Shown here piece after piece: positions 1 to 48,047 of a DNA stretch of 48,047 nt. Position numbers and translations under genes: made by a program. How positions within the stretch are numbered: the stretch's first letter is position 1; the number at the start of each line of letters is the position of its first letter. A model generated the notes under the pieces. It was not told the DNA's origin. It worked only from the letters and a program-made list of their open reading frames with translations, and searched no databases. Origin of the DNA: a virus (taxonomy: Duplodnaviria; Caudoviricetes); IMG/VR virus record IMGVR_UViG_3300036790_000104, positions 1 to 48,047 of that record; one strand, 5' to 3'.

Positions 1-127
1 ATTTAAAAATATAATTTCATGCTCTCTAAGCCATTGCAATGCAGCGCGATGCAGCGAAAAATAATTCTTGCGCATATGCTCAGGCCGCGCTATGCTTTCC
101 CCATGCCGCTTTTATCGCATATGCGCT
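1..127. repeat. 127-bp terminal direct repeat (copy 1); circular assembly overlap
   Basis: 1-127 identical to 47921-48047; length equals a common assembler k-mer. Confidence 0.95.
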
Positions 128-225
128 TTTCCCTCCCTCCCATATCTATATGCCAGCCGAGCGGCTTCACCCTTAACCTTAACCCTCGCGGGCGAAACCT
201 TGTGGCCCTTTACCGGATTTAACCT

Positions 226-594
226 ATGCTAAACGAAAATAAAGCACTTTTATTCAAACTTGTGGGTGATGAGCAAATACTCAATAACCCGTATCAGACA
301 CAGCCGGTCATTCTTGATTCTGGTAAGTTTTGTTGTTCTGACGGAGAGTGCATCCATGATATATGGTTTAGTCCTACTGGCTTTGGATATAAGGACGATG
401 CAAAGTCAATTGGTTATTTACTTTTACCTGTGCAGGTTTTTCTCAATGAACACAAGGCTAGAAACTATAAATTTTCGACCGTTTCAACTTCAGTTTCAGC
501 CCTGCTGTTAAAAGACTTCAAAGCCAAAATTCCTTTGCCGGTTTGCCCGGTTGAGCACCAAAAGTTGTTCTTCCCTGCTTTATTTATTAAATGA
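226..594 (+). CDS. hypothetical early protein
   Basis: 122-aa ORF, ATGA-coupled to next gene. Confidence 0.6.
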   Translation: MLNENKALLFKLVGDEQILNNPYQTQPVILDSGKFCCSDGECIHDIWFSPTGFGYKDDAKSIGYLLLPVQVFLNEHKARNYKFSTVSTSVSALLLKDFKAKIPLPVCPVEHQKLFFPALFIK

Positions 595-788
595 CGCTCA
601 CACAACTCCAAACCATCGTCGGTTACGCCATTGGCAAATACGGAGGCGAGAGTGAAGTGTCGGTTGACTTTCTCTCAGACCAACATCCACGTTTAAATAA
701 CCTCGACGACGGTCGCATAAACGACATAACAATAAACAAACCAGAGCTACAGTCATCGCAGGTGGTGATGTGGTTGGATTTACCATGA
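591..788 (+). CDS. hypothetical protein
   Basis: 65-aa ORF, ATGA overlaps on both sides. Confidence 0.65.
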   Translation: MTLTQLQTIVGYAIGKYGGESEVSVDFLSDQHPRLNNLDDGRINDITINKPELQSSQVVMWLDLP

Positions 789-1075
789 CCCAGCTTGACC
801 CCATCGTCCGGCTGTTCGCTCAATACGGCATACAGCGTCGTCGCATCGACAACTGGCGACAACTCAATCCTCCCATCGTGGGAGCTATACATGCACTGCC
901 CAACCTACGTGGCCACTGTGTCGCAACCGACGGCATCGAGTGCCTTGTAGTCCAACCCACCGGCAAAACCTTCATCGGTCATTATGACTTTTTCATCCGC
1001 GACCCAGTTGAGACGTCCTCAGCACGCGGGCGAGAACAAACCAGAACGCAGAGATTGAAAGAGAAATACCAATGA
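785..1075 (+). CDS. hypothetical protein
   Basis: ATG at 785 overlaps upstream TGA; ATGA-coupled downstream. Confidence 0.7.
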   Translation: MTQLDPIVRLFAQYGIQRRRIDNWRQLNPPIVGAIHALPNLRGHCVATDGIECLVVQPTGKTFIGHYDFFIRDPVETSSARGREQTRTQRLKEKYQ

Positions 1076-1278
1076 AAAAACATTCATCTATCACATTAGA
1101 GCGGGTAATGGAAGCTGTCGAACGTCAATCAACAGGAACCGATAACCCAGGTTTCTGTATCGAATGTGGCGAAGAACAAGATGGTTGCGAACCAGACGCA
1201 CGTGAATATGGATGTGAATCGTGCGAAACCAATACAGTTTACGGCGCAGAAGAACTGCTTATGATGATGGGCGTGTAA
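1072..1278 (+). CDS. small zinc-ribbon protein
   Basis: CIEC...CESC motif pair. Confidence 0.75.
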   Translation: MKKHSSITLERVMEAVERQSTGTDNPGFCIECGEEQDGCEPDAREYGCESCETNTVYGAEELLMMMGV

Positions 1279-1299
1279 TATTCACAAAGTGAAACTTAC
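1275..1299 (+). promoter_or_regulatory. 25-bp palindromic site 1 (parS-like/operator)
   Basis: GTAATATTCACAAAGTGAAACTTAC; its TAA is the stop of 1072..1278. Confidence 0.9.
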
Positions 1300-1318
1300 T
1301 TTCTACAAAAGCTCAAAT

Positions 1319-1543
1319 ATGACAATACAAATCACCTTTGAAGTCAACCCCACTGACTACGGTAAACTAGCTGACTGCACTCCCACCCAGGGAGTAGAGA
1401 TAGCTAATGCTATTTACAACGGCTTCGCTGACCCGCCCAACACTGCACAAGTTCTTATTGAACCCGACGTTCACGAAGCGGGAGAAGGAGCACTTACTAC
1501 AAATATAACCTTCCCCTACACCGCCCCAGAGGCCGCGCAATGA
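1319..1543 (+). CDS. hypothetical protein
   Basis: ATG at 1319 after A-rich leader; ATGA-coupled downstream. Confidence 0.65.
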   Translation: MTIQITFEVNPTDYGKLADCTPTQGVEIANAIYNGFADPPNTAQVLIEPDVHEAGEGALTTNITFPYTAPEAAQ

Positions 1544-1752
1544 CGCCCAATATTCCTGATTCCGAGTGGATCGTTATCGAAACCAACGAACCCTATGAAT
1601 GCACACGTTGGTGGGTTTCTAACCAACAATACAACAATCTTCATGCTATAAACGGCTATATGGAGTTTGAATGTTTCAACCCGAAGGCCGCCCAATGGCT
1701 TCGCGATACCTTAAACACTTTGTCGCCCTCGGCGACATCTACACAAACCTAA
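1540..1752 (+). CDS. hypothetical protein
   Basis: 70-aa ORF, ATGA-coupled. Confidence 0.65.
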   Translation: MTPNIPDSEWIVIETNEPYECTRWWVSNQQYNNLHAINGYMEFECFNPKAAQWLRDTLNTLSPSATSTQT

Positions 1753-1777
1753 ACCTAAAACAAACAGAAAGAACAAA

Positions 1778-2539
1778 ATGACACAAAGAACAGAAACTCG
1801 CTTCTCCTCACTTGGACTCAAGGACGGCTTCCGCTTCGGCATTTACCCTAGCGTTGAAGTCATCTCGGAAGACCTCGGAGCTGATGCGTCGAAGAAGATC
1901 ACTGAAATCGTCAACAGGCAGTTGGCGGCGCACACGACAGCAACGCAAGCCCGCGACCAGTTCACCACGGACATCGAACGCGTGACCGGCTTCAAATACC
2001 TGACCGAGGAAGTCGAAGGTAAGGGCAAGAACGCGGGGAAGACCCGCACCGTGCCAGCGGAGAATGAAAAGGAATACGTCAACCGTTTCCGCAAAGCCTG
2101 CGTTGAGGGGTATACTTTCCATCCCGCCTCCGACCTCGGCACCAAGGCCGAGAGTGCAGCAGGTGAAGAAGACGGCGAGACCTCGATTGCCGATCAACTC
2201 AAACACTTGGCGCACTCTCACACCCACTCTACAGCCGATGAAATCGAAGCGTGGTTACAGACGTTGGCCAACCTCCGTCTCTACAACCTCGATGCACGTG
2301 TGACCGAACGCACAGCAAAGGAAAAGGGCCTGCCGAAGTATGCACTGGAAGGTGCAGCGGCCATCTACGCAGCAGGTGCAGAACGTATCGCCCACTGGCG
2401 CAAGCGGTTCTCGAAGAACGGCGTCACGCTGGCGGAGTTCGACGTCACCGACGAAGCGGCGAAGGAATCAAACCTCAAAACCCTGGCTACCGCTATCGTC
2501 GCAAACGAAGCGGCGGAGTCGGCCAATAAATACAAATAA
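1778..2539 (+). CDS. hypothetical protein (charged, helical)
   Basis: 253-aa ORF with long A-rich leader AAACAAACAGAAAGAACAAAATG. Confidence 0.85.
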   Translation: MTQRTETRFSSLGLKDGFRFGIYPSVEVISEDLGADASKKITEIVNRQLAAHTTATQARDQFTTDIERVTGFKYLTEEVEGKGKNAGKTRTVPAENEKEYVNRFRKACVEGYTFHPASDLGTKAESAAGEEDGETSIADQLKHLAHSHTHSTADEIEAWLQTLANLRLYNLDARVTERTAKEKGLPKYALEGAAAIYAAGAERIAHWRKRFSKNGVTLAEFDVTDEAAKESNLKTLATAIVANEAAESANKYK

Positions 2540-2647
2540 ATGAACAACAACACAAAGGCACGTTGGATTCGGACTACAAAAGCCCAACGACGTGCTGCCG
2601 CCTTAGATAAGCGAAAAAGTAAACGGGTCAAAGTAGGCCGACCGTAA
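2540..2647 (+). CDS. small basic protein (35 aa)
   Basis: ATG directly after upstream TAA; MNNNTKARWIRTTKAQRRAAALDKRKSKRVKVGRP. Confidence 0.5.
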   Translation: MNNNTKARWIRTTKAQRRAAALDKRKSKRVKVGRP

Positions 2648-2719
2648 CCCCACACCCCCGCTTTGTGTGCTTTGTGTACAGATGGGCAAACGAAGCGGGG
2701 TAGTGGTGTTATACTAAAT

Positions 2720-2870
2720 GAGCAAGTGGCGGAAGATAGACGCCTTAGATAAAAACTAAAGTGAAAAAGAGAAAGCAAAACTTGGTGTTGCGTTGGATTA
2801 ACAGTCCAAAGATTCGAGTTCAAATCTCGTTCTCCTTCAATGCAGGTATCAAATCCTGCCTTGCTCACCA
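2720..2870 (+). ncRNA. 151-nt tRNA-like RNA with encoded CCA end and a nested cloverleaf
   Basis: Acceptor stem GAGCAAG/CTTGCTC + ACCA; D-arm-like GCG-GAAGATAGA-CGC; T-arm-like GCAGG-TATCAAAT-CCTGC. Confidence 0.75.
2766..2838 (+). tRNA. degenerate inner tRNA-like cloverleaf (loop triplet AAC)
   Basis: GCAA/TTGC D-stem with GG in loop; TTGGA-TTAACAG-TCCAA; CGAG-TTCAAAT-CTCG; AAAGAGA/TCTCCTT 6 of 7 pairs; 73 nt. Confidence 0.55.
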
Positions 2871-2896
2871 AATTTAGTAAAAAGGAGGTGATGATT

Positions 2897-3010
2897 ATGC
2901 TTGGAACTGTGCTATTAGTTGATGACTCTATGTCACAACGCCATCTAGCCGAATTGTCCAAGACGTATCGCCCCGAACGGCAATGCCAAGTAGGGGCACA
3001 ATTTTTATGA
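2897..3010 (+). CDS. 37-aa peptide behind an extended Shine-Dalgarno
   Basis: AAAGGAGGTGAT at 2881-2892; stop overlaps next ATG (ATGA). Confidence 0.5.
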   Translation: MLGTVLLVDDSMSQRHLAELSKTYRPERQCQVGAQFL

Positions 3011-3255
3011 CAACTATACAACACCCAAGCGGCGGGCGCATCACCGGTTTCGCCCAACCTCACATACGTGCCAACTGGCCCACCGCTGTCAGAGGTAAAC
3101 TGCTCACTGATCGACGCATCGCTCACTACCAGAAACAAGGCGTCTATGGGTCGAACGGCTTTCTGCAAAACGCAAAACAACAAACCCAGAAAAAACAACA
3201 ACGTCGCGAACCAGCAAAAGCTCGGTTGGAGAGGTTGTTGAGAAAATATCAATGA
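3007..3255 (+). CDS. hypothetical basic protein
   Basis: ATGA-coupled ORF MTTIQHPSGG...LLRKYQ. Confidence 0.65.
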   Translation: MTTIQHPSGGRITGFAQPHIRANWPTAVRGKLLTDRRIAHYQKQGVYGSNGFLQNAKQQTQKKQQRREPAKARLERLLRKYQ

Positions 3256-3334
3256 CTTTTCCTATCGTATGTCGTGGTAAACGGCAGCACATCGTGCGAA
3301 GACACAAATCGGCAGCGATAGGATTTTCTCAAAC

Positions 3335-3359
3335 GTAATATTCACAAAGTGAAACTTAC
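3335..3359 (+). promoter_or_regulatory. 25-bp palindromic site 2
   Basis: GTAATATTCACAAAGTGAAACTTAC, 12 bp upstream of ATG 3372. Confidence 0.9.
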
Positions 3360-3371
3360 CCAAATCTATAT

Positions 3372-3587
3372 ATGACCATTTCCACCGCCGACTTTATTCA
3401 GCTACTCGACGCTCAGACAACGTATAAAAAAGAACGCCAACAACTTACCCTTGAAGTGCTCAACACCACCGAATACGACTTTGAGGTCACGGTTCGTATA
3501 CGAATGCCCCGTGACCAAGCACAATTCATCCCGATGCGTCATGCTTTAGCTAATTATACAGGGAAGGGAATAAATTATGGTGGTTGA
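3372..3587 (+). CDS. hypothetical protein
   Basis: 71-aa ORF in early operon. Confidence 0.7.
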   Translation: MTISTADFIQLLDAQTTYKKERQQLTLEVLNTTEYDFEVTVRIRMPRDQAQFIPMRHALANYTGKGINYGG

Positions 3588-4143
3588 TCAAGCGGGTCTA
3601 CCCTACTACAAACAGGAGAAATCCTTCCAACGTTACGCCCGCATCATTGCCGACGCAGTTGATATGTTTCCTGACGTCATCACCCACGACCCCTCGCAAA
3701 GCGATCCCCCGTTGTCGGTTGAAACATTCAACAGTCGGTTTACCTATGCAGTGCGTTCTGCTATTGAATTTGGTTACACCCACCCACGCATCGATCAAGC
3801 CCAATTTTATAAAGTGCACAACCAGATAAAATGCGTCATTCGTCAAAACTGCTGTGTCATCGGCTCGCTACAAGGCATTAAGGAGTGGGATAATGTTAGA
3901 TCAAAAGCCTCACCCTCATTCGACACGGCTAAAGCTTTAACAGCCACCCAAAACGAATATGAGTTCGCCGGAACAGACCTGGAAATCCTCTCACTGTGCA
4001 AACTCCTGGCACGCAAAACCATGTCACCGCAACCCCTTTTCTTTATCACAAACCCCTCAATAGAACTCCAACAATTTATAAACGAACATGATGTGCTGTT
4101 GGAACAAGACACAAAAGATAAAACAAAATGGAGGTTGATATGA
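3577..4143 (+). CDS. hypothetical protein
   Basis: 188-aa ORF overlapping neighbours by a few bases. Confidence 0.8.
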   Translation: MVVDQAGLPYYKQEKSFQRYARIIADAVDMFPDVITHDPSQSDPPLSVETFNSRFTYAVRSAIEFGYTHPRIDQAQFYKVHNQIKCVIRQNCCVIGSLQGIKEWDNVRSKASPSFDTAKALTATQNEYEFAGTDLEILSLCKLLARKTMSPQPLFFITNPSIELQQFINEHDVLLEQDTKDKTKWRLI

Positions 4144-4409
4144 AAACACCGAAAGAATGGTTGGCTATAAATTATGACAAATTTCAAGAATTGTATCCAG
4201 ACACCTGTAAACTTATTGATCTAATCCGCCGCATCCAGCAAGACGCGCAGCCGAAGTGGGTTTCTGGTGAAATAGCAAAAACATGGCCAGATTTCGCTAT
4301 CGCTATTGTCAAGGATGAAAACTTCGCTAACATTAGGAGTGTAGAAGATATTAAAAACTTCAAAAACACCGAAGGGTTAAAGTTTTTAAATTTAGATGGA
4401 ATACTATGA
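4140..4409 (+). CDS. hypothetical protein
   Basis: ATGA-coupled; MKTPKEWL. Confidence 0.7.
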   Translation: MKTPKEWLAINYDKFQELYPDTCKLIDLIRRIQQDAQPKWVSGEIAKTWPDFAIAIVKDENFANIRSVEDIKNFKNTEGLKFLNLDGIL

Positions 4410-4768
4410 CCAACGAAGAACAGAACATAGCAGTTGCGGAGTTGGTGGGGTGGAAGAAAACAAAAGATAGTTGGATTTCACCAACTGGCAGTTCAAATTC
4501 TAGGTTTAGAAGTGATGAGTTTGGGTTAACTAATGCTAAGATTCCAGACGAGGATATTATACCAAATTATGGCGAAGACCTGAATGCGATGCACGAGGCG
4601 GAGAAGAAATTATCTATGGGTCAACTTGTGGAGTATGGGAAACATCTTAACAGAATGGATTTGAAATACAATTATGGCTATGTTGAAACGGTAATTAGTT
4701 CTACCGCCTCCCAACGCCGTGAAGCTCTTTTACGAACAATCGGTAAATACAAAGAACAAAAACAATGA
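4406..4768 (+). CDS. phage ABA-sandwich-like protein
   Basis: IAVAELVGW...PNYGEDLNAMHEAEKKL...ASQRREALL pattern. Confidence 0.6.
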   Translation: MTNEEQNIAVAELVGWKKTKDSWISPTGSSNSRFRSDEFGLTNAKIPDEDIIPNYGEDLNAMHEAEKKLSMGQLVEYGKHLNRMDLKYNYGYVETVISSTASQRREALLRTIGKYKEQKQ

Positions 4769-5229
4769 ACACAAACTTCACCGACCCATACAGCGGCGAC
4801 AAGAAAAACTGTCTCCGCTGTTCCATCCACCTCGGACGTGATGACCTCGGCTTCCTGAAATCACTAGACCCTGAGCATCACAGTCGCGCCACCACCTTCG
4901 GAATCCTTTTCACAAAACTAATACATGAACTCAAACGAAATAACATCACAGAATACGATCCTGCCCGCTACCGAACCGCCATCGGCGGCCTCACCATTAC
5001 CCTCGGACAAACAGAACGAACCAATGACCCAGGACGAGCTGGAAGCCCCCCTTCTCTCAGTAATGCCCACCAAAGCGATAGTCGAGATGACGGACGAGGA
5101 GTTGCAGCAGTTCCACAGCCGGCACAGGCAGCACCGTCTGTCGATGCAGGTATTACAATCCCACCTAAGAGGAAACGCCGCACCAGCGTCAAAGCCGTCG
5201 CCAACGAAGGAGAAGGAGTTGGCTCTTAA
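4765..5229 (+). CDS. hypothetical protein with low-complexity C-terminal tail
   Basis: 154-aa ORF, ATGA-coupled. Confidence 0.7.
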   Translation: MNTNFTDPYSGDKKNCLRCSIHLGRDDLGFLKSLDPEHHSRATTFGILFTKLIHELKRNNITEYDPARYRTAIGGLTITLGQTERTNDPGRAGSPPSLSNAHQSDSRDDGRGVAAVPQPAQAAPSVDAGITIPPKRKRRTSVKAVANEGEGVGS

Positions 5230-5245
5230 AGGAAAATATGTATGA
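5024..5245 (+). CDS. hypothetical protein overlapping the previous gene in another frame
   Basis: A-rich leader CAAACAGAACGAACCAATG; stop is ATGA-coupled to 5242. Confidence 0.6.
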   Translation: MTQDELEAPLLSVMPTKAIVEMTDEELQQFHSRHRQHRLSMQVLQSHLRGNAAPASKPSPTKEKELALKGKYV

Positions 5246-5358
5246 AAACTAAATGGTATCATTTTTGGAACCCACAAAGCGGGTTTATAGGTGGCTGTAT
5301 ATTAGGTATAATATTTTTTGTTTTAATTATTACTTTAAAATGCTTAATTTACCCCTAA
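5242..5358 (+). CDS. small membrane protein (38 aa)
   Basis: hydrophobic FIGGCILGIIFFVLIITL. Confidence 0.5.
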   Translation: MKTKWYHFWNPQSGFIGGCILGIIFFVLIITLKCLIYP

Positions 5359-6374
5359 TCGACGGCTGTCTTATCCTAGACAACTCCGCCCTATCAGTCC
5401 TTCAAGCGTGTCCATACGAATTTGAAACCGCTCTTGTCAAAAAGCGCGTATCGTCAGCAGGTAAAGCCGGGGCGAACTTCGGTTCCGCATGTCACATCGC
5501 CCTTAAGATGAGATATGACATCTACGGCAACGAACCCTGCTCACTCGTTCCCAATATCTTGGCTGCGATGGACGACCACTTCATGCAATCGCCCGAACCC
5601 GTCGGCGACCACCGCAACTTCAACATGGCATCAGAGTGGTTAGCCGCATATAATCGTATGTATAAGAAGGAGCCGTTTGACATTTTGAAACTCCACGACG
5701 GGCGGAGCTTTGTTGAGCGGTCGTTTTTGAGACCCTTCGGTGAAATCGCCGACGAGGGTGCGATTATTAAAGTAGACCCAACAATCGCTATTCAATCTTG
5801 GATTGAAAACTGTAAAAGTTTCTGCATCACTCCTATACTATATAGCGGCCGTATCGACCTTGGTATATCTGACAACGGCGAGTGGGTCTTAGATCACAAA
5901 ACCGCTTACCAATTCGGCAAAGCCTTCCAGTTGGAAATGGCTTCGACCCCACAGATGCGTGGATACTGCTGGGAGTTCAAACACTACTATGGCCGGATGC
6001 CAAAGGGTTATATCATAAACGCTATGCGCGTTCGACCGCCGGTTAAAGGAGCCGAGTATGACCCATCGTTGCTATTTCGCACTGACGGTAAAGATCCTGA
6101 TTTCGTTCGCTTACCCTTCACCGTCACCGAACAAGACATCACGGAATGGGAGCAAAACACTTTCGCCTTGATTGAAGAACTGGTGTGGTGTGCTCAACGC
6201 CCCCATTATCCTAAACATAAGAAGAACTGTGTCGGTAAATACGGCCCGTGTCAATTTTATGAACTGTGTAACAACGTCGACCCCTTACACAGAGATAGCT
6301 ATTTGGCGAGTCCGGTGTTTATGGATAACACCTGGAGCGCGCTGAACAAACCAGAAACCGCAAAGGAAGAATGA
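5340..6374 (+). CDS. PD-(D/E)XK Cas4/RecB-like exonuclease
   Basis: FGSACH, VERSF, GRIDL, VLDHKT, QMRGYCW, C-terminal Cys cluster CVGKYGPCQFYELC. Confidence 0.85.
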   Translation: MLNLPLIDGCLILDNSALSVLQACPYEFETALVKKRVSSAGKAGANFGSACHIALKMRYDIYGNEPCSLVPNILAAMDDHFMQSPEPVGDHRNFNMASEWLAAYNRMYKKEPFDILKLHDGRSFVERSFLRPFGEIADEGAIIKVDPTIAIQSWIENCKSFCITPILYSGRIDLGISDNGEWVLDHKTAYQFGKAFQLEMASTPQMRGYCWEFKHYYGRMPKGYIINAMRVRPPVKGAEYDPSLLFRTDGKDPDFVRLPFTVTEQDITEWEQNTFALIEELVWCAQRPHYPKHKKNCVGKYGPCQFYELCNNVDPLHRDSYLASPVFMDNTWSALNKPETAKEE

Positions 6375-6853
6375 GTCTAAAATCCCGAATACAAAATAAT
6401 CAAGACGGTGACTTCTCATGGCAGTTAAGACGTTCCTTTTGGAACGGCCTGATCATGGGTATTTATGGTTCAAAACTAACGGTTCTTGAAACTGAATACA
6501 AGGAAAACGTCGATATCGAAATTGAAGAACAACGAATAAACATCACTACCAAAACCCGCGAAGCTCTTGTCGCTAGTCTTCAAATCTTTGGAGGAAAGTG
6601 GAATAAAGAGAAAAACACATGGGAGGAAACCGTGATTGACTATGTTCAAGAAATTGAACATCCTTTGTTATATACCTTTACTATTGTCTGTAAAGGGGCA
6701 CCCCCACCTTCATGCAAAATCATTGAGGAAGATGTCGAAATTCCGGCTCACACCATCAAACGCAAACGCATTGAATGTCCGAAGTCAACAGCAGAACAAC
6801 CCGTTCCCATCGAAACCATTGAAGGTGTTGAACTCGTGGAGGCGGTTGAATGA
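6371..6853 (+). CDS. hypothetical protein
   Basis: 160-aa ORF, ATGA-coupled both sides. Confidence 0.75.
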   Translation: MSLKSRIQNNQDGDFSWQLRRSFWNGLIMGIYGSKLTVLETEYKENVDIEIEEQRINITTKTREALVASLQIFGGKWNKEKNTWEETVIDYVQEIEHPLLYTFTIVCKGAPPPSCKIIEEDVEIPAHTIKRKRIECPKSTAEQPVPIETIEGVELVEAVE

Positions 6854-7599
6854 TAACAATCCCAACAGAAGACACACCAGCACAACGAACCGATCCCCGG
6901 TTGTTGATGATATACGGTGCACCAAAAATCGGCAAATCGACCATTTTATCACTCCTACCCAAAGGCAAATACCTCATTCTCTCAACCGACCCACGTGGTT
7001 GGGAGTTCCTCGGTGGCCGCTACATCCAAATAAACAACATCCTAGAATTCGTCGAAACCGAACGTGCCATCAAAGCAATGAAAGAACGTCCTGACTTCGT
7101 CGGCATCGACACCGTGGATAACGTCGAAGACTGGGCTAAGATTGAAGCGACCCGCTTATACAAGCTAACACCGGTCGGTAAAAACTTCCAAGGCGATAGC
7201 ATACTATCCCTACCCAACGGCGGTGGATACGACACCTTCTGGAACGTTTTCACCAACGTCATCACCCGCTGTTTGGACTTGGCTCCCCAGGTCATATTCA
7301 CTGGTCACGTCCGAGACAAACTCATCGGCCAGATCAACGGTCAGGATGAGGTATTCACAAAAGACCTCAATCTCACGGGAAAGGTGCGAACCATCTTCAC
7401 CTCAATGGTCGATAGCACAGGCTACCTCTCCCGCGACAAAGACTCAAACCTAAACATCGCCTTCAAAACCCATGACCTCATCGTCAACGGTTCAAGGGCA
7501 GCACACCTGCGGGGCGTGAATATGAAGATGGAAGGTTCTAAATTTGACTGGTCACGTATCTATCCAGACTACTACAATAAAATAAAAGGGACATTATGA
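6850..7599 (+). CDS. Sak4-like AAA/RecA-fold ATPase (ssDNA-annealing recombinase)
   Basis: Walker A IYGAPKIGKST, Walker B VGIDT, FTGH; lies between exonuclease and SSB-like gene. Confidence 0.8.
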   Translation: MITIPTEDTPAQRTDPRLLMIYGAPKIGKSTILSLLPKGKYLILSTDPRGWEFLGGRYIQINNILEFVETERAIKAMKERPDFVGIDTVDNVEDWAKIEATRLYKLTPVGKNFQGDSILSLPNGGGYDTFWNVFTNVITRCLDLAPQVIFTGHVRDKLIGQINGQDEVFTKDLNLTGKVRTIFTSMVDSTGYLSRDKDSNLNIAFKTHDLIVNGSRAAHLRGVNMKMEGSKFDWSRIYPDYYNKIKGTL

Positions 7600-8021
7600 C
7601 TGAAATCGAAATGCGAAATTTAAAAGTAAAGACACCCGCCACCATACAAGAACTAACTAAATTTATTGAGGAAATAACAACCCAAGAACATGACTATGGC
7701 ACATGTGTTTATGCTATGTCTTTGTCGGCGGTAGCGGCTTTTAAATACGCAGCTAGTCAGTTAGGAGTTACAGGTTTTCAAGCCTCTTGTGCCGATTTGG
7801 ATGTAATACGTCGCACTCGTTCTTTAGACTGCCCTTTTATCATCCTTAAAGCTGAGGATTTACTTTATCCTCAATATGACTTGAGAAGAACACTTGAAGA
7901 CTTCATTCAACAACAAACAAAATGGTGTAAAGAACAAGCTGAACTTAGACTAAAAGAGCCAAACAAAGCATGTGAAGAAGTTGAAAATCACTGGAGATTA
8001 TTAGCCGAGACTAAAGTATGA
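7596..8021 (+). CDS. hypothetical protein
   Basis: 141-aa ORF, ATGA-coupled. Confidence 0.75.
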   Translation: MTEIEMRNLKVKTPATIQELTKFIEEITTQEHDYGTCVYAMSLSAVAAFKYAASQLGVTGFQASCADLDVIRRTRSLDCPFIILKAEDLLYPQYDLRRTLEDFIQQQTKWCKEQAELRLKEPNKACEEVENHWRLLAETKV

Positions 8022-8284
8022 TAACCACATACATCGAACTTACCCTTAAAGCGGACAACACCCGCCACCTCATCCCCATCGAAGCCATAAAGCGGGTGGA
8101 TGAAATCAAAAAACCCCCCGGCACCGGGCTTGATAGTAAACCTACCGAAGGGGAAACCTACTGCTCGATTCTTGTGGATAATTTCACTATGCACGTCGGT
8201 GAAACATACAATGACGTGAAAGCCGAAATCAACAAAATCGCATTAGCATTATTTAAATTCCAACTCGCACAAAATGAGCACTAA
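8018..8284 (+). CDS. hypothetical protein
   Basis: 88-aa ORF, ATGA-coupled. Confidence 0.7.
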   Translation: MITTYIELTLKADNTRHLIPIEAIKRVDEIKKPPGTGLDSKPTEGETYCSILVDNFTMHVGETYNDVKAEINKIALALFKFQLAQNEH

Positions 8285-8630
8285 TAACGGTAACGAACAA
8301 CTCTCTTCCCCAGAAGACCGCCAACGAGCGGTGCGTACAGCTTTAGCCAACTCAAAATGGGCCAAAGATGCCGTTTCGACAAAAGAATCATCGGACGAAC
8401 ACAAGGCACAACTACGTCTCGAAGAAGCCACCGTGCGCATCTTCAACCTGTGCCGAGAGGTAAAAGAGCTGGATATTGCAAACGGTGGAACGTATGATGA
8501 AACTGCAATGTCCAAACTCATCATGTCACAATGGATCGAGTTCTTCCGCAAGGAGTCTAAGGAAGGTGTAATCCACATGGCTTGTATCGTCACAACCGGC
8601 TCGATGCTGACAGCTATCAGCGAGCTGTAA
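8274..8630 (+). CDS. hypothetical protein
   Basis: 118-aa ORF ending in palindromic site 3. Confidence 0.75.
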   Translation: MSTNNGNEQLSSPEDRQRAVRTALANSKWAKDAVSTKESSDEHKAQLRLEEATVRIFNLCREVKELDIANGGTYDETAMSKLIMSQWIEFFRKESKEGVIHMACIVTTGSMLTAISEL

Positions 8631-8651
8631 TATTCACAAAGTGAATCTTAC
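8627..8651 (+). promoter_or_regulatory. 25-bp palindromic site 3
   Basis: GTAATATTCACAAAGTGAATCTTAC; its TAA is the stop of 8274..8630. Confidence 0.9.
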
Positions 8652-8723
8652 TTAAGAAACAATTTCACGTTACGTTAACGTGGATACAAAGCAAAACAAA
8701 CAAAAACAAAAAGCAAAGCATAT

Positions 8724-9194
8724 ATGACTACAGATCAAATTGACACATCAAACCCCTTGGACATGCCCTTAGGTGACATCAAAACCGAACGCCCTCTTAT
8801 CAAACCCGGCATCCTAGCCGACTTCAAGGTCGTGAAATGTTCCCTCATGTCGAATGATTCAAAAACCTTCCGCGTCGAACTGGAAGCACTCAACGACCTG
8901 GATGCGAAGGACGGAGGTGGCATCATTCCTGCTGCAAGGGCCAAGATGTTCGACACCATCAACACCGAACCCACTGGTCAATCCAACTGGGAAATCATTC
9001 AACTCAACTGTGCCGAATTCATCCAAGCAGTTGATCCCACCGCCACCATCCGCACGATGCGCGACAAGCCCGAACACTTCCAGGGTCGCACTGTGCGCAT
9101 TCGTGTTGGTTTACAGAATGAGGGCACGGGTCGCGATGGCGTGTGGCGTGCGTCGCAAAACCGCATTGCTGAGTATATTAAAAAAGCCCAATAG
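8724..9194 (+). CDS. DUF669-like single-stranded DNA-binding protein
   Basis: RPLIKPG...GRTVRIRV...NRIAEY pattern; position after Sak4-like gene; long A-rich leader. Confidence 0.6.
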   Translation: MTTDQIDTSNPLDMPLGDIKTERPLIKPGILADFKVVKCSLMSNDSKTFRVELEALNDLDAKDGGGIIPAARAKMFDTINTEPTGQSNWEIIQLNCAEFIQAVDPTATIRTMRDKPEHFQGRTVRIRVGLQNEGTGRDGVWRASQNRIAEYIKKAQ

Positions 9195-9448
9195 TTAAAC
9201 CGTGGTGATCGTGCCGGGTATTGGGTTTTCTGGTTAGCTCAACTTCTGGTTATTGGGAACACCATAGTGGCGGGAGCACGGAGTTAACGCCACATATTTT
9301 TTACATTATGTCTTTTGGAAAACAATTTGCTGAAAGGTTAATAAAAAACACCTTTGTTGTTTATAAAGGTGAAATTAAACCACCAAAGGGAGTAAGTGCA
9401 GCGTCCTTCGCTATATCATTAACTATAGCCTCTTTTAAAATAAACAAA

Positions 9449-9865
9449 ATGAAAATCCATATAGAAACAATTCCTCATTCTTCACAACGCTATCCAACAG
9501 TTGGTGATTGGTTTTACGATACAGATGGCACTCTCCATATAAAGGTGTCACAAATGTCCGACGAACGCTACGCCATTCTCGTCGCCATACATGAATTAAT
9601 CGAAACGGTGTTATGTAAACATCGCCATATCTCACAAGAAAGTGTCGATAAATTCGACATGGCTTTTGAAGCGGAACGCGAAGCTTTAATCAAAACAGGT
9701 GGAACCGCAAAACAACACGCAGAAATCGTTGGAGCAGAACCCGGAGATGATCCAGCCGCCCCATATAACAAAGAACATTGTTTTGCAACTGGAATTGAGC
9801 GTTTAATGGCAGCAGAGTTAGATGTAAAATGGGTTACATACGATAACGAAATACAAAACCTATGA
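9449..9865 (+). CDS. HExxE zincin-like metalloprotein
   Basis: LVAIHELIE...EPGDDPAAPYNKEHCFATGIE; upstream in-frame starts also possible. Confidence 0.65.
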   Translation: MKIHIETIPHSSQRYPTVGDWFYDTDGTLHIKVSQMSDERYAILVAIHELIETVLCKHRHISQESVDKFDMAFEAEREALIKTGGTAKQHAEIVGAEPGDDPAAPYNKEHCFATGIERLMAAELDVKWVTYDNEIQNL

Positions 9866-10041
9866 ACTACCTCCACCACTACCACCACTGGCCAGAAGCC
9901 TTGTTCATACTGGGTTTAGCCGTTCTATGGTTCATCATCATCTTCTGGGCGATCTTACACCAAGCCACTAAACCGCATTGTCCGGTGTGTTGGTGTATCT
10001 TAGACGATAACGGTAAATGTTTAAACTGCCAACAATATTGA
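9862..10041 (+). CDS. small membrane protein with zinc ribbon
   Basis: TM segment LFILGLAVLWFIIIFWAIL then CPVC...CLNC; ATGA-coupled. Confidence 0.6.
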   Translation: MNYLHHYHHWPEALFILGLAVLWFIIIFWAILHQATKPHCPVCWCILDDNGKCLNCQQY

Positions 10042-10042
10042 T

Positions 10043-11278
10043 ATGAAAATAAGTGTAATCGAACCCGGCGGTTTAAACATCGAACTCGCTATCCTGTTCG
10101 CCGCTAACGGCCATGACGTCGGTTACTTCACCGAATACCGCGAAGCCTTCCCCCGTGGAGATCGGCAATCGTTGGGCACCGGTTTCCCAGGTGTCCACAA
10201 ATTTGAACACATATCGGACGCCCTCGACCACGGCGACATCATTATATGTCCTGACACTCACTCCTGCGACTACCTCCAACTGGCGAAGAAGTATGGCAAG
10301 CCAACATGGGGAGCCGGAAAAGCCGAACGGTTCGAGCAGGACAGGCTATTCGCAAAACAGATGTTAGCTAAACTCGGTCTACCCGTCGGCCCATACTCCC
10401 ACGGCATTGGATTAGAAAGTCTCGAAAATGAACTCAAAAAAACAAAAGACCGCTTCGTCAAATTTCCCGGTTCCTACCGAGGTATCGCAGAAACCAAACA
10501 CCACTACGACTGGGAGAAAACGAAAAGAGAATGGTGGGGCGAGTTACTCAGTGGACTCGGACCTGACCAGGATACAATACAATGGCTTAGTGAAACACCA
10601 ATTAAACACATCATGGAAGTTGCTGCGGATCAACTTACAGTTAATGGAGAATACTCTAAACCAACCCTCATTGGCATTGAAGACAAGGACTCTGCTTACA
10701 TTGGTAAAATCTTCGCAGAACCACCTAAATGCCTTGTTGAGACTAATCAAAAACTCTCAGCTTACATGCGCTCATGCAACGCCAAAACCTTCTTCTCACC
10801 CGAACTCATGCTTGGGGAAGACGGCAAGGCGTATTTAACTGACCCTTGTCTACGAACAGGGCATCCGGTTTCGTCGGTGCAGTTGAGGATATATAAGAAC
10901 CTTTGTAATTATATAATCTTGGCAGCACATAGTGAAATGAACACGCCAATCAAACCCACTCATAAATACGGCATCGCCCTTGAAATCAAAAGTGACCAAC
11001 TGGACGATGGCTGGCTAGAAATACAATTCGATGAAAAACGACGCCACACCATCCACCTCCAATGTGCCCGTAAAGTCAAAGACGCTTACTACGTCATACC
11101 CAAATCTTTCATTGCAGCTACTATTGTGGGTCTTGGTAACACCATCGAAGAAGCGGAAAAAGAGATACATAAAACACTAGAATCCTTCTCGTGTGCGGGG
11201 ATGTCCTACGACCTCAACTCCATTGAGAAGGTTAAGGAAACTATGAAGAAAGGAAAAGATTGTGGCATCGACTTCTAA
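10043..11278 (+). CDS. PurD-like ATP-grasp amidoligase
   Basis: WGAGKAERFEQDRLFAKQMLAKLGLP, FVK, YLTDPCLRTGHP resemble PurD ATP-grasp motifs. Confidence 0.75.
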   Translation: MKISVIEPGGLNIELAILFAANGHDVGYFTEYREAFPRGDRQSLGTGFPGVHKFEHISDALDHGDIIICPDTHSCDYLQLAKKYGKPTWGAGKAERFEQDRLFAKQMLAKLGLPVGPYSHGIGLESLENELKKTKDRFVKFPGSYRGIAETKHHYDWEKTKREWWGELLSGLGPDQDTIQWLSETPIKHIMEVAADQLTVNGEYSKPTLIGIEDKDSAYIGKIFAEPPKCLVETNQKLSAYMRSCNAKTFFSPELMLGEDGKAYLTDPCLRTGHPVSSVQLRIYKNLCNYIILAAHSEMNTPIKPTHKYGIALEIKSDQLDDGWLEIQFDEKRRHTIHLQCARKVKDAYYVIPKSFIAATIVGLGNTIEEAEKEIHKTLESFSCAGMSYDLNSIEKVKETMKKGKDCGIDF

Positions 11279-11480
11279 CATAAATAACTTCACTTTAGTT
11301 AAATGTACAGAATGTGGTGGCGTTGGCCAAATTTTAGTGCCAATTAAACGAAAACCAAACCTAACCGGCATCCTCGACCCGAAGTGGGAGAAGTGGGCAC
11401 TTAACGTCAAAAACCGCGGACAACAAATATACGCAATCAGAGTAACCTATGCACCTCAAAACAAACGAAATAATCATTAA
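11262..11480 (+). CDS. small protein with CxxCGG motif
   Basis: KCTECGGVG; fills gap between ATP-grasp and ParB genes. Confidence 0.5.
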   Translation: MASTSNINNFTLVKCTECGGVGQILVPIKRKPNLTGILDPKWEKWALNVKNRGQQIYAIRVTYAPQNKRNNH

Positions 11481-12675
11481 CGCTCGACAACGTATCGACC
11501 TCGGCAACATCGACGAGATGGTCGAATCCATGTCCCGCTTGGGCCAAATCACCGCCATTACTGTCGAGCGGGTCGGTCTCGAATACCACTTAGTTGCTGG
11601 TATGCGACGTCTCACAGCGGCTAAAAAAATGCAATGGGAGACCATCGAAGTCATCTTCAAAGAGAACTTGACGGAAATGCAACGTCAAGAAATGGAACTC
11701 GAAGAGGACATCAAACGTAAGGATCGGACGTGGCAAGAGCGTTTACTCGCTGTTCAGAAACTCAACACCCTCAAACAATACAGCGACCCTAAGTGGACAC
11801 GCCAAAAACTGGCCGATACCGTCGGTCAAAGCGTGGGCCATGTAAGCGAAAGTATGCAAATCGCCGAGGCGCTCAAACGCACTCAGGGGCAAACCGACGA
11901 GTGGTCTTTGAAACTATGGGCTTGTCCCAACATCCACGAAGCTTTACAGCACTTGGCTCTACGTGTCGAAGACGAAGTGTATGCCGAGATCGTGCGACGG
12001 AAGAAAGCCGCCGCCTTTGGGGTTCCTATTTCTTCACCCATTGTAGAAGAACAAAACGAAAGTAATATTCACAAAGTGAATCTTACAGAGGAGCCGCCAG
12101 CTCGCAAGGTGCAGATTTACAACCGTTTCGCCGAACAAGACGAATGCCAATACGCACTTCTTTTCCACCCGCCTGAACTAGTTCTATCAAACCTCGCCCT
12201 ATTAAAAAGCGACGGCTGTGCTATCATGTGGTTCCAAGGCTTCGGTGCATGGTTCGAAACAATGGAAGCTCTCGACGGCACTGACATCGGTATCGCCGCT
12301 TCCTACCCCCTAATCTGGAATACCCTCAAGGGTTTAACCAACCCCGTTATACCCTTCACCCGCTCATACCAATGCGGCCTATTCCTCGCTCGACTTGCTT
12401 ATCGAAATCCCTCACCCGAAGCACCAAAACCCGGCGTCATGACCGCTCCAATCACCGGCCCTTCAATCCCCCAATCTATCATACAACAATCTTTAGACGC
12501 CATCTGCCCCGAAGGTGCAAAAATCTGGATGCCGTTTGGTGGGCCGGTTGTTGAAGTGGCACAGGCGAATCGGATACCGGTGTGGGTTTGTCCAGATGAT
12601 GCTACGAACGTGGAAACGCTGGCCGACCTCCAAGAGTTTTACAAATCACAATATGGAAAGGTGGAGTTTGTATGA
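11449..12675 (+). CDS. ParB-like CTPase/HTH protein fused to a degenerate DNA methyltransferase fold
   Basis: RQR, LVAGMRRLTAA (GxxRxxA), ELEEDIKRKD, HTH WTRQKLADTVGQSVGHVS; C-terminal FHPPE...LLKSDG...PLIW...IWMPFGG. Confidence 0.8.
   Translation: MHLKTNEIIINARQRIDLGNIDEMVESMSRLGQITAITVERVGLEYHLVAGMRRLTAAKKMQWETIEVIFKENLTEMQRQEMELEEDIKRKDRTWQERLLAVQKLNTLKQYSDPKWTRQKLADTVGQSVGHVSESMQIAEALKRTQGQTDEWSLKLWACPNIHEALQHLALRVEDEVYAEIVRRKKAAAFGVPISSPIVEEQNESNIHKVNLTEEPPARKVQIYNRFAEQDECQYALLFHPPELVLSNLALLKSDGCAIMWFQGFGAWFETMEALDGTDIGIAASYPLIWNTLKGLTNPVIPFTRSYQCGLFLARLAYRNPSPEAPKPGVMTAPITGPSIPQSIIQQSLDAICPEGAKIWMPFGGPVVEVAQANRIPVWVCPDDATNVETLADLQEFYKSQYGKVEFV
12062..12086 (+). promoter_or_regulatory. 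25-bp palindromic site 4 (inside the parB-like gene)
   Basis: GTAATATTCACAAAGTGAATCTTAC encoding SNIHKVNLT in the inter-domain linker. Confidence 0.9.
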
Positions 12676-12833
12676 ACAAAGAACAAACAACAGTTAAACC
12701 AAAAACAATCTACGATATGCCCCCTTCACGCCGTAAACACTTCATCGAATGTCCGGGTTGTCACAAATACTTCGACACCCGCTCAAAGGAAGAAATCAAA
12801 AAACATGAACTCTGTCCTCGCCAACTAAAATGA
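12672..12833 (+). CDS. small zinc-finger protein (53 aa)
   Basis: CPGC...HELC; ATGA-coupled. Confidence 0.55.
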   Translation: MNKEQTTVKPKTIYDMPPSRRKHFIECPGCHKYFDTRSKEEIKKHELCPRQLK

Positions 12834-13007
12834 ACTCAAAATATAAATTAAATCAAAAAGTTTTTATCGAGGGACGACCTACTCCTGGACAAATTATAGA
12901 TATTTATCAAAATGTTAATAAAAAAGACATTTTTGTTTATCGCGTTGATTTTGATTGGGACAGTGTTGTTTGGCTTTGGGAGGCTGATATACAACGAGGA
13001 GAATAAA

Positions 13008-13193
13008 ATGAAACCCTGCCCCTTTTGCAACTCAACCGACTTTAACGACGTCTGGACTGGCTCGAACTACTACATCCAGTGCTACAACTGCGGCGCTCGC
13101 GGCCCCTCTGTCCCATCGTTTGAAGAAGCCGACCAGAATACACGACGTCTTTGTTACGAAAAATGGAACCAAGCTGAAAGGAGACCACAATGA
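13008..13193 (+). CDS. Lar-like restriction-alleviation zinc-ribbon protein
   Basis: MKPCPFC...IQCYNCGARGP...KWN; GAGGAG upstream. Confidence 0.75.
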   Translation: MKPCPFCNSTDFNDVWTGSNYYIQCYNCGARGPSVPSFEEADQNTRRLCYEKWNQAERRPQ

Positions 13194-13372
13194 AAAAAAT
13201 TGAATGGTGTGATTTTTGTAAAACCCCCTATAACGGAGAAAGAGGTTGGACTTTTTTATCTTCAGTAGACCGTTCTTTTGATTATGATTTATGTCCAGCA
13301 TGTAGCGTTTCTTTAGGAATGTATATTATCAAAAAACAAAATGAAAAACCCAGGATTAGTAACCAAAGCTGA
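13190..13372 (+). CDS. small zinc-ribbon protein
   Basis: CDFC...DLCPAC. Confidence 0.65.
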   Translation: MKKIEWCDFCKTPYNGERGWTFLSSVDRSFDYDLCPACSVSLGMYIIKKQNEKPRISNQS

Positions 13373-13814
13373 TGTGCTCAACTCCTCGAAAAATGAGGAC
13401 TGGCCGACAAATCAGGAGTGGTTTGATGAATGGAATAGTGAATTTGGTTTCACATTAGATGCGGCGTCGAATCATGTGAACGCCAAATGTCACAAACACT
13501 ACACCCTCGAATACGACGGCCTAACCCATTCATGGAAGGGGGAACGGGTCTTTATTAACCCCCCATATAACGATCTCGACTCATGGGTTCGTAAGGCAAG
13601 AGATGAAATGATCATGAATAAAACTTTCACTGTCATGTTCATGCCAGCACGCACACAAAATAACTTCTGGCACAACTATGTATGGGATAGCACAAAGCAC
13701 ACCTTTAGACGCGGCATCCAAGTCCGCTTTCTAAAACGAATGCAATTCGCAGATAGTGCCGGCCCATGCCCCTTTGGTTTGATGTTGTTAATCTTTAACC
13801 CAGAACTTTTATGA
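13341..13814 (+). CDS. dam: phage N6-adenine DNA methyltransferase (T1 Dam-like)
   Basis: DWPT, FGFTLDAA, DGLTHSW, FINPPY, PART, IQVRFL. Confidence 0.85.
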   Translation: MKNPGLVTKADVLNSSKNEDWPTNQEWFDEWNSEFGFTLDAASNHVNAKCHKHYTLEYDGLTHSWKGERVFINPPYNDLDSWVRKARDEMIMNKTFTVMFMPARTQNNFWHNYVWDSTKHTFRRGIQVRFLKRMQFADSAGPCPFGLMLLIFNPELL

Positions 13815-13956
13815 CTTTCCTAATACTCATTTTCCCATTTGAGTGGTATTTAACAGTCGAAACTTCAAACGTTGACTACACCGACGGAACCATTCAACGA
13901 AACTGTCACGGCTATCGCTTTTTATGTTTTGAATTACGAGTAATTAAAAGACTAAC

Positions 13957-14283
13957 ATGACCACCTACCGTCTACACCTCCCCCACGACACTTGTATCGT
14001 TAAAGTTTCCAACGACATCATCATCGAAGCTCCGGCTGAGTTTATCAAACACAACCGTGAATGGTATCCATTAGTGCAGATGTTGAACCGCCTGGGTATT
14101 GAAATTGAACCCTTACTCCAAGAGGGTAAATCAGACTTCATCACCTATGGCGATGCGATGTACGAACTCCGCTACACCGACCACAACCGAACACAAATCA
14201 AACGTATATCGAAACACACAGCCGAGAAGGTGGTAAATATACGGTTTGAACAACTCCCTCAACTCCTAAGGATAGCATTGTGA
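13957..14283 (+). CDS. hypothetical protein
   Basis: 108-aa ORF coupled to next gene. Confidence 0.7.
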   Translation: MTTYRLHLPHDTCIVKVSNDIIIEAPAEFIKHNREWYPLVQMLNRLGIEIEPLLQEGKSDFITYGDAMYELRYTDHNRTQIKRISKHTAEKVVNIRFEQLPQLLRIAL

Positions 14284-15266
14284 ACAAATTCCCCACTATC
14301 CCCTGTGCTCACAAGCTCGCTATCGTCTCACCCCTTATCACAACCGAGGAACTCGCGTATCAAGAAGTCCTCACCGGGAAAAACCAAGAGCAATTTAGAC
14401 AGGTGTTGGGGAAAGCCGGTCTTGCTTTAGCCTCATGTTTCATCGGTTCTCTGCATGAACCCGACCAGCTTAAACTCGACCTCGCTCAATTCAACCCCAA
14501 CATCATCGTAACCCTTGGAACTACGGCCCTAAACTACGCCCATACCGGCACACTCTCAACCAAACTCAAAATCACAAAATGGCGTGGTTCCTTATACGAA
14601 TCCTCCCACTTCGGCCATCCAAACCGAAAATGCTTATTCACCCAACACCCAGCCAACGTCTGGGGTGGTTACATCCGGGGCCAATGGCGATACGGAGACT
14701 ACAAACAAGCCCCCTACTTCGCCTTTGATCTCAAACGCGCAGTCTCCGAAGCTCTAAACCCTACTCTAACCCTCCTCAAACGGCTCCTCCTAACCTCACC
14801 CACCTATGATCAAACAATTGAAAACCTCCGTTCACTTCGCCTATCTAAGTCACCTGTGTCGCTTGACATTGAGGGCGGAGTCAATACTATGTCCTGTATT
14901 TCCTTCGCTACGCTCCCCACTCTCGCATTTATCGTTCCATTTGTTAGAAAGGATGGGACATCTTATTGGACGGAACAGGAGGAGTGTGTCATCTGGAGAG
15001 AGTTAGCCCTTACGTTGGAAGACCCTGACATCCCTAAGTGTTTGCAGAACTCACTATACGACACCTTCGTTCTTCAATATTCGTATGGGATTCGAGTTCG
15101 CAACGTGGTAGATGACACAATGTTGAAACATTGGAGCTTATACTGCGAGCTGCGAAAATCCCTAGGTGTCCAAACATCAATATACACACGTCAGCCTTAC
15201 TATAAGTTTATGAGGCTGCAAAACGAAGACGACGAACCTGCGGAAAAAAATGAAGACTCAAACTAA
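14280..15266 (+). CDS. DNA polymerase A N-terminal part: UDG-like domain + 3'-5' exonuclease (ExoI/II)
   Basis: PNIIVTLGTTAL, KWRGS, TQHPA (family-4 UDG-like); SLDIEG, QNSLYD, DTMLKH. Confidence 0.8.
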   Translation: MNKFPTIPCAHKLAIVSPLITTEELAYQEVLTGKNQEQFRQVLGKAGLALASCFIGSLHEPDQLKLDLAQFNPNIIVTLGTTALNYAHTGTLSTKLKITKWRGSLYESSHFGHPNRKCLFTQHPANVWGGYIRGQWRYGDYKQAPYFAFDLKRAVSEALNPTLTLLKRLLLTSPTYDQTIENLRSLRLSKSPVSLDIEGGVNTMSCISFATLPTLAFIVPFVRKDGTSYWTEQEECVIWRELALTLEDPDIPKCLQNSLYDTFVLQYSYGIRVRNVVDDTMLKHWSLYCELRKSLGVQTSIYTRQPYYKFMRLQNEDDEPAEKNEDSN

Positions 15267-15275
15267 GAAAACCCA

Positions 15276-16973
15276 ATGCAAACCACCCCACTCTCAGAAA
15301 TCGACAAGGAGTTCTACCGATATTGCTGTCTCGATAGTGCCGTTACTTACGAAATTAACGATTTTCTTACGCCGCGCATTAAAGGAACAGCTAGGACTCA
15401 ATACGAATTTAACGTTAACATGCTACTCCCGCTCCGCTACATGGAGTTACGTGGAATTAGATATGACATTGAAGGAGCAAGAAATCGTCGCAATATCCTC
15501 CGCGTTAAAATGTTTGAAACACAAGCGCGGTTTAACGCACTCACGGGCTTCGGCTTCACCTGGACATCGAAAGTCGAAATCCAACAACGAGCAGAAGAAA
15601 TCTGTCTCACCAAAGATAAAACCCGCTGTCGCAAATCCCACATTGAAACCTACGAACGCTATCGCGACCTTATATCGCTCAAAACTCCGTCACTTGCAAC
15701 AATCGGTGAACTCGAAGACCTCTGTGAAGTCTCCCTCAACGAGGGTTCCAGTGATCAAATAACCAACTACCTATACAATGAACTCAAGCTCCCAGTCCAA
15801 CTCTCGGAAAAAGACAAGGAAACAGGTAAGCAATCCCCCACGGCAAACTACGAAGCCTGCCTCAACCTATCAAAATGGTGTCAGAAAAACGACCTCAAGG
15901 TTGAGTATGAAATCATCCAACTTATCATCACTCTTAGAGCGTTGGATACACGACAACGAATGCTGGCCATTAGTGCAGATCGAGATAAACGAATCAGATG
16001 CGGATATAACATTGTGGGCAGCGAAACGGGACGCATTACCTGCTATACCTCTCCTACTGGTTCGGGTTACAACCTGCAAACAATACCAAAGTATACTAAC
16101 CCGGACGAAGCCCCTGGAGGAGTTATCGGAGATCGCGACCTTTTCTTGGCTGATGCCGACCACTACATCTTCGAGTGCGATTTGGAGGGTGCCGACTCTT
16201 GGACAGTTGCCGCTTATTGTGCAATGCTTGGTGACTCTACCATGTTGCAAGATTTGCAAGTTGGTATCAGGCCAGCCAAACGTATCACACTCAAACTAAG
16301 AGGAGTTCAAATTGACTATCACAATATCGAAGCAGTTCTTGAAGCAAGCAAGGCGGTTAGCAAGTCCTCGTGGGACTATTTTGCTTGCAAACGAGTTGTT
16401 CACGGCGCAAGTTACCTTGAAGGAGCTAGAACAATTGGAAGAAATATTCTTAAAGACTCAGAGGGGAAAATGTTTATGGATGACAGGGAGTGTAACATGC
16501 TTAAAGACCTCCTCCTCATCGAGTGTTATCCAGGAATCAAACGATATCATCAGTATATCGGTCGACGACTTTCTGAACGCCCTTTCCTCACAGCCGCTTC
16601 CGGCCAAATCCGACAATTCTTCGGACGACCAGACGAAATATTAACAAAAGCCGTCGCTTTTGAACCTCAAGCAAATACAACTTATGCAACCAACAAAGCA
16701 ATGTGGAGATTGTGGACAGACCGAGAAAACCGAATTATCACTACTAACGGAACTAATGCACAACAGACTACAAGACTTCGCGTCGAGTGTCTCCATCAAG
16801 TTCACGATGCACTTGTGGGGCAATTCCATAGGAGTGACACCAATTGGGCTATTGGTAAAATTAAATCCTGGTTTACTAACGAAATTAAAATAGCGGGAAT
16901 TACTATGGTTATACCCTTTGAAGGCGGATACGGGTCATCATGGGGCAACCTTAAAGTCGGGGAGATAAAATGA
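15276..16973 (+). CDS. polA: DNA polymerase A C-terminal part (ExoIII + polymerase domain)
   Basis: YCCLD; ETGR, NLQTIP; motif A CDLEGAD; motif B KRVVHGASY; motif C QVHDAL. Confidence 0.9.
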   Translation: MQTTPLSEIDKEFYRYCCLDSAVTYEINDFLTPRIKGTARTQYEFNVNMLLPLRYMELRGIRYDIEGARNRRNILRVKMFETQARFNALTGFGFTWTSKVEIQQRAEEICLTKDKTRCRKSHIETYERYRDLISLKTPSLATIGELEDLCEVSLNEGSSDQITNYLYNELKLPVQLSEKDKETGKQSPTANYEACLNLSKWCQKNDLKVEYEIIQLIITLRALDTRQRMLAISADRDKRIRCGYNIVGSETGRITCYTSPTGSGYNLQTIPKYTNPDEAPGGVIGDRDLFLADADHYIFECDLEGADSWTVAAYCAMLGDSTMLQDLQVGIRPAKRITLKLRGVQIDYHNIEAVLEASKAVSKSSWDYFACKRVVHGASYLEGARTIGRNILKDSEGKMFMDDRECNMLKDLLLIECYPGIKRYHQYIGRRLSERPFLTAASGQIRQFFGRPDEILTKAVAFEPQANTTYATNKAMWRLWTDRENRIITTNGTNAQQTTRLRVECLHQVHDALVGQFHRSDTNWAIGKIKSWFTNEIKIAGITMVIPFEGGYGSSWGNLKVGEIK

Positions 16974-16974
16974 C

Positions 16975-18219
16975 ATGTCACAAACACCAAACTTCACTTC
17001 CGATTACCTCTACAGATACAGCAATGACGAATGCCATAGTGACTTCCACTTCTGGGCTTCCCTTACACTCATCGGTGCTGTTCTTGGGCCTAGAGTATAC
17101 ATTAATCACGGACGCTTTAAGGCGATACCCGTGTTATTCACTGTTCTTGTTGGAACGGCTGGAAGTGGAAAGTCCTCAGCCAAAGATGTTGTTCGTGATT
17201 TGATGACCGACTTCTTCCCTGACTACATGCTCTCTGCCTCTTTTCAATCACCTGGTGATTTTCTCGAACAACTAGGAATGCCAGAAGCCTTACGCTGTTT
17301 TGAAGAACGAGCTAAACCTGGTTCGATTAAGGAGTATCGACCTGCATTCTTACTAATCAACGAACTAGCTTCGTTCCTCTCCATCGACCACCAGCGAATG
17401 ATCGCCACCCTTATCGACATCTTCGACGCCAAAGCCGTATCAACCGGTTTCAAGAAAAGTCGACGTGAGGGGATGAATCAAACGATGCAGAACCCGCATA
17501 TTCCGATGATTGCATGTGTGCAACCCAAGTGGTTCATGTCTAACATGAAGATGGATTTGTTCGAGACGGGGTTAGGAAGGCGAATGTGCATCGTCTTCCG
17601 GGATAAAGGAAAACTAAACCACGACCCGCAGTTTCCAGAAGATTCACAGCCACATTGGAACCGTGTTTTACTGCATCTAAAACGCCTATACGACGACAAA
17701 ACCCAAGGCGAATGTAAACTAACAGCCGAAAGCCAAGAATGGTGGAAGGATTATTACTATGACAAAGAAAGACGAAAGAAAAGTGAAGACCCTCTTATTA
17801 GTGAGTTTCAGGAAACGGAGCATATGGTTCTACTGCGAGTGGCTCTTATACTTAGTTTCTGTGAGTATGAATTTAAATATCTTATTACATCACAGCACTT
17901 ACAACTCGCTCGAATATTATTGGACAATCTTAAACCTGATATTATTCGGCTTACTGGTGGTATTGGTTCTAATCCTATGGCGGGAGTAATCCAACAAATG
18001 CTCGACTTCGTCCGCATCAACAACGGCATGGTTCGCGAAATACGAGTGAAGCAGTCATTCTGGAAAATATGTCCACGTGGCACAATGGACTACGATATGG
18101 GATTGAAGCAGTTAGTGGAGACGAAGATGTTAGTCATGGCCGACATTGGAACCGATATGCCGGTGCGGTGGTGCTTCACTCCCGAAGGTTGGGAGAAGTA
18201 TAATAATCCCAAGAAGTAA
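16975..18219 (+). CDS. DUF3987-like P-loop ATPase (putative replicative helicase)
   Basis: Walker A LVGTAGSGKSS, Walker B LLINELASFL, GLGRR; follows polA. Confidence 0.7.
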   Translation: MSQTPNFTSDYLYRYSNDECHSDFHFWASLTLIGAVLGPRVYINHGRFKAIPVLFTVLVGTAGSGKSSAKDVVRDLMTDFFPDYMLSASFQSPGDFLEQLGMPEALRCFEERAKPGSIKEYRPAFLLINELASFLSIDHQRMIATLIDIFDAKAVSTGFKKSRREGMNQTMQNPHIPMIACVQPKWFMSNMKMDLFETGLGRRMCIVFRDKGKLNHDPQFPEDSQPHWNRVLLHLKRLYDDKTQGECKLTAESQEWWKDYYYDKERRKKSEDPLISEFQETEHMVLLRVALILSFCEYEFKYLITSQHLQLARILLDNLKPDIIRLTGGIGSNPMAGVIQQMLDFVRINNGMVREIRVKQSFWKICPRGTMDYDMGLKQLVETKMLVMADIGTDMPVRWCFTPEGWEKYNNPKK

Positions 18220-18240
18220 TATTCACTTTGTGAAACTTAC
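18216..18240. promoter_or_regulatory. 25-bp palindromic site 5 at the convergence of both arms
   Basis: GTAATATTCACTTTGTGAAACTTAC; supplies the stop codons of both convergent genes (18217-18219 and 18237-18239). Confidence 0.9.
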
Positions 18241-21200
18241 TCCTCCTTCCCAATCAAATTCCTCATCTTATTCCTCGCAACCCCATGAGCACTTTTAATA
18301 AACCCCTGGAGAACCTTCTCCTTCATTTCCTGAGTCGTCTGCCGCTCAACAAACGGCTTGGCTTTACGGATAGCGTCCTCATATGAACTCACCATTATAT
18401 CCATATACTGTTCCCGCTCTTTCGGCAATAGATATACCCGCACTCCGGTCTGCGTTAAGTATTCTGCAAAACCGGGAACCTGGAGATGTTGTGCTTTTAA
18501 CCACTGCTGAGTATCAGGCTTTAGTTCTTTGTTCAATTGTGCTTCAACCTGCTTCGCCCGTTTAGCCTCGTCCATTGATAGCTCCAACTTCTGTTGCTGA
18601 GTCATTTGAGAGCGATCCTGCTTTTGGAAAGTCTTCTGCGTCGCGGCGCGCTCACGAAGTGATTGCTTCTCTAACCCCGGAACCTGCTGTTCCTGTTCAA
18701 ACAGTGACGGTTTTCGACCAACAGAATACCCCGTTGCCTGGATCAGCGGTGATGCAACTGCACTGGTTTTGGAAGCGCCTTCTTCTTTTGCTTGGAATAG
18801 TTTTGCTATACTGGGGTTTGCAGATTTTAATGCAGCTAGTAAGTTAGCTCCAAGTTTATCATCTGGGTTCTCACTAACCAAATAACCAGAACGATCACGA
18901 CCGGTTAAAACTGTTGCAGCAAACCCAACCGCTGGCCCCTCGTATGGTGAAGCAAACCCTCTTGCAATATCCATAAACGCATCGTTCATTATATCTTTTT
19001 CAGAACGTCCTTGCTTTGCGTCTTTATACGCGGCCTCTACTCCTAAATTACGAAGCCCCCTACGCACTAAAATATTTTGAACAAGATCGAGCTGTTTTGG
19101 TCGTCCTTTTTCATCATCACTACCTAAATCTAAAGCACCTGGGTGAATTCCCGGTCGCCCCCAGATTGACCCGGTCTTGTAATAATTCCACACCATGGGT
19201 AATGCTAATAAAGTGCCAGCCAAACCAACCAACTCAACCAACCTCATCTTCACCGCAGCTTCGGGATTTGCCGCTGCAATACCCGGATTTAACAACAACC
19301 GTTGCATAGCTAAAGAATTAAACTTTTTTCCCGCTGCTATAAAAGGAGAGAAGCCGGTTTCCTTAACATATTGTTCTAACTTAGTCATTAACCTCGTGTT
19401 ATATTGTCCAAGTTTATTAACCGCTTCTCGTCTTCCTTCTTCAGTATCAGCGGCCCAGCCTCTCTCGACCATGTTGTCATACATCCTAGACATGGCAAGG
19501 CGTCCTGACTTATCCATAGCTTTGATCATAGCATTGGATACTCTACCCAACCATCCAGAATGTTGTGAATAACTACGAACAGCCCCGCTTTCAGCTAATT
19601 TAGCCAGTTCTTTTTCTGTCCTTAAAGGTTGTGCGCGATCAAAATACGACATCAAATCAAACTTATCACCAGACATTTCAAGTCCACGATTAGCTAAATT
19701 TTGTAAAAATAGTTGTATTTTAGGATCGGTTAGTAATATATCCTTATACGCTTTTCCAACTCGAACAAACGTATCTAAACCACGAATGCCCGGCACTTTT
19801 CTAGCTAAATCACCTAAAACATTAACACTTCCTCCTTGTGAACCTGAAATGGCTGAAAAGATGTTTCGTAAATGGGTAACAACATCAACTGGCCCGGCCA
19901 ATTGAACTTGAGCTAACGCATTAAACATATGACGCATTGCTCCTTGCTGTATAGGTGAGTCTGTCTGCAACGCCTGTCTCAACTCCCCGGCTATATCGTG
20001 TCGAAAATAACGATTCTCAGTGCGCCCTCGTCCCTTGTCAATAGTAATCTTCTGAAACCCCTCGGCGGGTTCTGCCTTGCTCAAACCCGCTTTGACATAG
20101 GTGTCATATAAATCACGCTTAGTGCTTTCCTCATAATTACCCTGCACCATTCGTTCAGCAATTGAACGAAAGTTGAAGTCGTATTTACGTGCCGTGCCCT
20201 TTGCCTCTTTGTTGAACACCGAACCACGCTTCAACGGATTCGTGAGGTCGCCTTTTTTACTCCCACCACTCAGTGCATAATCTGCAATATTCTCACCCTC
20301 GGCATCCTGCAACGCCCGTAAATTAACAAACGCACCACTCTCCGGGCCGCTTGCGGCTATTTTACCACCGAGTTGTTTTTGCCGTTCCAACGTTGGTTGC
20401 CCAATAATCTTCTCAAATCGTTGTAACGCCGATTGCACCTCCGGGTCTTTCAAAGCTGCTTTAAACTCTGCATCAGTTTTAATCGGACTATCCTCCTGCT
20501 CCCAGATATGACGCACCACTGCCGCTTTGTCCTTCTCGTCGTTTTCAATGAAGGTATCACGGATAGCACGAAGACGATCTTCAACTAATACAGCACCAAA
20601 CTTATTCAACCACTGCTGATCATTCCAATGCTCTCCTGCTACCTCCGACACGGCGGCCTTCGCCATTAGCGGTGCAGCGATGCGGGCACTCGCATACCGC
20701 ACTAAAGCATTCCCCGCTTCCTTCGATGATGCCATTGTTTTGGGTGCGGTCACACCAGCTATTTGATTTAACTTCTGTTTAACTCCTTCACGCCAAGTCT
20801 TCGGCCCTTTCAAATCCGTAAAAAGAGAATCCCCCAACCATATAACATCCTCAGCTGGTAGTCCCCCTTTATCCTCCGAAGGCAACTGTGGCATCTGCTT
20901 AACCCCCACCTCTCCCACAAACCTCTTTCGCACTTGATCCAACTGTCCTGGCAACTTCTCTCTCGACCCCTCACCCATTTGCATGAAGGTGTCGAAGGAC
21001 TTTTCGAGGACTGTGCCGGGTTTGATACCGAGGGCTGACATGATAGCAGAGTAGATGCGGCGGAAAATGGAGTCTTTGTTCTCAACTCGAATATTATCCA
21101 AAAACTCACGAAAGCGATGGTCGCCAAATACACCAGCGATAAACTCCGAACCATCTTGGAGGGCGTATAAGGTTGTATACCACTTATGCACATCTAACCC

Positions 21201-23954
21201 ATGCGCCTCGAACATATTTTGCAACTGGTCAAACGACATTTGAGGATTCTTGGTCAATTCAGTTTTGAACTGTCCATTGTAAAACTCTTTAACAGCTTTC
21301 GGCAACGAATCAACCGTCAACTCTATCAACTTATCAATATCAGCTTTCGCCAACCGCTGTTCGCTGGTTGCGGGATTCTCATACACCCAGTGCATTGCAG
21401 CGTGTGCCGCTTCGTGGAGAAAGGTATCAACCGCGTTATAACCATTCTCCTTCAAGTCCATATATATTTTATGGGAATCGGGGCCGCTGTATATGTAAGC
21501 AGCACGCCCGCCATAAGGGTTCTCACCAGGTTCAACACCAGCGAAGTCGAGAATATGGGAGAAGTGTCGATCGAGGAACGAGGCGAATTCTTTTTGCTGT
21601 GTAGTAGCGTCGCCGCGCTCAGCAATATGACGAGCGACATCACCGGCTGTCGAGGGTTTGGTTAAACCGAGTTGTTCTTTAGCACGACGCTCGGCAGGGA
21701 ATTGTTGGGGTGCTTGTTTAGACGTTATAGGGGTTTTGTCTTTGTCGAACAAGGAGAAAGTGTCTCGCTCTTTTACCTTCGATAAATCATACGAACGAGC
21801 GGTGATGGAGGTTTTGGGTTTGTCGCCTTCACGGAAGATTAGGTCTTTGCGTGGAGTATCTAACATTAAACGTCCACCAGCGGGTAAGCCTTCACCAAAA
21901 TCTGTTCGTTCTTTATCAAATGCCATTTTATGATTGCCAAACTCTTTACGCTCCCCTTCACTCCCAGTCAACTCTTTCAACAAACGTGGACCGAGAGTGT
22001 CGTAGTGAAGATGCATTCCTTTTTCTTGGAGTATATCTTTATTAAAAATTAAATCACCACCGTATTTAATTTGAGCACGTTTAAGTTCTGGCATAGTAGC
22101 CATTATTTTGCCATCATTGATAGACCAACCATCTTTTTGTGCAGCTTCAAACTTAGCTTCTGGTAGTTTAAGTTCACCAGTTACAGTAGCTCCCCTATCA
22201 TGCCCCTCTGTCATCATCGCTGTCTCCGCATCACTCAACGCAATATGCTTCGCGCCTTGGTCGATGGCGTGTTGGATAGCGGCTTTGAGGGTGAGGCGTT
22301 CGTAGTCTTGGAGGAGGGGGTAAGTTTGTCTTGTTCCATATTTTTGTTGATAACTTTCATCTCCTTGGTTTTGTCTATCTTCTTTAACTTGTTGCGCCCA
22401 ATCACTCTGAACCTCTATCACATGAAACGTATCACCTTCCATATATCCACGAAAGAAACCGAGGGTGTTGGGTGGGAAGGAGTGGGAGGAGGGGAATAAT
22501 TCTCCTCCACGCTGAGCAGCATCGTTTGCTGTTCCAAAAGGCTTACGCATTTCTTCTGACATTTTTTTTGTGTCCACTGGCAACACAACCGCCCCCTCCA
22601 CATACCCAGGCATTTGTGACTCAGGTTTGGGGGCTATGGATTGCCAGTGTGAAGTTTTACTTGAACGACCTTCTGATTCTGTTTCTTTCGCTAAAGCCAC
22701 AAATTGACGTGCTTTTTCATAATTCTCACGAGCAAGATCGTGTAATTTTACATCAGGAAAAAGCCCTGAAACAACACGATCAATAATATTACGAGAACCA
22801 CCATCAAGATTATCATACCAAGAATGTTGAAGCTGTCGAAACTCTTTCATTTTAGGAGATTGAGTTGCTTCTCCTGCTTTAACCACCTCCACACGCGGCC
22901 CCTTCTCCTGCATCCACTTTGCCAACTCCTCACCACTTGGCTTCTCCTTCAACTTCTCCTCCAACCCTTGCTTCTTGTATATGTCTAACTCAGCCGCCGA
23001 CAGTTTTCCCGACGTCGTCAAATTCTGCAACCGATTCAACGTCTGTTCCGGTGCCGCCTTCGACGGATCGAAGCCGATTTCCGACGCAGCGTTGCGAGCA
23101 AGATACGGACCGGTGAGAACCATCTCACGCCCTTGCAACTCCTTCTCAGGGGTTTTCAACTGTGCCGGTATCTGCTTCGCCTTGGGGGTTGTATCGACTT
23201 GCTGATACTGCGGTTGTGCTTCCTTAATCTTGGCCAATTGTTCAGGTGATACAACCGGTTCCTTTGTAACCGAAACACCCGGTTTCTTGATCTCGGCAAT
23301 CCCTGGTTCAACCACTCCCAACGCACCAAGACCAGCAGTTGTAACCCCCTCTCCCACTTTCTTCGCCTGCTCCATCGGAGTCGTCTGACTTGCTGGAGTC
23401 CCTGCCACCTCACCTAACGTCTGCGCCCCTTGTTTAACCATCGAAGCACCAAACAACACAGGCAATGCTCCTTTAATCAGCGGAGCGATAGCAGGAAAAG
23501 CACGAATTAAACCAGCACCTGTCAACATTAAACCTGCATTAGCTGGAGTTAATTGACTTGCAACCCCCTCTCCAACACCCAGAGCACCACCTACAATCCG
23601 CTGAGTGGTCGGACTCCATTTAGCCGCTGTTTCCTTCGTGGGTTCGGGGATTGAGGGGTGTATATTGAGAAGATTCCCAATCTGCGATACAATCGGCCCT
23701 AGTGCATTAGGGTCATAGGGTATATTAAGTATACGTGGATCGCCCGCTTTGATGTAAGATTCACTTTGTGAAACTAACGGCGAAGGAGCTAGCGGCACCG
23801 GTTGAGCAACCTGTGGTGTATTAACCTGAGTGCCCGGCATTCCATACGTTGGCGGCTTAACCCCCTTCTGCAACGCTGCTTGTATCTCCCCCGGTTGCAT
23901 TGAGTCGGGAAACTCCACCATCCCAATATTAGGAACTGCAACTGTGGTAGGCAT
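18237..23954 (-). CDS. large polyvalent internal virion/DNA-ejection protein with zincin motif
   Basis: 1905 aa, last gene of the ejection cluster; FLHEAAHAA...EFIAG; IEVQSDW motif. Confidence 0.75.
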   Translation of the reverse strand: MPTTVAVPNIGMVEFPDSMQPGEIQAALQKGVKPPTYGMPGTQVNTPQVAQPVPLAPSPLVSQSESYIKAGDPRILNIPYDPNALGPIVSQIGNLLNIHPSIPEPTKETAAKWSPTTQRIVGGALGVGEGVASQLTPANAGLMLTGAGLIRAFPAIAPLIKGALPVLFGASMVKQGAQTLGEVAGTPASQTTPMEQAKKVGEGVTTAGLGALGVVEPGIAEIKKPGVSVTKEPVVSPEQLAKIKEAQPQYQQVDTTPKAKQIPAQLKTPEKELQGREMVLTGPYLARNAASEIGFDPSKAAPEQTLNRLQNLTTSGKLSAAELDIYKKQGLEEKLKEKPSGEELAKWMQEKGPRVEVVKAGEATQSPKMKEFRQLQHSWYDNLDGGSRNIIDRVVSGLFPDVKLHDLARENYEKARQFVALAKETESEGRSSKTSHWQSIAPKPESQMPGYVEGAVVLPVDTKKMSEEMRKPFGTANDAAQRGGELFPSSHSFPPNTLGFFRGYMEGDTFHVIEVQSDWAQQVKEDRQNQGDESYQQKYGTRQTYPLLQDYERLTLKAAIQHAIDQGAKHIALSDAETAMMTEGHDRGATVTGELKLPEAKFEAAQKDGWSINDGKIMATMPELKRAQIKYGGDLIFNKDILQEKGMHLHYDTLGPRLLKELTGSEGERKEFGNHKMAFDKERTDFGEGLPAGGRLMLDTPRKDLIFREGDKPKTSITARSYDLSKVKERDTFSLFDKDKTPITSKQAPQQFPAERRAKEQLGLTKPSTAGDVARHIAERGDATTQQKEFASFLDRHFSHILDFAGVEPGENPYGGRAAYIYSGPDSHKIYMDLKENGYNAVDTFLHEAAHAAMHWVYENPATSEQRLAKADIDKLIELTVDSLPKAVKEFYNGQFKTELTKNPQMSFDQLQNMFEAHGLDVHKWYTTLYALQDGSEFIAGVFGDHRFREFLDNIRVENKDSIFRRIYSAIMSALGIKPGTVLEKSFDTFMQMGEGSREKLPGQLDQVRKRFVGEVGVKQMPQLPSEDKGGLPAEDVIWLGDSLFTDLKGPKTWREGVKQKLNQIAGVTAPKTMASSKEAGNALVRYASARIAAPLMAKAAVSEVAGEHWNDQQWLNKFGAVLVEDRLRAIRDTFIENDEKDKAAVVRHIWEQEDSPIKTDAEFKAALKDPEVQSALQRFEKIIGQPTLERQKQLGGKIAASGPESGAFVNLRALQDAEGENIADYALSGGSKKGDLTNPLKRGSVFNKEAKGTARKYDFNFRSIAERMVQGNYEESTKRDLYDTYVKAGLSKAEPAEGFQKITIDKGRGRTENRYFRHDIAGELRQALQTDSPIQQGAMRHMFNALAQVQLAGPVDVVTHLRNIFSAISGSQGGSVNVLGDLARKVPGIRGLDTFVRVGKAYKDILLTDPKIQLFLQNLANRGLEMSGDKFDLMSYFDRAQPLRTEKELAKLAESGAVRSYSQHSGWLGRVSNAMIKAMDKSGRLAMSRMYDNMVERGWAADTEEGRREAVNKLGQYNTRLMTKLEQYVKETGFSPFIAAGKKFNSLAMQRLLLNPGIAAANPEAAVKMRLVELVGLAGTLLALPMVWNYYKTGSIWGRPGIHPGALDLGSDDEKGRPKQLDLVQNILVRRGLRNLGVEAAYKDAKQGRSEKDIMNDAFMDIARGFASPYEGPAVGFAATVLTGRDRSGYLVSENPDDKLGANLLAALKSANPSIAKLFQAKEEGASKTSAVASPLIQATGYSVGRKPSLFEQEQQVPGLEKQSLRERAATQKTFQKQDRSQMTQQQKLELSMDEAKRAKQVEAQLNKELKPDTQQWLKAQHLQVPGFAEYLTQTGVRVYLLPKEREQYMDIMVSSYEDAIRKAKPFVERQTTQEMKEKVLQGFIKSAHGVARNKMRNLIGKEE
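23754..23778 (-). promoter_or_regulatory. 25-bp palindromic site 6 (intragenic, one flank mismatch)
   Basis: GTAAGATTCACTTTGTGAAACTAAC. Confidence 0.8.
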
Positions 23955-24625
23955 TATGGTTGTGGGATTAGTTGGCCCGTCGAAGGGTCGAATTTGAATT
24001 TACGTTGTGTGGATAACGTAGGCGGTTGTGCTGCATCGCCTAAACCACGAGTTGGAATCTGTGGATTCTGTCCCTGCTCCTGTGCCGCCCCTGTCTTAAT
24101 CGCCGACACATAATCATGAAACGCTTTCACTTGTTCTGGAGGTATTTCCGGTTGTTCGGCCGGATTCCTGTCCAACAACGTCATCATCTCTTTCACCGTC
24201 CGTCCACCAAACTCAGGATGCCGTTCTGTCTCTAAAGCACGATCACCTTTACCCAGGTGTTCCATTGCTATACGCTCACCCGCTGTTTGTTCCATCGCTT
24301 TATCGTGTCGAACGGTTTCCTGTTGTTTTTCGCCCGCCTGATGATTATGAACAATATCACCTAAACCTTTAGAGAACGCCGACTCTTTACGTGTCTCAGC
24401 GTTTTTGGACTCAACTCCCACCCGCTTTTGTTCTAATCTAAGTCGTTGTGTTTCAATATCATTTTGAAATCCACGTTGTTTTAACTGTGCTGCATTAGCT
24501 AACAACTCTTGAGCCATTTGTGCCTTCTTCAGCGGTAGGTTGATCAACGCTTCCGTAAGCCGATCACCAATCGCGCCACCAAAGTTCGCAGCGTCTTGCC
24601 AAGGAGATGAATGAATGTATGACAT
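23954..24625 (-). CDS. putative ejection/internal virion protein
   Basis: Q/E-rich coiled coil; position in ejection cluster. Confidence 0.6.
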   Translation of the reverse strand: MSYIHSSPWQDAANFGGAIGDRLTEALINLPLKKAQMAQELLANAAQLKQRGFQNDIETQRLRLEQKRVGVESKNAETRKESAFSKGLGDIVHNHQAGEKQQETVRHDKAMEQTAGERIAMEHLGKGDRALETERHPEFGGRTVKEMMTLLDRNPAEQPEIPPEQVKAFHDYVSAIKTGAAQEQGQNPQIPTRGLGDAAQPPTLSTQRKFKFDPSTGQLIPQP

Positions 24626-24628
24626 ATA

Positions 24629-25297
24629 TTATCCGGGGGTTTGATCGGTATAAGAGTTATAAGCGGGGGCTGACGGCTGTTGGGTGAAGGAGTTTAATTT
24701 GTTGAGCAACGCCTGATACGACGAATTAGCACCCTGCGCTGAATTATACGCAGAACCCAACGTTGCCAACGACCCAATAGCAGAACCAACAGCTTGCCCT
24801 TGCTGTCCTTTTGCCGCGTCCAACGATAAATTCGCAGGAAGCGTCGACGCCGCTGATGAACCAATCGCAGCTAAATTACCAAGCTGTGCATTCGTCTGAG
24901 TATTCCCCACATTCCACGCCGTTTCCAACGCTGGATACTGTTGCAACGAAGCATTAGCCTGTTGGCCTTGGGCGACAGCCGCCTGTGTTCGTGCGTCCAC
25001 TTGTTTCGACGGTGGAGCATTAACCAACTGCGGTTGAGTAGAAGCAGGAGCCGCTGCAACTTTCTGATACTGCGCTAACGCCTGATCCTGTCCTTGCTGC
25101 AACGCTGGGGCTTTCGTTGCCTGTTGTAAATTCTGTTGATAAATCGGAGTCGCACGTTTCTGCAACGCTTCCTCCTGATTAACCACATTTGCCGTATCCT
25201 GATTCATCTTGGACTGCGCGGCTTGGGTTTGTTCAATACCGTAACCAGCACCGGCGGCTGAGACGGCTAATGTTAACGCGGGAATAATAGCTGGCAT
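24629..25297 (-). CDS. putative ejection protein (P22 gp7/T7 gp14-like position)
   Basis: hydrophobic A/G N-terminus, A/Q-rich. Confidence 0.6.
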   Translation of the reverse strand: MPAIIPALTLAVSAAGAGYGIEQTQAAQSKMNQDTANVVNQEEALQKRATPIYQQNLQQATKAPALQQGQDQALAQYQKVAAAPASTQPQLVNAPPSKQVDARTQAAVAQGQQANASLQQYPALETAWNVGNTQTNAQLGNLAAIGSSAASTLPANLSLDAAKGQQGQAVGSAIGSLATLGSAYNSAQGANSSYQALLNKLNSFTQQPSAPAYNSYTDQTPG

Positions 25298-25300
25298 AGT

Positions 25301-25915
25301 TTAATAGTTAGGAGCAGCTGCGCCACCCCCAGTTGAAGTTGCTTGATTTAGGTAAGGAGAGTATAAAGCAAGAGCCAATTGATTTGACTGATTCGCATTG
25401 TCGGCAGTTTGATTAGCTAGAAACATATTTGACCAGTTGGAGAACAAATTACCAATCGGTGCAAACGTTGAAGGAGCTGCGGTTTGAGCAGCTAAGTTCG
25501 CTGCCGACTGTCCAATCTGTGTTGGATTCTGTGATGACTGTAACTGTCCATACAACTGCGATTCCTCACTCGCCGCTTGCTGTTGCACCGACTGTGCAGC
25601 CCCTTGTCCCTGATTAACCACCTGCTGTTCTCCTTGGGCGAGTTGTTTATTCAACGACGAACCAAGATTTTGAGCGGCGGAAGACTTCTGAATACCCTGA
25701 TCCGCTGTTTTATAGTTTAGGTTCTGTGCCGTTTGTCGATAACTATCAAACAACTGAGGCAACTCAGCGTTCTCATATGAAGTCTGCACACCTTGGAAAA
25801 ACTGAGGTGTGAACTTCGATGCAAAGTTTTTTTGTATTGCAGCACCGCCCTGCGTCAAAGCGGCTTGCTGCTGTTGCTGTAATTGGTTTAAAGAGTTGTT
25901 ATTACCCGATGGCAT
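25301..25915 (-). CDS. putative ejection protein
   Basis: Q/A/N-rich helical protein after the nozzle. Confidence 0.6.
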   Translation of the reverse strand: MPSGNNNSLNQLQQQQQAALTQGGAAIQKNFASKFTPQFFQGVQTSYENAELPQLFDSYRQTAQNLNYKTADQGIQKSSAAQNLGSSLNKQLAQGEQQVVNQGQGAAQSVQQQAASEESQLYGQLQSSQNPTQIGQSAANLAAQTAAPSTFAPIGNLFSNWSNMFLANQTADNANQSNQLALALYSPYLNQATSTGGGAAAPNY

Positions 25916-25916
25916 A

Positions 25917-26291
25917 TTATTTGGTTAGTTGTTTGACAAACACATTATCGAAGTTGGACTTCACATACCCCAATTTCTCAACAAAAGGGAATAGTCCACT
26001 GGTTGATTCGACAGGCAACCAAAAGTCCTGCACTCCTTTATCAGCTAACGCTCCTTCAAAATAAGTCATAGCTGTTAAATAATCCCGCTTTCGAGCGTGT
26101 TGTTTTGAAAACCACATATGAACTGATGGCACATTAGCAATAGAGAGATAGCCGATAACTTTCCCACCTCTTTCAATAACATTTGTGGCTCGAATAACAT
26201 GCACATTATCCACAGCCGCCGCCTCAACAAGTCGTTTGATGTTCGACTCGTTCGCTGGACGAATTTCTAACAAAGCCTCCGACGGCTCCAT
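25917..26291 (-). CDS. GNAT-like virion assembly protein (T7 gp13-like position)
   Basis: ERGGKVIGY...FVEKLGY; directly after the nozzle. Confidence 0.55.
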   Translation of the reverse strand: MEPSEALLEIRPANESNIKRLVEAAAVDNVHVIRATNVIERGGKVIGYLSIANVPSVHMWFSKQHARKRDYLTAMTYFEGALADKGVQDFWLPVESTSGLFPFVEKLGYVKSNFDNVFVKQLTK

Positions 26292-26292
26292 A

Positions 26293-27588
26293 TCATCCTT
26301 TTTCATTAGCTGCCTCGTAGTGTAATAACACTTCGCTGAAGGTCGCAGCGGCTCCTGCTCCACCGTTACCATCTCCGTTTGATTGTGCATAGATTGAGAA
26401 GTGAGTGCCAGCGTCGCTATAAGGACAATTGCCTATGTCGAACGAGGCGGTTTTGCTTTTGTAAATCTGGGTGAAATTGGCTTTTGTGGGGTCGGCAAGA
26501 ACGGCAGGATTACCCGCTGAACGCTGATCCATCGAGCAGTAAATCGACCATGAGTCGGGCAAAGGAAGTGCAATACCCCCTTGTCCAGCATTAACTACGA
26601 CATCCACTGCACGTGCTGTTTTGATTGTTCCAGGGGTTTTAGCATCAAGAAAACCTGTCTGCCATTTGGCTTTTGTTGTATCATAGGTGTTATTGTCCGC
26701 CCCGCCATACTGATACGCCGCTTGATTACCATTAGCATCAGTGCCATAAATCCACACCTGTCCATTATACACTTGCATGTAGAAAGGGGTGAAAGAACCC
26801 CCGGTTGAATCCACAGGTGTATACGTGCTCCACGCTAAAATCTTGTTCGAGGGGAAGTAAGAACGAACATAAATAACCCCATTCAACAAACACATATAGC
26901 GTTGGGATGTAGGTTCAACAACAGCACAAGCCAACTGTCCATTCCCGGCTAAAAGAGCATTCTGCACAATAGCATCAATGGGAGAACCATCGTCGGTGAC
27001 GAATGCGTTTTGAACAATCTCACGAGAGCGCAACGAGCGAAAGCCGGTCGTCGCCAAGAAAATAACATCTAATCCTCCAACTGCCTGCACTGACTGTGGA
27101 GCGATGGTACCGATGTTTGTCAGCGTTTGCTGTATGGCCCAGTTTGCTAAGTTAGCATCAACTTGCCATATCTGTACAGTCTGAGATGAAAAGAATGCCA
27201 ACAGCCCCTCAAACGGAGACGCAGCAATAATAGGTTCCGGTGTCGAATACCAATTCGTCAAAGTCAAAAACCCATTGCCCGAAGCGTTAGGATCATTCCA
27301 TACTGTTGGTTCATCAATTGCCGACATGTAAATAGTCGAACCCGCTAACCCATACACTTTGTTATTATACGTAAACACATATGTAAAAACAATCCCCGAT
27401 ACAAACCCAAACCCATACTGAGTCTGTAACCCAGTTAAAGCATCCGTTAAAATTACATCCCATTCATCACCTGGAACCCATGTTCCAGAAAAGACAACTG
27501 AAAAACTTTCATTAACCTCGGGAGTTCCGGCCACTCCACCAGAGAAAGCCTGTGCTTGAGGTGCGACTATTTGTGTTGCGGTTGCCAT
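26293..27588 (-). CDS. tail nozzle/stabilisation protein, C-terminal part
   Basis: beta-propeller-like segments YMSAIDEPTVW, IGTIAPQSV, DVIFLATTGFRSL, ILAWSTY. Confidence 0.75.
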   Translation of the reverse strand: MATATQIVAPQAQAFSGGVAGTPEVNESFSVVFSGTWVPGDEWDVILTDALTGLQTQYGFGFVSGIVFTYVFTYNNKVYGLAGSTIYMSAIDEPTVWNDPNASGNGFLTLTNWYSTPEPIIAASPFEGLLAFFSSQTVQIWQVDANLANWAIQQTLTNIGTIAPQSVQAVGGLDVIFLATTGFRSLRSREIVQNAFVTDDGSPIDAIVQNALLAGNGQLACAVVEPTSQRYMCLLNGVIYVRSYFPSNKILAWSTYTPVDSTGGSFTPFYMQVYNGQVWIYGTDANGNQAAYQYGGADNNTYDTTKAKWQTGFLDAKTPGTIKTARAVDVVVNAGQGGIALPLPDSWSIYCSMDQRSAGNPAVLADPTKANFTQIYKSKTASFDIGNCPYSDAGTHFSIYAQSNGDGNGGAGAAATFSEVLLHYEAANEKG

Positions 27589-27589
27589 A

Positions 27590-29161
27590 TTAGATATTAA
27601 CTGAAATTGCAACAGGGATTGTCACGGTTGTTTTACTTCCGGCAGAGTCGGTTACAACACAAGAGGCTGTGCCAACAACTTGAGGTGTTCCTGTTTTGGT
27701 AAAAACTTGTGTAACATTAGTTGAGAACACGTTATTATTCCCTGTTTGACTAGACATCTGAATAGCTGGATTACTAATAGTCCAAGCATAGGTATATGGA
27801 GTTATCCCGCCTCTAGGTAGAATGGTTACCTGAACCCCTCCTCGGACAACTGCAACATTAGATACTGCAGTTAGAGCGGTTATGCCACTAACAGTGGCCC
27901 CTCCGCTTATTGTTAAAGTGATTGTAATTGTATCCTGTGATGCAGAGGAAGAATCAGTTGTTGGAGAGATATATAGCTGTCCTCCGACAGCAACAGCTGC
28001 ATATACAACCCCTGCACCCGATGTCGTCACCATTATATCCTTTGCCACTTGGGTTAAAAAAGCATTTAATGATACGAAACTCGATAAAGCGCGCGTGGTA
28101 GTATCAATATTACCATTAGCCGCGGAGGCAATGTTTGTTATCGAGATGGCACCGCCCGAAGGGGCGGTAAAAATAAAGGAACAATTTTCAACACAAACTC
28201 CACCGTCGTTATTTGAAGAATTTGTTGATTGAATAGCGACAGGGTAACCGTTAGGTGTAGCACCCGCTGGAGCGAAAAGAGACAAAACATTTCCATTAGC
28301 TAAGGCTGAATACCCACCGTTTGAACCAATATTAGCATTAATGTTCGCAGCTAAGTTTGCCGCTAATGAGGAGGGATCGTTTGTTGAATTGACCACAGCA
28401 GATAACAAATTATTCAAACCACCAGGGCCAAAATACCCCACTATAGAAACTTGAGCTAACGGAGAACCTGTTCCTTGATTGCAAGCTAAGATTGTAATTG
28501 AGCCAATAGCAGCACCCGCGTTTGTTGATGATACAGCAACGTTTTCTTGAAAGGCAGTGATAACCCCTGCGGCGGTTGTTGTTGTAGTTGTTGCTGTATA
28601 ATTATCACCATTTGTGCCAGTGATTATAACGGTTGAACTTGTGCCACCGATGGCTGCGGTGTAGTTTGTAGTGGTAGAGTTAATCAAAGCCACCAACTCA
28701 CTAGCTTGATCGGAAGATAAAAACAAACCGGAAAGCACAAACCCCGTGGTGAAATCGGGAATCAAAACTCCATTGTAAAAGCAAAAGGTTCCATTGACTC
28801 CGAAGGTGGCAACAGCAAATGGTAGGTTGTTAAATAATGTAGCTCCGACTAACTTCGTCATGGCTGTTGCCATACCGTAAGGGGAGAGGAGTTGTTGGTA
28901 AGTGAAACCCGCAGGCATGGCCGGTGCAGCAATAGACCCAAAAGCATACTGTGTCGATAAACCTGCAAGTCCCAAAAACACATTAGCGGGCATCGCTGTC
29001 TTAACAAACGCCTTCCTTTTCTCAATCTCAGCGCCTTGGTTAATGTGACAATCCACCGCACGGAGCAAGGTGCCGGGCTGTGACGTCAGCTCGCTCCGTC
29101 GTGCATCTAATCCAAAACGAAAGTTCTGGATTGTCAAATAACCTGTTTTAGTTCCAGCCAT
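27590..29161 (-). CDS. tail nozzle N-terminal part with beta-sandwich insertion
   Basis: YLTIQNFRFGLDARR...CHINQGAEIEKRKAF resembles podovirus nozzle N-termini; T/S/G-rich remainder. Confidence 0.7.
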   Translation of the reverse strand: MAGTKTGYLTIQNFRFGLDARRSELTSQPGTLLRAVDCHINQGAEIEKRKAFVKTAMPANVFLGLAGLSTQYAFGSIAAPAMPAGFTYQQLLSPYGMATAMTKLVGATLFNNLPFAVATFGVNGTFCFYNGVLIPDFTTGFVLSGLFLSSDQASELVALINSTTTNYTAAIGGTSSTVIITGTNGDNYTATTTTTTAAGVITAFQENVAVSSTNAGAAIGSITILACNQGTGSPLAQVSIVGYFGPGGLNNLLSAVVNSTNDPSSLAANLAANINANIGSNGGYSALANGNVLSLFAPAGATPNGYPVAIQSTNSSNNDGGVCVENCSFIFTAPSGGAISITNIASAANGNIDTTTRALSSFVSLNAFLTQVAKDIMVTTSGAGVVYAAVAVGGQLYISPTTDSSSASQDTITITLTISGGATVSGITALTAVSNVAVVRGGVQVTILPRGGITPYTYAWTISNPAIQMSSQTGNNNVFSTNVTQVFTKTGTPQVVGTASCVVTDSAGSKTTVTIPVAISVNI

Positions 29162-29163
29162 AA

Positions 29164-29188
29164 GTAAGTTTCACTTTGTGAATATTAC
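29164..29188 (-). promoter_or_regulatory. 25-bp palindromic site 7
   Basis: GTAAGTTTCACTTTGTGAATATTAC filling the intergenic gap. Confidence 0.9.
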
Positions 29189-29190
29189 TT

Positions 29191-29379
29191 CTATCCAAGC
29201 CATTCCGGTACTTTACCGGCGGCAATCAACGCTGCAACCCATGCTTCATCCTCAGCCGCAGTCCAGGCGGCGTCTTGACTCAGTGTTGTTTTTGTTTTGA
29301 CGATATACTCGTAGAGGTCTTCACCTGCATTTAACAAGGAAGGCAAAGCCTCAATGAAAACTGGAATTAGTGCGGCCAT
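29191..29379 (-). CDS. small hypothetical protein in lysis-like cassette
   Basis: 62-aa amphipathic ORF. Confidence 0.6.
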   Translation of the reverse strand: MAALIPVFIEALPSLLNAGEDLYEYIVKTKTTLSQDAAWTAAEDEAWVAALIAAGKVPEWLG

Positions 29380-29383
29380 AAGT

Positions 29384-29800
29384 TTAAAATCCGTTGGTTA
29401 AAGATTGGTATTGTTGAATTTGGATAACAGTGGTGGAGAGGACATTGACCGCGGTTATTAACGCATTGGAGGTGGTAGTTCCTGCCACATAAGCCAGTTT
29501 GATTTGATCAACAGATAAGATGGTGGCGATACCCAACGGCACCATAATACCCTTCTGACTTTGAACCGGAGTTCTCAGATGTTGTGCAAAGGCGTGAGCC
29601 GCCGTCCACGATGGTGCCAACTTTGAGTTAGCATTGATTGTATCATCGAGTTTGAGAAATGTGTCCAATATTGAATATGTTTGGGTTTCAACCTGTTCAG
29701 TCCGCACAACTATCGGGTCTTGACCGGGTAGCAACTTTGCACATCCAATGATCCCAATAGTCAACAAACCAACTCCCAATATAACCAACTGTCCTTTCAC
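29384..29800 (-). CDS. lipoprotein (possible spanin-like)
   Basis: signal peptide II MKGQLVILGVGLLTIGIIG-C. Confidence 0.65.
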   Translation of the reverse strand: MKGQLVILGVGLLTIGIIGCAKLLPGQDPIVVRTEQVETQTYSILDTFLKLDDTINANSKLAPSWTAAHAFAQHLRTPVQSQKGIMVPLGIATILSVDQIKLAYVAGTTTSNALITAVNVLSTTVIQIQQYQSLTNGF

Positions 29801-30063
29801 TTTCCACCTCCAACTTCTGCCGGCTGTTCTGCTTGAGGAGGGTTTGTTGACCCAGGTTGTGCGGACAAGACCGCGCCTGATTGGTCTCGACTTGCTGATG
29901 TTGTCGATTTGTGTCCAAAATGTCCAATGGCCGCTTCAAGGGCACCTTCGACTTTGACCAACACCGGGTCAACAACTCCCGCAGGAAGGCCGATTTGTGT
30001 TTGAATGACCTTTTCAAGCACTGTGTTAATATCACTAATAACTTCTGTTTCTATTGCGTTCAT
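29797..30063 (-). CDS. hypothetical protein
   Basis: 88-aa ORF with A-rich leader, coupled to the lipoprotein gene. Confidence 0.6.
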   Translation of the reverse strand: MNAIETEVISDINTVLEKVIQTQIGLPAGVVDPVLVKVEGALEAAIGHFGHKSTTSASRDQSGAVLSAQPGSTNPPQAEQPAEVGGGK

Positions 30064-30087
30064 TTTTTTGTTTATTGTTTTGTTATT

Positions 30088-30369
30088 TTACTTTCTGAAA
30101 ACATCCATTACCCAATGAATAAATCCACCAATTGCCGTCACACCGACAACCGCGCCGATAACCTTTTTTCTATCGCCTTCAAGAGAATCCAAACGTTCGG
30201 TATTACTCTTATGTCGAGCATCGTCAACTTCCTCGTGCTTATTGAAGCGGTCCATAAACTCTGTGTGATGATCGGCCTGTTTTCGTTCCATCGACTCTAA
30301 TTTTGTAAGCACTGCTCCAAACATATAGTTTGAAGAATTAGGGTTTATTTCATCGTTTTTGTTTGGCAT
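30088..30369 (-). CDS. coiled-coil + C-terminal TM protein (holin/XhlA-like)
   Basis: heptads then VIGAVVGVTAIGGFIHWV. Confidence 0.55.
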   Translation of the reverse strand: MPNKNDEINPNSSNYMFGAVLTKLESMERKQADHHTEFMDRFNKHEEVDDARHKSNTERLDSLEGDRKKVIGAVVGVTAIGGFIHWVMDVFRK

Positions 30370-30377
30370 GGGTATTT

Positions 30378-31931
30378 TTATTTAACGATAATTAGACCAC
30401 CTCCGCTTACTGAAATTGAACCGCCGCCGTTAATGGCGGCTTGGGTTGCAGAAGCCACCTGATACGCGCCAATCGTCCACGGCGGCGTTCGAGCCGCGCC
30501 CGATAAATCAGCGGTGAAACCCGCCAACGTCGCAGCCGCCCCAATTGCCGCGCTGCCTGTCTGCGGCTGGAACGACGAATTAAGCAGCGGATTGCCTTGA
30601 ACGATGTGTGTCTCACGCCCCAACGCCTGCCAAGCGGCAAGAGATTGAGGGCTTGATGACATTCCCGTCCCAGCAGCAAAAGTCGCCCCAGACGTAATGC
30701 CAAACACAAGATCGTAGTCCTCGCTGACCGTGTTGTTCGTGGAATAAAATTGCGCGACCGCTGTAAACACCCCGTCGAAAATGCAGTTTGAGATGCAGTA
30801 GTTTGGATTGTGGACTGCCGGAAAAGCATCATCCGACAAATCTCCAACGTTAACCGCCGTGTTATTGTTCCCGCTACCTTGGAAAGTGTCGTTAAAAATC
30901 CCGACTGTATAATGAGCGGTTTCGTAAGCAATTTGCGCGAATAGCTGTGCAGTGCCTGCACCTGAGCCGTCCGTCGCGTCAAATATATCATTTATCACCA
31001 GAGCATTCGCCACGTTCCCCTTGATGAAACATTGGCTCGTTTGAAAAGACCCGCCAAGGCCCCCGCCAAAATGAGTGGCGCATATCACCGTGTTGGTGTT
31101 CGTTCCTCCATTTGCTGTGAAAACGTAAACCTCATTGTGATGATTATTATCCGCTGGATCGTTCCAGATAGACTGCGAGTGGAAATAGTCGTTGCTGATG
31201 GTCAGACCGTCCAGAAATCCGTTAGCCAGATCGCTGACCTGACAACACCAGTTGCAGTTGTAAGACTCCGAATTTACAAACTTCCAGTTCTTTGCCGTCG
31301 GTCCAAACGCGCCTCCGAAGCCGATTGACGAATCGTGCGTCAAAACGTTGCTCACGAGAATATTTTGACTGCCAAGTCCACCACCGTCAGACACATAAAT
31401 GCAACTCCCAGAAGATGAATCGCTTTCTTGATTTTGAACCGCCAAGTAAATATTTGTGACAGCAATATTTTGAACGGTGAAATTAGTGCAACTCTCAATT
31501 GCAATGCCGTTGCAAGGGTTCCCGTGGGCTAATCCGAACCCAGTCGCCGTGCAGTAAATTGCTCCATTGTTGGTGCCACCGCCGTCGATGACAATGTCAT
31601 GTTTGTTTTGCGCGACAATAGCCTGAGTTGGCCCCCATGTTGGAGCAGACATGGTTGCACCGGTATCGAATTGTATCGTGATCGGGTTGCCCGTGCTGCC
31701 GCTCCCAAGGATGCTGAATGCCGTGGTGATGTTGCCTTCCAACATCACGGTAACACCGGGGCCGACTTGCCCACCCCCGCTCCCCCAGTTTCCAGAAGTT
31801 GTCAGGAATGTGACGGGGTAATCGTTGCCTGCGCTTGTGCCGTTTTGCGAGCCTGCGCCGGTCTGGGAGACGTAAATCGCGCCTGAAACCATCTGCGTCA
31901 CCAAAAGAATGAATAGTAACAGGCGATTCAT
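30378..31931 (-). CDS. pectin-lyase-like parallel beta-helix protein with signal peptide
   Basis: MNRLLLFILLVTQMVSG-AIYVSQ, GPGVTV, GNPITI, repeated strand/Asn ladders, GSAAIGA...WTIGAYQ. Confidence 0.8.
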   Translation of the reverse strand: MNRLLLFILLVTQMVSGAIYVSQTGAGSQNGTSAGNDYPVTFLTTSGNWGSGGGQVGPGVTVMLEGNITTAFSILGSGSTGNPITIQFDTGATMSAPTWGPTQAIVAQNKHDIVIDGGGTNNGAIYCTATGFGLAHGNPCNGIAIESCTNFTVQNIAVTNIYLAVQNQESDSSSGSCIYVSDGGGLGSQNILVSNVLTHDSSIGFGGAFGPTAKNWKFVNSESYNCNWCCQVSDLANGFLDGLTISNDYFHSQSIWNDPADNNHHNEVYVFTANGGTNTNTVICATHFGGGLGGSFQTSQCFIKGNVANALVINDIFDATDGSGAGTAQLFAQIAYETAHYTVGIFNDTFQGSGNNNTAVNVGDLSDDAFPAVHNPNYCISNCIFDGVFTAVAQFYSTNNTVSEDYDLVFGITSGATFAAGTGMSSSPQSLAAWQALGRETHIVQGNPLLNSSFQPQTGSAAIGAAATLAGFTADLSGAARTPPWTIGAYQVASATQAAINGGGSISVSGGGLIIVK

Positions 31932-32824
31932 TGCGATGGCCCTTGCGCGAATAATGCCGCGATTTGAGTCGGAGTCAGGACTTGCATCCAGACCTCAACC
32001 GATTTCATATTCCCGCCGAAAAAGTCCATCCCCCCGCCCGATCCCATCGCTCCAAGCCAAAGCTGAGAGGGCGTTATGGAAGGCCCGCTCGTGCCGCTTC
32101 CTTTTGAGACGCCGTTGATGTAAAGATTCCAATTGCCTGAAGCGTCGTAAGTCATCGCAATGTGTTCAAAGGCGGCTATGCCGATAGCTATTGGTGAAGT
32201 TGTTCCTATGTCCGCCACGAATTGTTTCACTAGATCGAGATAGCCCGTTGTGGTTGTAACTCGAAGCTCCATTGCGCCGTCACTTGCCCCACCAAAATAC
32301 GCGCCTTGATTATAGCTCGCTTGAAAAACCCACGCGCTGTAAGTCACAGGAGGAGTTTGTAAGACGGAAGAAGTGCCGCCTGTGATTTTGGCGACGGCAG
32401 AAGAGCCGTTGAAAACAAGCGAGCCTACAGCCCACGAAAAACCGCCGCTTAACACCCCGCTATATCCATTGCCGCTGGAATCGTTTATTGTTGACCCTCC
32501 GTTCTCATCCATTTTCCAGAACGCCGCCGGGGCAGGCAAATTTGTAGAAGTGTTCGTTCCATTGGAAAGACTCAACGGAATCGGCCCGGAGAACGGCTGC
32601 GCATTTGCACTAGCACACAAGAGCAACAATAAAACGAGTGGCCGATTGAAAACATTCCGCTTGAGCCATAGCCAAAATATTCCCGCCCACAAGCCAAGCG
32701 CAATCAGGCCAGAGCGCAACCACCATTGGTTAATTTCCTTTGGCGCAGCCAGACCGGGATTGGCCTTCTCAAACGCCTCGATCTCTTGCGGTGTGGGGTT
32801 CTCGTTCATTTCTGCCAAGTCCAT
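31928..32824 (-). CDS. LamG/concanavalin-A-like lectin-domain protein
   Basis: FWKMDENGGSTINDSSGNG, TYSAWV, HIAMTYD, LYING, VLTPTQIAALF. Confidence 0.85.
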   Translation of the reverse strand: MDLAEMNENPTPQEIEAFEKANPGLAAPKEINQWWLRSGLIALGLWAGIFWLWLKRNVFNRPLVLLLLLCASANAQPFSGPIPLSLSNGTNTSTNLPAPAAFWKMDENGGSTINDSSGNGYSGVLSGGFSWAVGSLVFNGSSAVAKITGGTSSVLQTPPVTYSAWVFQASYNQGAYFGGASDGAMELRVTTTTGYLDLVKQFVADIGTTSPIAIGIAAFEHIAMTYDASGNWNLYINGVSKGSGTSGPSITPSQLWLGAMGSGGGMDFFGGNMKSVEVWMQVLTPTQIAALFAQGPSQ

Positions 32825-35800
32825 CTAACGGTTCCATCAATTGTATAATTTACAGGATTTATATTTGCGTCGGTTGCTGATATTGCAACCCCTGTCGAGT
32901 TGCAGGCTGCGGTGATTGTAGGAGCATTGGGGCCAACCCAAGTCGGGGCAACCAGCGTGGCGACTGCAAAGTTAGGGGGACAATTTGAGAATACAGCGAA
33001 CCCATCGGTAAGAGTTTCGCACATATCAGCCCCGCCTTTGTCCGTGCCCTGAACGTGAAACTTGATCGAGAAAATTCCGTTCGTCCCATTACCAAGAGTT
33101 TGAAACCAAGCATTGCTGAGAATCATCCCTGCTGTGGAAATTGTAATGGTGTTGGTCTGCGCAAACGTGCCAACGTAATTTGATGGTGAAGCTGTTGAGA
33201 AACTACTATTAAATTCGTTGCTCGTGATGTAAGTCAAGAGCGGTGGAGCGAACATGTTCGGTTCCAAGTCAAACATGGCTTGATCGGGGCCTCCTGGCCC
33301 AATGTATCTATATTTATAGCGCGTTGTAAAACCACCGTTCGCACTACTACTGGTAAATTGGTATGCCAAAGTATTATTGGCTTGAACCGTTACTGAGGTC
33401 GATGATAAATCTAATTGCGTCCCACTTGGGCCTGTTTGAACCGCTATTCCACCCGCGCTTTGAATCGCCAATTGGTTGGCGGCATTGGTAATCCCTGTTG
33501 CACCATAAGCCATGTTCCCAATGATGATCGACTGAGTGGGAGGAAGCAGGCGCATGATGACATTTGTTGCGCCACTCGCCGAAATAAACGCCTGAATGTC
33601 CATTTCATAAAGTGACAAAGCCATTCCTGGTGCATATGTCGGAAACTGATAACCAGCAGCCCAACCTTGCGGTGTAACATTAAGTGTATTATTGCTGGCG
33701 AAAGATAAATAGCTTGCGGTTAAATTCTGCTGATTTGTGCTATAAAAAGTGACCCGTGTAAATGCCACTGTGTTTGTAACCAACCCAACCATGTTTGAAA
33801 AACACAGCGAATTTGAGAGGGAGCCAAGGAAGTAAAGATTCGTAGAAAAATTAACGACAAAATTTGTCGTGTTCGCTCCGTTCCCTGAATTGTGTGATCC
33901 TGCCCCATCGTAAGTCCCGACACCCCAAACCAATTGGTTTGTGTCAATATTAGTCGTTACGAAAGTGCCAAAAAATCCCGTGGTTGCGGTAATCGTGCTC
34001 GCAGTTAATGCCCCCGAAAAATTGGCGTTTGTTCCAATGAAATTACTGGTCGTGATTGACCCATTCGGCCCCGTCTGAATGTTCATCGTGTAAAACAACC
34101 CATTCGTCGTCATGTAAGCCATGACCGTCCCGGCCGTGTTTGTGAAGATCACGGTGTTCGTCGGCTGCGTTCCGACGTAAGTAAACGTCATCGCCCCGCC
34201 ATTCCCGGAAGCATAGTGGACGATATTGGTCAACGAGGCCCCTGCGTCGATGTTGGTCGTTCCTGCATAACTAGCGAATTGCTTGCTGAATGTTGGCCCT
34301 ATGCCCGAAGGAATATCCGCCGCAACCAATGCCCTGAATGTCGGCGCAACCGCCCCTCCCGAAGTCGGCCCGGCCAGCACGGTGTTCGCGGTCTGAGTCT
34401 TGATCGTGGCGGTGACAGTCCCCGTCGTCGTGACCGCGCTGGACGGGGTTGAACTGTCCACAACGCCATCCCCGGTGAATGTCACGCTGGTCACTGTGCC
34501 GGAGCTTCCACCACCACTCCCCGCGCCGTTCGGGCCGATGAGATAAATCTGGCAATAATTCGAGGACTGCCAGTTCGTTCCAGTCACATAAATTTGAAGC
34601 GTCCACACTCCGTTTGTTAACGGTGTTCCATTGGTCAGCCCCGCCGCCAATGAGCCGGGACTCCACCCCCCGGCAAACGACAATGGATAAGAAGAAGCAT
34701 TCGTAACGGAGAAAACATATTTGACCCAATTCGCCGAAGCCTGCATGACGGATTGAAAAGTGTTCGATAGGCACAGCCCATTGGTCAGTATCCAATTGTA
34801 AAAATTGGTTCGGAAATCAACGATGACATTCGTGTTTCCGATTGACCCAATATTCCCCGCACCGTCGTATTCCTGTGCATAAATCAGGCCGTTGGTTGCC
34901 GTGGTATAAACCAGATTTGTTGACTGAACAATACCTGATGCCCCCGCGGCTAAAGACCCACTCCATGAAACATTGGTCAAAAAACTTGGCACAACCGATA
35001 TTGTAAACAGCAAAATCGAGTGCGATGGGATGTTTGCAGTCAGTCCGTTGGTCGTCCACAGGTTTGTCCACGTCAAAGGGAAGCTGGCGGTAATCGCGCT
35101 GCCGCTTGTGTTGCTAACCAATACGCCAAGCTCATTCCAAGCAATCGGAGTCAACGAACTGTTCTCCAGCCCCCCGGGATTTCCAAACGAAAAACTTGCA
35201 CCTGAAAAGTTCGTCTGATATCGAGTACCAAATGTTGGCGTTATAACCCCGCCCAGAGTCGAGGCCGCGCCAAGAGTGTAAAAAGTATTTCCAAGATAGT
35301 GCTTTCCAAGAAAGTCTGCGGTGTTTGACGACCACGAATATCTCCCAAACAATCCAGGGTATTGGCTATCCGTATCGAACCACCCTGAAAAAGTTAAATA
35401 TCCTTGCGTCAAATATTGCTGGATTATCAAGTTTGCGCCAACAGATGTCGGGCCGTTGGTGCTCGTTTTGAAGACATTCGTCCCATTATCGGTAATGGTT
35501 ATCGAATTGAGCGTTTGAGCATTAGTTCCAGTTCCGGAGACCCCGTTTGAAACGGTCAGCGTCGGTGTCGTCACGTTTGCGGTCGCCGCTACTGTTGCCA
35601 CGTTTGTAAGACTGAAGCCTACCCCGTTTTCATTATTTGTCCAAGGGGTTTGAGAACCCGAACCCCCTTCACCCCCTGTCACCCCACCAATATACACAAT
35701 CGGCCCCGTTGAGTTCGTCACCTTAATCGTTCCGTCCTGATTTGTAACCTGAACAATAATTCCATGAAAGTTTGTAACAGATGGAATATTTGTTACAGCA

Positions 35801-36126
35801 AACTGCCACAACTGCCAGAGGGAGTAGGTGTTTGTGTCGATGGGACAAAGGATTGGGATGGTGTCAGGAACAGGACCAAAAGTGGTAGTATATGCACCGC
35901 CCACCAACCAAGTTGGTGCTAATATACCATTGGTTGCTTTTGCTCCCACTTGCACGGAATAAATAATCTGGCCATTGGTAGCAAGAAAAGGAGTTTGAAC
36001 TGGGTTGAAGTTGACATTTATATCCTTCGACTTCAACCCCACTGATGGTGCAAACCCATTGGTCACCCATGAGGCGTTAATCTCGAGGGTGCAAAGGATG
36101 AGTAAGATTAAAATAAAACGGCGCAT
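32806..36126 (-). CDS. tail-fibre-like protein with N-terminal signal-like sequence, TN-rich
   Basis: fibre motif GTVTSV...TANTVLAGPTSGGAVAPTFRALVAADIP; MRRFILILLILCTLEINA-S. Confidence 0.7.
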   Translation of the reverse strand: MRRFILILLILCTLEINASWVTNGFAPSVGLKSKDINVNFNPVQTPFLATNGQIIYSVQVGAKATNGILAPTWLVGGAYTTTFGPVPDTIPILCPIDTNTYSLWQLWQFAVTNIPSVTNFHGIIVQVTNQDGTIKVTNSTGPIVYIGGVTGGEGGSGSQTPWTNNENGVGFSLTNVATVAATANVTTPTLTVSNGVSGTGTNAQTLNSITITDNGTNVFKTSTNGPTSVGANLIIQQYLTQGYLTFSGWFDTDSQYPGLFGRYSWSSNTADFLGKHYLGNTFYTLGAASTLGGVITPTFGTRYQTNFSGASFSFGNPGGLENSSLTPIAWNELGVLVSNTSGSAITASFPLTWTNLWTTNGLTANIPSHSILLFTISVVPSFLTNVSWSGSLAAGASGIVQSTNLVYTTATNGLIYAQEYDGAGNIGSIGNTNVIVDFRTNFYNWILTNGLCLSNTFQSVMQASANWVKYVFSVTNASSYPLSFAGGWSPGSLAAGLTNGTPLTNGVWTLQIYVTGTNWQSSNYCQIYLIGPNGAGSGGGSSGTVTSVTFTGDGVVDSSTPSSAVTTTGTVTATIKTQTANTVLAGPTSGGAVAPTFRALVAADIPSGIGPTFSKQFASYAGTTNIDAGASLTNIVHYASGNGGAMTFTYVGTQPTNTVIFTNTAGTVMAYMTTNGLFYTMNIQTGPNGSITTSNFIGTNANFSGALTASTITATTGFFGTFVTTNIDTNQLVWGVGTYDGAGSHNSGNGANTTNFVVNFSTNLYFLGSLSNSLCFSNMVGLVTNTVAFTRVTFYSTNQQNLTASYLSFASNNTLNVTPQGWAAGYQFPTYAPGMALSLYEMDIQAFISASGATNVIMRLLPPTQSIIIGNMAYGATGITNAANQLAIQSAGGIAVQTGPSGTQLDLSSTSVTVQANNTLAYQFTSSSANGGFTTRYKYRYIGPGGPDQAMFDLEPNMFAPPLLTYITSNEFNSSFSTASPSNYVGTFAQTNTITISTAGMILSNAWFQTLGNGTNGIFSIKFHVQGTDKGGADMCETLTDGFAVFSNCPPNFAVATLVAPTWVGPNAPTITAACNSTGVAISATDANINPVNYTIDGTVRWTWQK

Positions 36127-36980
36127 TAGAAGCCAGTGGTAGGTGATACATATCGAGCAACAATATTAGCTGCGTTAGCAACTCCAGCAGTTAATGTTAG
36201 AGCGGTTGTTGATATGTATAAATAACACGAAGAATAGTTAGTGCCAGTGGTTGCATTGTTCTTCCCTAGCGTTCCCTCTCCTTGTTGGAGAAAAGTTTTA
36301 CCTCCACGTATAACATCACCAAAGTTTAATAAGGTAGCGCCGGTAATATTGGTTAAATTGATACTTGCACCTCCAGCTAACGCTAATTTAAAACATGCAA
36401 GAGGAACGTCTCCTGCATTAGGAACAGCACCTGCAAAAATTTGAAGGTAGAGTTGTGCTCCACTTGAATGTCCAAGGTCTTGAATAAGCACATCAAGCAA
36501 AGCATTAGGAGCACTTGGGCCGGCGATAGTGTCTGTCCAAACAGTTAAAGTGTTTGCACTTGCGGCTGAGGTAGTGATGATGGTGTTAAAAAGAGCTGTG
36601 TCTTCTTCGTATTGTTCAACCTCAAGAAAAATATCAACAACATCAGCCGTAGAAGTATATAACCCATCGGTTGAAGATACCGCAAAATAACAAGGGCCAA
36701 CAAGCACAGGTGCCACGTTAGCAAACTGCATTTGAAAGTCGTTGGTAGTGGTTTTACCCGTCACCGTCATCTGCCATTTTGGAACATCAGAAGCAGCAGG
36801 AGCTTTTGCTAGACCTAGGTTAGCACCTGTGTCAATAGATGTTTTATAAATACCAAGGTAAAGAACGGCATTTGTGTTGCCTGTGGCCGCTAATCCATGA
36901 ACACTGGTTAAACGTAACGGTGCTCGACCAAGAGAGAAGCCAGTAGTGGCGTAAGCTGATAATGTTTTTGTTGCACTCAT
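36126..36980 (-). CDS. virion structural protein with two tandem beta domains
   Basis: LYLGIY..APAASDVP..CYFAVSST repeated as LYLQIF..VPNAGDVP..CYLYISTT. Confidence 0.6.
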   Translation of the reverse strand: MSATKTLSAYATTGFSLGRAPLRLTSVHGLAATGNTNAVLYLGIYKTSIDTGANLGLAKAPAASDVPKWQMTVTGKTTTNDFQMQFANVAPVLVGPCYFAVSSTDGLYTSTADVVDIFLEVEQYEEDTALFNTIITTSAASANTLTVWTDTIAGPSAPNALLDVLIQDLGHSSGAQLYLQIFAGAVPNAGDVPLACFKLALAGGASINLTNITGATLLNFGDVIRGGKTFLQQGEGTLGKNNATTGTNYSSCYLYISTTALTLTAGVANAANIVARYVSPTTGF

Positions 36981-36984
36981 ATTT

Positions 36985-37746
36985 TTAGCCGACTAAAATT
37001 TTCTTGATGGGTATGATTTTGTTATATTGCCGAAGTTGGGAATGACCAAAGGCGCATGACATTTCACGCTTGGGATATGATGCACGGATTTGTTGCATCC
37101 GATTTGTGGCACGTGCGAGCACTGATTGGGCGTTACCTTTACCCAACAGCATAAGCTGTTCAGCCGCGGTGTATAACATCACCATCACATCGTCGAGATC
37201 GAGGGTGTTGTCCCATTGAGGGGATATAGATGCAACGGAACCCTCGCCACTTTGAAAAGACAATAAAGGATTCAAAGCGCGTTGGCCTCGAAAACGGATG
37301 GTGGTGGCTGTTTGGGGCACAGGCCACACTTCAAATTGAGTTTCATCAGCAAAACGCCAACGTTGAATAGGGTCAAGGGTTCGGCCTTGGTCGGAGTTGA
37401 TGTAGTTGTATTCTTGTTCCGCTATACCGTATTTGAGATCTTGCCAGTAGTTTGAGAAGAAGGTTTTCACCTGACATGGCCGCTCCATGTTTATAGCGAT
37501 TTGTTGGTTCAACTCATCCACTTGCATAATGGGCAGGGGGAGATAGCGGATACCTCCCCCGTTTCCCACGTCCCAATCGTTTTCCAAAAACGGCCAATCG
37601 AAGATGTCAGCAAGCCAACGTTGTTTCGCTGAGATTTGACAAGCGTATTGGAGGTCGTTGGCGGAAGCAACCCCCACGGTCATACAAGCCGCAAGCTCGG
37701 CTTTGAGCATTGCGACGACGTTTGAGAGTGGGGTGTTACGTGCCAT
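36985..37746 (-). CDS. head-to-tail adaptor (tail tubular protein A-like)
   Basis: FDWPFL, YLPLP, FEVWPVP; position after capsid module. Confidence 0.75.
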   Translation of the reverse strand: MARNTPLSNVVAMLKAELAACMTVGVASANDLQYACQISAKQRWLADIFDWPFLENDWDVGNGGGIRYLPLPIMQVDELNQQIAINMERPCQVKTFFSNYWQDLKYGIAEQEYNYINSDQGRTLDPIQRWRFADETQFEVWPVPQTATTIRFRGQRALNPLLSFQSGEGSVASISPQWDNTLDLDDVMVMLYTAAEQLMLLGKGNAQSVLARATNRMQQIRASYPKREMSCAFGHSQLRQYNKIIPIKKILVG

Positions 37747-37752
37747 GAGGTG

Positions 37753-38298
37753 TTAAGGTTTAGGTGGTGCCAGTGGCGTCACCACCGGCGACTCAGTTTT
37801 CTGCAAAGGCAGAGCACCCGGGACATCAGTCCATGAACCAACAACTCCTTCATCCGCAACCTTGGGAATTTCTTTCCACGTTTCAGCCGCTTCGGCAAAC
37901 GTTTCAGGAACCTTAGAGTTCTTCGGGAAGGTTTCGTCGATGGTTTTCTTGTGGTATTTGGTGCGCAGCCGTGAGATTTCCTCATGGCCGGTGCGTGGAC
38001 GGTATTCTGCTGATTTTAACAAGGTGCCGGCCAAAACCGTTTCGCCTTTTTTGATTGTCCGAGTGCCGTCAGCGACTGGCACTGTGATGTCCTTATCATA
38101 CGAGCCGTCGGTTTCTTGCACCTCAGCCGGTGTTTTGATCGATTGAGCCGAGCCGATTACCTTGAGATCGAGCAGCGGGTGTTTCTTCGCTCTGTCTTTA
38201 TGCAAGGTGACGAGCACCATCGCCTCTGCCGGGGTGATTGAACGTTGTGGCACATCAGAGTCGTTACCGATGTGCAGTCTGCAATTTGCAAGTTCCAT
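37753..38298 (-). CDS. hypothetical head-module protein
   Basis: ITPAEAMVLVTLH...EISRLRTKY. Confidence 0.7.
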   Translation of the reverse strand: MELANCRLHIGNDSDVPQRSITPAEAMVLVTLHKDRAKKHPLLDLKVIGSAQSIKTPAEVQETDGSYDKDITVPVADGTRTIKKGETVLAGTLLKSAEYRPRTGHEEISRLRTKYHKKTIDETFPKNSKVPETFAEAAETWKEIPKVADEGVVGSWTDVPGALPLQKTESPVVTPLAPPKP

Positions 38299-38317
38299 AG
38301 ATTTTCTTTCTTTTCAG

Positions 38318-38342
38318 GTAAGATTCACTTTGTGAATATTAC
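38318..38342 (-). promoter_or_regulatory. 25-bp palindromic site 8
   Basis: GTAAGATTCACTTTGTGAATATTAC, intergenic. Confidence 0.9.
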
Positions 38343-38343
38343 A

Positions 38344-39153
38344 TTAAGGCACAGACATCGAGATACCGGCCTTTGTAATGAAGGTGTTTGTTGAATTGAA
38401 ATTTGTCCCAAACTGATATTTGTAAATGGCTACGGATTTAACTCCTGCAAGCCATGCAGACGAGGGTTGATAGGTGCCGATAACCTCGTTAGTGCCGTTC
38501 TCGGTGATCGAGACACTATTAGTGTTCGCCATATCATAAACATGTCCATCATAAGACTTAGCAAAGATGAAGATGTTTGTGGAGTTAGTGCACGATGCAG
38601 TGTCTCCAGCGATACCAAAGACAAAGACACAGTTCGTGTTCACCTGACCATTTGCATCACCATTATTGATAGTGATAGGAACAAATGGCCCTGGCACAAT
38701 ATTTCCCGCGTTGGAGTTTGACACTCCAGAGGTGTATTGTATCAGATACATGTTTGTGCCTGTCAGTTGATAACCGAAGGGGTTGTAGGAATATAAGTTA
38801 GTGCCCACTCCAGAGACATTGGTAAACCCTCCTGTTGATCCTATGATACTATTTGTCAACCCACCAATCATATTCGTCGCATACGCCACGATCGCCGACG
38901 AGATACTCACAATCTGAGGAAACTCATTAGCGTATGTGAAGTAGGTGATGTTCGTAGGCGGCGAGAAGAAACCAGGGGGGCCGAATAGGGTTGTGCCTGT
39001 GGCGCCGTTGGTTTGCAACACCGACACGAAGTCCTTGTTACCGAGTTCCAAGGCAGAGTTGTAGTTCAAAAACGACAAAAACTGCGTGTTGGATGCTTGA
39101 ACTGCCATTGTGCTTAGAAGCACGAGAGCTGTGATAAACTTTTTCATTTTCAT
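38344..39153 (-). CDS. TN-rich protein with Sec signal peptide at the capsid-decoration position
   Basis: MKMKKFITALVLLSTMAVQA-S; immediately after the capsid gene. Confidence 0.7.
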   Translation of the reverse strand: MKMKKFITALVLLSTMAVQASNTQFLSFLNYNSALELGNKDFVSVLQTNGATGTTLFGPPGFFSPPTNITYFTYANEFPQIVSISSAIVAYATNMIGGLTNSIIGSTGGFTNVSGVGTNLYSYNPFGYQLTGTNMYLIQYTSGVSNSNAGNIVPGPFVPITINNGDANGQVNTNCVFVFGIAGDTASCTNSTNIFIFAKSYDGHVYDMANTNSVSITENGTNEVIGTYQPSSAWLAGVKSVAIYKYQFGTNFNSTNTFITKAGISMSVP

Positions 39154-39169
39154 ATTTCCTTGTGGTTAG

Positions 39170-40216
39170 TTAAATCTGGACACCATAAACCGCCAAGGCG
39201 TTCAACTGACGAGCAACGACCGCAAAGGTCGAGGTGATCGAACGGAAGAAGACCATGTAGTTGTAAGGACGTTCCGGGGTGCAGATTTTCTTGTCCTCAC
39301 CGGCCATCGGTTTCATTTGAATGCGGCGCATATCCATCATGTAGCAGCGGTTCGCTAGACCGAGATCATCGAGAGTGGGGTCATAAGAGAACTTACCCAC
39401 ACCGCGCATCGAGATGTCAGCCATGCCGATGTCGGTGTTCCCCTCGTTCTTGAAACCCTCTTGGGTGTAAACACCTTTACCCTGAACTTCGAGTTCAAGG
39501 GCGTCTATGAACTTGGAACCGCAGGCGATGTAGTCAGTGCGACCACCGTAGCGCCGGATTTGACGTTGATCGGAACGGAGGTAGCGGGTGAGGGTTTGAT
39601 TCAAGGGCGAGACACCAAGAGTCAAATTCGCACGATGCTGCCACCATGGATATTGTTGGCGAGACAGCCCACCTGTTGAACCTGCTGTCGGGGTGTCGGT
39701 CATAATGGACAAGATGCCGGGAGGAACCAATGGGTCTTGAGAACCGTCTTTCCATAGTGTAAAGTTCTCGGCGCGCATCCACGATTCGCCGAAGTCTTCC
39801 AACCGATTCTGCATGAGGTCGGTTAGCACGGTCGCTTCACGATCTGAGTGGTTTGACATTTTGTTGTTGTCCGAAACAGTAATACCATCGACCTTTAACT
39901 CCGTCCAGGTGATGCCCAAACCAGCGTGGGTTTCATAACCAGTAAACACGGCTCGCAGGATGTTCTGCGCTTGGGTGAATTGCAATTGTTGATCCTGAGT
40001 ATAGCCGGAATAGAAACCGGGCACATCACCCATATACGAACCTTGAATAGGTTCGCTGATTTGAAACCCTTTGCCAGATGGAAAGGTCTTCGACTTGGCG
40101 CGAAACTTCGCGAGGGTGGGTTTTTCCTCTGTCGTTTGAGAGAGGGTTTTCCCTTTGATGTAAAAGATAAGAGCAGCGTTGATGATGTCAGACGCTACTA
40201 CAAAACCAAGAGCCAT
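39170..40216 (-). CDS. major capsid protein
   Basis: 348 aa after scaffold; ITWTELKVDG, GGLSRQQYPWWQH, YDPTLDD. Confidence 0.85.
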   Translation of the reverse strand: MALGFVVASDIINAALIFYIKGKTLSQTTEEKPTLAKFRAKSKTFPSGKGFQISEPIQGSYMGDVPGFYSGYTQDQQLQFTQAQNILRAVFTGYETHAGLGITWTELKVDGITVSDNNKMSNHSDREATVLTDLMQNRLEDFGESWMRAENFTLWKDGSQDPLVPPGILSIMTDTPTAGSTGGLSRQQYPWWQHRANLTLGVSPLNQTLTRYLRSDQRQIRRYGGRTDYIACGSKFIDALELEVQGKGVYTQEGFKNEGNTDIGMADISMRGVGKFSYDPTLDDLGLANRCYMMDMRRIQMKPMAGEDKKICTPERPYNYMVFFRSITSTFAVVARQLNALAVYGVQI

Positions 40217-40234
40217 ATTGTTTGTTCTTTCGAG

Positions 40235-41332
40235 TTAAGCCACCTCAGAAACAGTGAAGCCGTTTTTGCGGCCAGCGGTGCGCGCAACAAATTGCGCCAT
40301 CGTTTCACCAGGTTTTGGGTCGCCAGTGATAGGTTCAGAAGAACGAATATCGCCCGTCGGGATGCGGCGGGCACGGGGTGTTGGAGTGAATCGTTTTGCG
40401 ATGCCTTTGGCCCAGGTATAGGCGGTGTCGGCGATCTGCACAGCGTCGGCAACAGTGGTCGGTGGTTTCTCCAATGCAAGAAGTTTCATCTTATCAACGG
40501 TCATTTCAAAAACGCCGTCCGGTTTTCCCGCGTCAGCCTTTGGCTTAAAGTCGGGATCGGACTTCATTTTCAAATTGCCCCATTGGTTTTGAGCCTCGCG
40601 CATTCCATTTTGCAAACCTTTGACCTGCTGTTCTTGTGTCTGGGTTTGAGAACGTTTTGAGTTCTCGACTGCCAGCCGAGCAAGGTGGAGTTCGGTCGCA
40701 CGTTCCTTCGACATTGTTCCATCTGTAACCTCTTTCTGCAAGTCGGGCGGGAGAGCCGCGCCGGTTTGCAAGTCGATGTTCTGGATGATCTGTGCTAAGG
40801 TTTCACGTGCTTTCTTTGGGTCAGTGTTCAGCAAAGCACACAACTCCATAGCAGTTTTCTTTTGCTCCGGGGGGATGCTCCATTGCTGACAGTATTGAGC
40901 ATCCAACCGGGCGTTTTCAGCCAGCGGTGTAAGCTCTTTGACCTTCTGATTTAACTCCTGAAACCGCGGATGCTGGTCAAGTCTTTCTTCAAGTTTCTTG
41001 TCCAACTCTTTGATCTCAGTCTCTTGCTGTTCGCGTTGTGCTTTTTCTTCATCACTCTCGGATTCGTTGCGGGCTTTGCGTTCTTCTTCTGCAAGGCGGG
41101 CTTCTTCCGTTTCACGTGCGGTTTTTTGTTCCGCCGTCTCATTGGCATCAGGCGTGACTGCCTCCGGGTCTTCGCGATCTTCATTCAACGTCTGCTGAAC
41201 AAATTCTTGCATCGAACCCTTCTCGTTAGCGCCTTCGATTTCGACCTCGTGTTCAACAGGGTTAGGCTGTTCAGCCAACCGAGCTATTTCAGCGAGGCGT
41301 CCGGAATCGTCATTTATTATTGCTTTGTCCAT
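40235..41332 (-). CDS. capsid scaffolding protein
   Basis: acidic coiled coil, HPRFQEL; between portal and capsid. Confidence 0.75.
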   Translation of the reverse strand: MDKAIINDDSGRLAEIARLAEQPNPVEHEVEIEGANEKGSMQEFVQQTLNEDREDPEAVTPDANETAEQKTARETEEARLAEEERKARNESESDEEKAQREQQETEIKELDKKLEERLDQHPRFQELNQKVKELTPLAENARLDAQYCQQWSIPPEQKKTAMELCALLNTDPKKARETLAQIIQNIDLQTGAALPPDLQKEVTDGTMSKERATELHLARLAVENSKRSQTQTQEQQVKGLQNGMREAQNQWGNLKMKSDPDFKPKADAGKPDGVFEMTVDKMKLLALEKPPTTVADAVQIADTAYTWAKGIAKRFTPTPRARRIPTGDIRSSEPITGDPKPGETMAQFVARTAGRKNGFTVSEVA

Positions 41333-41338
41333 AAAGTG

Positions 41339-43516
41339 TTAGGTCTCATGCACCGGCTGGCCGTTGGGTAAGGGTTGGTGTTGAGCTGGTGGGGTTTGGG
41401 GTTTGGCCGGGCCAGCGGGTTGACCCGGTTGTGGGGCTTGCTGTTGCTGTCCTTGTTGTGCCATCATCATTGCACCCGGGAGAGGTAAACCGACAGCAAG
41501 AATCTTCGTAAGGTCGAGCCGGTCGTCCAAGCGTTTGATCCCTTCCTCGGCTAAACCGATCATTGGGCCGGTTGGGTTGGTGATAGCTTGGATGATGAGA
41601 GGGGCCAGTTCTTTAAAGTTGGCAATGTCAAGAGCTTTGTTGGGACGTCCAGAGGAGGCTGCTTTAACCGATAACATTATCTCATTGAGAAAGTCTTCAC
41701 GGTTTTGTTGAGGCAGCACAGCTCCGCGTCCGGCAATGCGTTGCACAGTATCAAGTTGGAAATAGCGAAGAATAATTTCACCAAACATTTGGGCAATAGT
41801 ACTAAGAAAGTCGTCAAGATCGTCAGTGTTACTTGCAGCAACAGTATTCTTAGACTGCTCCGCAATTGTAGCTCCTGTCGCAGTAACCTTAGGTGTGGGT
41901 CTACCAAGATCAGCTTCTTGGGTTCCGGCTGAGAGTTGTATGTCTTGAGCAAGAGGGTTAGTATCATACAATAAAGGTTGAATAGGGGAGTGTTCAAACG
42001 GGGCGAGCAGCTTTCCAATATCCTGACCCATTTGTGCACCCTCAAGTTCGACGACCGCGGAGTCCTCATGGTTGTTAATCTTGTTCATGTCGTCCAAGGT
42101 CAACCACCCTTTGCCTGTTAAATAAGCGGGGGTATTGGCGACACGGTGCGATCGCCAGGCTTGGCGAGAACGGTTCCATTCTTTTTGGGAGTTACGCATC
42201 AGTGCCACATCTGACGGCGGGAAGATGGAACAACCTTCTGAACCACCATCAGGTTCAGTTTCGACGTCGTTGAAAGTGAGGGCAACGATGGGCCAGAAGT
42301 GGTTGGTCTCAGGCATCACTGCTTCGGGAGCTTGAACGAAGTCTTTCCAGCCGTCGCAGATGACAAAGCAGGACTTGGTATCGAGGTCGTAAACGTCGAA
42401 CAAGCAAACGCGTTTCTTCTCAGCGGGAGAGGTGGAAGAGGTGTCCTTGGCCGCGGTATCTTGTTGAGAGTTTCCACTAGCTTCGTAGGATTTGACATCA
42501 GCCGCTTTGATATCCGTTTCATAGAAGGCGTTAACGGTTGAGAGATCGAGCACCCGCTCAATAGCAATCCAGCGAGCACCGACGAAGCCTTTGAGGTGTC
42601 GGCAGCGTGGGTCGATAATGACGGAGGTCGAGGGAAGAAAGTCGAGAGTGATACGTTGGTTAATATTGCCAGTGTCGCCCGTCTGCACCGATGCCATTAT
42701 GGACGCTCCAAGGTTTGCGAGCGTAAGAACCTCCGGAGATTCGTCCGTGATTTTATCGTCGTCGAGGTCTTGGGCGATTTGTTTAAGTTGTTTAATGCGG
42801 TCAGTGATGGTTGACTCGGTTTCACTTGTGGAGAGCGTCCCCTCCAAACCATCGACGTAGTTGATTTGGACATAGCCGACTCCAGTTGTTTTGACCCGTC
42901 GCACCAGTTGTTTCATCTGGAGTTTGAAGTCGGGCTGGAGGGAGTCCAACATATATTGGGCGACGAAGGTTACGGTTTTACCTACACGATCGACCAGTTC
43001 ACGCCACATTTGACCTTCGCTATAGTCTTGGATCATTTGCAGTGCCAAAGGGTTAATGGGTTGCCCCGTCAACGCTGCTTGGTTGGCTCCTTGCACTGCT
43101 GCCTGTATCGACTCCTCTTTACCATCCCAGATGGTGAAGTCCAAACGATCACGACGCTGCGCTTCGATGGTTGGGTTGCGTGCATATAATGTAGCAACCC
43201 CTTGCGAGATGTTTCGTAAGGTTAGGTTGCACACATACTTGTCTGATTCCAACGTCTGCTGTCCCTCCCATTGAAAGCCACGAGCGAAACGCATATCCGC
43301 CTTCATCCGTTTGAAGTCGGGGTCCCATTTGTCTCGTGCTTTAATGATACGTTCATTCCACTGTTTAACCCAACGTTCACGTCGCACCTTCTCAACATCA
43401 TCCTCACCCGTTTTCTTATCCTTGGGTTTTTCCGTCGTCGGTTTATCGGACGGCTTGGCCGGGATGTCAAAAGCCCCTTCGGTGCTCCGAGGTTGAGTTG
43501 TTAAGTCTTTTGTCAT
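41339..43516 (-). CDS. portal protein
   Basis: 725 aa after terL; LYARNP, TATGATIAEQ, AASSGRPN, Q/P tail. Confidence 0.85.
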   Translation of the reverse strand: MTKDLTTQPRSTEGAFDIPAKPSDKPTTEKPKDKKTGEDDVEKVRRERWVKQWNERIIKARDKWDPDFKRMKADMRFARGFQWEGQQTLESDKYVCNLTLRNISQGVATLYARNPTIEAQRRDRLDFTIWDGKEESIQAAVQGANQAALTGQPINPLALQMIQDYSEGQMWRELVDRVGKTVTFVAQYMLDSLQPDFKLQMKQLVRRVKTTGVGYVQINYVDGLEGTLSTSETESTITDRIKQLKQIAQDLDDDKITDESPEVLTLANLGASIMASVQTGDTGNINQRITLDFLPSTSVIIDPRCRHLKGFVGARWIAIERVLDLSTVNAFYETDIKAADVKSYEASGNSQQDTAAKDTSSTSPAEKKRVCLFDVYDLDTKSCFVICDGWKDFVQAPEAVMPETNHFWPIVALTFNDVETEPDGGSEGCSIFPPSDVALMRNSQKEWNRSRQAWRSHRVANTPAYLTGKGWLTLDDMNKINNHEDSAVVELEGAQMGQDIGKLLAPFEHSPIQPLLYDTNPLAQDIQLSAGTQEADLGRPTPKVTATGATIAEQSKNTVAASNTDDLDDFLSTIAQMFGEIILRYFQLDTVQRIAGRGAVLPQQNREDFLNEIMLSVKAASSGRPNKALDIANFKELAPLIIQAITNPTGPMIGLAEEGIKRLDDRLDLTKILAVGLPLPGAMMMAQQGQQQQAPQPGQPAGPAKPQTPPAQHQPLPNGQPVHET

Positions 43517-43541
43517 GTAAGTTTCACAAAGTGAATATTAC
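43517..43541 (-). promoter_or_regulatory. 25-bp palindromic site 9
   Basis: GTAAGTTTCACAAAGTGAATATTAC; contains the terL stop and abuts the portal ATG. Confidence 0.9.
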
Positions 43542-45076
43542 TTATCGCCGAACAGAACAGCCGAACGTCGTCCCCTTTTTTCCTCATCCTTGAGCCATTT
43601 GTAGGTGGGAACGAAACCCACGTTCAAGGGTTCGACTTGTTGGGTTTGAACGGCGGAGGGTCGGATTAGTCGGTTGACTTTCATGCCGACGTGTCCAAGA
43701 AAGTCACAAAAGTCATCGGATTTGTCGTCACCGTTACCTGTAAAAGACATCATCTCGAACAGGGCGTCAGGCCACCAGTCGGCATCAACGGGGAAGAAGA
43801 CACGATGTTGTTGTAACATACCAGCAATGGCCCCGCACCGGGCACGTTTGGAACCGGTGGGTTGGACTTCATTTAACACAAAGAAGCAACCTAGTTCACG
43901 CATTTTGAGTTCTATGAGAGGACGGAGGGACTTCGAGATGTGGCCTTTTTCGGCTGTCCAGTCGATAGGGTGGAGCCGTTTGACCATGGTGAACATGGCA
44001 TTAACCGCGTCCATTGGTGAGGCCTTCTTCCAGTATAGGTCAGGAAGAATCCAGATATTGTAGTCCTCGTCGATACCGAATGCACCAAGACATGATTTAT
44101 TGGCGGTGCGTGCTTCGGAGACAGCATGGTCAGATGCGCAGTAGATATTTAGGTTCTTAGGAAGCCGGGCTGTTTCATAAGTCATCACCCATTCACGTTT
44201 AAAGAAGTCACCGCTTTCAGGAGTCGGGTTCTGTTGATATAACCCAGCCCAGGTTCTCGGGTCTTTCTTGGCGTCAGCGACCTGCTTAGGGGTGAACCAT
44301 TCGGGCCATAGGCGTTCGCCGGGTTGGCGGCCGAGCACATCGTCTTCTCCCGCTTCCATTGGTATGGAGAGGACATACCAATCTTCGGCTTCATTCGCCG
44401 GGAACTTGGGGTCGAGCAGCCGACCGACGAGGTCGTCTTCGTGGCGGCGGTTGCAGATGAGCACACGCCACGCCTGGGGTTTGAGCCGAGGAACGAAGTC
44501 ATTACGATACCAGTCCCACAAACGGTCGCGAAAGAGTTTGGAGTCAGCGGTCATTTCGTCACCGATGGGGTCGTCGATGAGGCCGAGGTCGGCGCGGTGA
44601 CCTGCAATACCTGCGTTAACACCAGCACAGAAATATCGACCTTCGTTGGTGGTTTCCCATTGACCAGCGGCTTTGGAGTCGGTCTTCAACCTGTAACCAA
44701 GAAACTGCCCAACCTGTTCAATAAGATTGCGGCAACGACGTCCGAATGATTCAACGAGGTCGAGAGAGTAGGAGGTTGAGAGGATTGTCAGGTGCTTCGC
44801 TCGGTTCAAAAACCAAGGAGGAAAGAGCCACGATGTGTAGGTGGACTTGGCGGCTCCGGGTGGAAGCATGATGATGAGCCGCTTTGCGACCTGACCATTG
44901 GGCAGCATCAGTTTATCTTTAACCAAATCATCCAACGCTTTAATGATGACTAGGTGGTGCTGCGCAGGTTCCTGGCCTTCGGGTAAATTAGACCGACACC
45001 ACACCTCAAACGATGCGCGCATTTGTTTACGCCGCACGAACTCAGCCGCTTGATCGAATTGTTGTTGGGTGGGCAC
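43538..45076 (-). CDS. terL: terminase large subunit
   Basis: LPPGAAKST, GHRADLGLIDDP, RRHEDDLVG, LYQQNP, ASDHA, DDFCD. Confidence 0.95.
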   Translation of the reverse strand: MPTQQQFDQAAEFVRRKQMRASFEVWCRSNLPEGQEPAQHHLVIIKALDDLVKDKLMLPNGQVAKRLIIMLPPGAAKSTYTSWLFPPWFLNRAKHLTILSTSYSLDLVESFGRRCRNLIEQVGQFLGYRLKTDSKAAGQWETTNEGRYFCAGVNAGIAGHRADLGLIDDPIGDEMTADSKLFRDRLWDWYRNDFVPRLKPQAWRVLICNRRHEDDLVGRLLDPKFPANEAEDWYVLSIPMEAGEDDVLGRQPGERLWPEWFTPKQVADAKKDPRTWAGLYQQNPTPESGDFFKREWVMTYETARLPKNLNIYCASDHAVSEARTANKSCLGAFGIDEDYNIWILPDLYWKKASPMDAVNAMFTMVKRLHPIDWTAEKGHISKSLRPLIELKMRELGCFFVLNEVQPTGSKRARCGAIAGMLQQHRVFFPVDADWWPDALFEMMSFTGNGDDKSDDFCDFLGHVGMKVNRLIRPSAVQTQQVEPLNVGFVPTYKWLKDEEKRGRRSAVLFGDK

Positions 45077-45105
45077 GAGGGTTAATAAGAAGCATTCTTA
45101 CGGCA

Positions 45106-45291
45106 CTAAGCTATTCCCTCAAACCCAGAAGGTGCAATCTCTTGTTCTTCCATCAACTGATAATTACGAATAGGATCATCAGGCATGTTGATTTGATTTT
45201 CAAAACGATGACAGTTTCCGCACATACGAACACGATTTGTTTGACTATAATGCCAAGCGTGAAAACCAAACTTACAAAGAAGTTTAAACAT
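45106..45291 (-). CDS. small DUF1660-like Cys/His protein
   Basis: LLCKFGFHAW...RMCGNC. Confidence 0.55.
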   Translation of the reverse strand: MFKLLCKFGFHAWHYSQTNRVRMCGNCHRFENQINMPDDPIRNYQLMEEQEIAPSGFEGIA

Positions 45292-45293
45292 AT

Positions 45294-45800
45294 CTATTCG
45301 TCGAGGAACGTAGGAACACCATCTGGAACAACTTGCCTCGGCTTCGCCCGTTCTTTTAATACAGCCTGCACTCCCTCCATCAGTTCTTCGTCGGTTTGTT
45401 CGGTGACGTTCTTGTTGATATGAGTAATAGTCTGTGGAGTCTTACCAATCCAACGATCGACCAGTTCTTTGTTGGCTGCGAATTTGACACCGGGGTTGTG
45501 GCACAACTCTGACATCTCGACAATACGGGACATAGCGGCGCGACCATTAGCTGCCATCTTTTCACGTTCGTCTTCACCGGACTCAGCGGCCCGCTGGGTC
45601 ATGTAGTCGATGAGCCATGACTGCTTCAAGGTGTAGGCGACAGCGACCGCTGTGCATTTGAAAGCCTCAGCGATTTCGAGGTTGGTGAAGCCATTAAGGT
45701 GCATCTCTGCCATTAGACGATGCTTTGCCTTCTCACGTTTGAGGACATACTCAGGCCCGGTTTGACCGTAGAGTTGGTTGGGTTGAGTGGTGGAGGTCAT
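45294..45800 (-). CDS. terS: putative terminase small subunit (HTH)
   Basis: GFTNLEIAEAF HTH, AANKELVDRWIGK; upstream of terL. Confidence 0.7.
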   Translation of the reverse strand: MTSTTQPNQLYGQTGPEYVLKREKAKHRLMAEMHLNGFTNLEIAEAFKCTAVAVAYTLKQSWLIDYMTQRAAESGEDEREKMAANGRAAMSRIVEMSELCHNPGVKFAANKELVDRWIGKTPQTITHINKNVTEQTDEELMEGVQAVLKERAKPRQVVPDGVPTFLDE

Positions 45801-45979
45801 ACAGGTTCTACCTCAGGGCAAGGTTCGGGGCGGCGTGTGCAAAGGTCTTGCGCATTGATGATGTCGGTTATTGAGAAGGTGTGTAAAGGCCGATGCTCAA
45901 CGGCTAAGGGGCGAAGCCGCGTGACGAATGGTTGGTCTAACCTCGACTCATCATAATCGCTAATGCGCGGCTCTGCCAT
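45797..45979 (-). CDS. hypothetical protein, first gene of the late arm
   Basis: ATGA-coupled to terS. Confidence 0.45.
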   Translation of the reverse strand: MAEPRISDYDESRLDQPFVTRLRPLAVEHRPLHTFSITDIINAQDLCTRRPEPCPEVEPV

Positions 45980-46362
45980 CGCCCTTAGCTTAGTCTTTTT
46001 GCCTATAACAAAGCAAGGGAAAAGGCATCGCACTTTTGTTTATAGGACGGCGCGAAGCAAAGGGCGCATATGCGATCTTTCATGGCAGGGCGGCGCGGCA
46101 TATGAGGCAAGAGCTATATAGCCCTACTTTAACAATTAGATTTAGCGGAGCGCGGCTTTGATTAAGCGATGGGATGAAAGCCGCAAGCGAAAATAGAATG
46201 CCCTATATCAATGCGCATATGCGATCTTTTCTATATGTGGTATGTGAGATCACGGAGAGGCTCATCATTTCACACACCCACCCGCCGGGAGGGGGTGGTT
46301 GGGCGTCCCGCCCCTTGCCTATGGCCAGCGGGGTGGCACAAGGCGCGAGCACGTGGGCACGC

Positions 46363-46621
46363 AGCACCCTCCGTGCCATAGCGGATGAAATAGACCGCAA
46401 GGGCGATATAGTGGTGGGTGGCATGAGGCTTGCTCACTATAGCATTAGCTATGCCGTTGCGCCCGATATTTCGCCGCCTCGCGCTTTTCTCGCCAGGTGG
46501 CACAGCCTATGCTATGACAGCAGGAAAGATGCCATAAAAAGTAATATTCACTTTGTGAATCTTACGTGAGGGCATGAGGGATTTGTGGCACACCTCCAGC
46601 TCCTCAGCATTGTCTATGCCA
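46363..46621. promoter_or_regulatory. array of sigma54-like -24/-12 boxes in face-to-face pairs
   Basis: + strand 46419, 46498, 46586; - strand 46363, 46441, 46519, 46606; all YGGCAY with exact GG-N10-GC spacing. Confidence 0.65.
46541..46565 (+). promoter_or_regulatory. 25-bp palindromic site 10
   Basis: GTAATATTCACTTTGTGAATCTTAC. Confidence 0.9.
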
Positions 46622-46743
46622 CCTTGAGCATAATAGATGATTTAAAGTGAAATTTTCCAATTGCGCATATGCGCTCTTTGCTCTAAGGTCATTGCATTGA
46701 GAGGGAATAAACCCTCTCTGAGCTAAAAAGAAAGAAAGCATAT

Positions 46744-47070
46744 ATGGAGAACCAGAAGATTGAAAAGCCGTTGTTTGTTGACTTCAGTGAGCTAATGCCG
46801 TTTGTGGATGCTGAGATTGCGAAGGGTAAGGGGTGGACGTCGACATCGCATGGGTTGGCGTTGGCGAATGCTGCGATTAAGGCGTATGAGACGGCGAGCA
46901 TGGAGCAGGGGTTGACAGGGCAGGCGTTAACCGTCTTCGTAGCGAGAAGCTTAGACCAGCATGGGTTGGGAGGGAATGCGAGCCAGTTTAGGCAGTATCT
47001 CGCGAGCAAAGGGAAGATTGCGAAAGCGGTTAGCAAAGTGGATAAATATAGCCAAGAACCAGGGGAATGA
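46744..47070 (+). CDS. hypothetical protein, first gene of the early arm
   Basis: leader AAAGAAAGCATATATG, same AAAGCATATATG as before 8724. Confidence 0.75.
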   Translation: MENQKIEKPLFVDFSELMPFVDAEIAKGKGWTSTSHGLALANAAIKAYETASMEQGLTGQALTVFVARSLDQHGLGGNASQFRQYLASKGKIAKAVSKVDKYSQEPGE

Positions 47071-47071
47071 T

Positions 47072-47326
47072 ATGAGACAAGGCAAGGTTGAAATTTTATA
47101 TCAGGGACAAAAGCTTGGAAGCTTTAGGTTTAGAATTGAGGATAAGGGTAAAAGGGTTTATTTGTCGAAACCTTGGTTTGAAAACCCTGATAGAGCACCG
47201 CATAAAGTTCTTGCGGAGTTGAGAGATGTTGTAAGACGTCATGGCAGGGAATGGTTTAAGGATACAAGGTATGCCTTTATTCAAACCGAGGATAAGCAGA
47301 TTGAAACTAAGTGGATAGAGAGTTAA
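47072..47326 (+). CDS. hypothetical protein
   Basis: ATG 1 nt after upstream stop; 84 aa. Confidence 0.7.
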   Translation: MRQGKVEILYQGQKLGSFRFRIEDKGKRVYLSKPWFENPDRAPHKVLAELRDVVRRHGREWFKDTRYAFIQTEDKQIETKWIES

Positions 47327-47378
47327 GAGCGAACGCGAGCACTAGGGCGTTAAACCCTTAGTGCTCTCGTGCGTTCTT
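47325..47378 (+). terminator. stem-loop after 47072..47326 (possible terminator/processing site)
   Basis: GAGCACTAGGG-CGTTAAA-CCCTTAGTGCTC with extended flanks; weak U-tract. Confidence 0.4.
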
Positions 47379-47466
47379 GCGCGGGGCAATAGCGATGCGA
47401 TGGGCAGATTCTTCTTGACAAGGGAGGGTAGAACCTTGCTTGTCATGGCTTTAGCTTTGAGCTATG

Positions 47467-47731
47467 AAAAAGCAGTCGGTCGTATGGGTCGGTCGGTCGG
47501 GCATAGGCTGAGCGGCGAAAAGGGCATTATATAGAGGGCAGGTGTAGAGTTATATATAGAGAGCTATGTGTGTGTGTGTATAGGGTAATATATATATAAC
47601 ACTCTACACACACACACGTGTATATATAACTTACTCTCTCTCTACGTATCCCTCTAAGCCTATGGCGATCTGCCCATTTGCGCTCCCGGCCCCCTGCCGA
47701 CCGACCGACTGGTACGACCGACCGGCTTTTT
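47467..47731. repeat. 265-bp imperfect inverted repeat (candidate origin/cruciform)
   Basis: AAAAAGCAGTCGGTCGTA.../...TACGACCGACCGGCTTTTT; core GTGTGTGTGTGTA...TACACACACACAC. Confidence 0.85.
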
Positions 47732-47795
47732 GCTTTCAAAAATGCGCATATGCGATTTCGATTTTAACGTAACTTAATCAAGCAATGAAATGAAA

Positions 47796-47820
47796 GTAAG
47801 TTTCACTTTGTGAATATTAC
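47796..47820 (-). promoter_or_regulatory. 25-bp palindromic site 11
   Basis: GTAAGTTTCACTTTGTGAATATTAC. Confidence 0.9.
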
Positions 47821-47877
47821 ATGCGAGCAGAGAGTATTTAGTGTGTATAAAGCGATTTATGCAGATTTTTGGCCGAT

Positions 47878-47921
47878 TGGCATAGCTTATGCTATATATA
47901 GCAATAGCAAGAATTGGGCCA
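47878..47921. promoter_or_regulatory. second face-to-face pair of sigma54-like boxes
   Basis: + TGGCATAGCTTATGCT (47878-47893); - TGGCCCAATTCTTGCT (47906-47921). Confidence 0.6.
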
Positions 47922-48047
47922 TTTAAAAATATAATTTCATGCTCTCTAAGCCATTGCAATGCAGCGCGATGCAGCGAAAAATAATTCTTGCGCATATGCT
48001 CAGGCCGCGCTATGCTTTCCCCATGCCGCTTTTATCGCATATGCGCT
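47921..48047. repeat. 127-bp terminal direct repeat (copy 2)
   Basis: identical to 1-127. Confidence 0.95.

Follow-up and report, generated by a model that had tools for sequence, protein, structure and literature searches.

A tRNA-like frame of the leucine type, carrying a free insert, recurs in phages from soil, peat and water, including a subfamily whose elbow is remodelled; in one phage the insert holds a complete tRNA-derived cloverleaf. This phage is the window, as we call the whole stretch of DNA analysed, a complete record of 48,047 bases with direct terminal repeats. The conserved part is the outer frame; the nesting is not the conserved unit, and neither layer is a canonical tRNA. 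The locus shows that the leucine-type design can take up a whole tRNA gene.

Structure of the nested element

An earlier note, made from the letters of the window, had described the element (Table 1) as a tRNA within a tRNA. The unconstrained minimum-energy fold of 2720-2870 is this nested shape (z -3.0; 0 of 200 shuffles as good), and all the parts that the note had assigned to the outer shell, a 7-bp acceptor, ACCA, a Leu-like D arm, a hairpin and an 8-nt T loop, were found at their positions. The outer acceptor pairs have probabilities of 0.98-1.0 and are followed directly by ACCA at 2867-2870; the D arm proper spans 2729-2743, with a single G and then A in its loop, and the T arm proper spans 2842-2859. 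The frame has the A73, U8-A14 and A15-U48 of class II tRNA-Leu; absent are the class II elbow (G18-U55, G19-C56, 7-nt T loop) and an anticodon arm with a 5-bp stem and canonical leucine loop. The 4-bp hairpin in the anticodon-arm position, with A32 and the triplet AAA, is not a canonical anticodon arm. Its loop, compared on either strand with those of the 238 distinct ARAGORN tRNAs in the loci collected, matched none (0/238), and the idea that it is an inverted Lys loop was dropped (0 exact matches). The outer acceptor and T stems are 7/5, as against the 8/4 or 9/3 that distinguish allo-tRNAs in the account of PMC5389517.

Table 1. Features of the element and its flanks (positions in the window)
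Feature	Position	Strand	Basis or remarks
253-aa gene, marker of the orthologous slot	1778-2539	+	in L058/L014/L065 a homologue (50% identity) immediately precedes the frame
Long hairpin immediately 5' of the frame	2644-2711	+	folding of 2640-2900
Leader 2712-2719, complementary to trailer 2872-2879	2712-2879	+	sequence
Whole RNA gene, leucine-type tRNA frame with 98-nt insert	2720-2870	+	predicted ends; fold, family
Outer acceptor stem, 5' strand	2720-2726	+	perfect 7 bp with 2860-2866; all 7 pairs covary in the family
U8, G9 and Leu-type D arm (3-bp stem, A14, A15, 9-nt loop)	2727-2743	+	without G18-G19 doublet
4-bp hairpin with 7-nt loop, anticodon-arm position	2745-2759	+	pair probabilities 0.6-0.78
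Inner tRNA-derived domain, variable-arm position	2762-2839	+	ARAGORN; RF00005
Inner D arm, GG in loop	2775-2791	+	RF00005, fold
Inner anticodon arm	2793-2809	+	loop 2798-2804, reverse-complemented, gives the tRNA-Asn(GUU) loop
Inner T arm, 4 bp, canonical 7-nt loop	2815-2829	+	RF00005, fold
U48 (partner of A15) and outer T arm with 8-nt loop	2841-2859	+	U48 in 29/30 frames, 8-nt loop in 15/30
Outer acceptor, 3' strand, discriminator A73, encoded CCA	2860-2870	+	A73 in 20/30 frames, encoded CCA in 11/30
Shine-Dalgarno-like site, strong, near-perfect, 10 nt past CCA	2881-2892	+	sequence
37-aa ORF just 3' of CCA	2897-3010	+	sequence; no Pfam match

The inner cloverleaf at 2766-2838 was likewise borne out: ARAGORN reads it as tRNA-Val(aac), its sole tRNA call in the 48 kb, and RF00005 scores it at 43.7 bits (E 1e-6), above the gathering threshold of 29 bits, while matching no part of the outer frame. 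Folded on its own the inner domain is no better than shuffled sequence (z -0.68; 46/200 shuffles as good), so that the support for it comes from the tRNA-model score. The 6/7 acceptor-like stem of the earlier note is present as listed, but the energy model prefers to this register an offset closing helix, 2762-2765/2836-2839 with 2769-2772/2831-2834. The inner elbow is canonical, with GG in the D loop and a T loop of 7 nt. Departures from the tRNA consensus are A8, A-C at 3:70, U-U at 49:65, G38 and the lack of a CCA; A8, the U-U first pair of the T stem and the missing CCA had escaped the earlier note. That note had also called both loop triplets, AAA and AAC, unusual, and neither loop as written occurs among the 238.

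Searches for relatives of the inner domain gave none. With blastn the element found only short matches at E >= 1 in 50,697 phage records and among plasmids; a viral scan requiring both the inner loop and the T loop returned two loci of identical context, neither tRNA-like; and model R1 of the inner element, built from the window sequence only, reached at best E 0.48 over one set of 27 loci and E 0.13 over another of 24, with no homologue. No tmRNA, YrlA Y RNA or GOLLD match was seen by Rfam in window positions 1-12000 at E <= 1, nor any tmRNA by ARAGORN anywhere in the window.

The frame is conserved across phages

An alignment of the exonuclease encoded downstream of the element served to fetch 54 viral and 80 metagenome loci, and a structural scan of these showed a similar frame enclosing inserts of different length. 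Further phages, without protein similarity to the ORFs near the element, came from two pattern scans of the viral collection. A stricter scan, covering L003-L137, L258-L283 and the window, gave 35 matches representing 30 distinct frames, against 0 in reversed sequence. Rfam has no family for the frame.

In an alignment of 29 frames, its rows selected for their pairing, complementary bases fill 98.9% of the 435 cells, and both partners vary in 12 of the 15 pairs. Because of that choice of rows, a test with free acceptors is cleaner. When only D arm and T stem were fixed, 12 loci were found, the T loop being 8 nt in 9 of them though its length was not specified; among their acceptors, left free in the search, 65 of 70 cells pair in 10 distinct stems, compared with 41.2 +/- 4.8 in shuffles, of which 0 in 10000 reached the observed value. 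Fixing only the 8-nt T arm and CCA gave 13 loci, two of them repeating contigs from the preceding search; a complementary 5' strand is present in 12, and 9 of the 13 D loops begin like that of the window. The covariation that the earlier note had asked of both cloverleaves is found in the outer frame (65/70 cells against 41), but the inner element offered no homologue in which to look for it.

Of 48 related phage records, 13 contain the D-arm pattern, each a single time, against 0 in the control; two of these 13 show no T arm or acceptor within the 260 nt examined. Conservation of U48, A73 and CCA among the 30 frames is given in Table 1. The elbow is more variable: the D loop has GG in 6/30 frames, and T loops of 7, 8, 9 and 10 nt occur in 7, 15, 7 and 1 of them. 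Two frames, L260 669-813 and L265 2994-3137, share an identical 92-nt insert and have T loops of 8 nt in one and 7 nt in the other, so the extra T-loop base can be gained or lost. The same 8-nt T loop was seen in tRNA-like genes of normal size in L001 (~1490-1562, missed by ARAGORN) and L273 (1501-1574). A second elbow variant, in L031, L058, L075, L078 and L086, combines a 9-nt T loop without C56 and an A/G-rich D loop of 9 nt. At L051 7320-7583 there are two adjacent enlarged tRNA-like genes, called by ARAGORN in intron mode only.

Frames at L278, L282 and L259 lie within tRNA arrays and beside tmRNA genes. L259, a 31-kb viral contig, has at 1048-3096 a frame between two tmRNA matches (118.7 and 106.3 bits), in a cluster of tRNA-like RNAs that also includes a weak YrlA-like match and two tRNAs nearby.

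Inserts vary, and among the frames examined only that of the window holds a nested cloverleaf

Inserts in the family measure 38-184 nt and share no anticodon arm; none of the others is convincingly similar to that of the window. The L280 insert beat 300/300 shuffles in its alignment with the window's, but this was one of 29 tests and the alignment is gappy, and the similarity was not accepted. The closest relative within reach is a single sequence shared by L058, L014 and L065, which occupies the same slot, downstream of a protein 50% identical to that preceding the element in the window. Its frame shows compensatory changes in acceptor, D and T stems, and its insert is 91 nt long and lacks a T-loop consensus. 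A separate four-arm cloverleaf, also without T-loop consensus, lies ~55 nt upstream of the L058 frame (7408-7475) and scores E 1.6 with model R1.

Rfam scans of 31 loci from the frame searches found no tRNA within any insert; frames L005, L010, L075, L078, L081 and L086, as well as L278 and L264, fall outside those scans. The inner T-loop motif is present in 2/30 inserts, that of the window and an unpaired case in L265. Among the frames examined, only that of the window holds a complete tRNA in its insert.

A first scan for the nested pattern returned a single locus, which is not nested. Nested forms do occur in other sequences. When two T loops 12-42 nt apart were sought, at least 120 loci appeared, spread over about half the viral collection, and among those listed at least 32 distinct frame-like sequences could be parsed, a few being tandem genes or simple duplications. 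One family of 187 nt, with at least six variants (L144, L170, L171, L174, L175, L198), has an inner D arm, anticodon-like arm and T arm; its frame is of the Leu type, with the tRNA-derived inner domain placed at the anticodon position, and L198 carries one double change that preserves an inner stem pair. Another, of 118-119 nt and at least 12 variants, has an inner T arm. Recurrent tRNA frames of 114-124 nt with two T arms resemble RNA2 of phage T5; two-T-arm frames were noted in L149, L153, L159, L164, L176, L178, L183, L185, L189, L208, L240 and copies, in L191, L192 and L216, and in L145, L207 and L173.

Origin of the odd inner anticodon loop

Read on the plus strand the inner loop matches 0/238 tRNA loops; on the minus strand it reads exactly as the loop does in 8 of the 10 tRNA-Asn(GUU) genes. 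The whole 17-nt arm, again on the minus strand, matches an Asn arm at 14 positions and a Lys arm at 16. Since the two strands of the stem are complementary to each other, an inversion of the loop in place yields the loop observed, and this single event would account for A34 together with G38, which is rare (17/238 tRNAs). Hairpin-loop inversion is a recognised type of mutation. We consider it fairly probable that the inner element is a captured tRNA whose loop was later inverted, and likely that the captured gene was a tRNA-Asn. The inversion was noticed post hoc, and 55 of 1024 canonical-looking loops have their reverse complement among the loops observed; D and T halves of the element are no nearer to Asn than to other tRNA types.

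The inner loop motif is found also, there with two closing pairs, in the orthologous L058 insert; it is found in 0/28 others. In shuffles the motif arises at 1.5%, and at 0.19% with the two closing pairs, in a test chosen after the motif had been seen. Aligned with the inner domain, the L058 insert scores 30.5, a value reached in 5/3000 shuffles and equalled or beaten by the best windows of 5/16 unrelated inserts. We treat the shared motif as a lead, not a result. The inverted-loop signature is not general in the family (2/30 inserts, the window being one).

Relation to known RNAs

Stable RNAs of unknown function have been annotated in phages T5 and T4 for decades. In the T5 record NC_005859, RNA1 and RNA2 are entered as stable and tRNA-like, with functions unknown. 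RNA1 (30501-30644, 144 nt) is similar in size to the window RNA and, like it, has a Leu-type D arm, a T arm and an acceptor-like stem, a folded insert replacing the anticodon and variable arms. It differs in that its D loop retains GG, its T loop has 7 nt, its insert is without a tRNA and it sits in a tRNA array. RNA2 (32959-33083) shares with the window a tRNA frame that has a second T arm inside its insert; unlike the window RNA it nests only that T arm, in the anticodon-arm position, with no inner D or anticodon arm, and has an 8-bp acceptor and a D arm not of the Leu type. No T5 match emerged when the 50,697 phage records were searched by blastn with the window region, and the likeness to RNA1 and RNA2 is architectural, not sequence homology. 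These two RNAs make function testable in E. coli.

The earlier note had looked instead to the stable RNAs of T4. Species 1 and 2 (rnaC and rnaD, 139 and 119 nt) are indeed stable RNAs from a phage tRNA cluster, and rnaC ends in a canonical T arm, but such an arm was not seen in rnaD and both lack a Leu-type D arm and a nested cloverleaf; the comparison is weaker than that with T5. Bacterial class II tRNA-Leu shares with the frame the 7-bp acceptor, U8, 3-bp D stem, A14, A15-U48, A73 and CCA, and the window RNA departs from it in lacking G18-G19 and a Leu anticodon arm, in its T loop of 8 nt and in its variable domain of ~78 nt. The engineered tRNA scaffold described in PMC3753655, our working model for processing and stability, also uses acceptor, D and T arms to hold an insert of any kind; this artificial RNA keeps a canonical elbow and has its insert in the anticodon stem. 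GOLLD with an embedded tRNA-Phe (PMC12990946) likewise places a tRNA sequence inside a larger phage-associated RNA, which in that description is large, multi-domain and oligomerising and is not a tRNA frame. A catalogue of 10,006 candidate viral RNAs speaks in general terms of tRNA-like candidates in the part consulted (PMC10690425), and its set may include the frame family. No description of a tRNA frame holding a tRNA was found in the titles and abstract openings searched, a source that covers older and subscription papers poorly. New here are the complete inner cloverleaf in the variable-arm position, its flipped loop, and membership of the remodelled-elbow subfamily.

Possible functions

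The family conserves the acceptor/T end and not an anticodon, which turns the functional question to the factors that read that end. The reading we prefer, tentatively and at a little less than even confidence, is that the RNA is a tRNA frame with a swappable insert, processed like a tRNA, non-decoding, and a decoy for host factors that read the acceptor and T end. It would be transcribed with the early genes, cut at its 5' end by RNase P and trimmed at its 3' end to the encoded CCA, and the frame would give stability as it does in engineered tRNA scaffolds; we suggest such processing and stability because a scaffold of the same acceptor, T and D arms is processed in E. coli and protects its insert, according to an excerpt of PMC3753655. 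Neither layer would decode codons. The inner tRNA, captured and then inverted in its loop, would be lineage-specific cargo that adds a second canonical elbow. The mimic or decoy proposed in the earlier note fits the conserved frame, its compensatory changes and the T5 RNAs, although the nesting itself is not what is conserved. Papers on phage counters to tRNA nucleases describe the supply of functional or resistant tRNAs, and the word decoy appears in them 0 times (PMC11464382, PMC11555353, PMC12851939), so the decoy role is one that we infer. Two features of the family count against it: CCA is encoded in only 11/30 frames, and the remodelled elbow (GG in 6/30, T loops of 8-10 nt in 23/30) makes a less faithful mimic.

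The frame could instead be a processing signal, at which RNase P and 3' nucleases would cut to divide and stabilise the early polycistronic transcript, the insert being filler. We think this plausible but unlikely. All 17 standard-linker matches in the exonuclease loci lie on the gene strand, the copy is single in each genome, the insert varies freely, many frames do not encode CCA, and in the window a strong ribosome-binding site follows the CCA; yet frames occur also in tRNA arrays and beside tmRNA genes (L278, L282, L259), their position relative to the exonuclease gene ranges from -5561 to +3999, and A15/U48 and A73, not obviously needed for cutting alone, are retained. Charging by the host LeuRS, which would make the frame a non-ribosomal leucine carrier or a sink for EF-Tu, is very unlikely. 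LeuRS requires A73 and core pairs, and the anticodon arm is dispensable for leucylation (PMC2377443, in excerpt), as the retained A73, U8-A14 and A15-U48 would allow; the same excerpt has G18-U55 and G19-C56 as critical and a longer variable arm as harmful, which makes charging doubtful here, as A takes the place of G19 in the window RNA, whose T loop has 8 nt and whose variable domain has ~78 nt.

Other readings concern the inner element. Its loop might be a selected anti-anticodon that binds host tRNA-Asn loop to loop, either shielding it from anticodon nucleases or sequestering it. Complementarity to the tRNA-Asn loop is exact (7/7), and the loop motif recurs, with two closing pairs, in the orthologous L058 insert; none of 28 others has it. 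We hold this decidedly unlikely nonetheless, since the motif is shared with one relative only and was tested after being seen, the L058 alignment is no better than those of 5/16 unrelated inserts, R1 misses that insert, and the signature is restricted to 2/30 inserts including the window's own. Were the flipped loop selected, it would be an unusual RNA-RNA means of manipulating a host tRNA; no RNA-only counter-defence by an anti-anticodon is described in the literature searched. That the whole locus is a relic in decay, in which two broken tRNA genes, or the scar of an integration, happen to be nested, is highly improbable. The perfect outer stems of the window and their covariation across the family speak against it, as do inner and outer 3' ends that are not duplicates, unlike those of the att-like L214, and the lack of an integrase among the 33 ORFs scanned. 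In favour of a relic, the inner element departs from the tRNA consensus in three respects and lacks a homologue, the slot is volatile, L058 having another insert there and a separate cloverleaf ~55 nt upstream, and a 12-nt piece of the element is repeated at 2599-2610. Such a reading may hold for the inner element alone. Finally, the RNA might be a precursor that releases the inner tRNA, as the earlier note had entertained, or an intron-containing tRNA, which it had named as an alternative, spliced here to tRNA-Phe or tRNA-Leu. tRNAs embedded in larger RNAs do occur, as GOLLD illustrates (PMC12990946, in the part consulted), and with the inner part removed ARAGORN, at a threshold lowered to 80%, calls the remainder tRNA-Phe(aaa). 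This pair of explanations is nevertheless scarcely credible. No intron family matches window positions 1-12000 in Rfam at E <= 1, ARAGORN in intron mode finds only the inner element, and what is left after removal is no canonical tRNA, for its anticodon arm has A32 and a stem of 4 bp and its elbow is non-canonical. Release of a working inner tRNA is unlikely, given a domain without U8 or CCA, with mismatched acceptor and T stems and an apparently inverted loop.

Flanking sequences and phage context

Folding of 2640-2900, which takes in the hairpin 5' of the frame, gives z -4.8 with 0/200 shuffles as good. Pairing of leader with trailer (Table 1) would lengthen the acceptor stem in a precursor; such complementarity was not found as a trait of the family (summed score 119, compared with 116.9 in shuffles). 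A scan for sigma-70 promoters found none at the element, and a -10-like hexamer overlaps the trailer-complementary leader. By eye, neither the Shine-Dalgarno-like site nor the 37-aa ORF is seen after the L058 frame. An antisense role within the phage was discarded: the longest complement is 12 nt, equalled or exceeded in 31/100 shuffles.

The element is no assembly artefact, since a contig of run X3, which may come from the same campaign, is identical over 2402-2985. Run X7 represents a related strain that skips 2537-2644. A single contig of 167 nt from run X6, identical to 2741-2907, was considered as evidence of expression and given no weight, being of low depth and presumably DNA; the rest of positions 1-20000 has no match in that run. 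The runs that best match the window are soil metagenomes, and none of 8 runs is listed as containing the RNA. GTDB genomes contained neither an exonuclease relative nor a frame match. Locus searches with single proteins of the window returned 0 and 1 loci.

PHROGs matches were obtained for 9 of 33 ORFs scanned: an exonuclease, a Sak4-like annealing protein, a ParB-like protein, a DNA methyltransferase, two pieces of DNA polymerase, a primase, the major head protein and the large terminase. None of the 33 is an integrase. The element lies on the plus strand amid small, mostly unannotated genes upstream of the exonuclease, preceded directly by the 253-aa gene and then a 35-aa ORF (2540-2647); the latter contains, at 2599-2610, a 12-nt copy of element bases 2741-2752. 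A 411-aa ORF at 10043-11278 has no PHROGs or Pfam match and, judged by eye, may be ATP-grasp-like. A partly palindromic motif of 28 nt occurs five times in the window, at 1274-1301, 3334-3361, 8626-8653, 12061-12088 and 18215-18242, its copies 82-100% alike, and is likely a phage promoter or operator.
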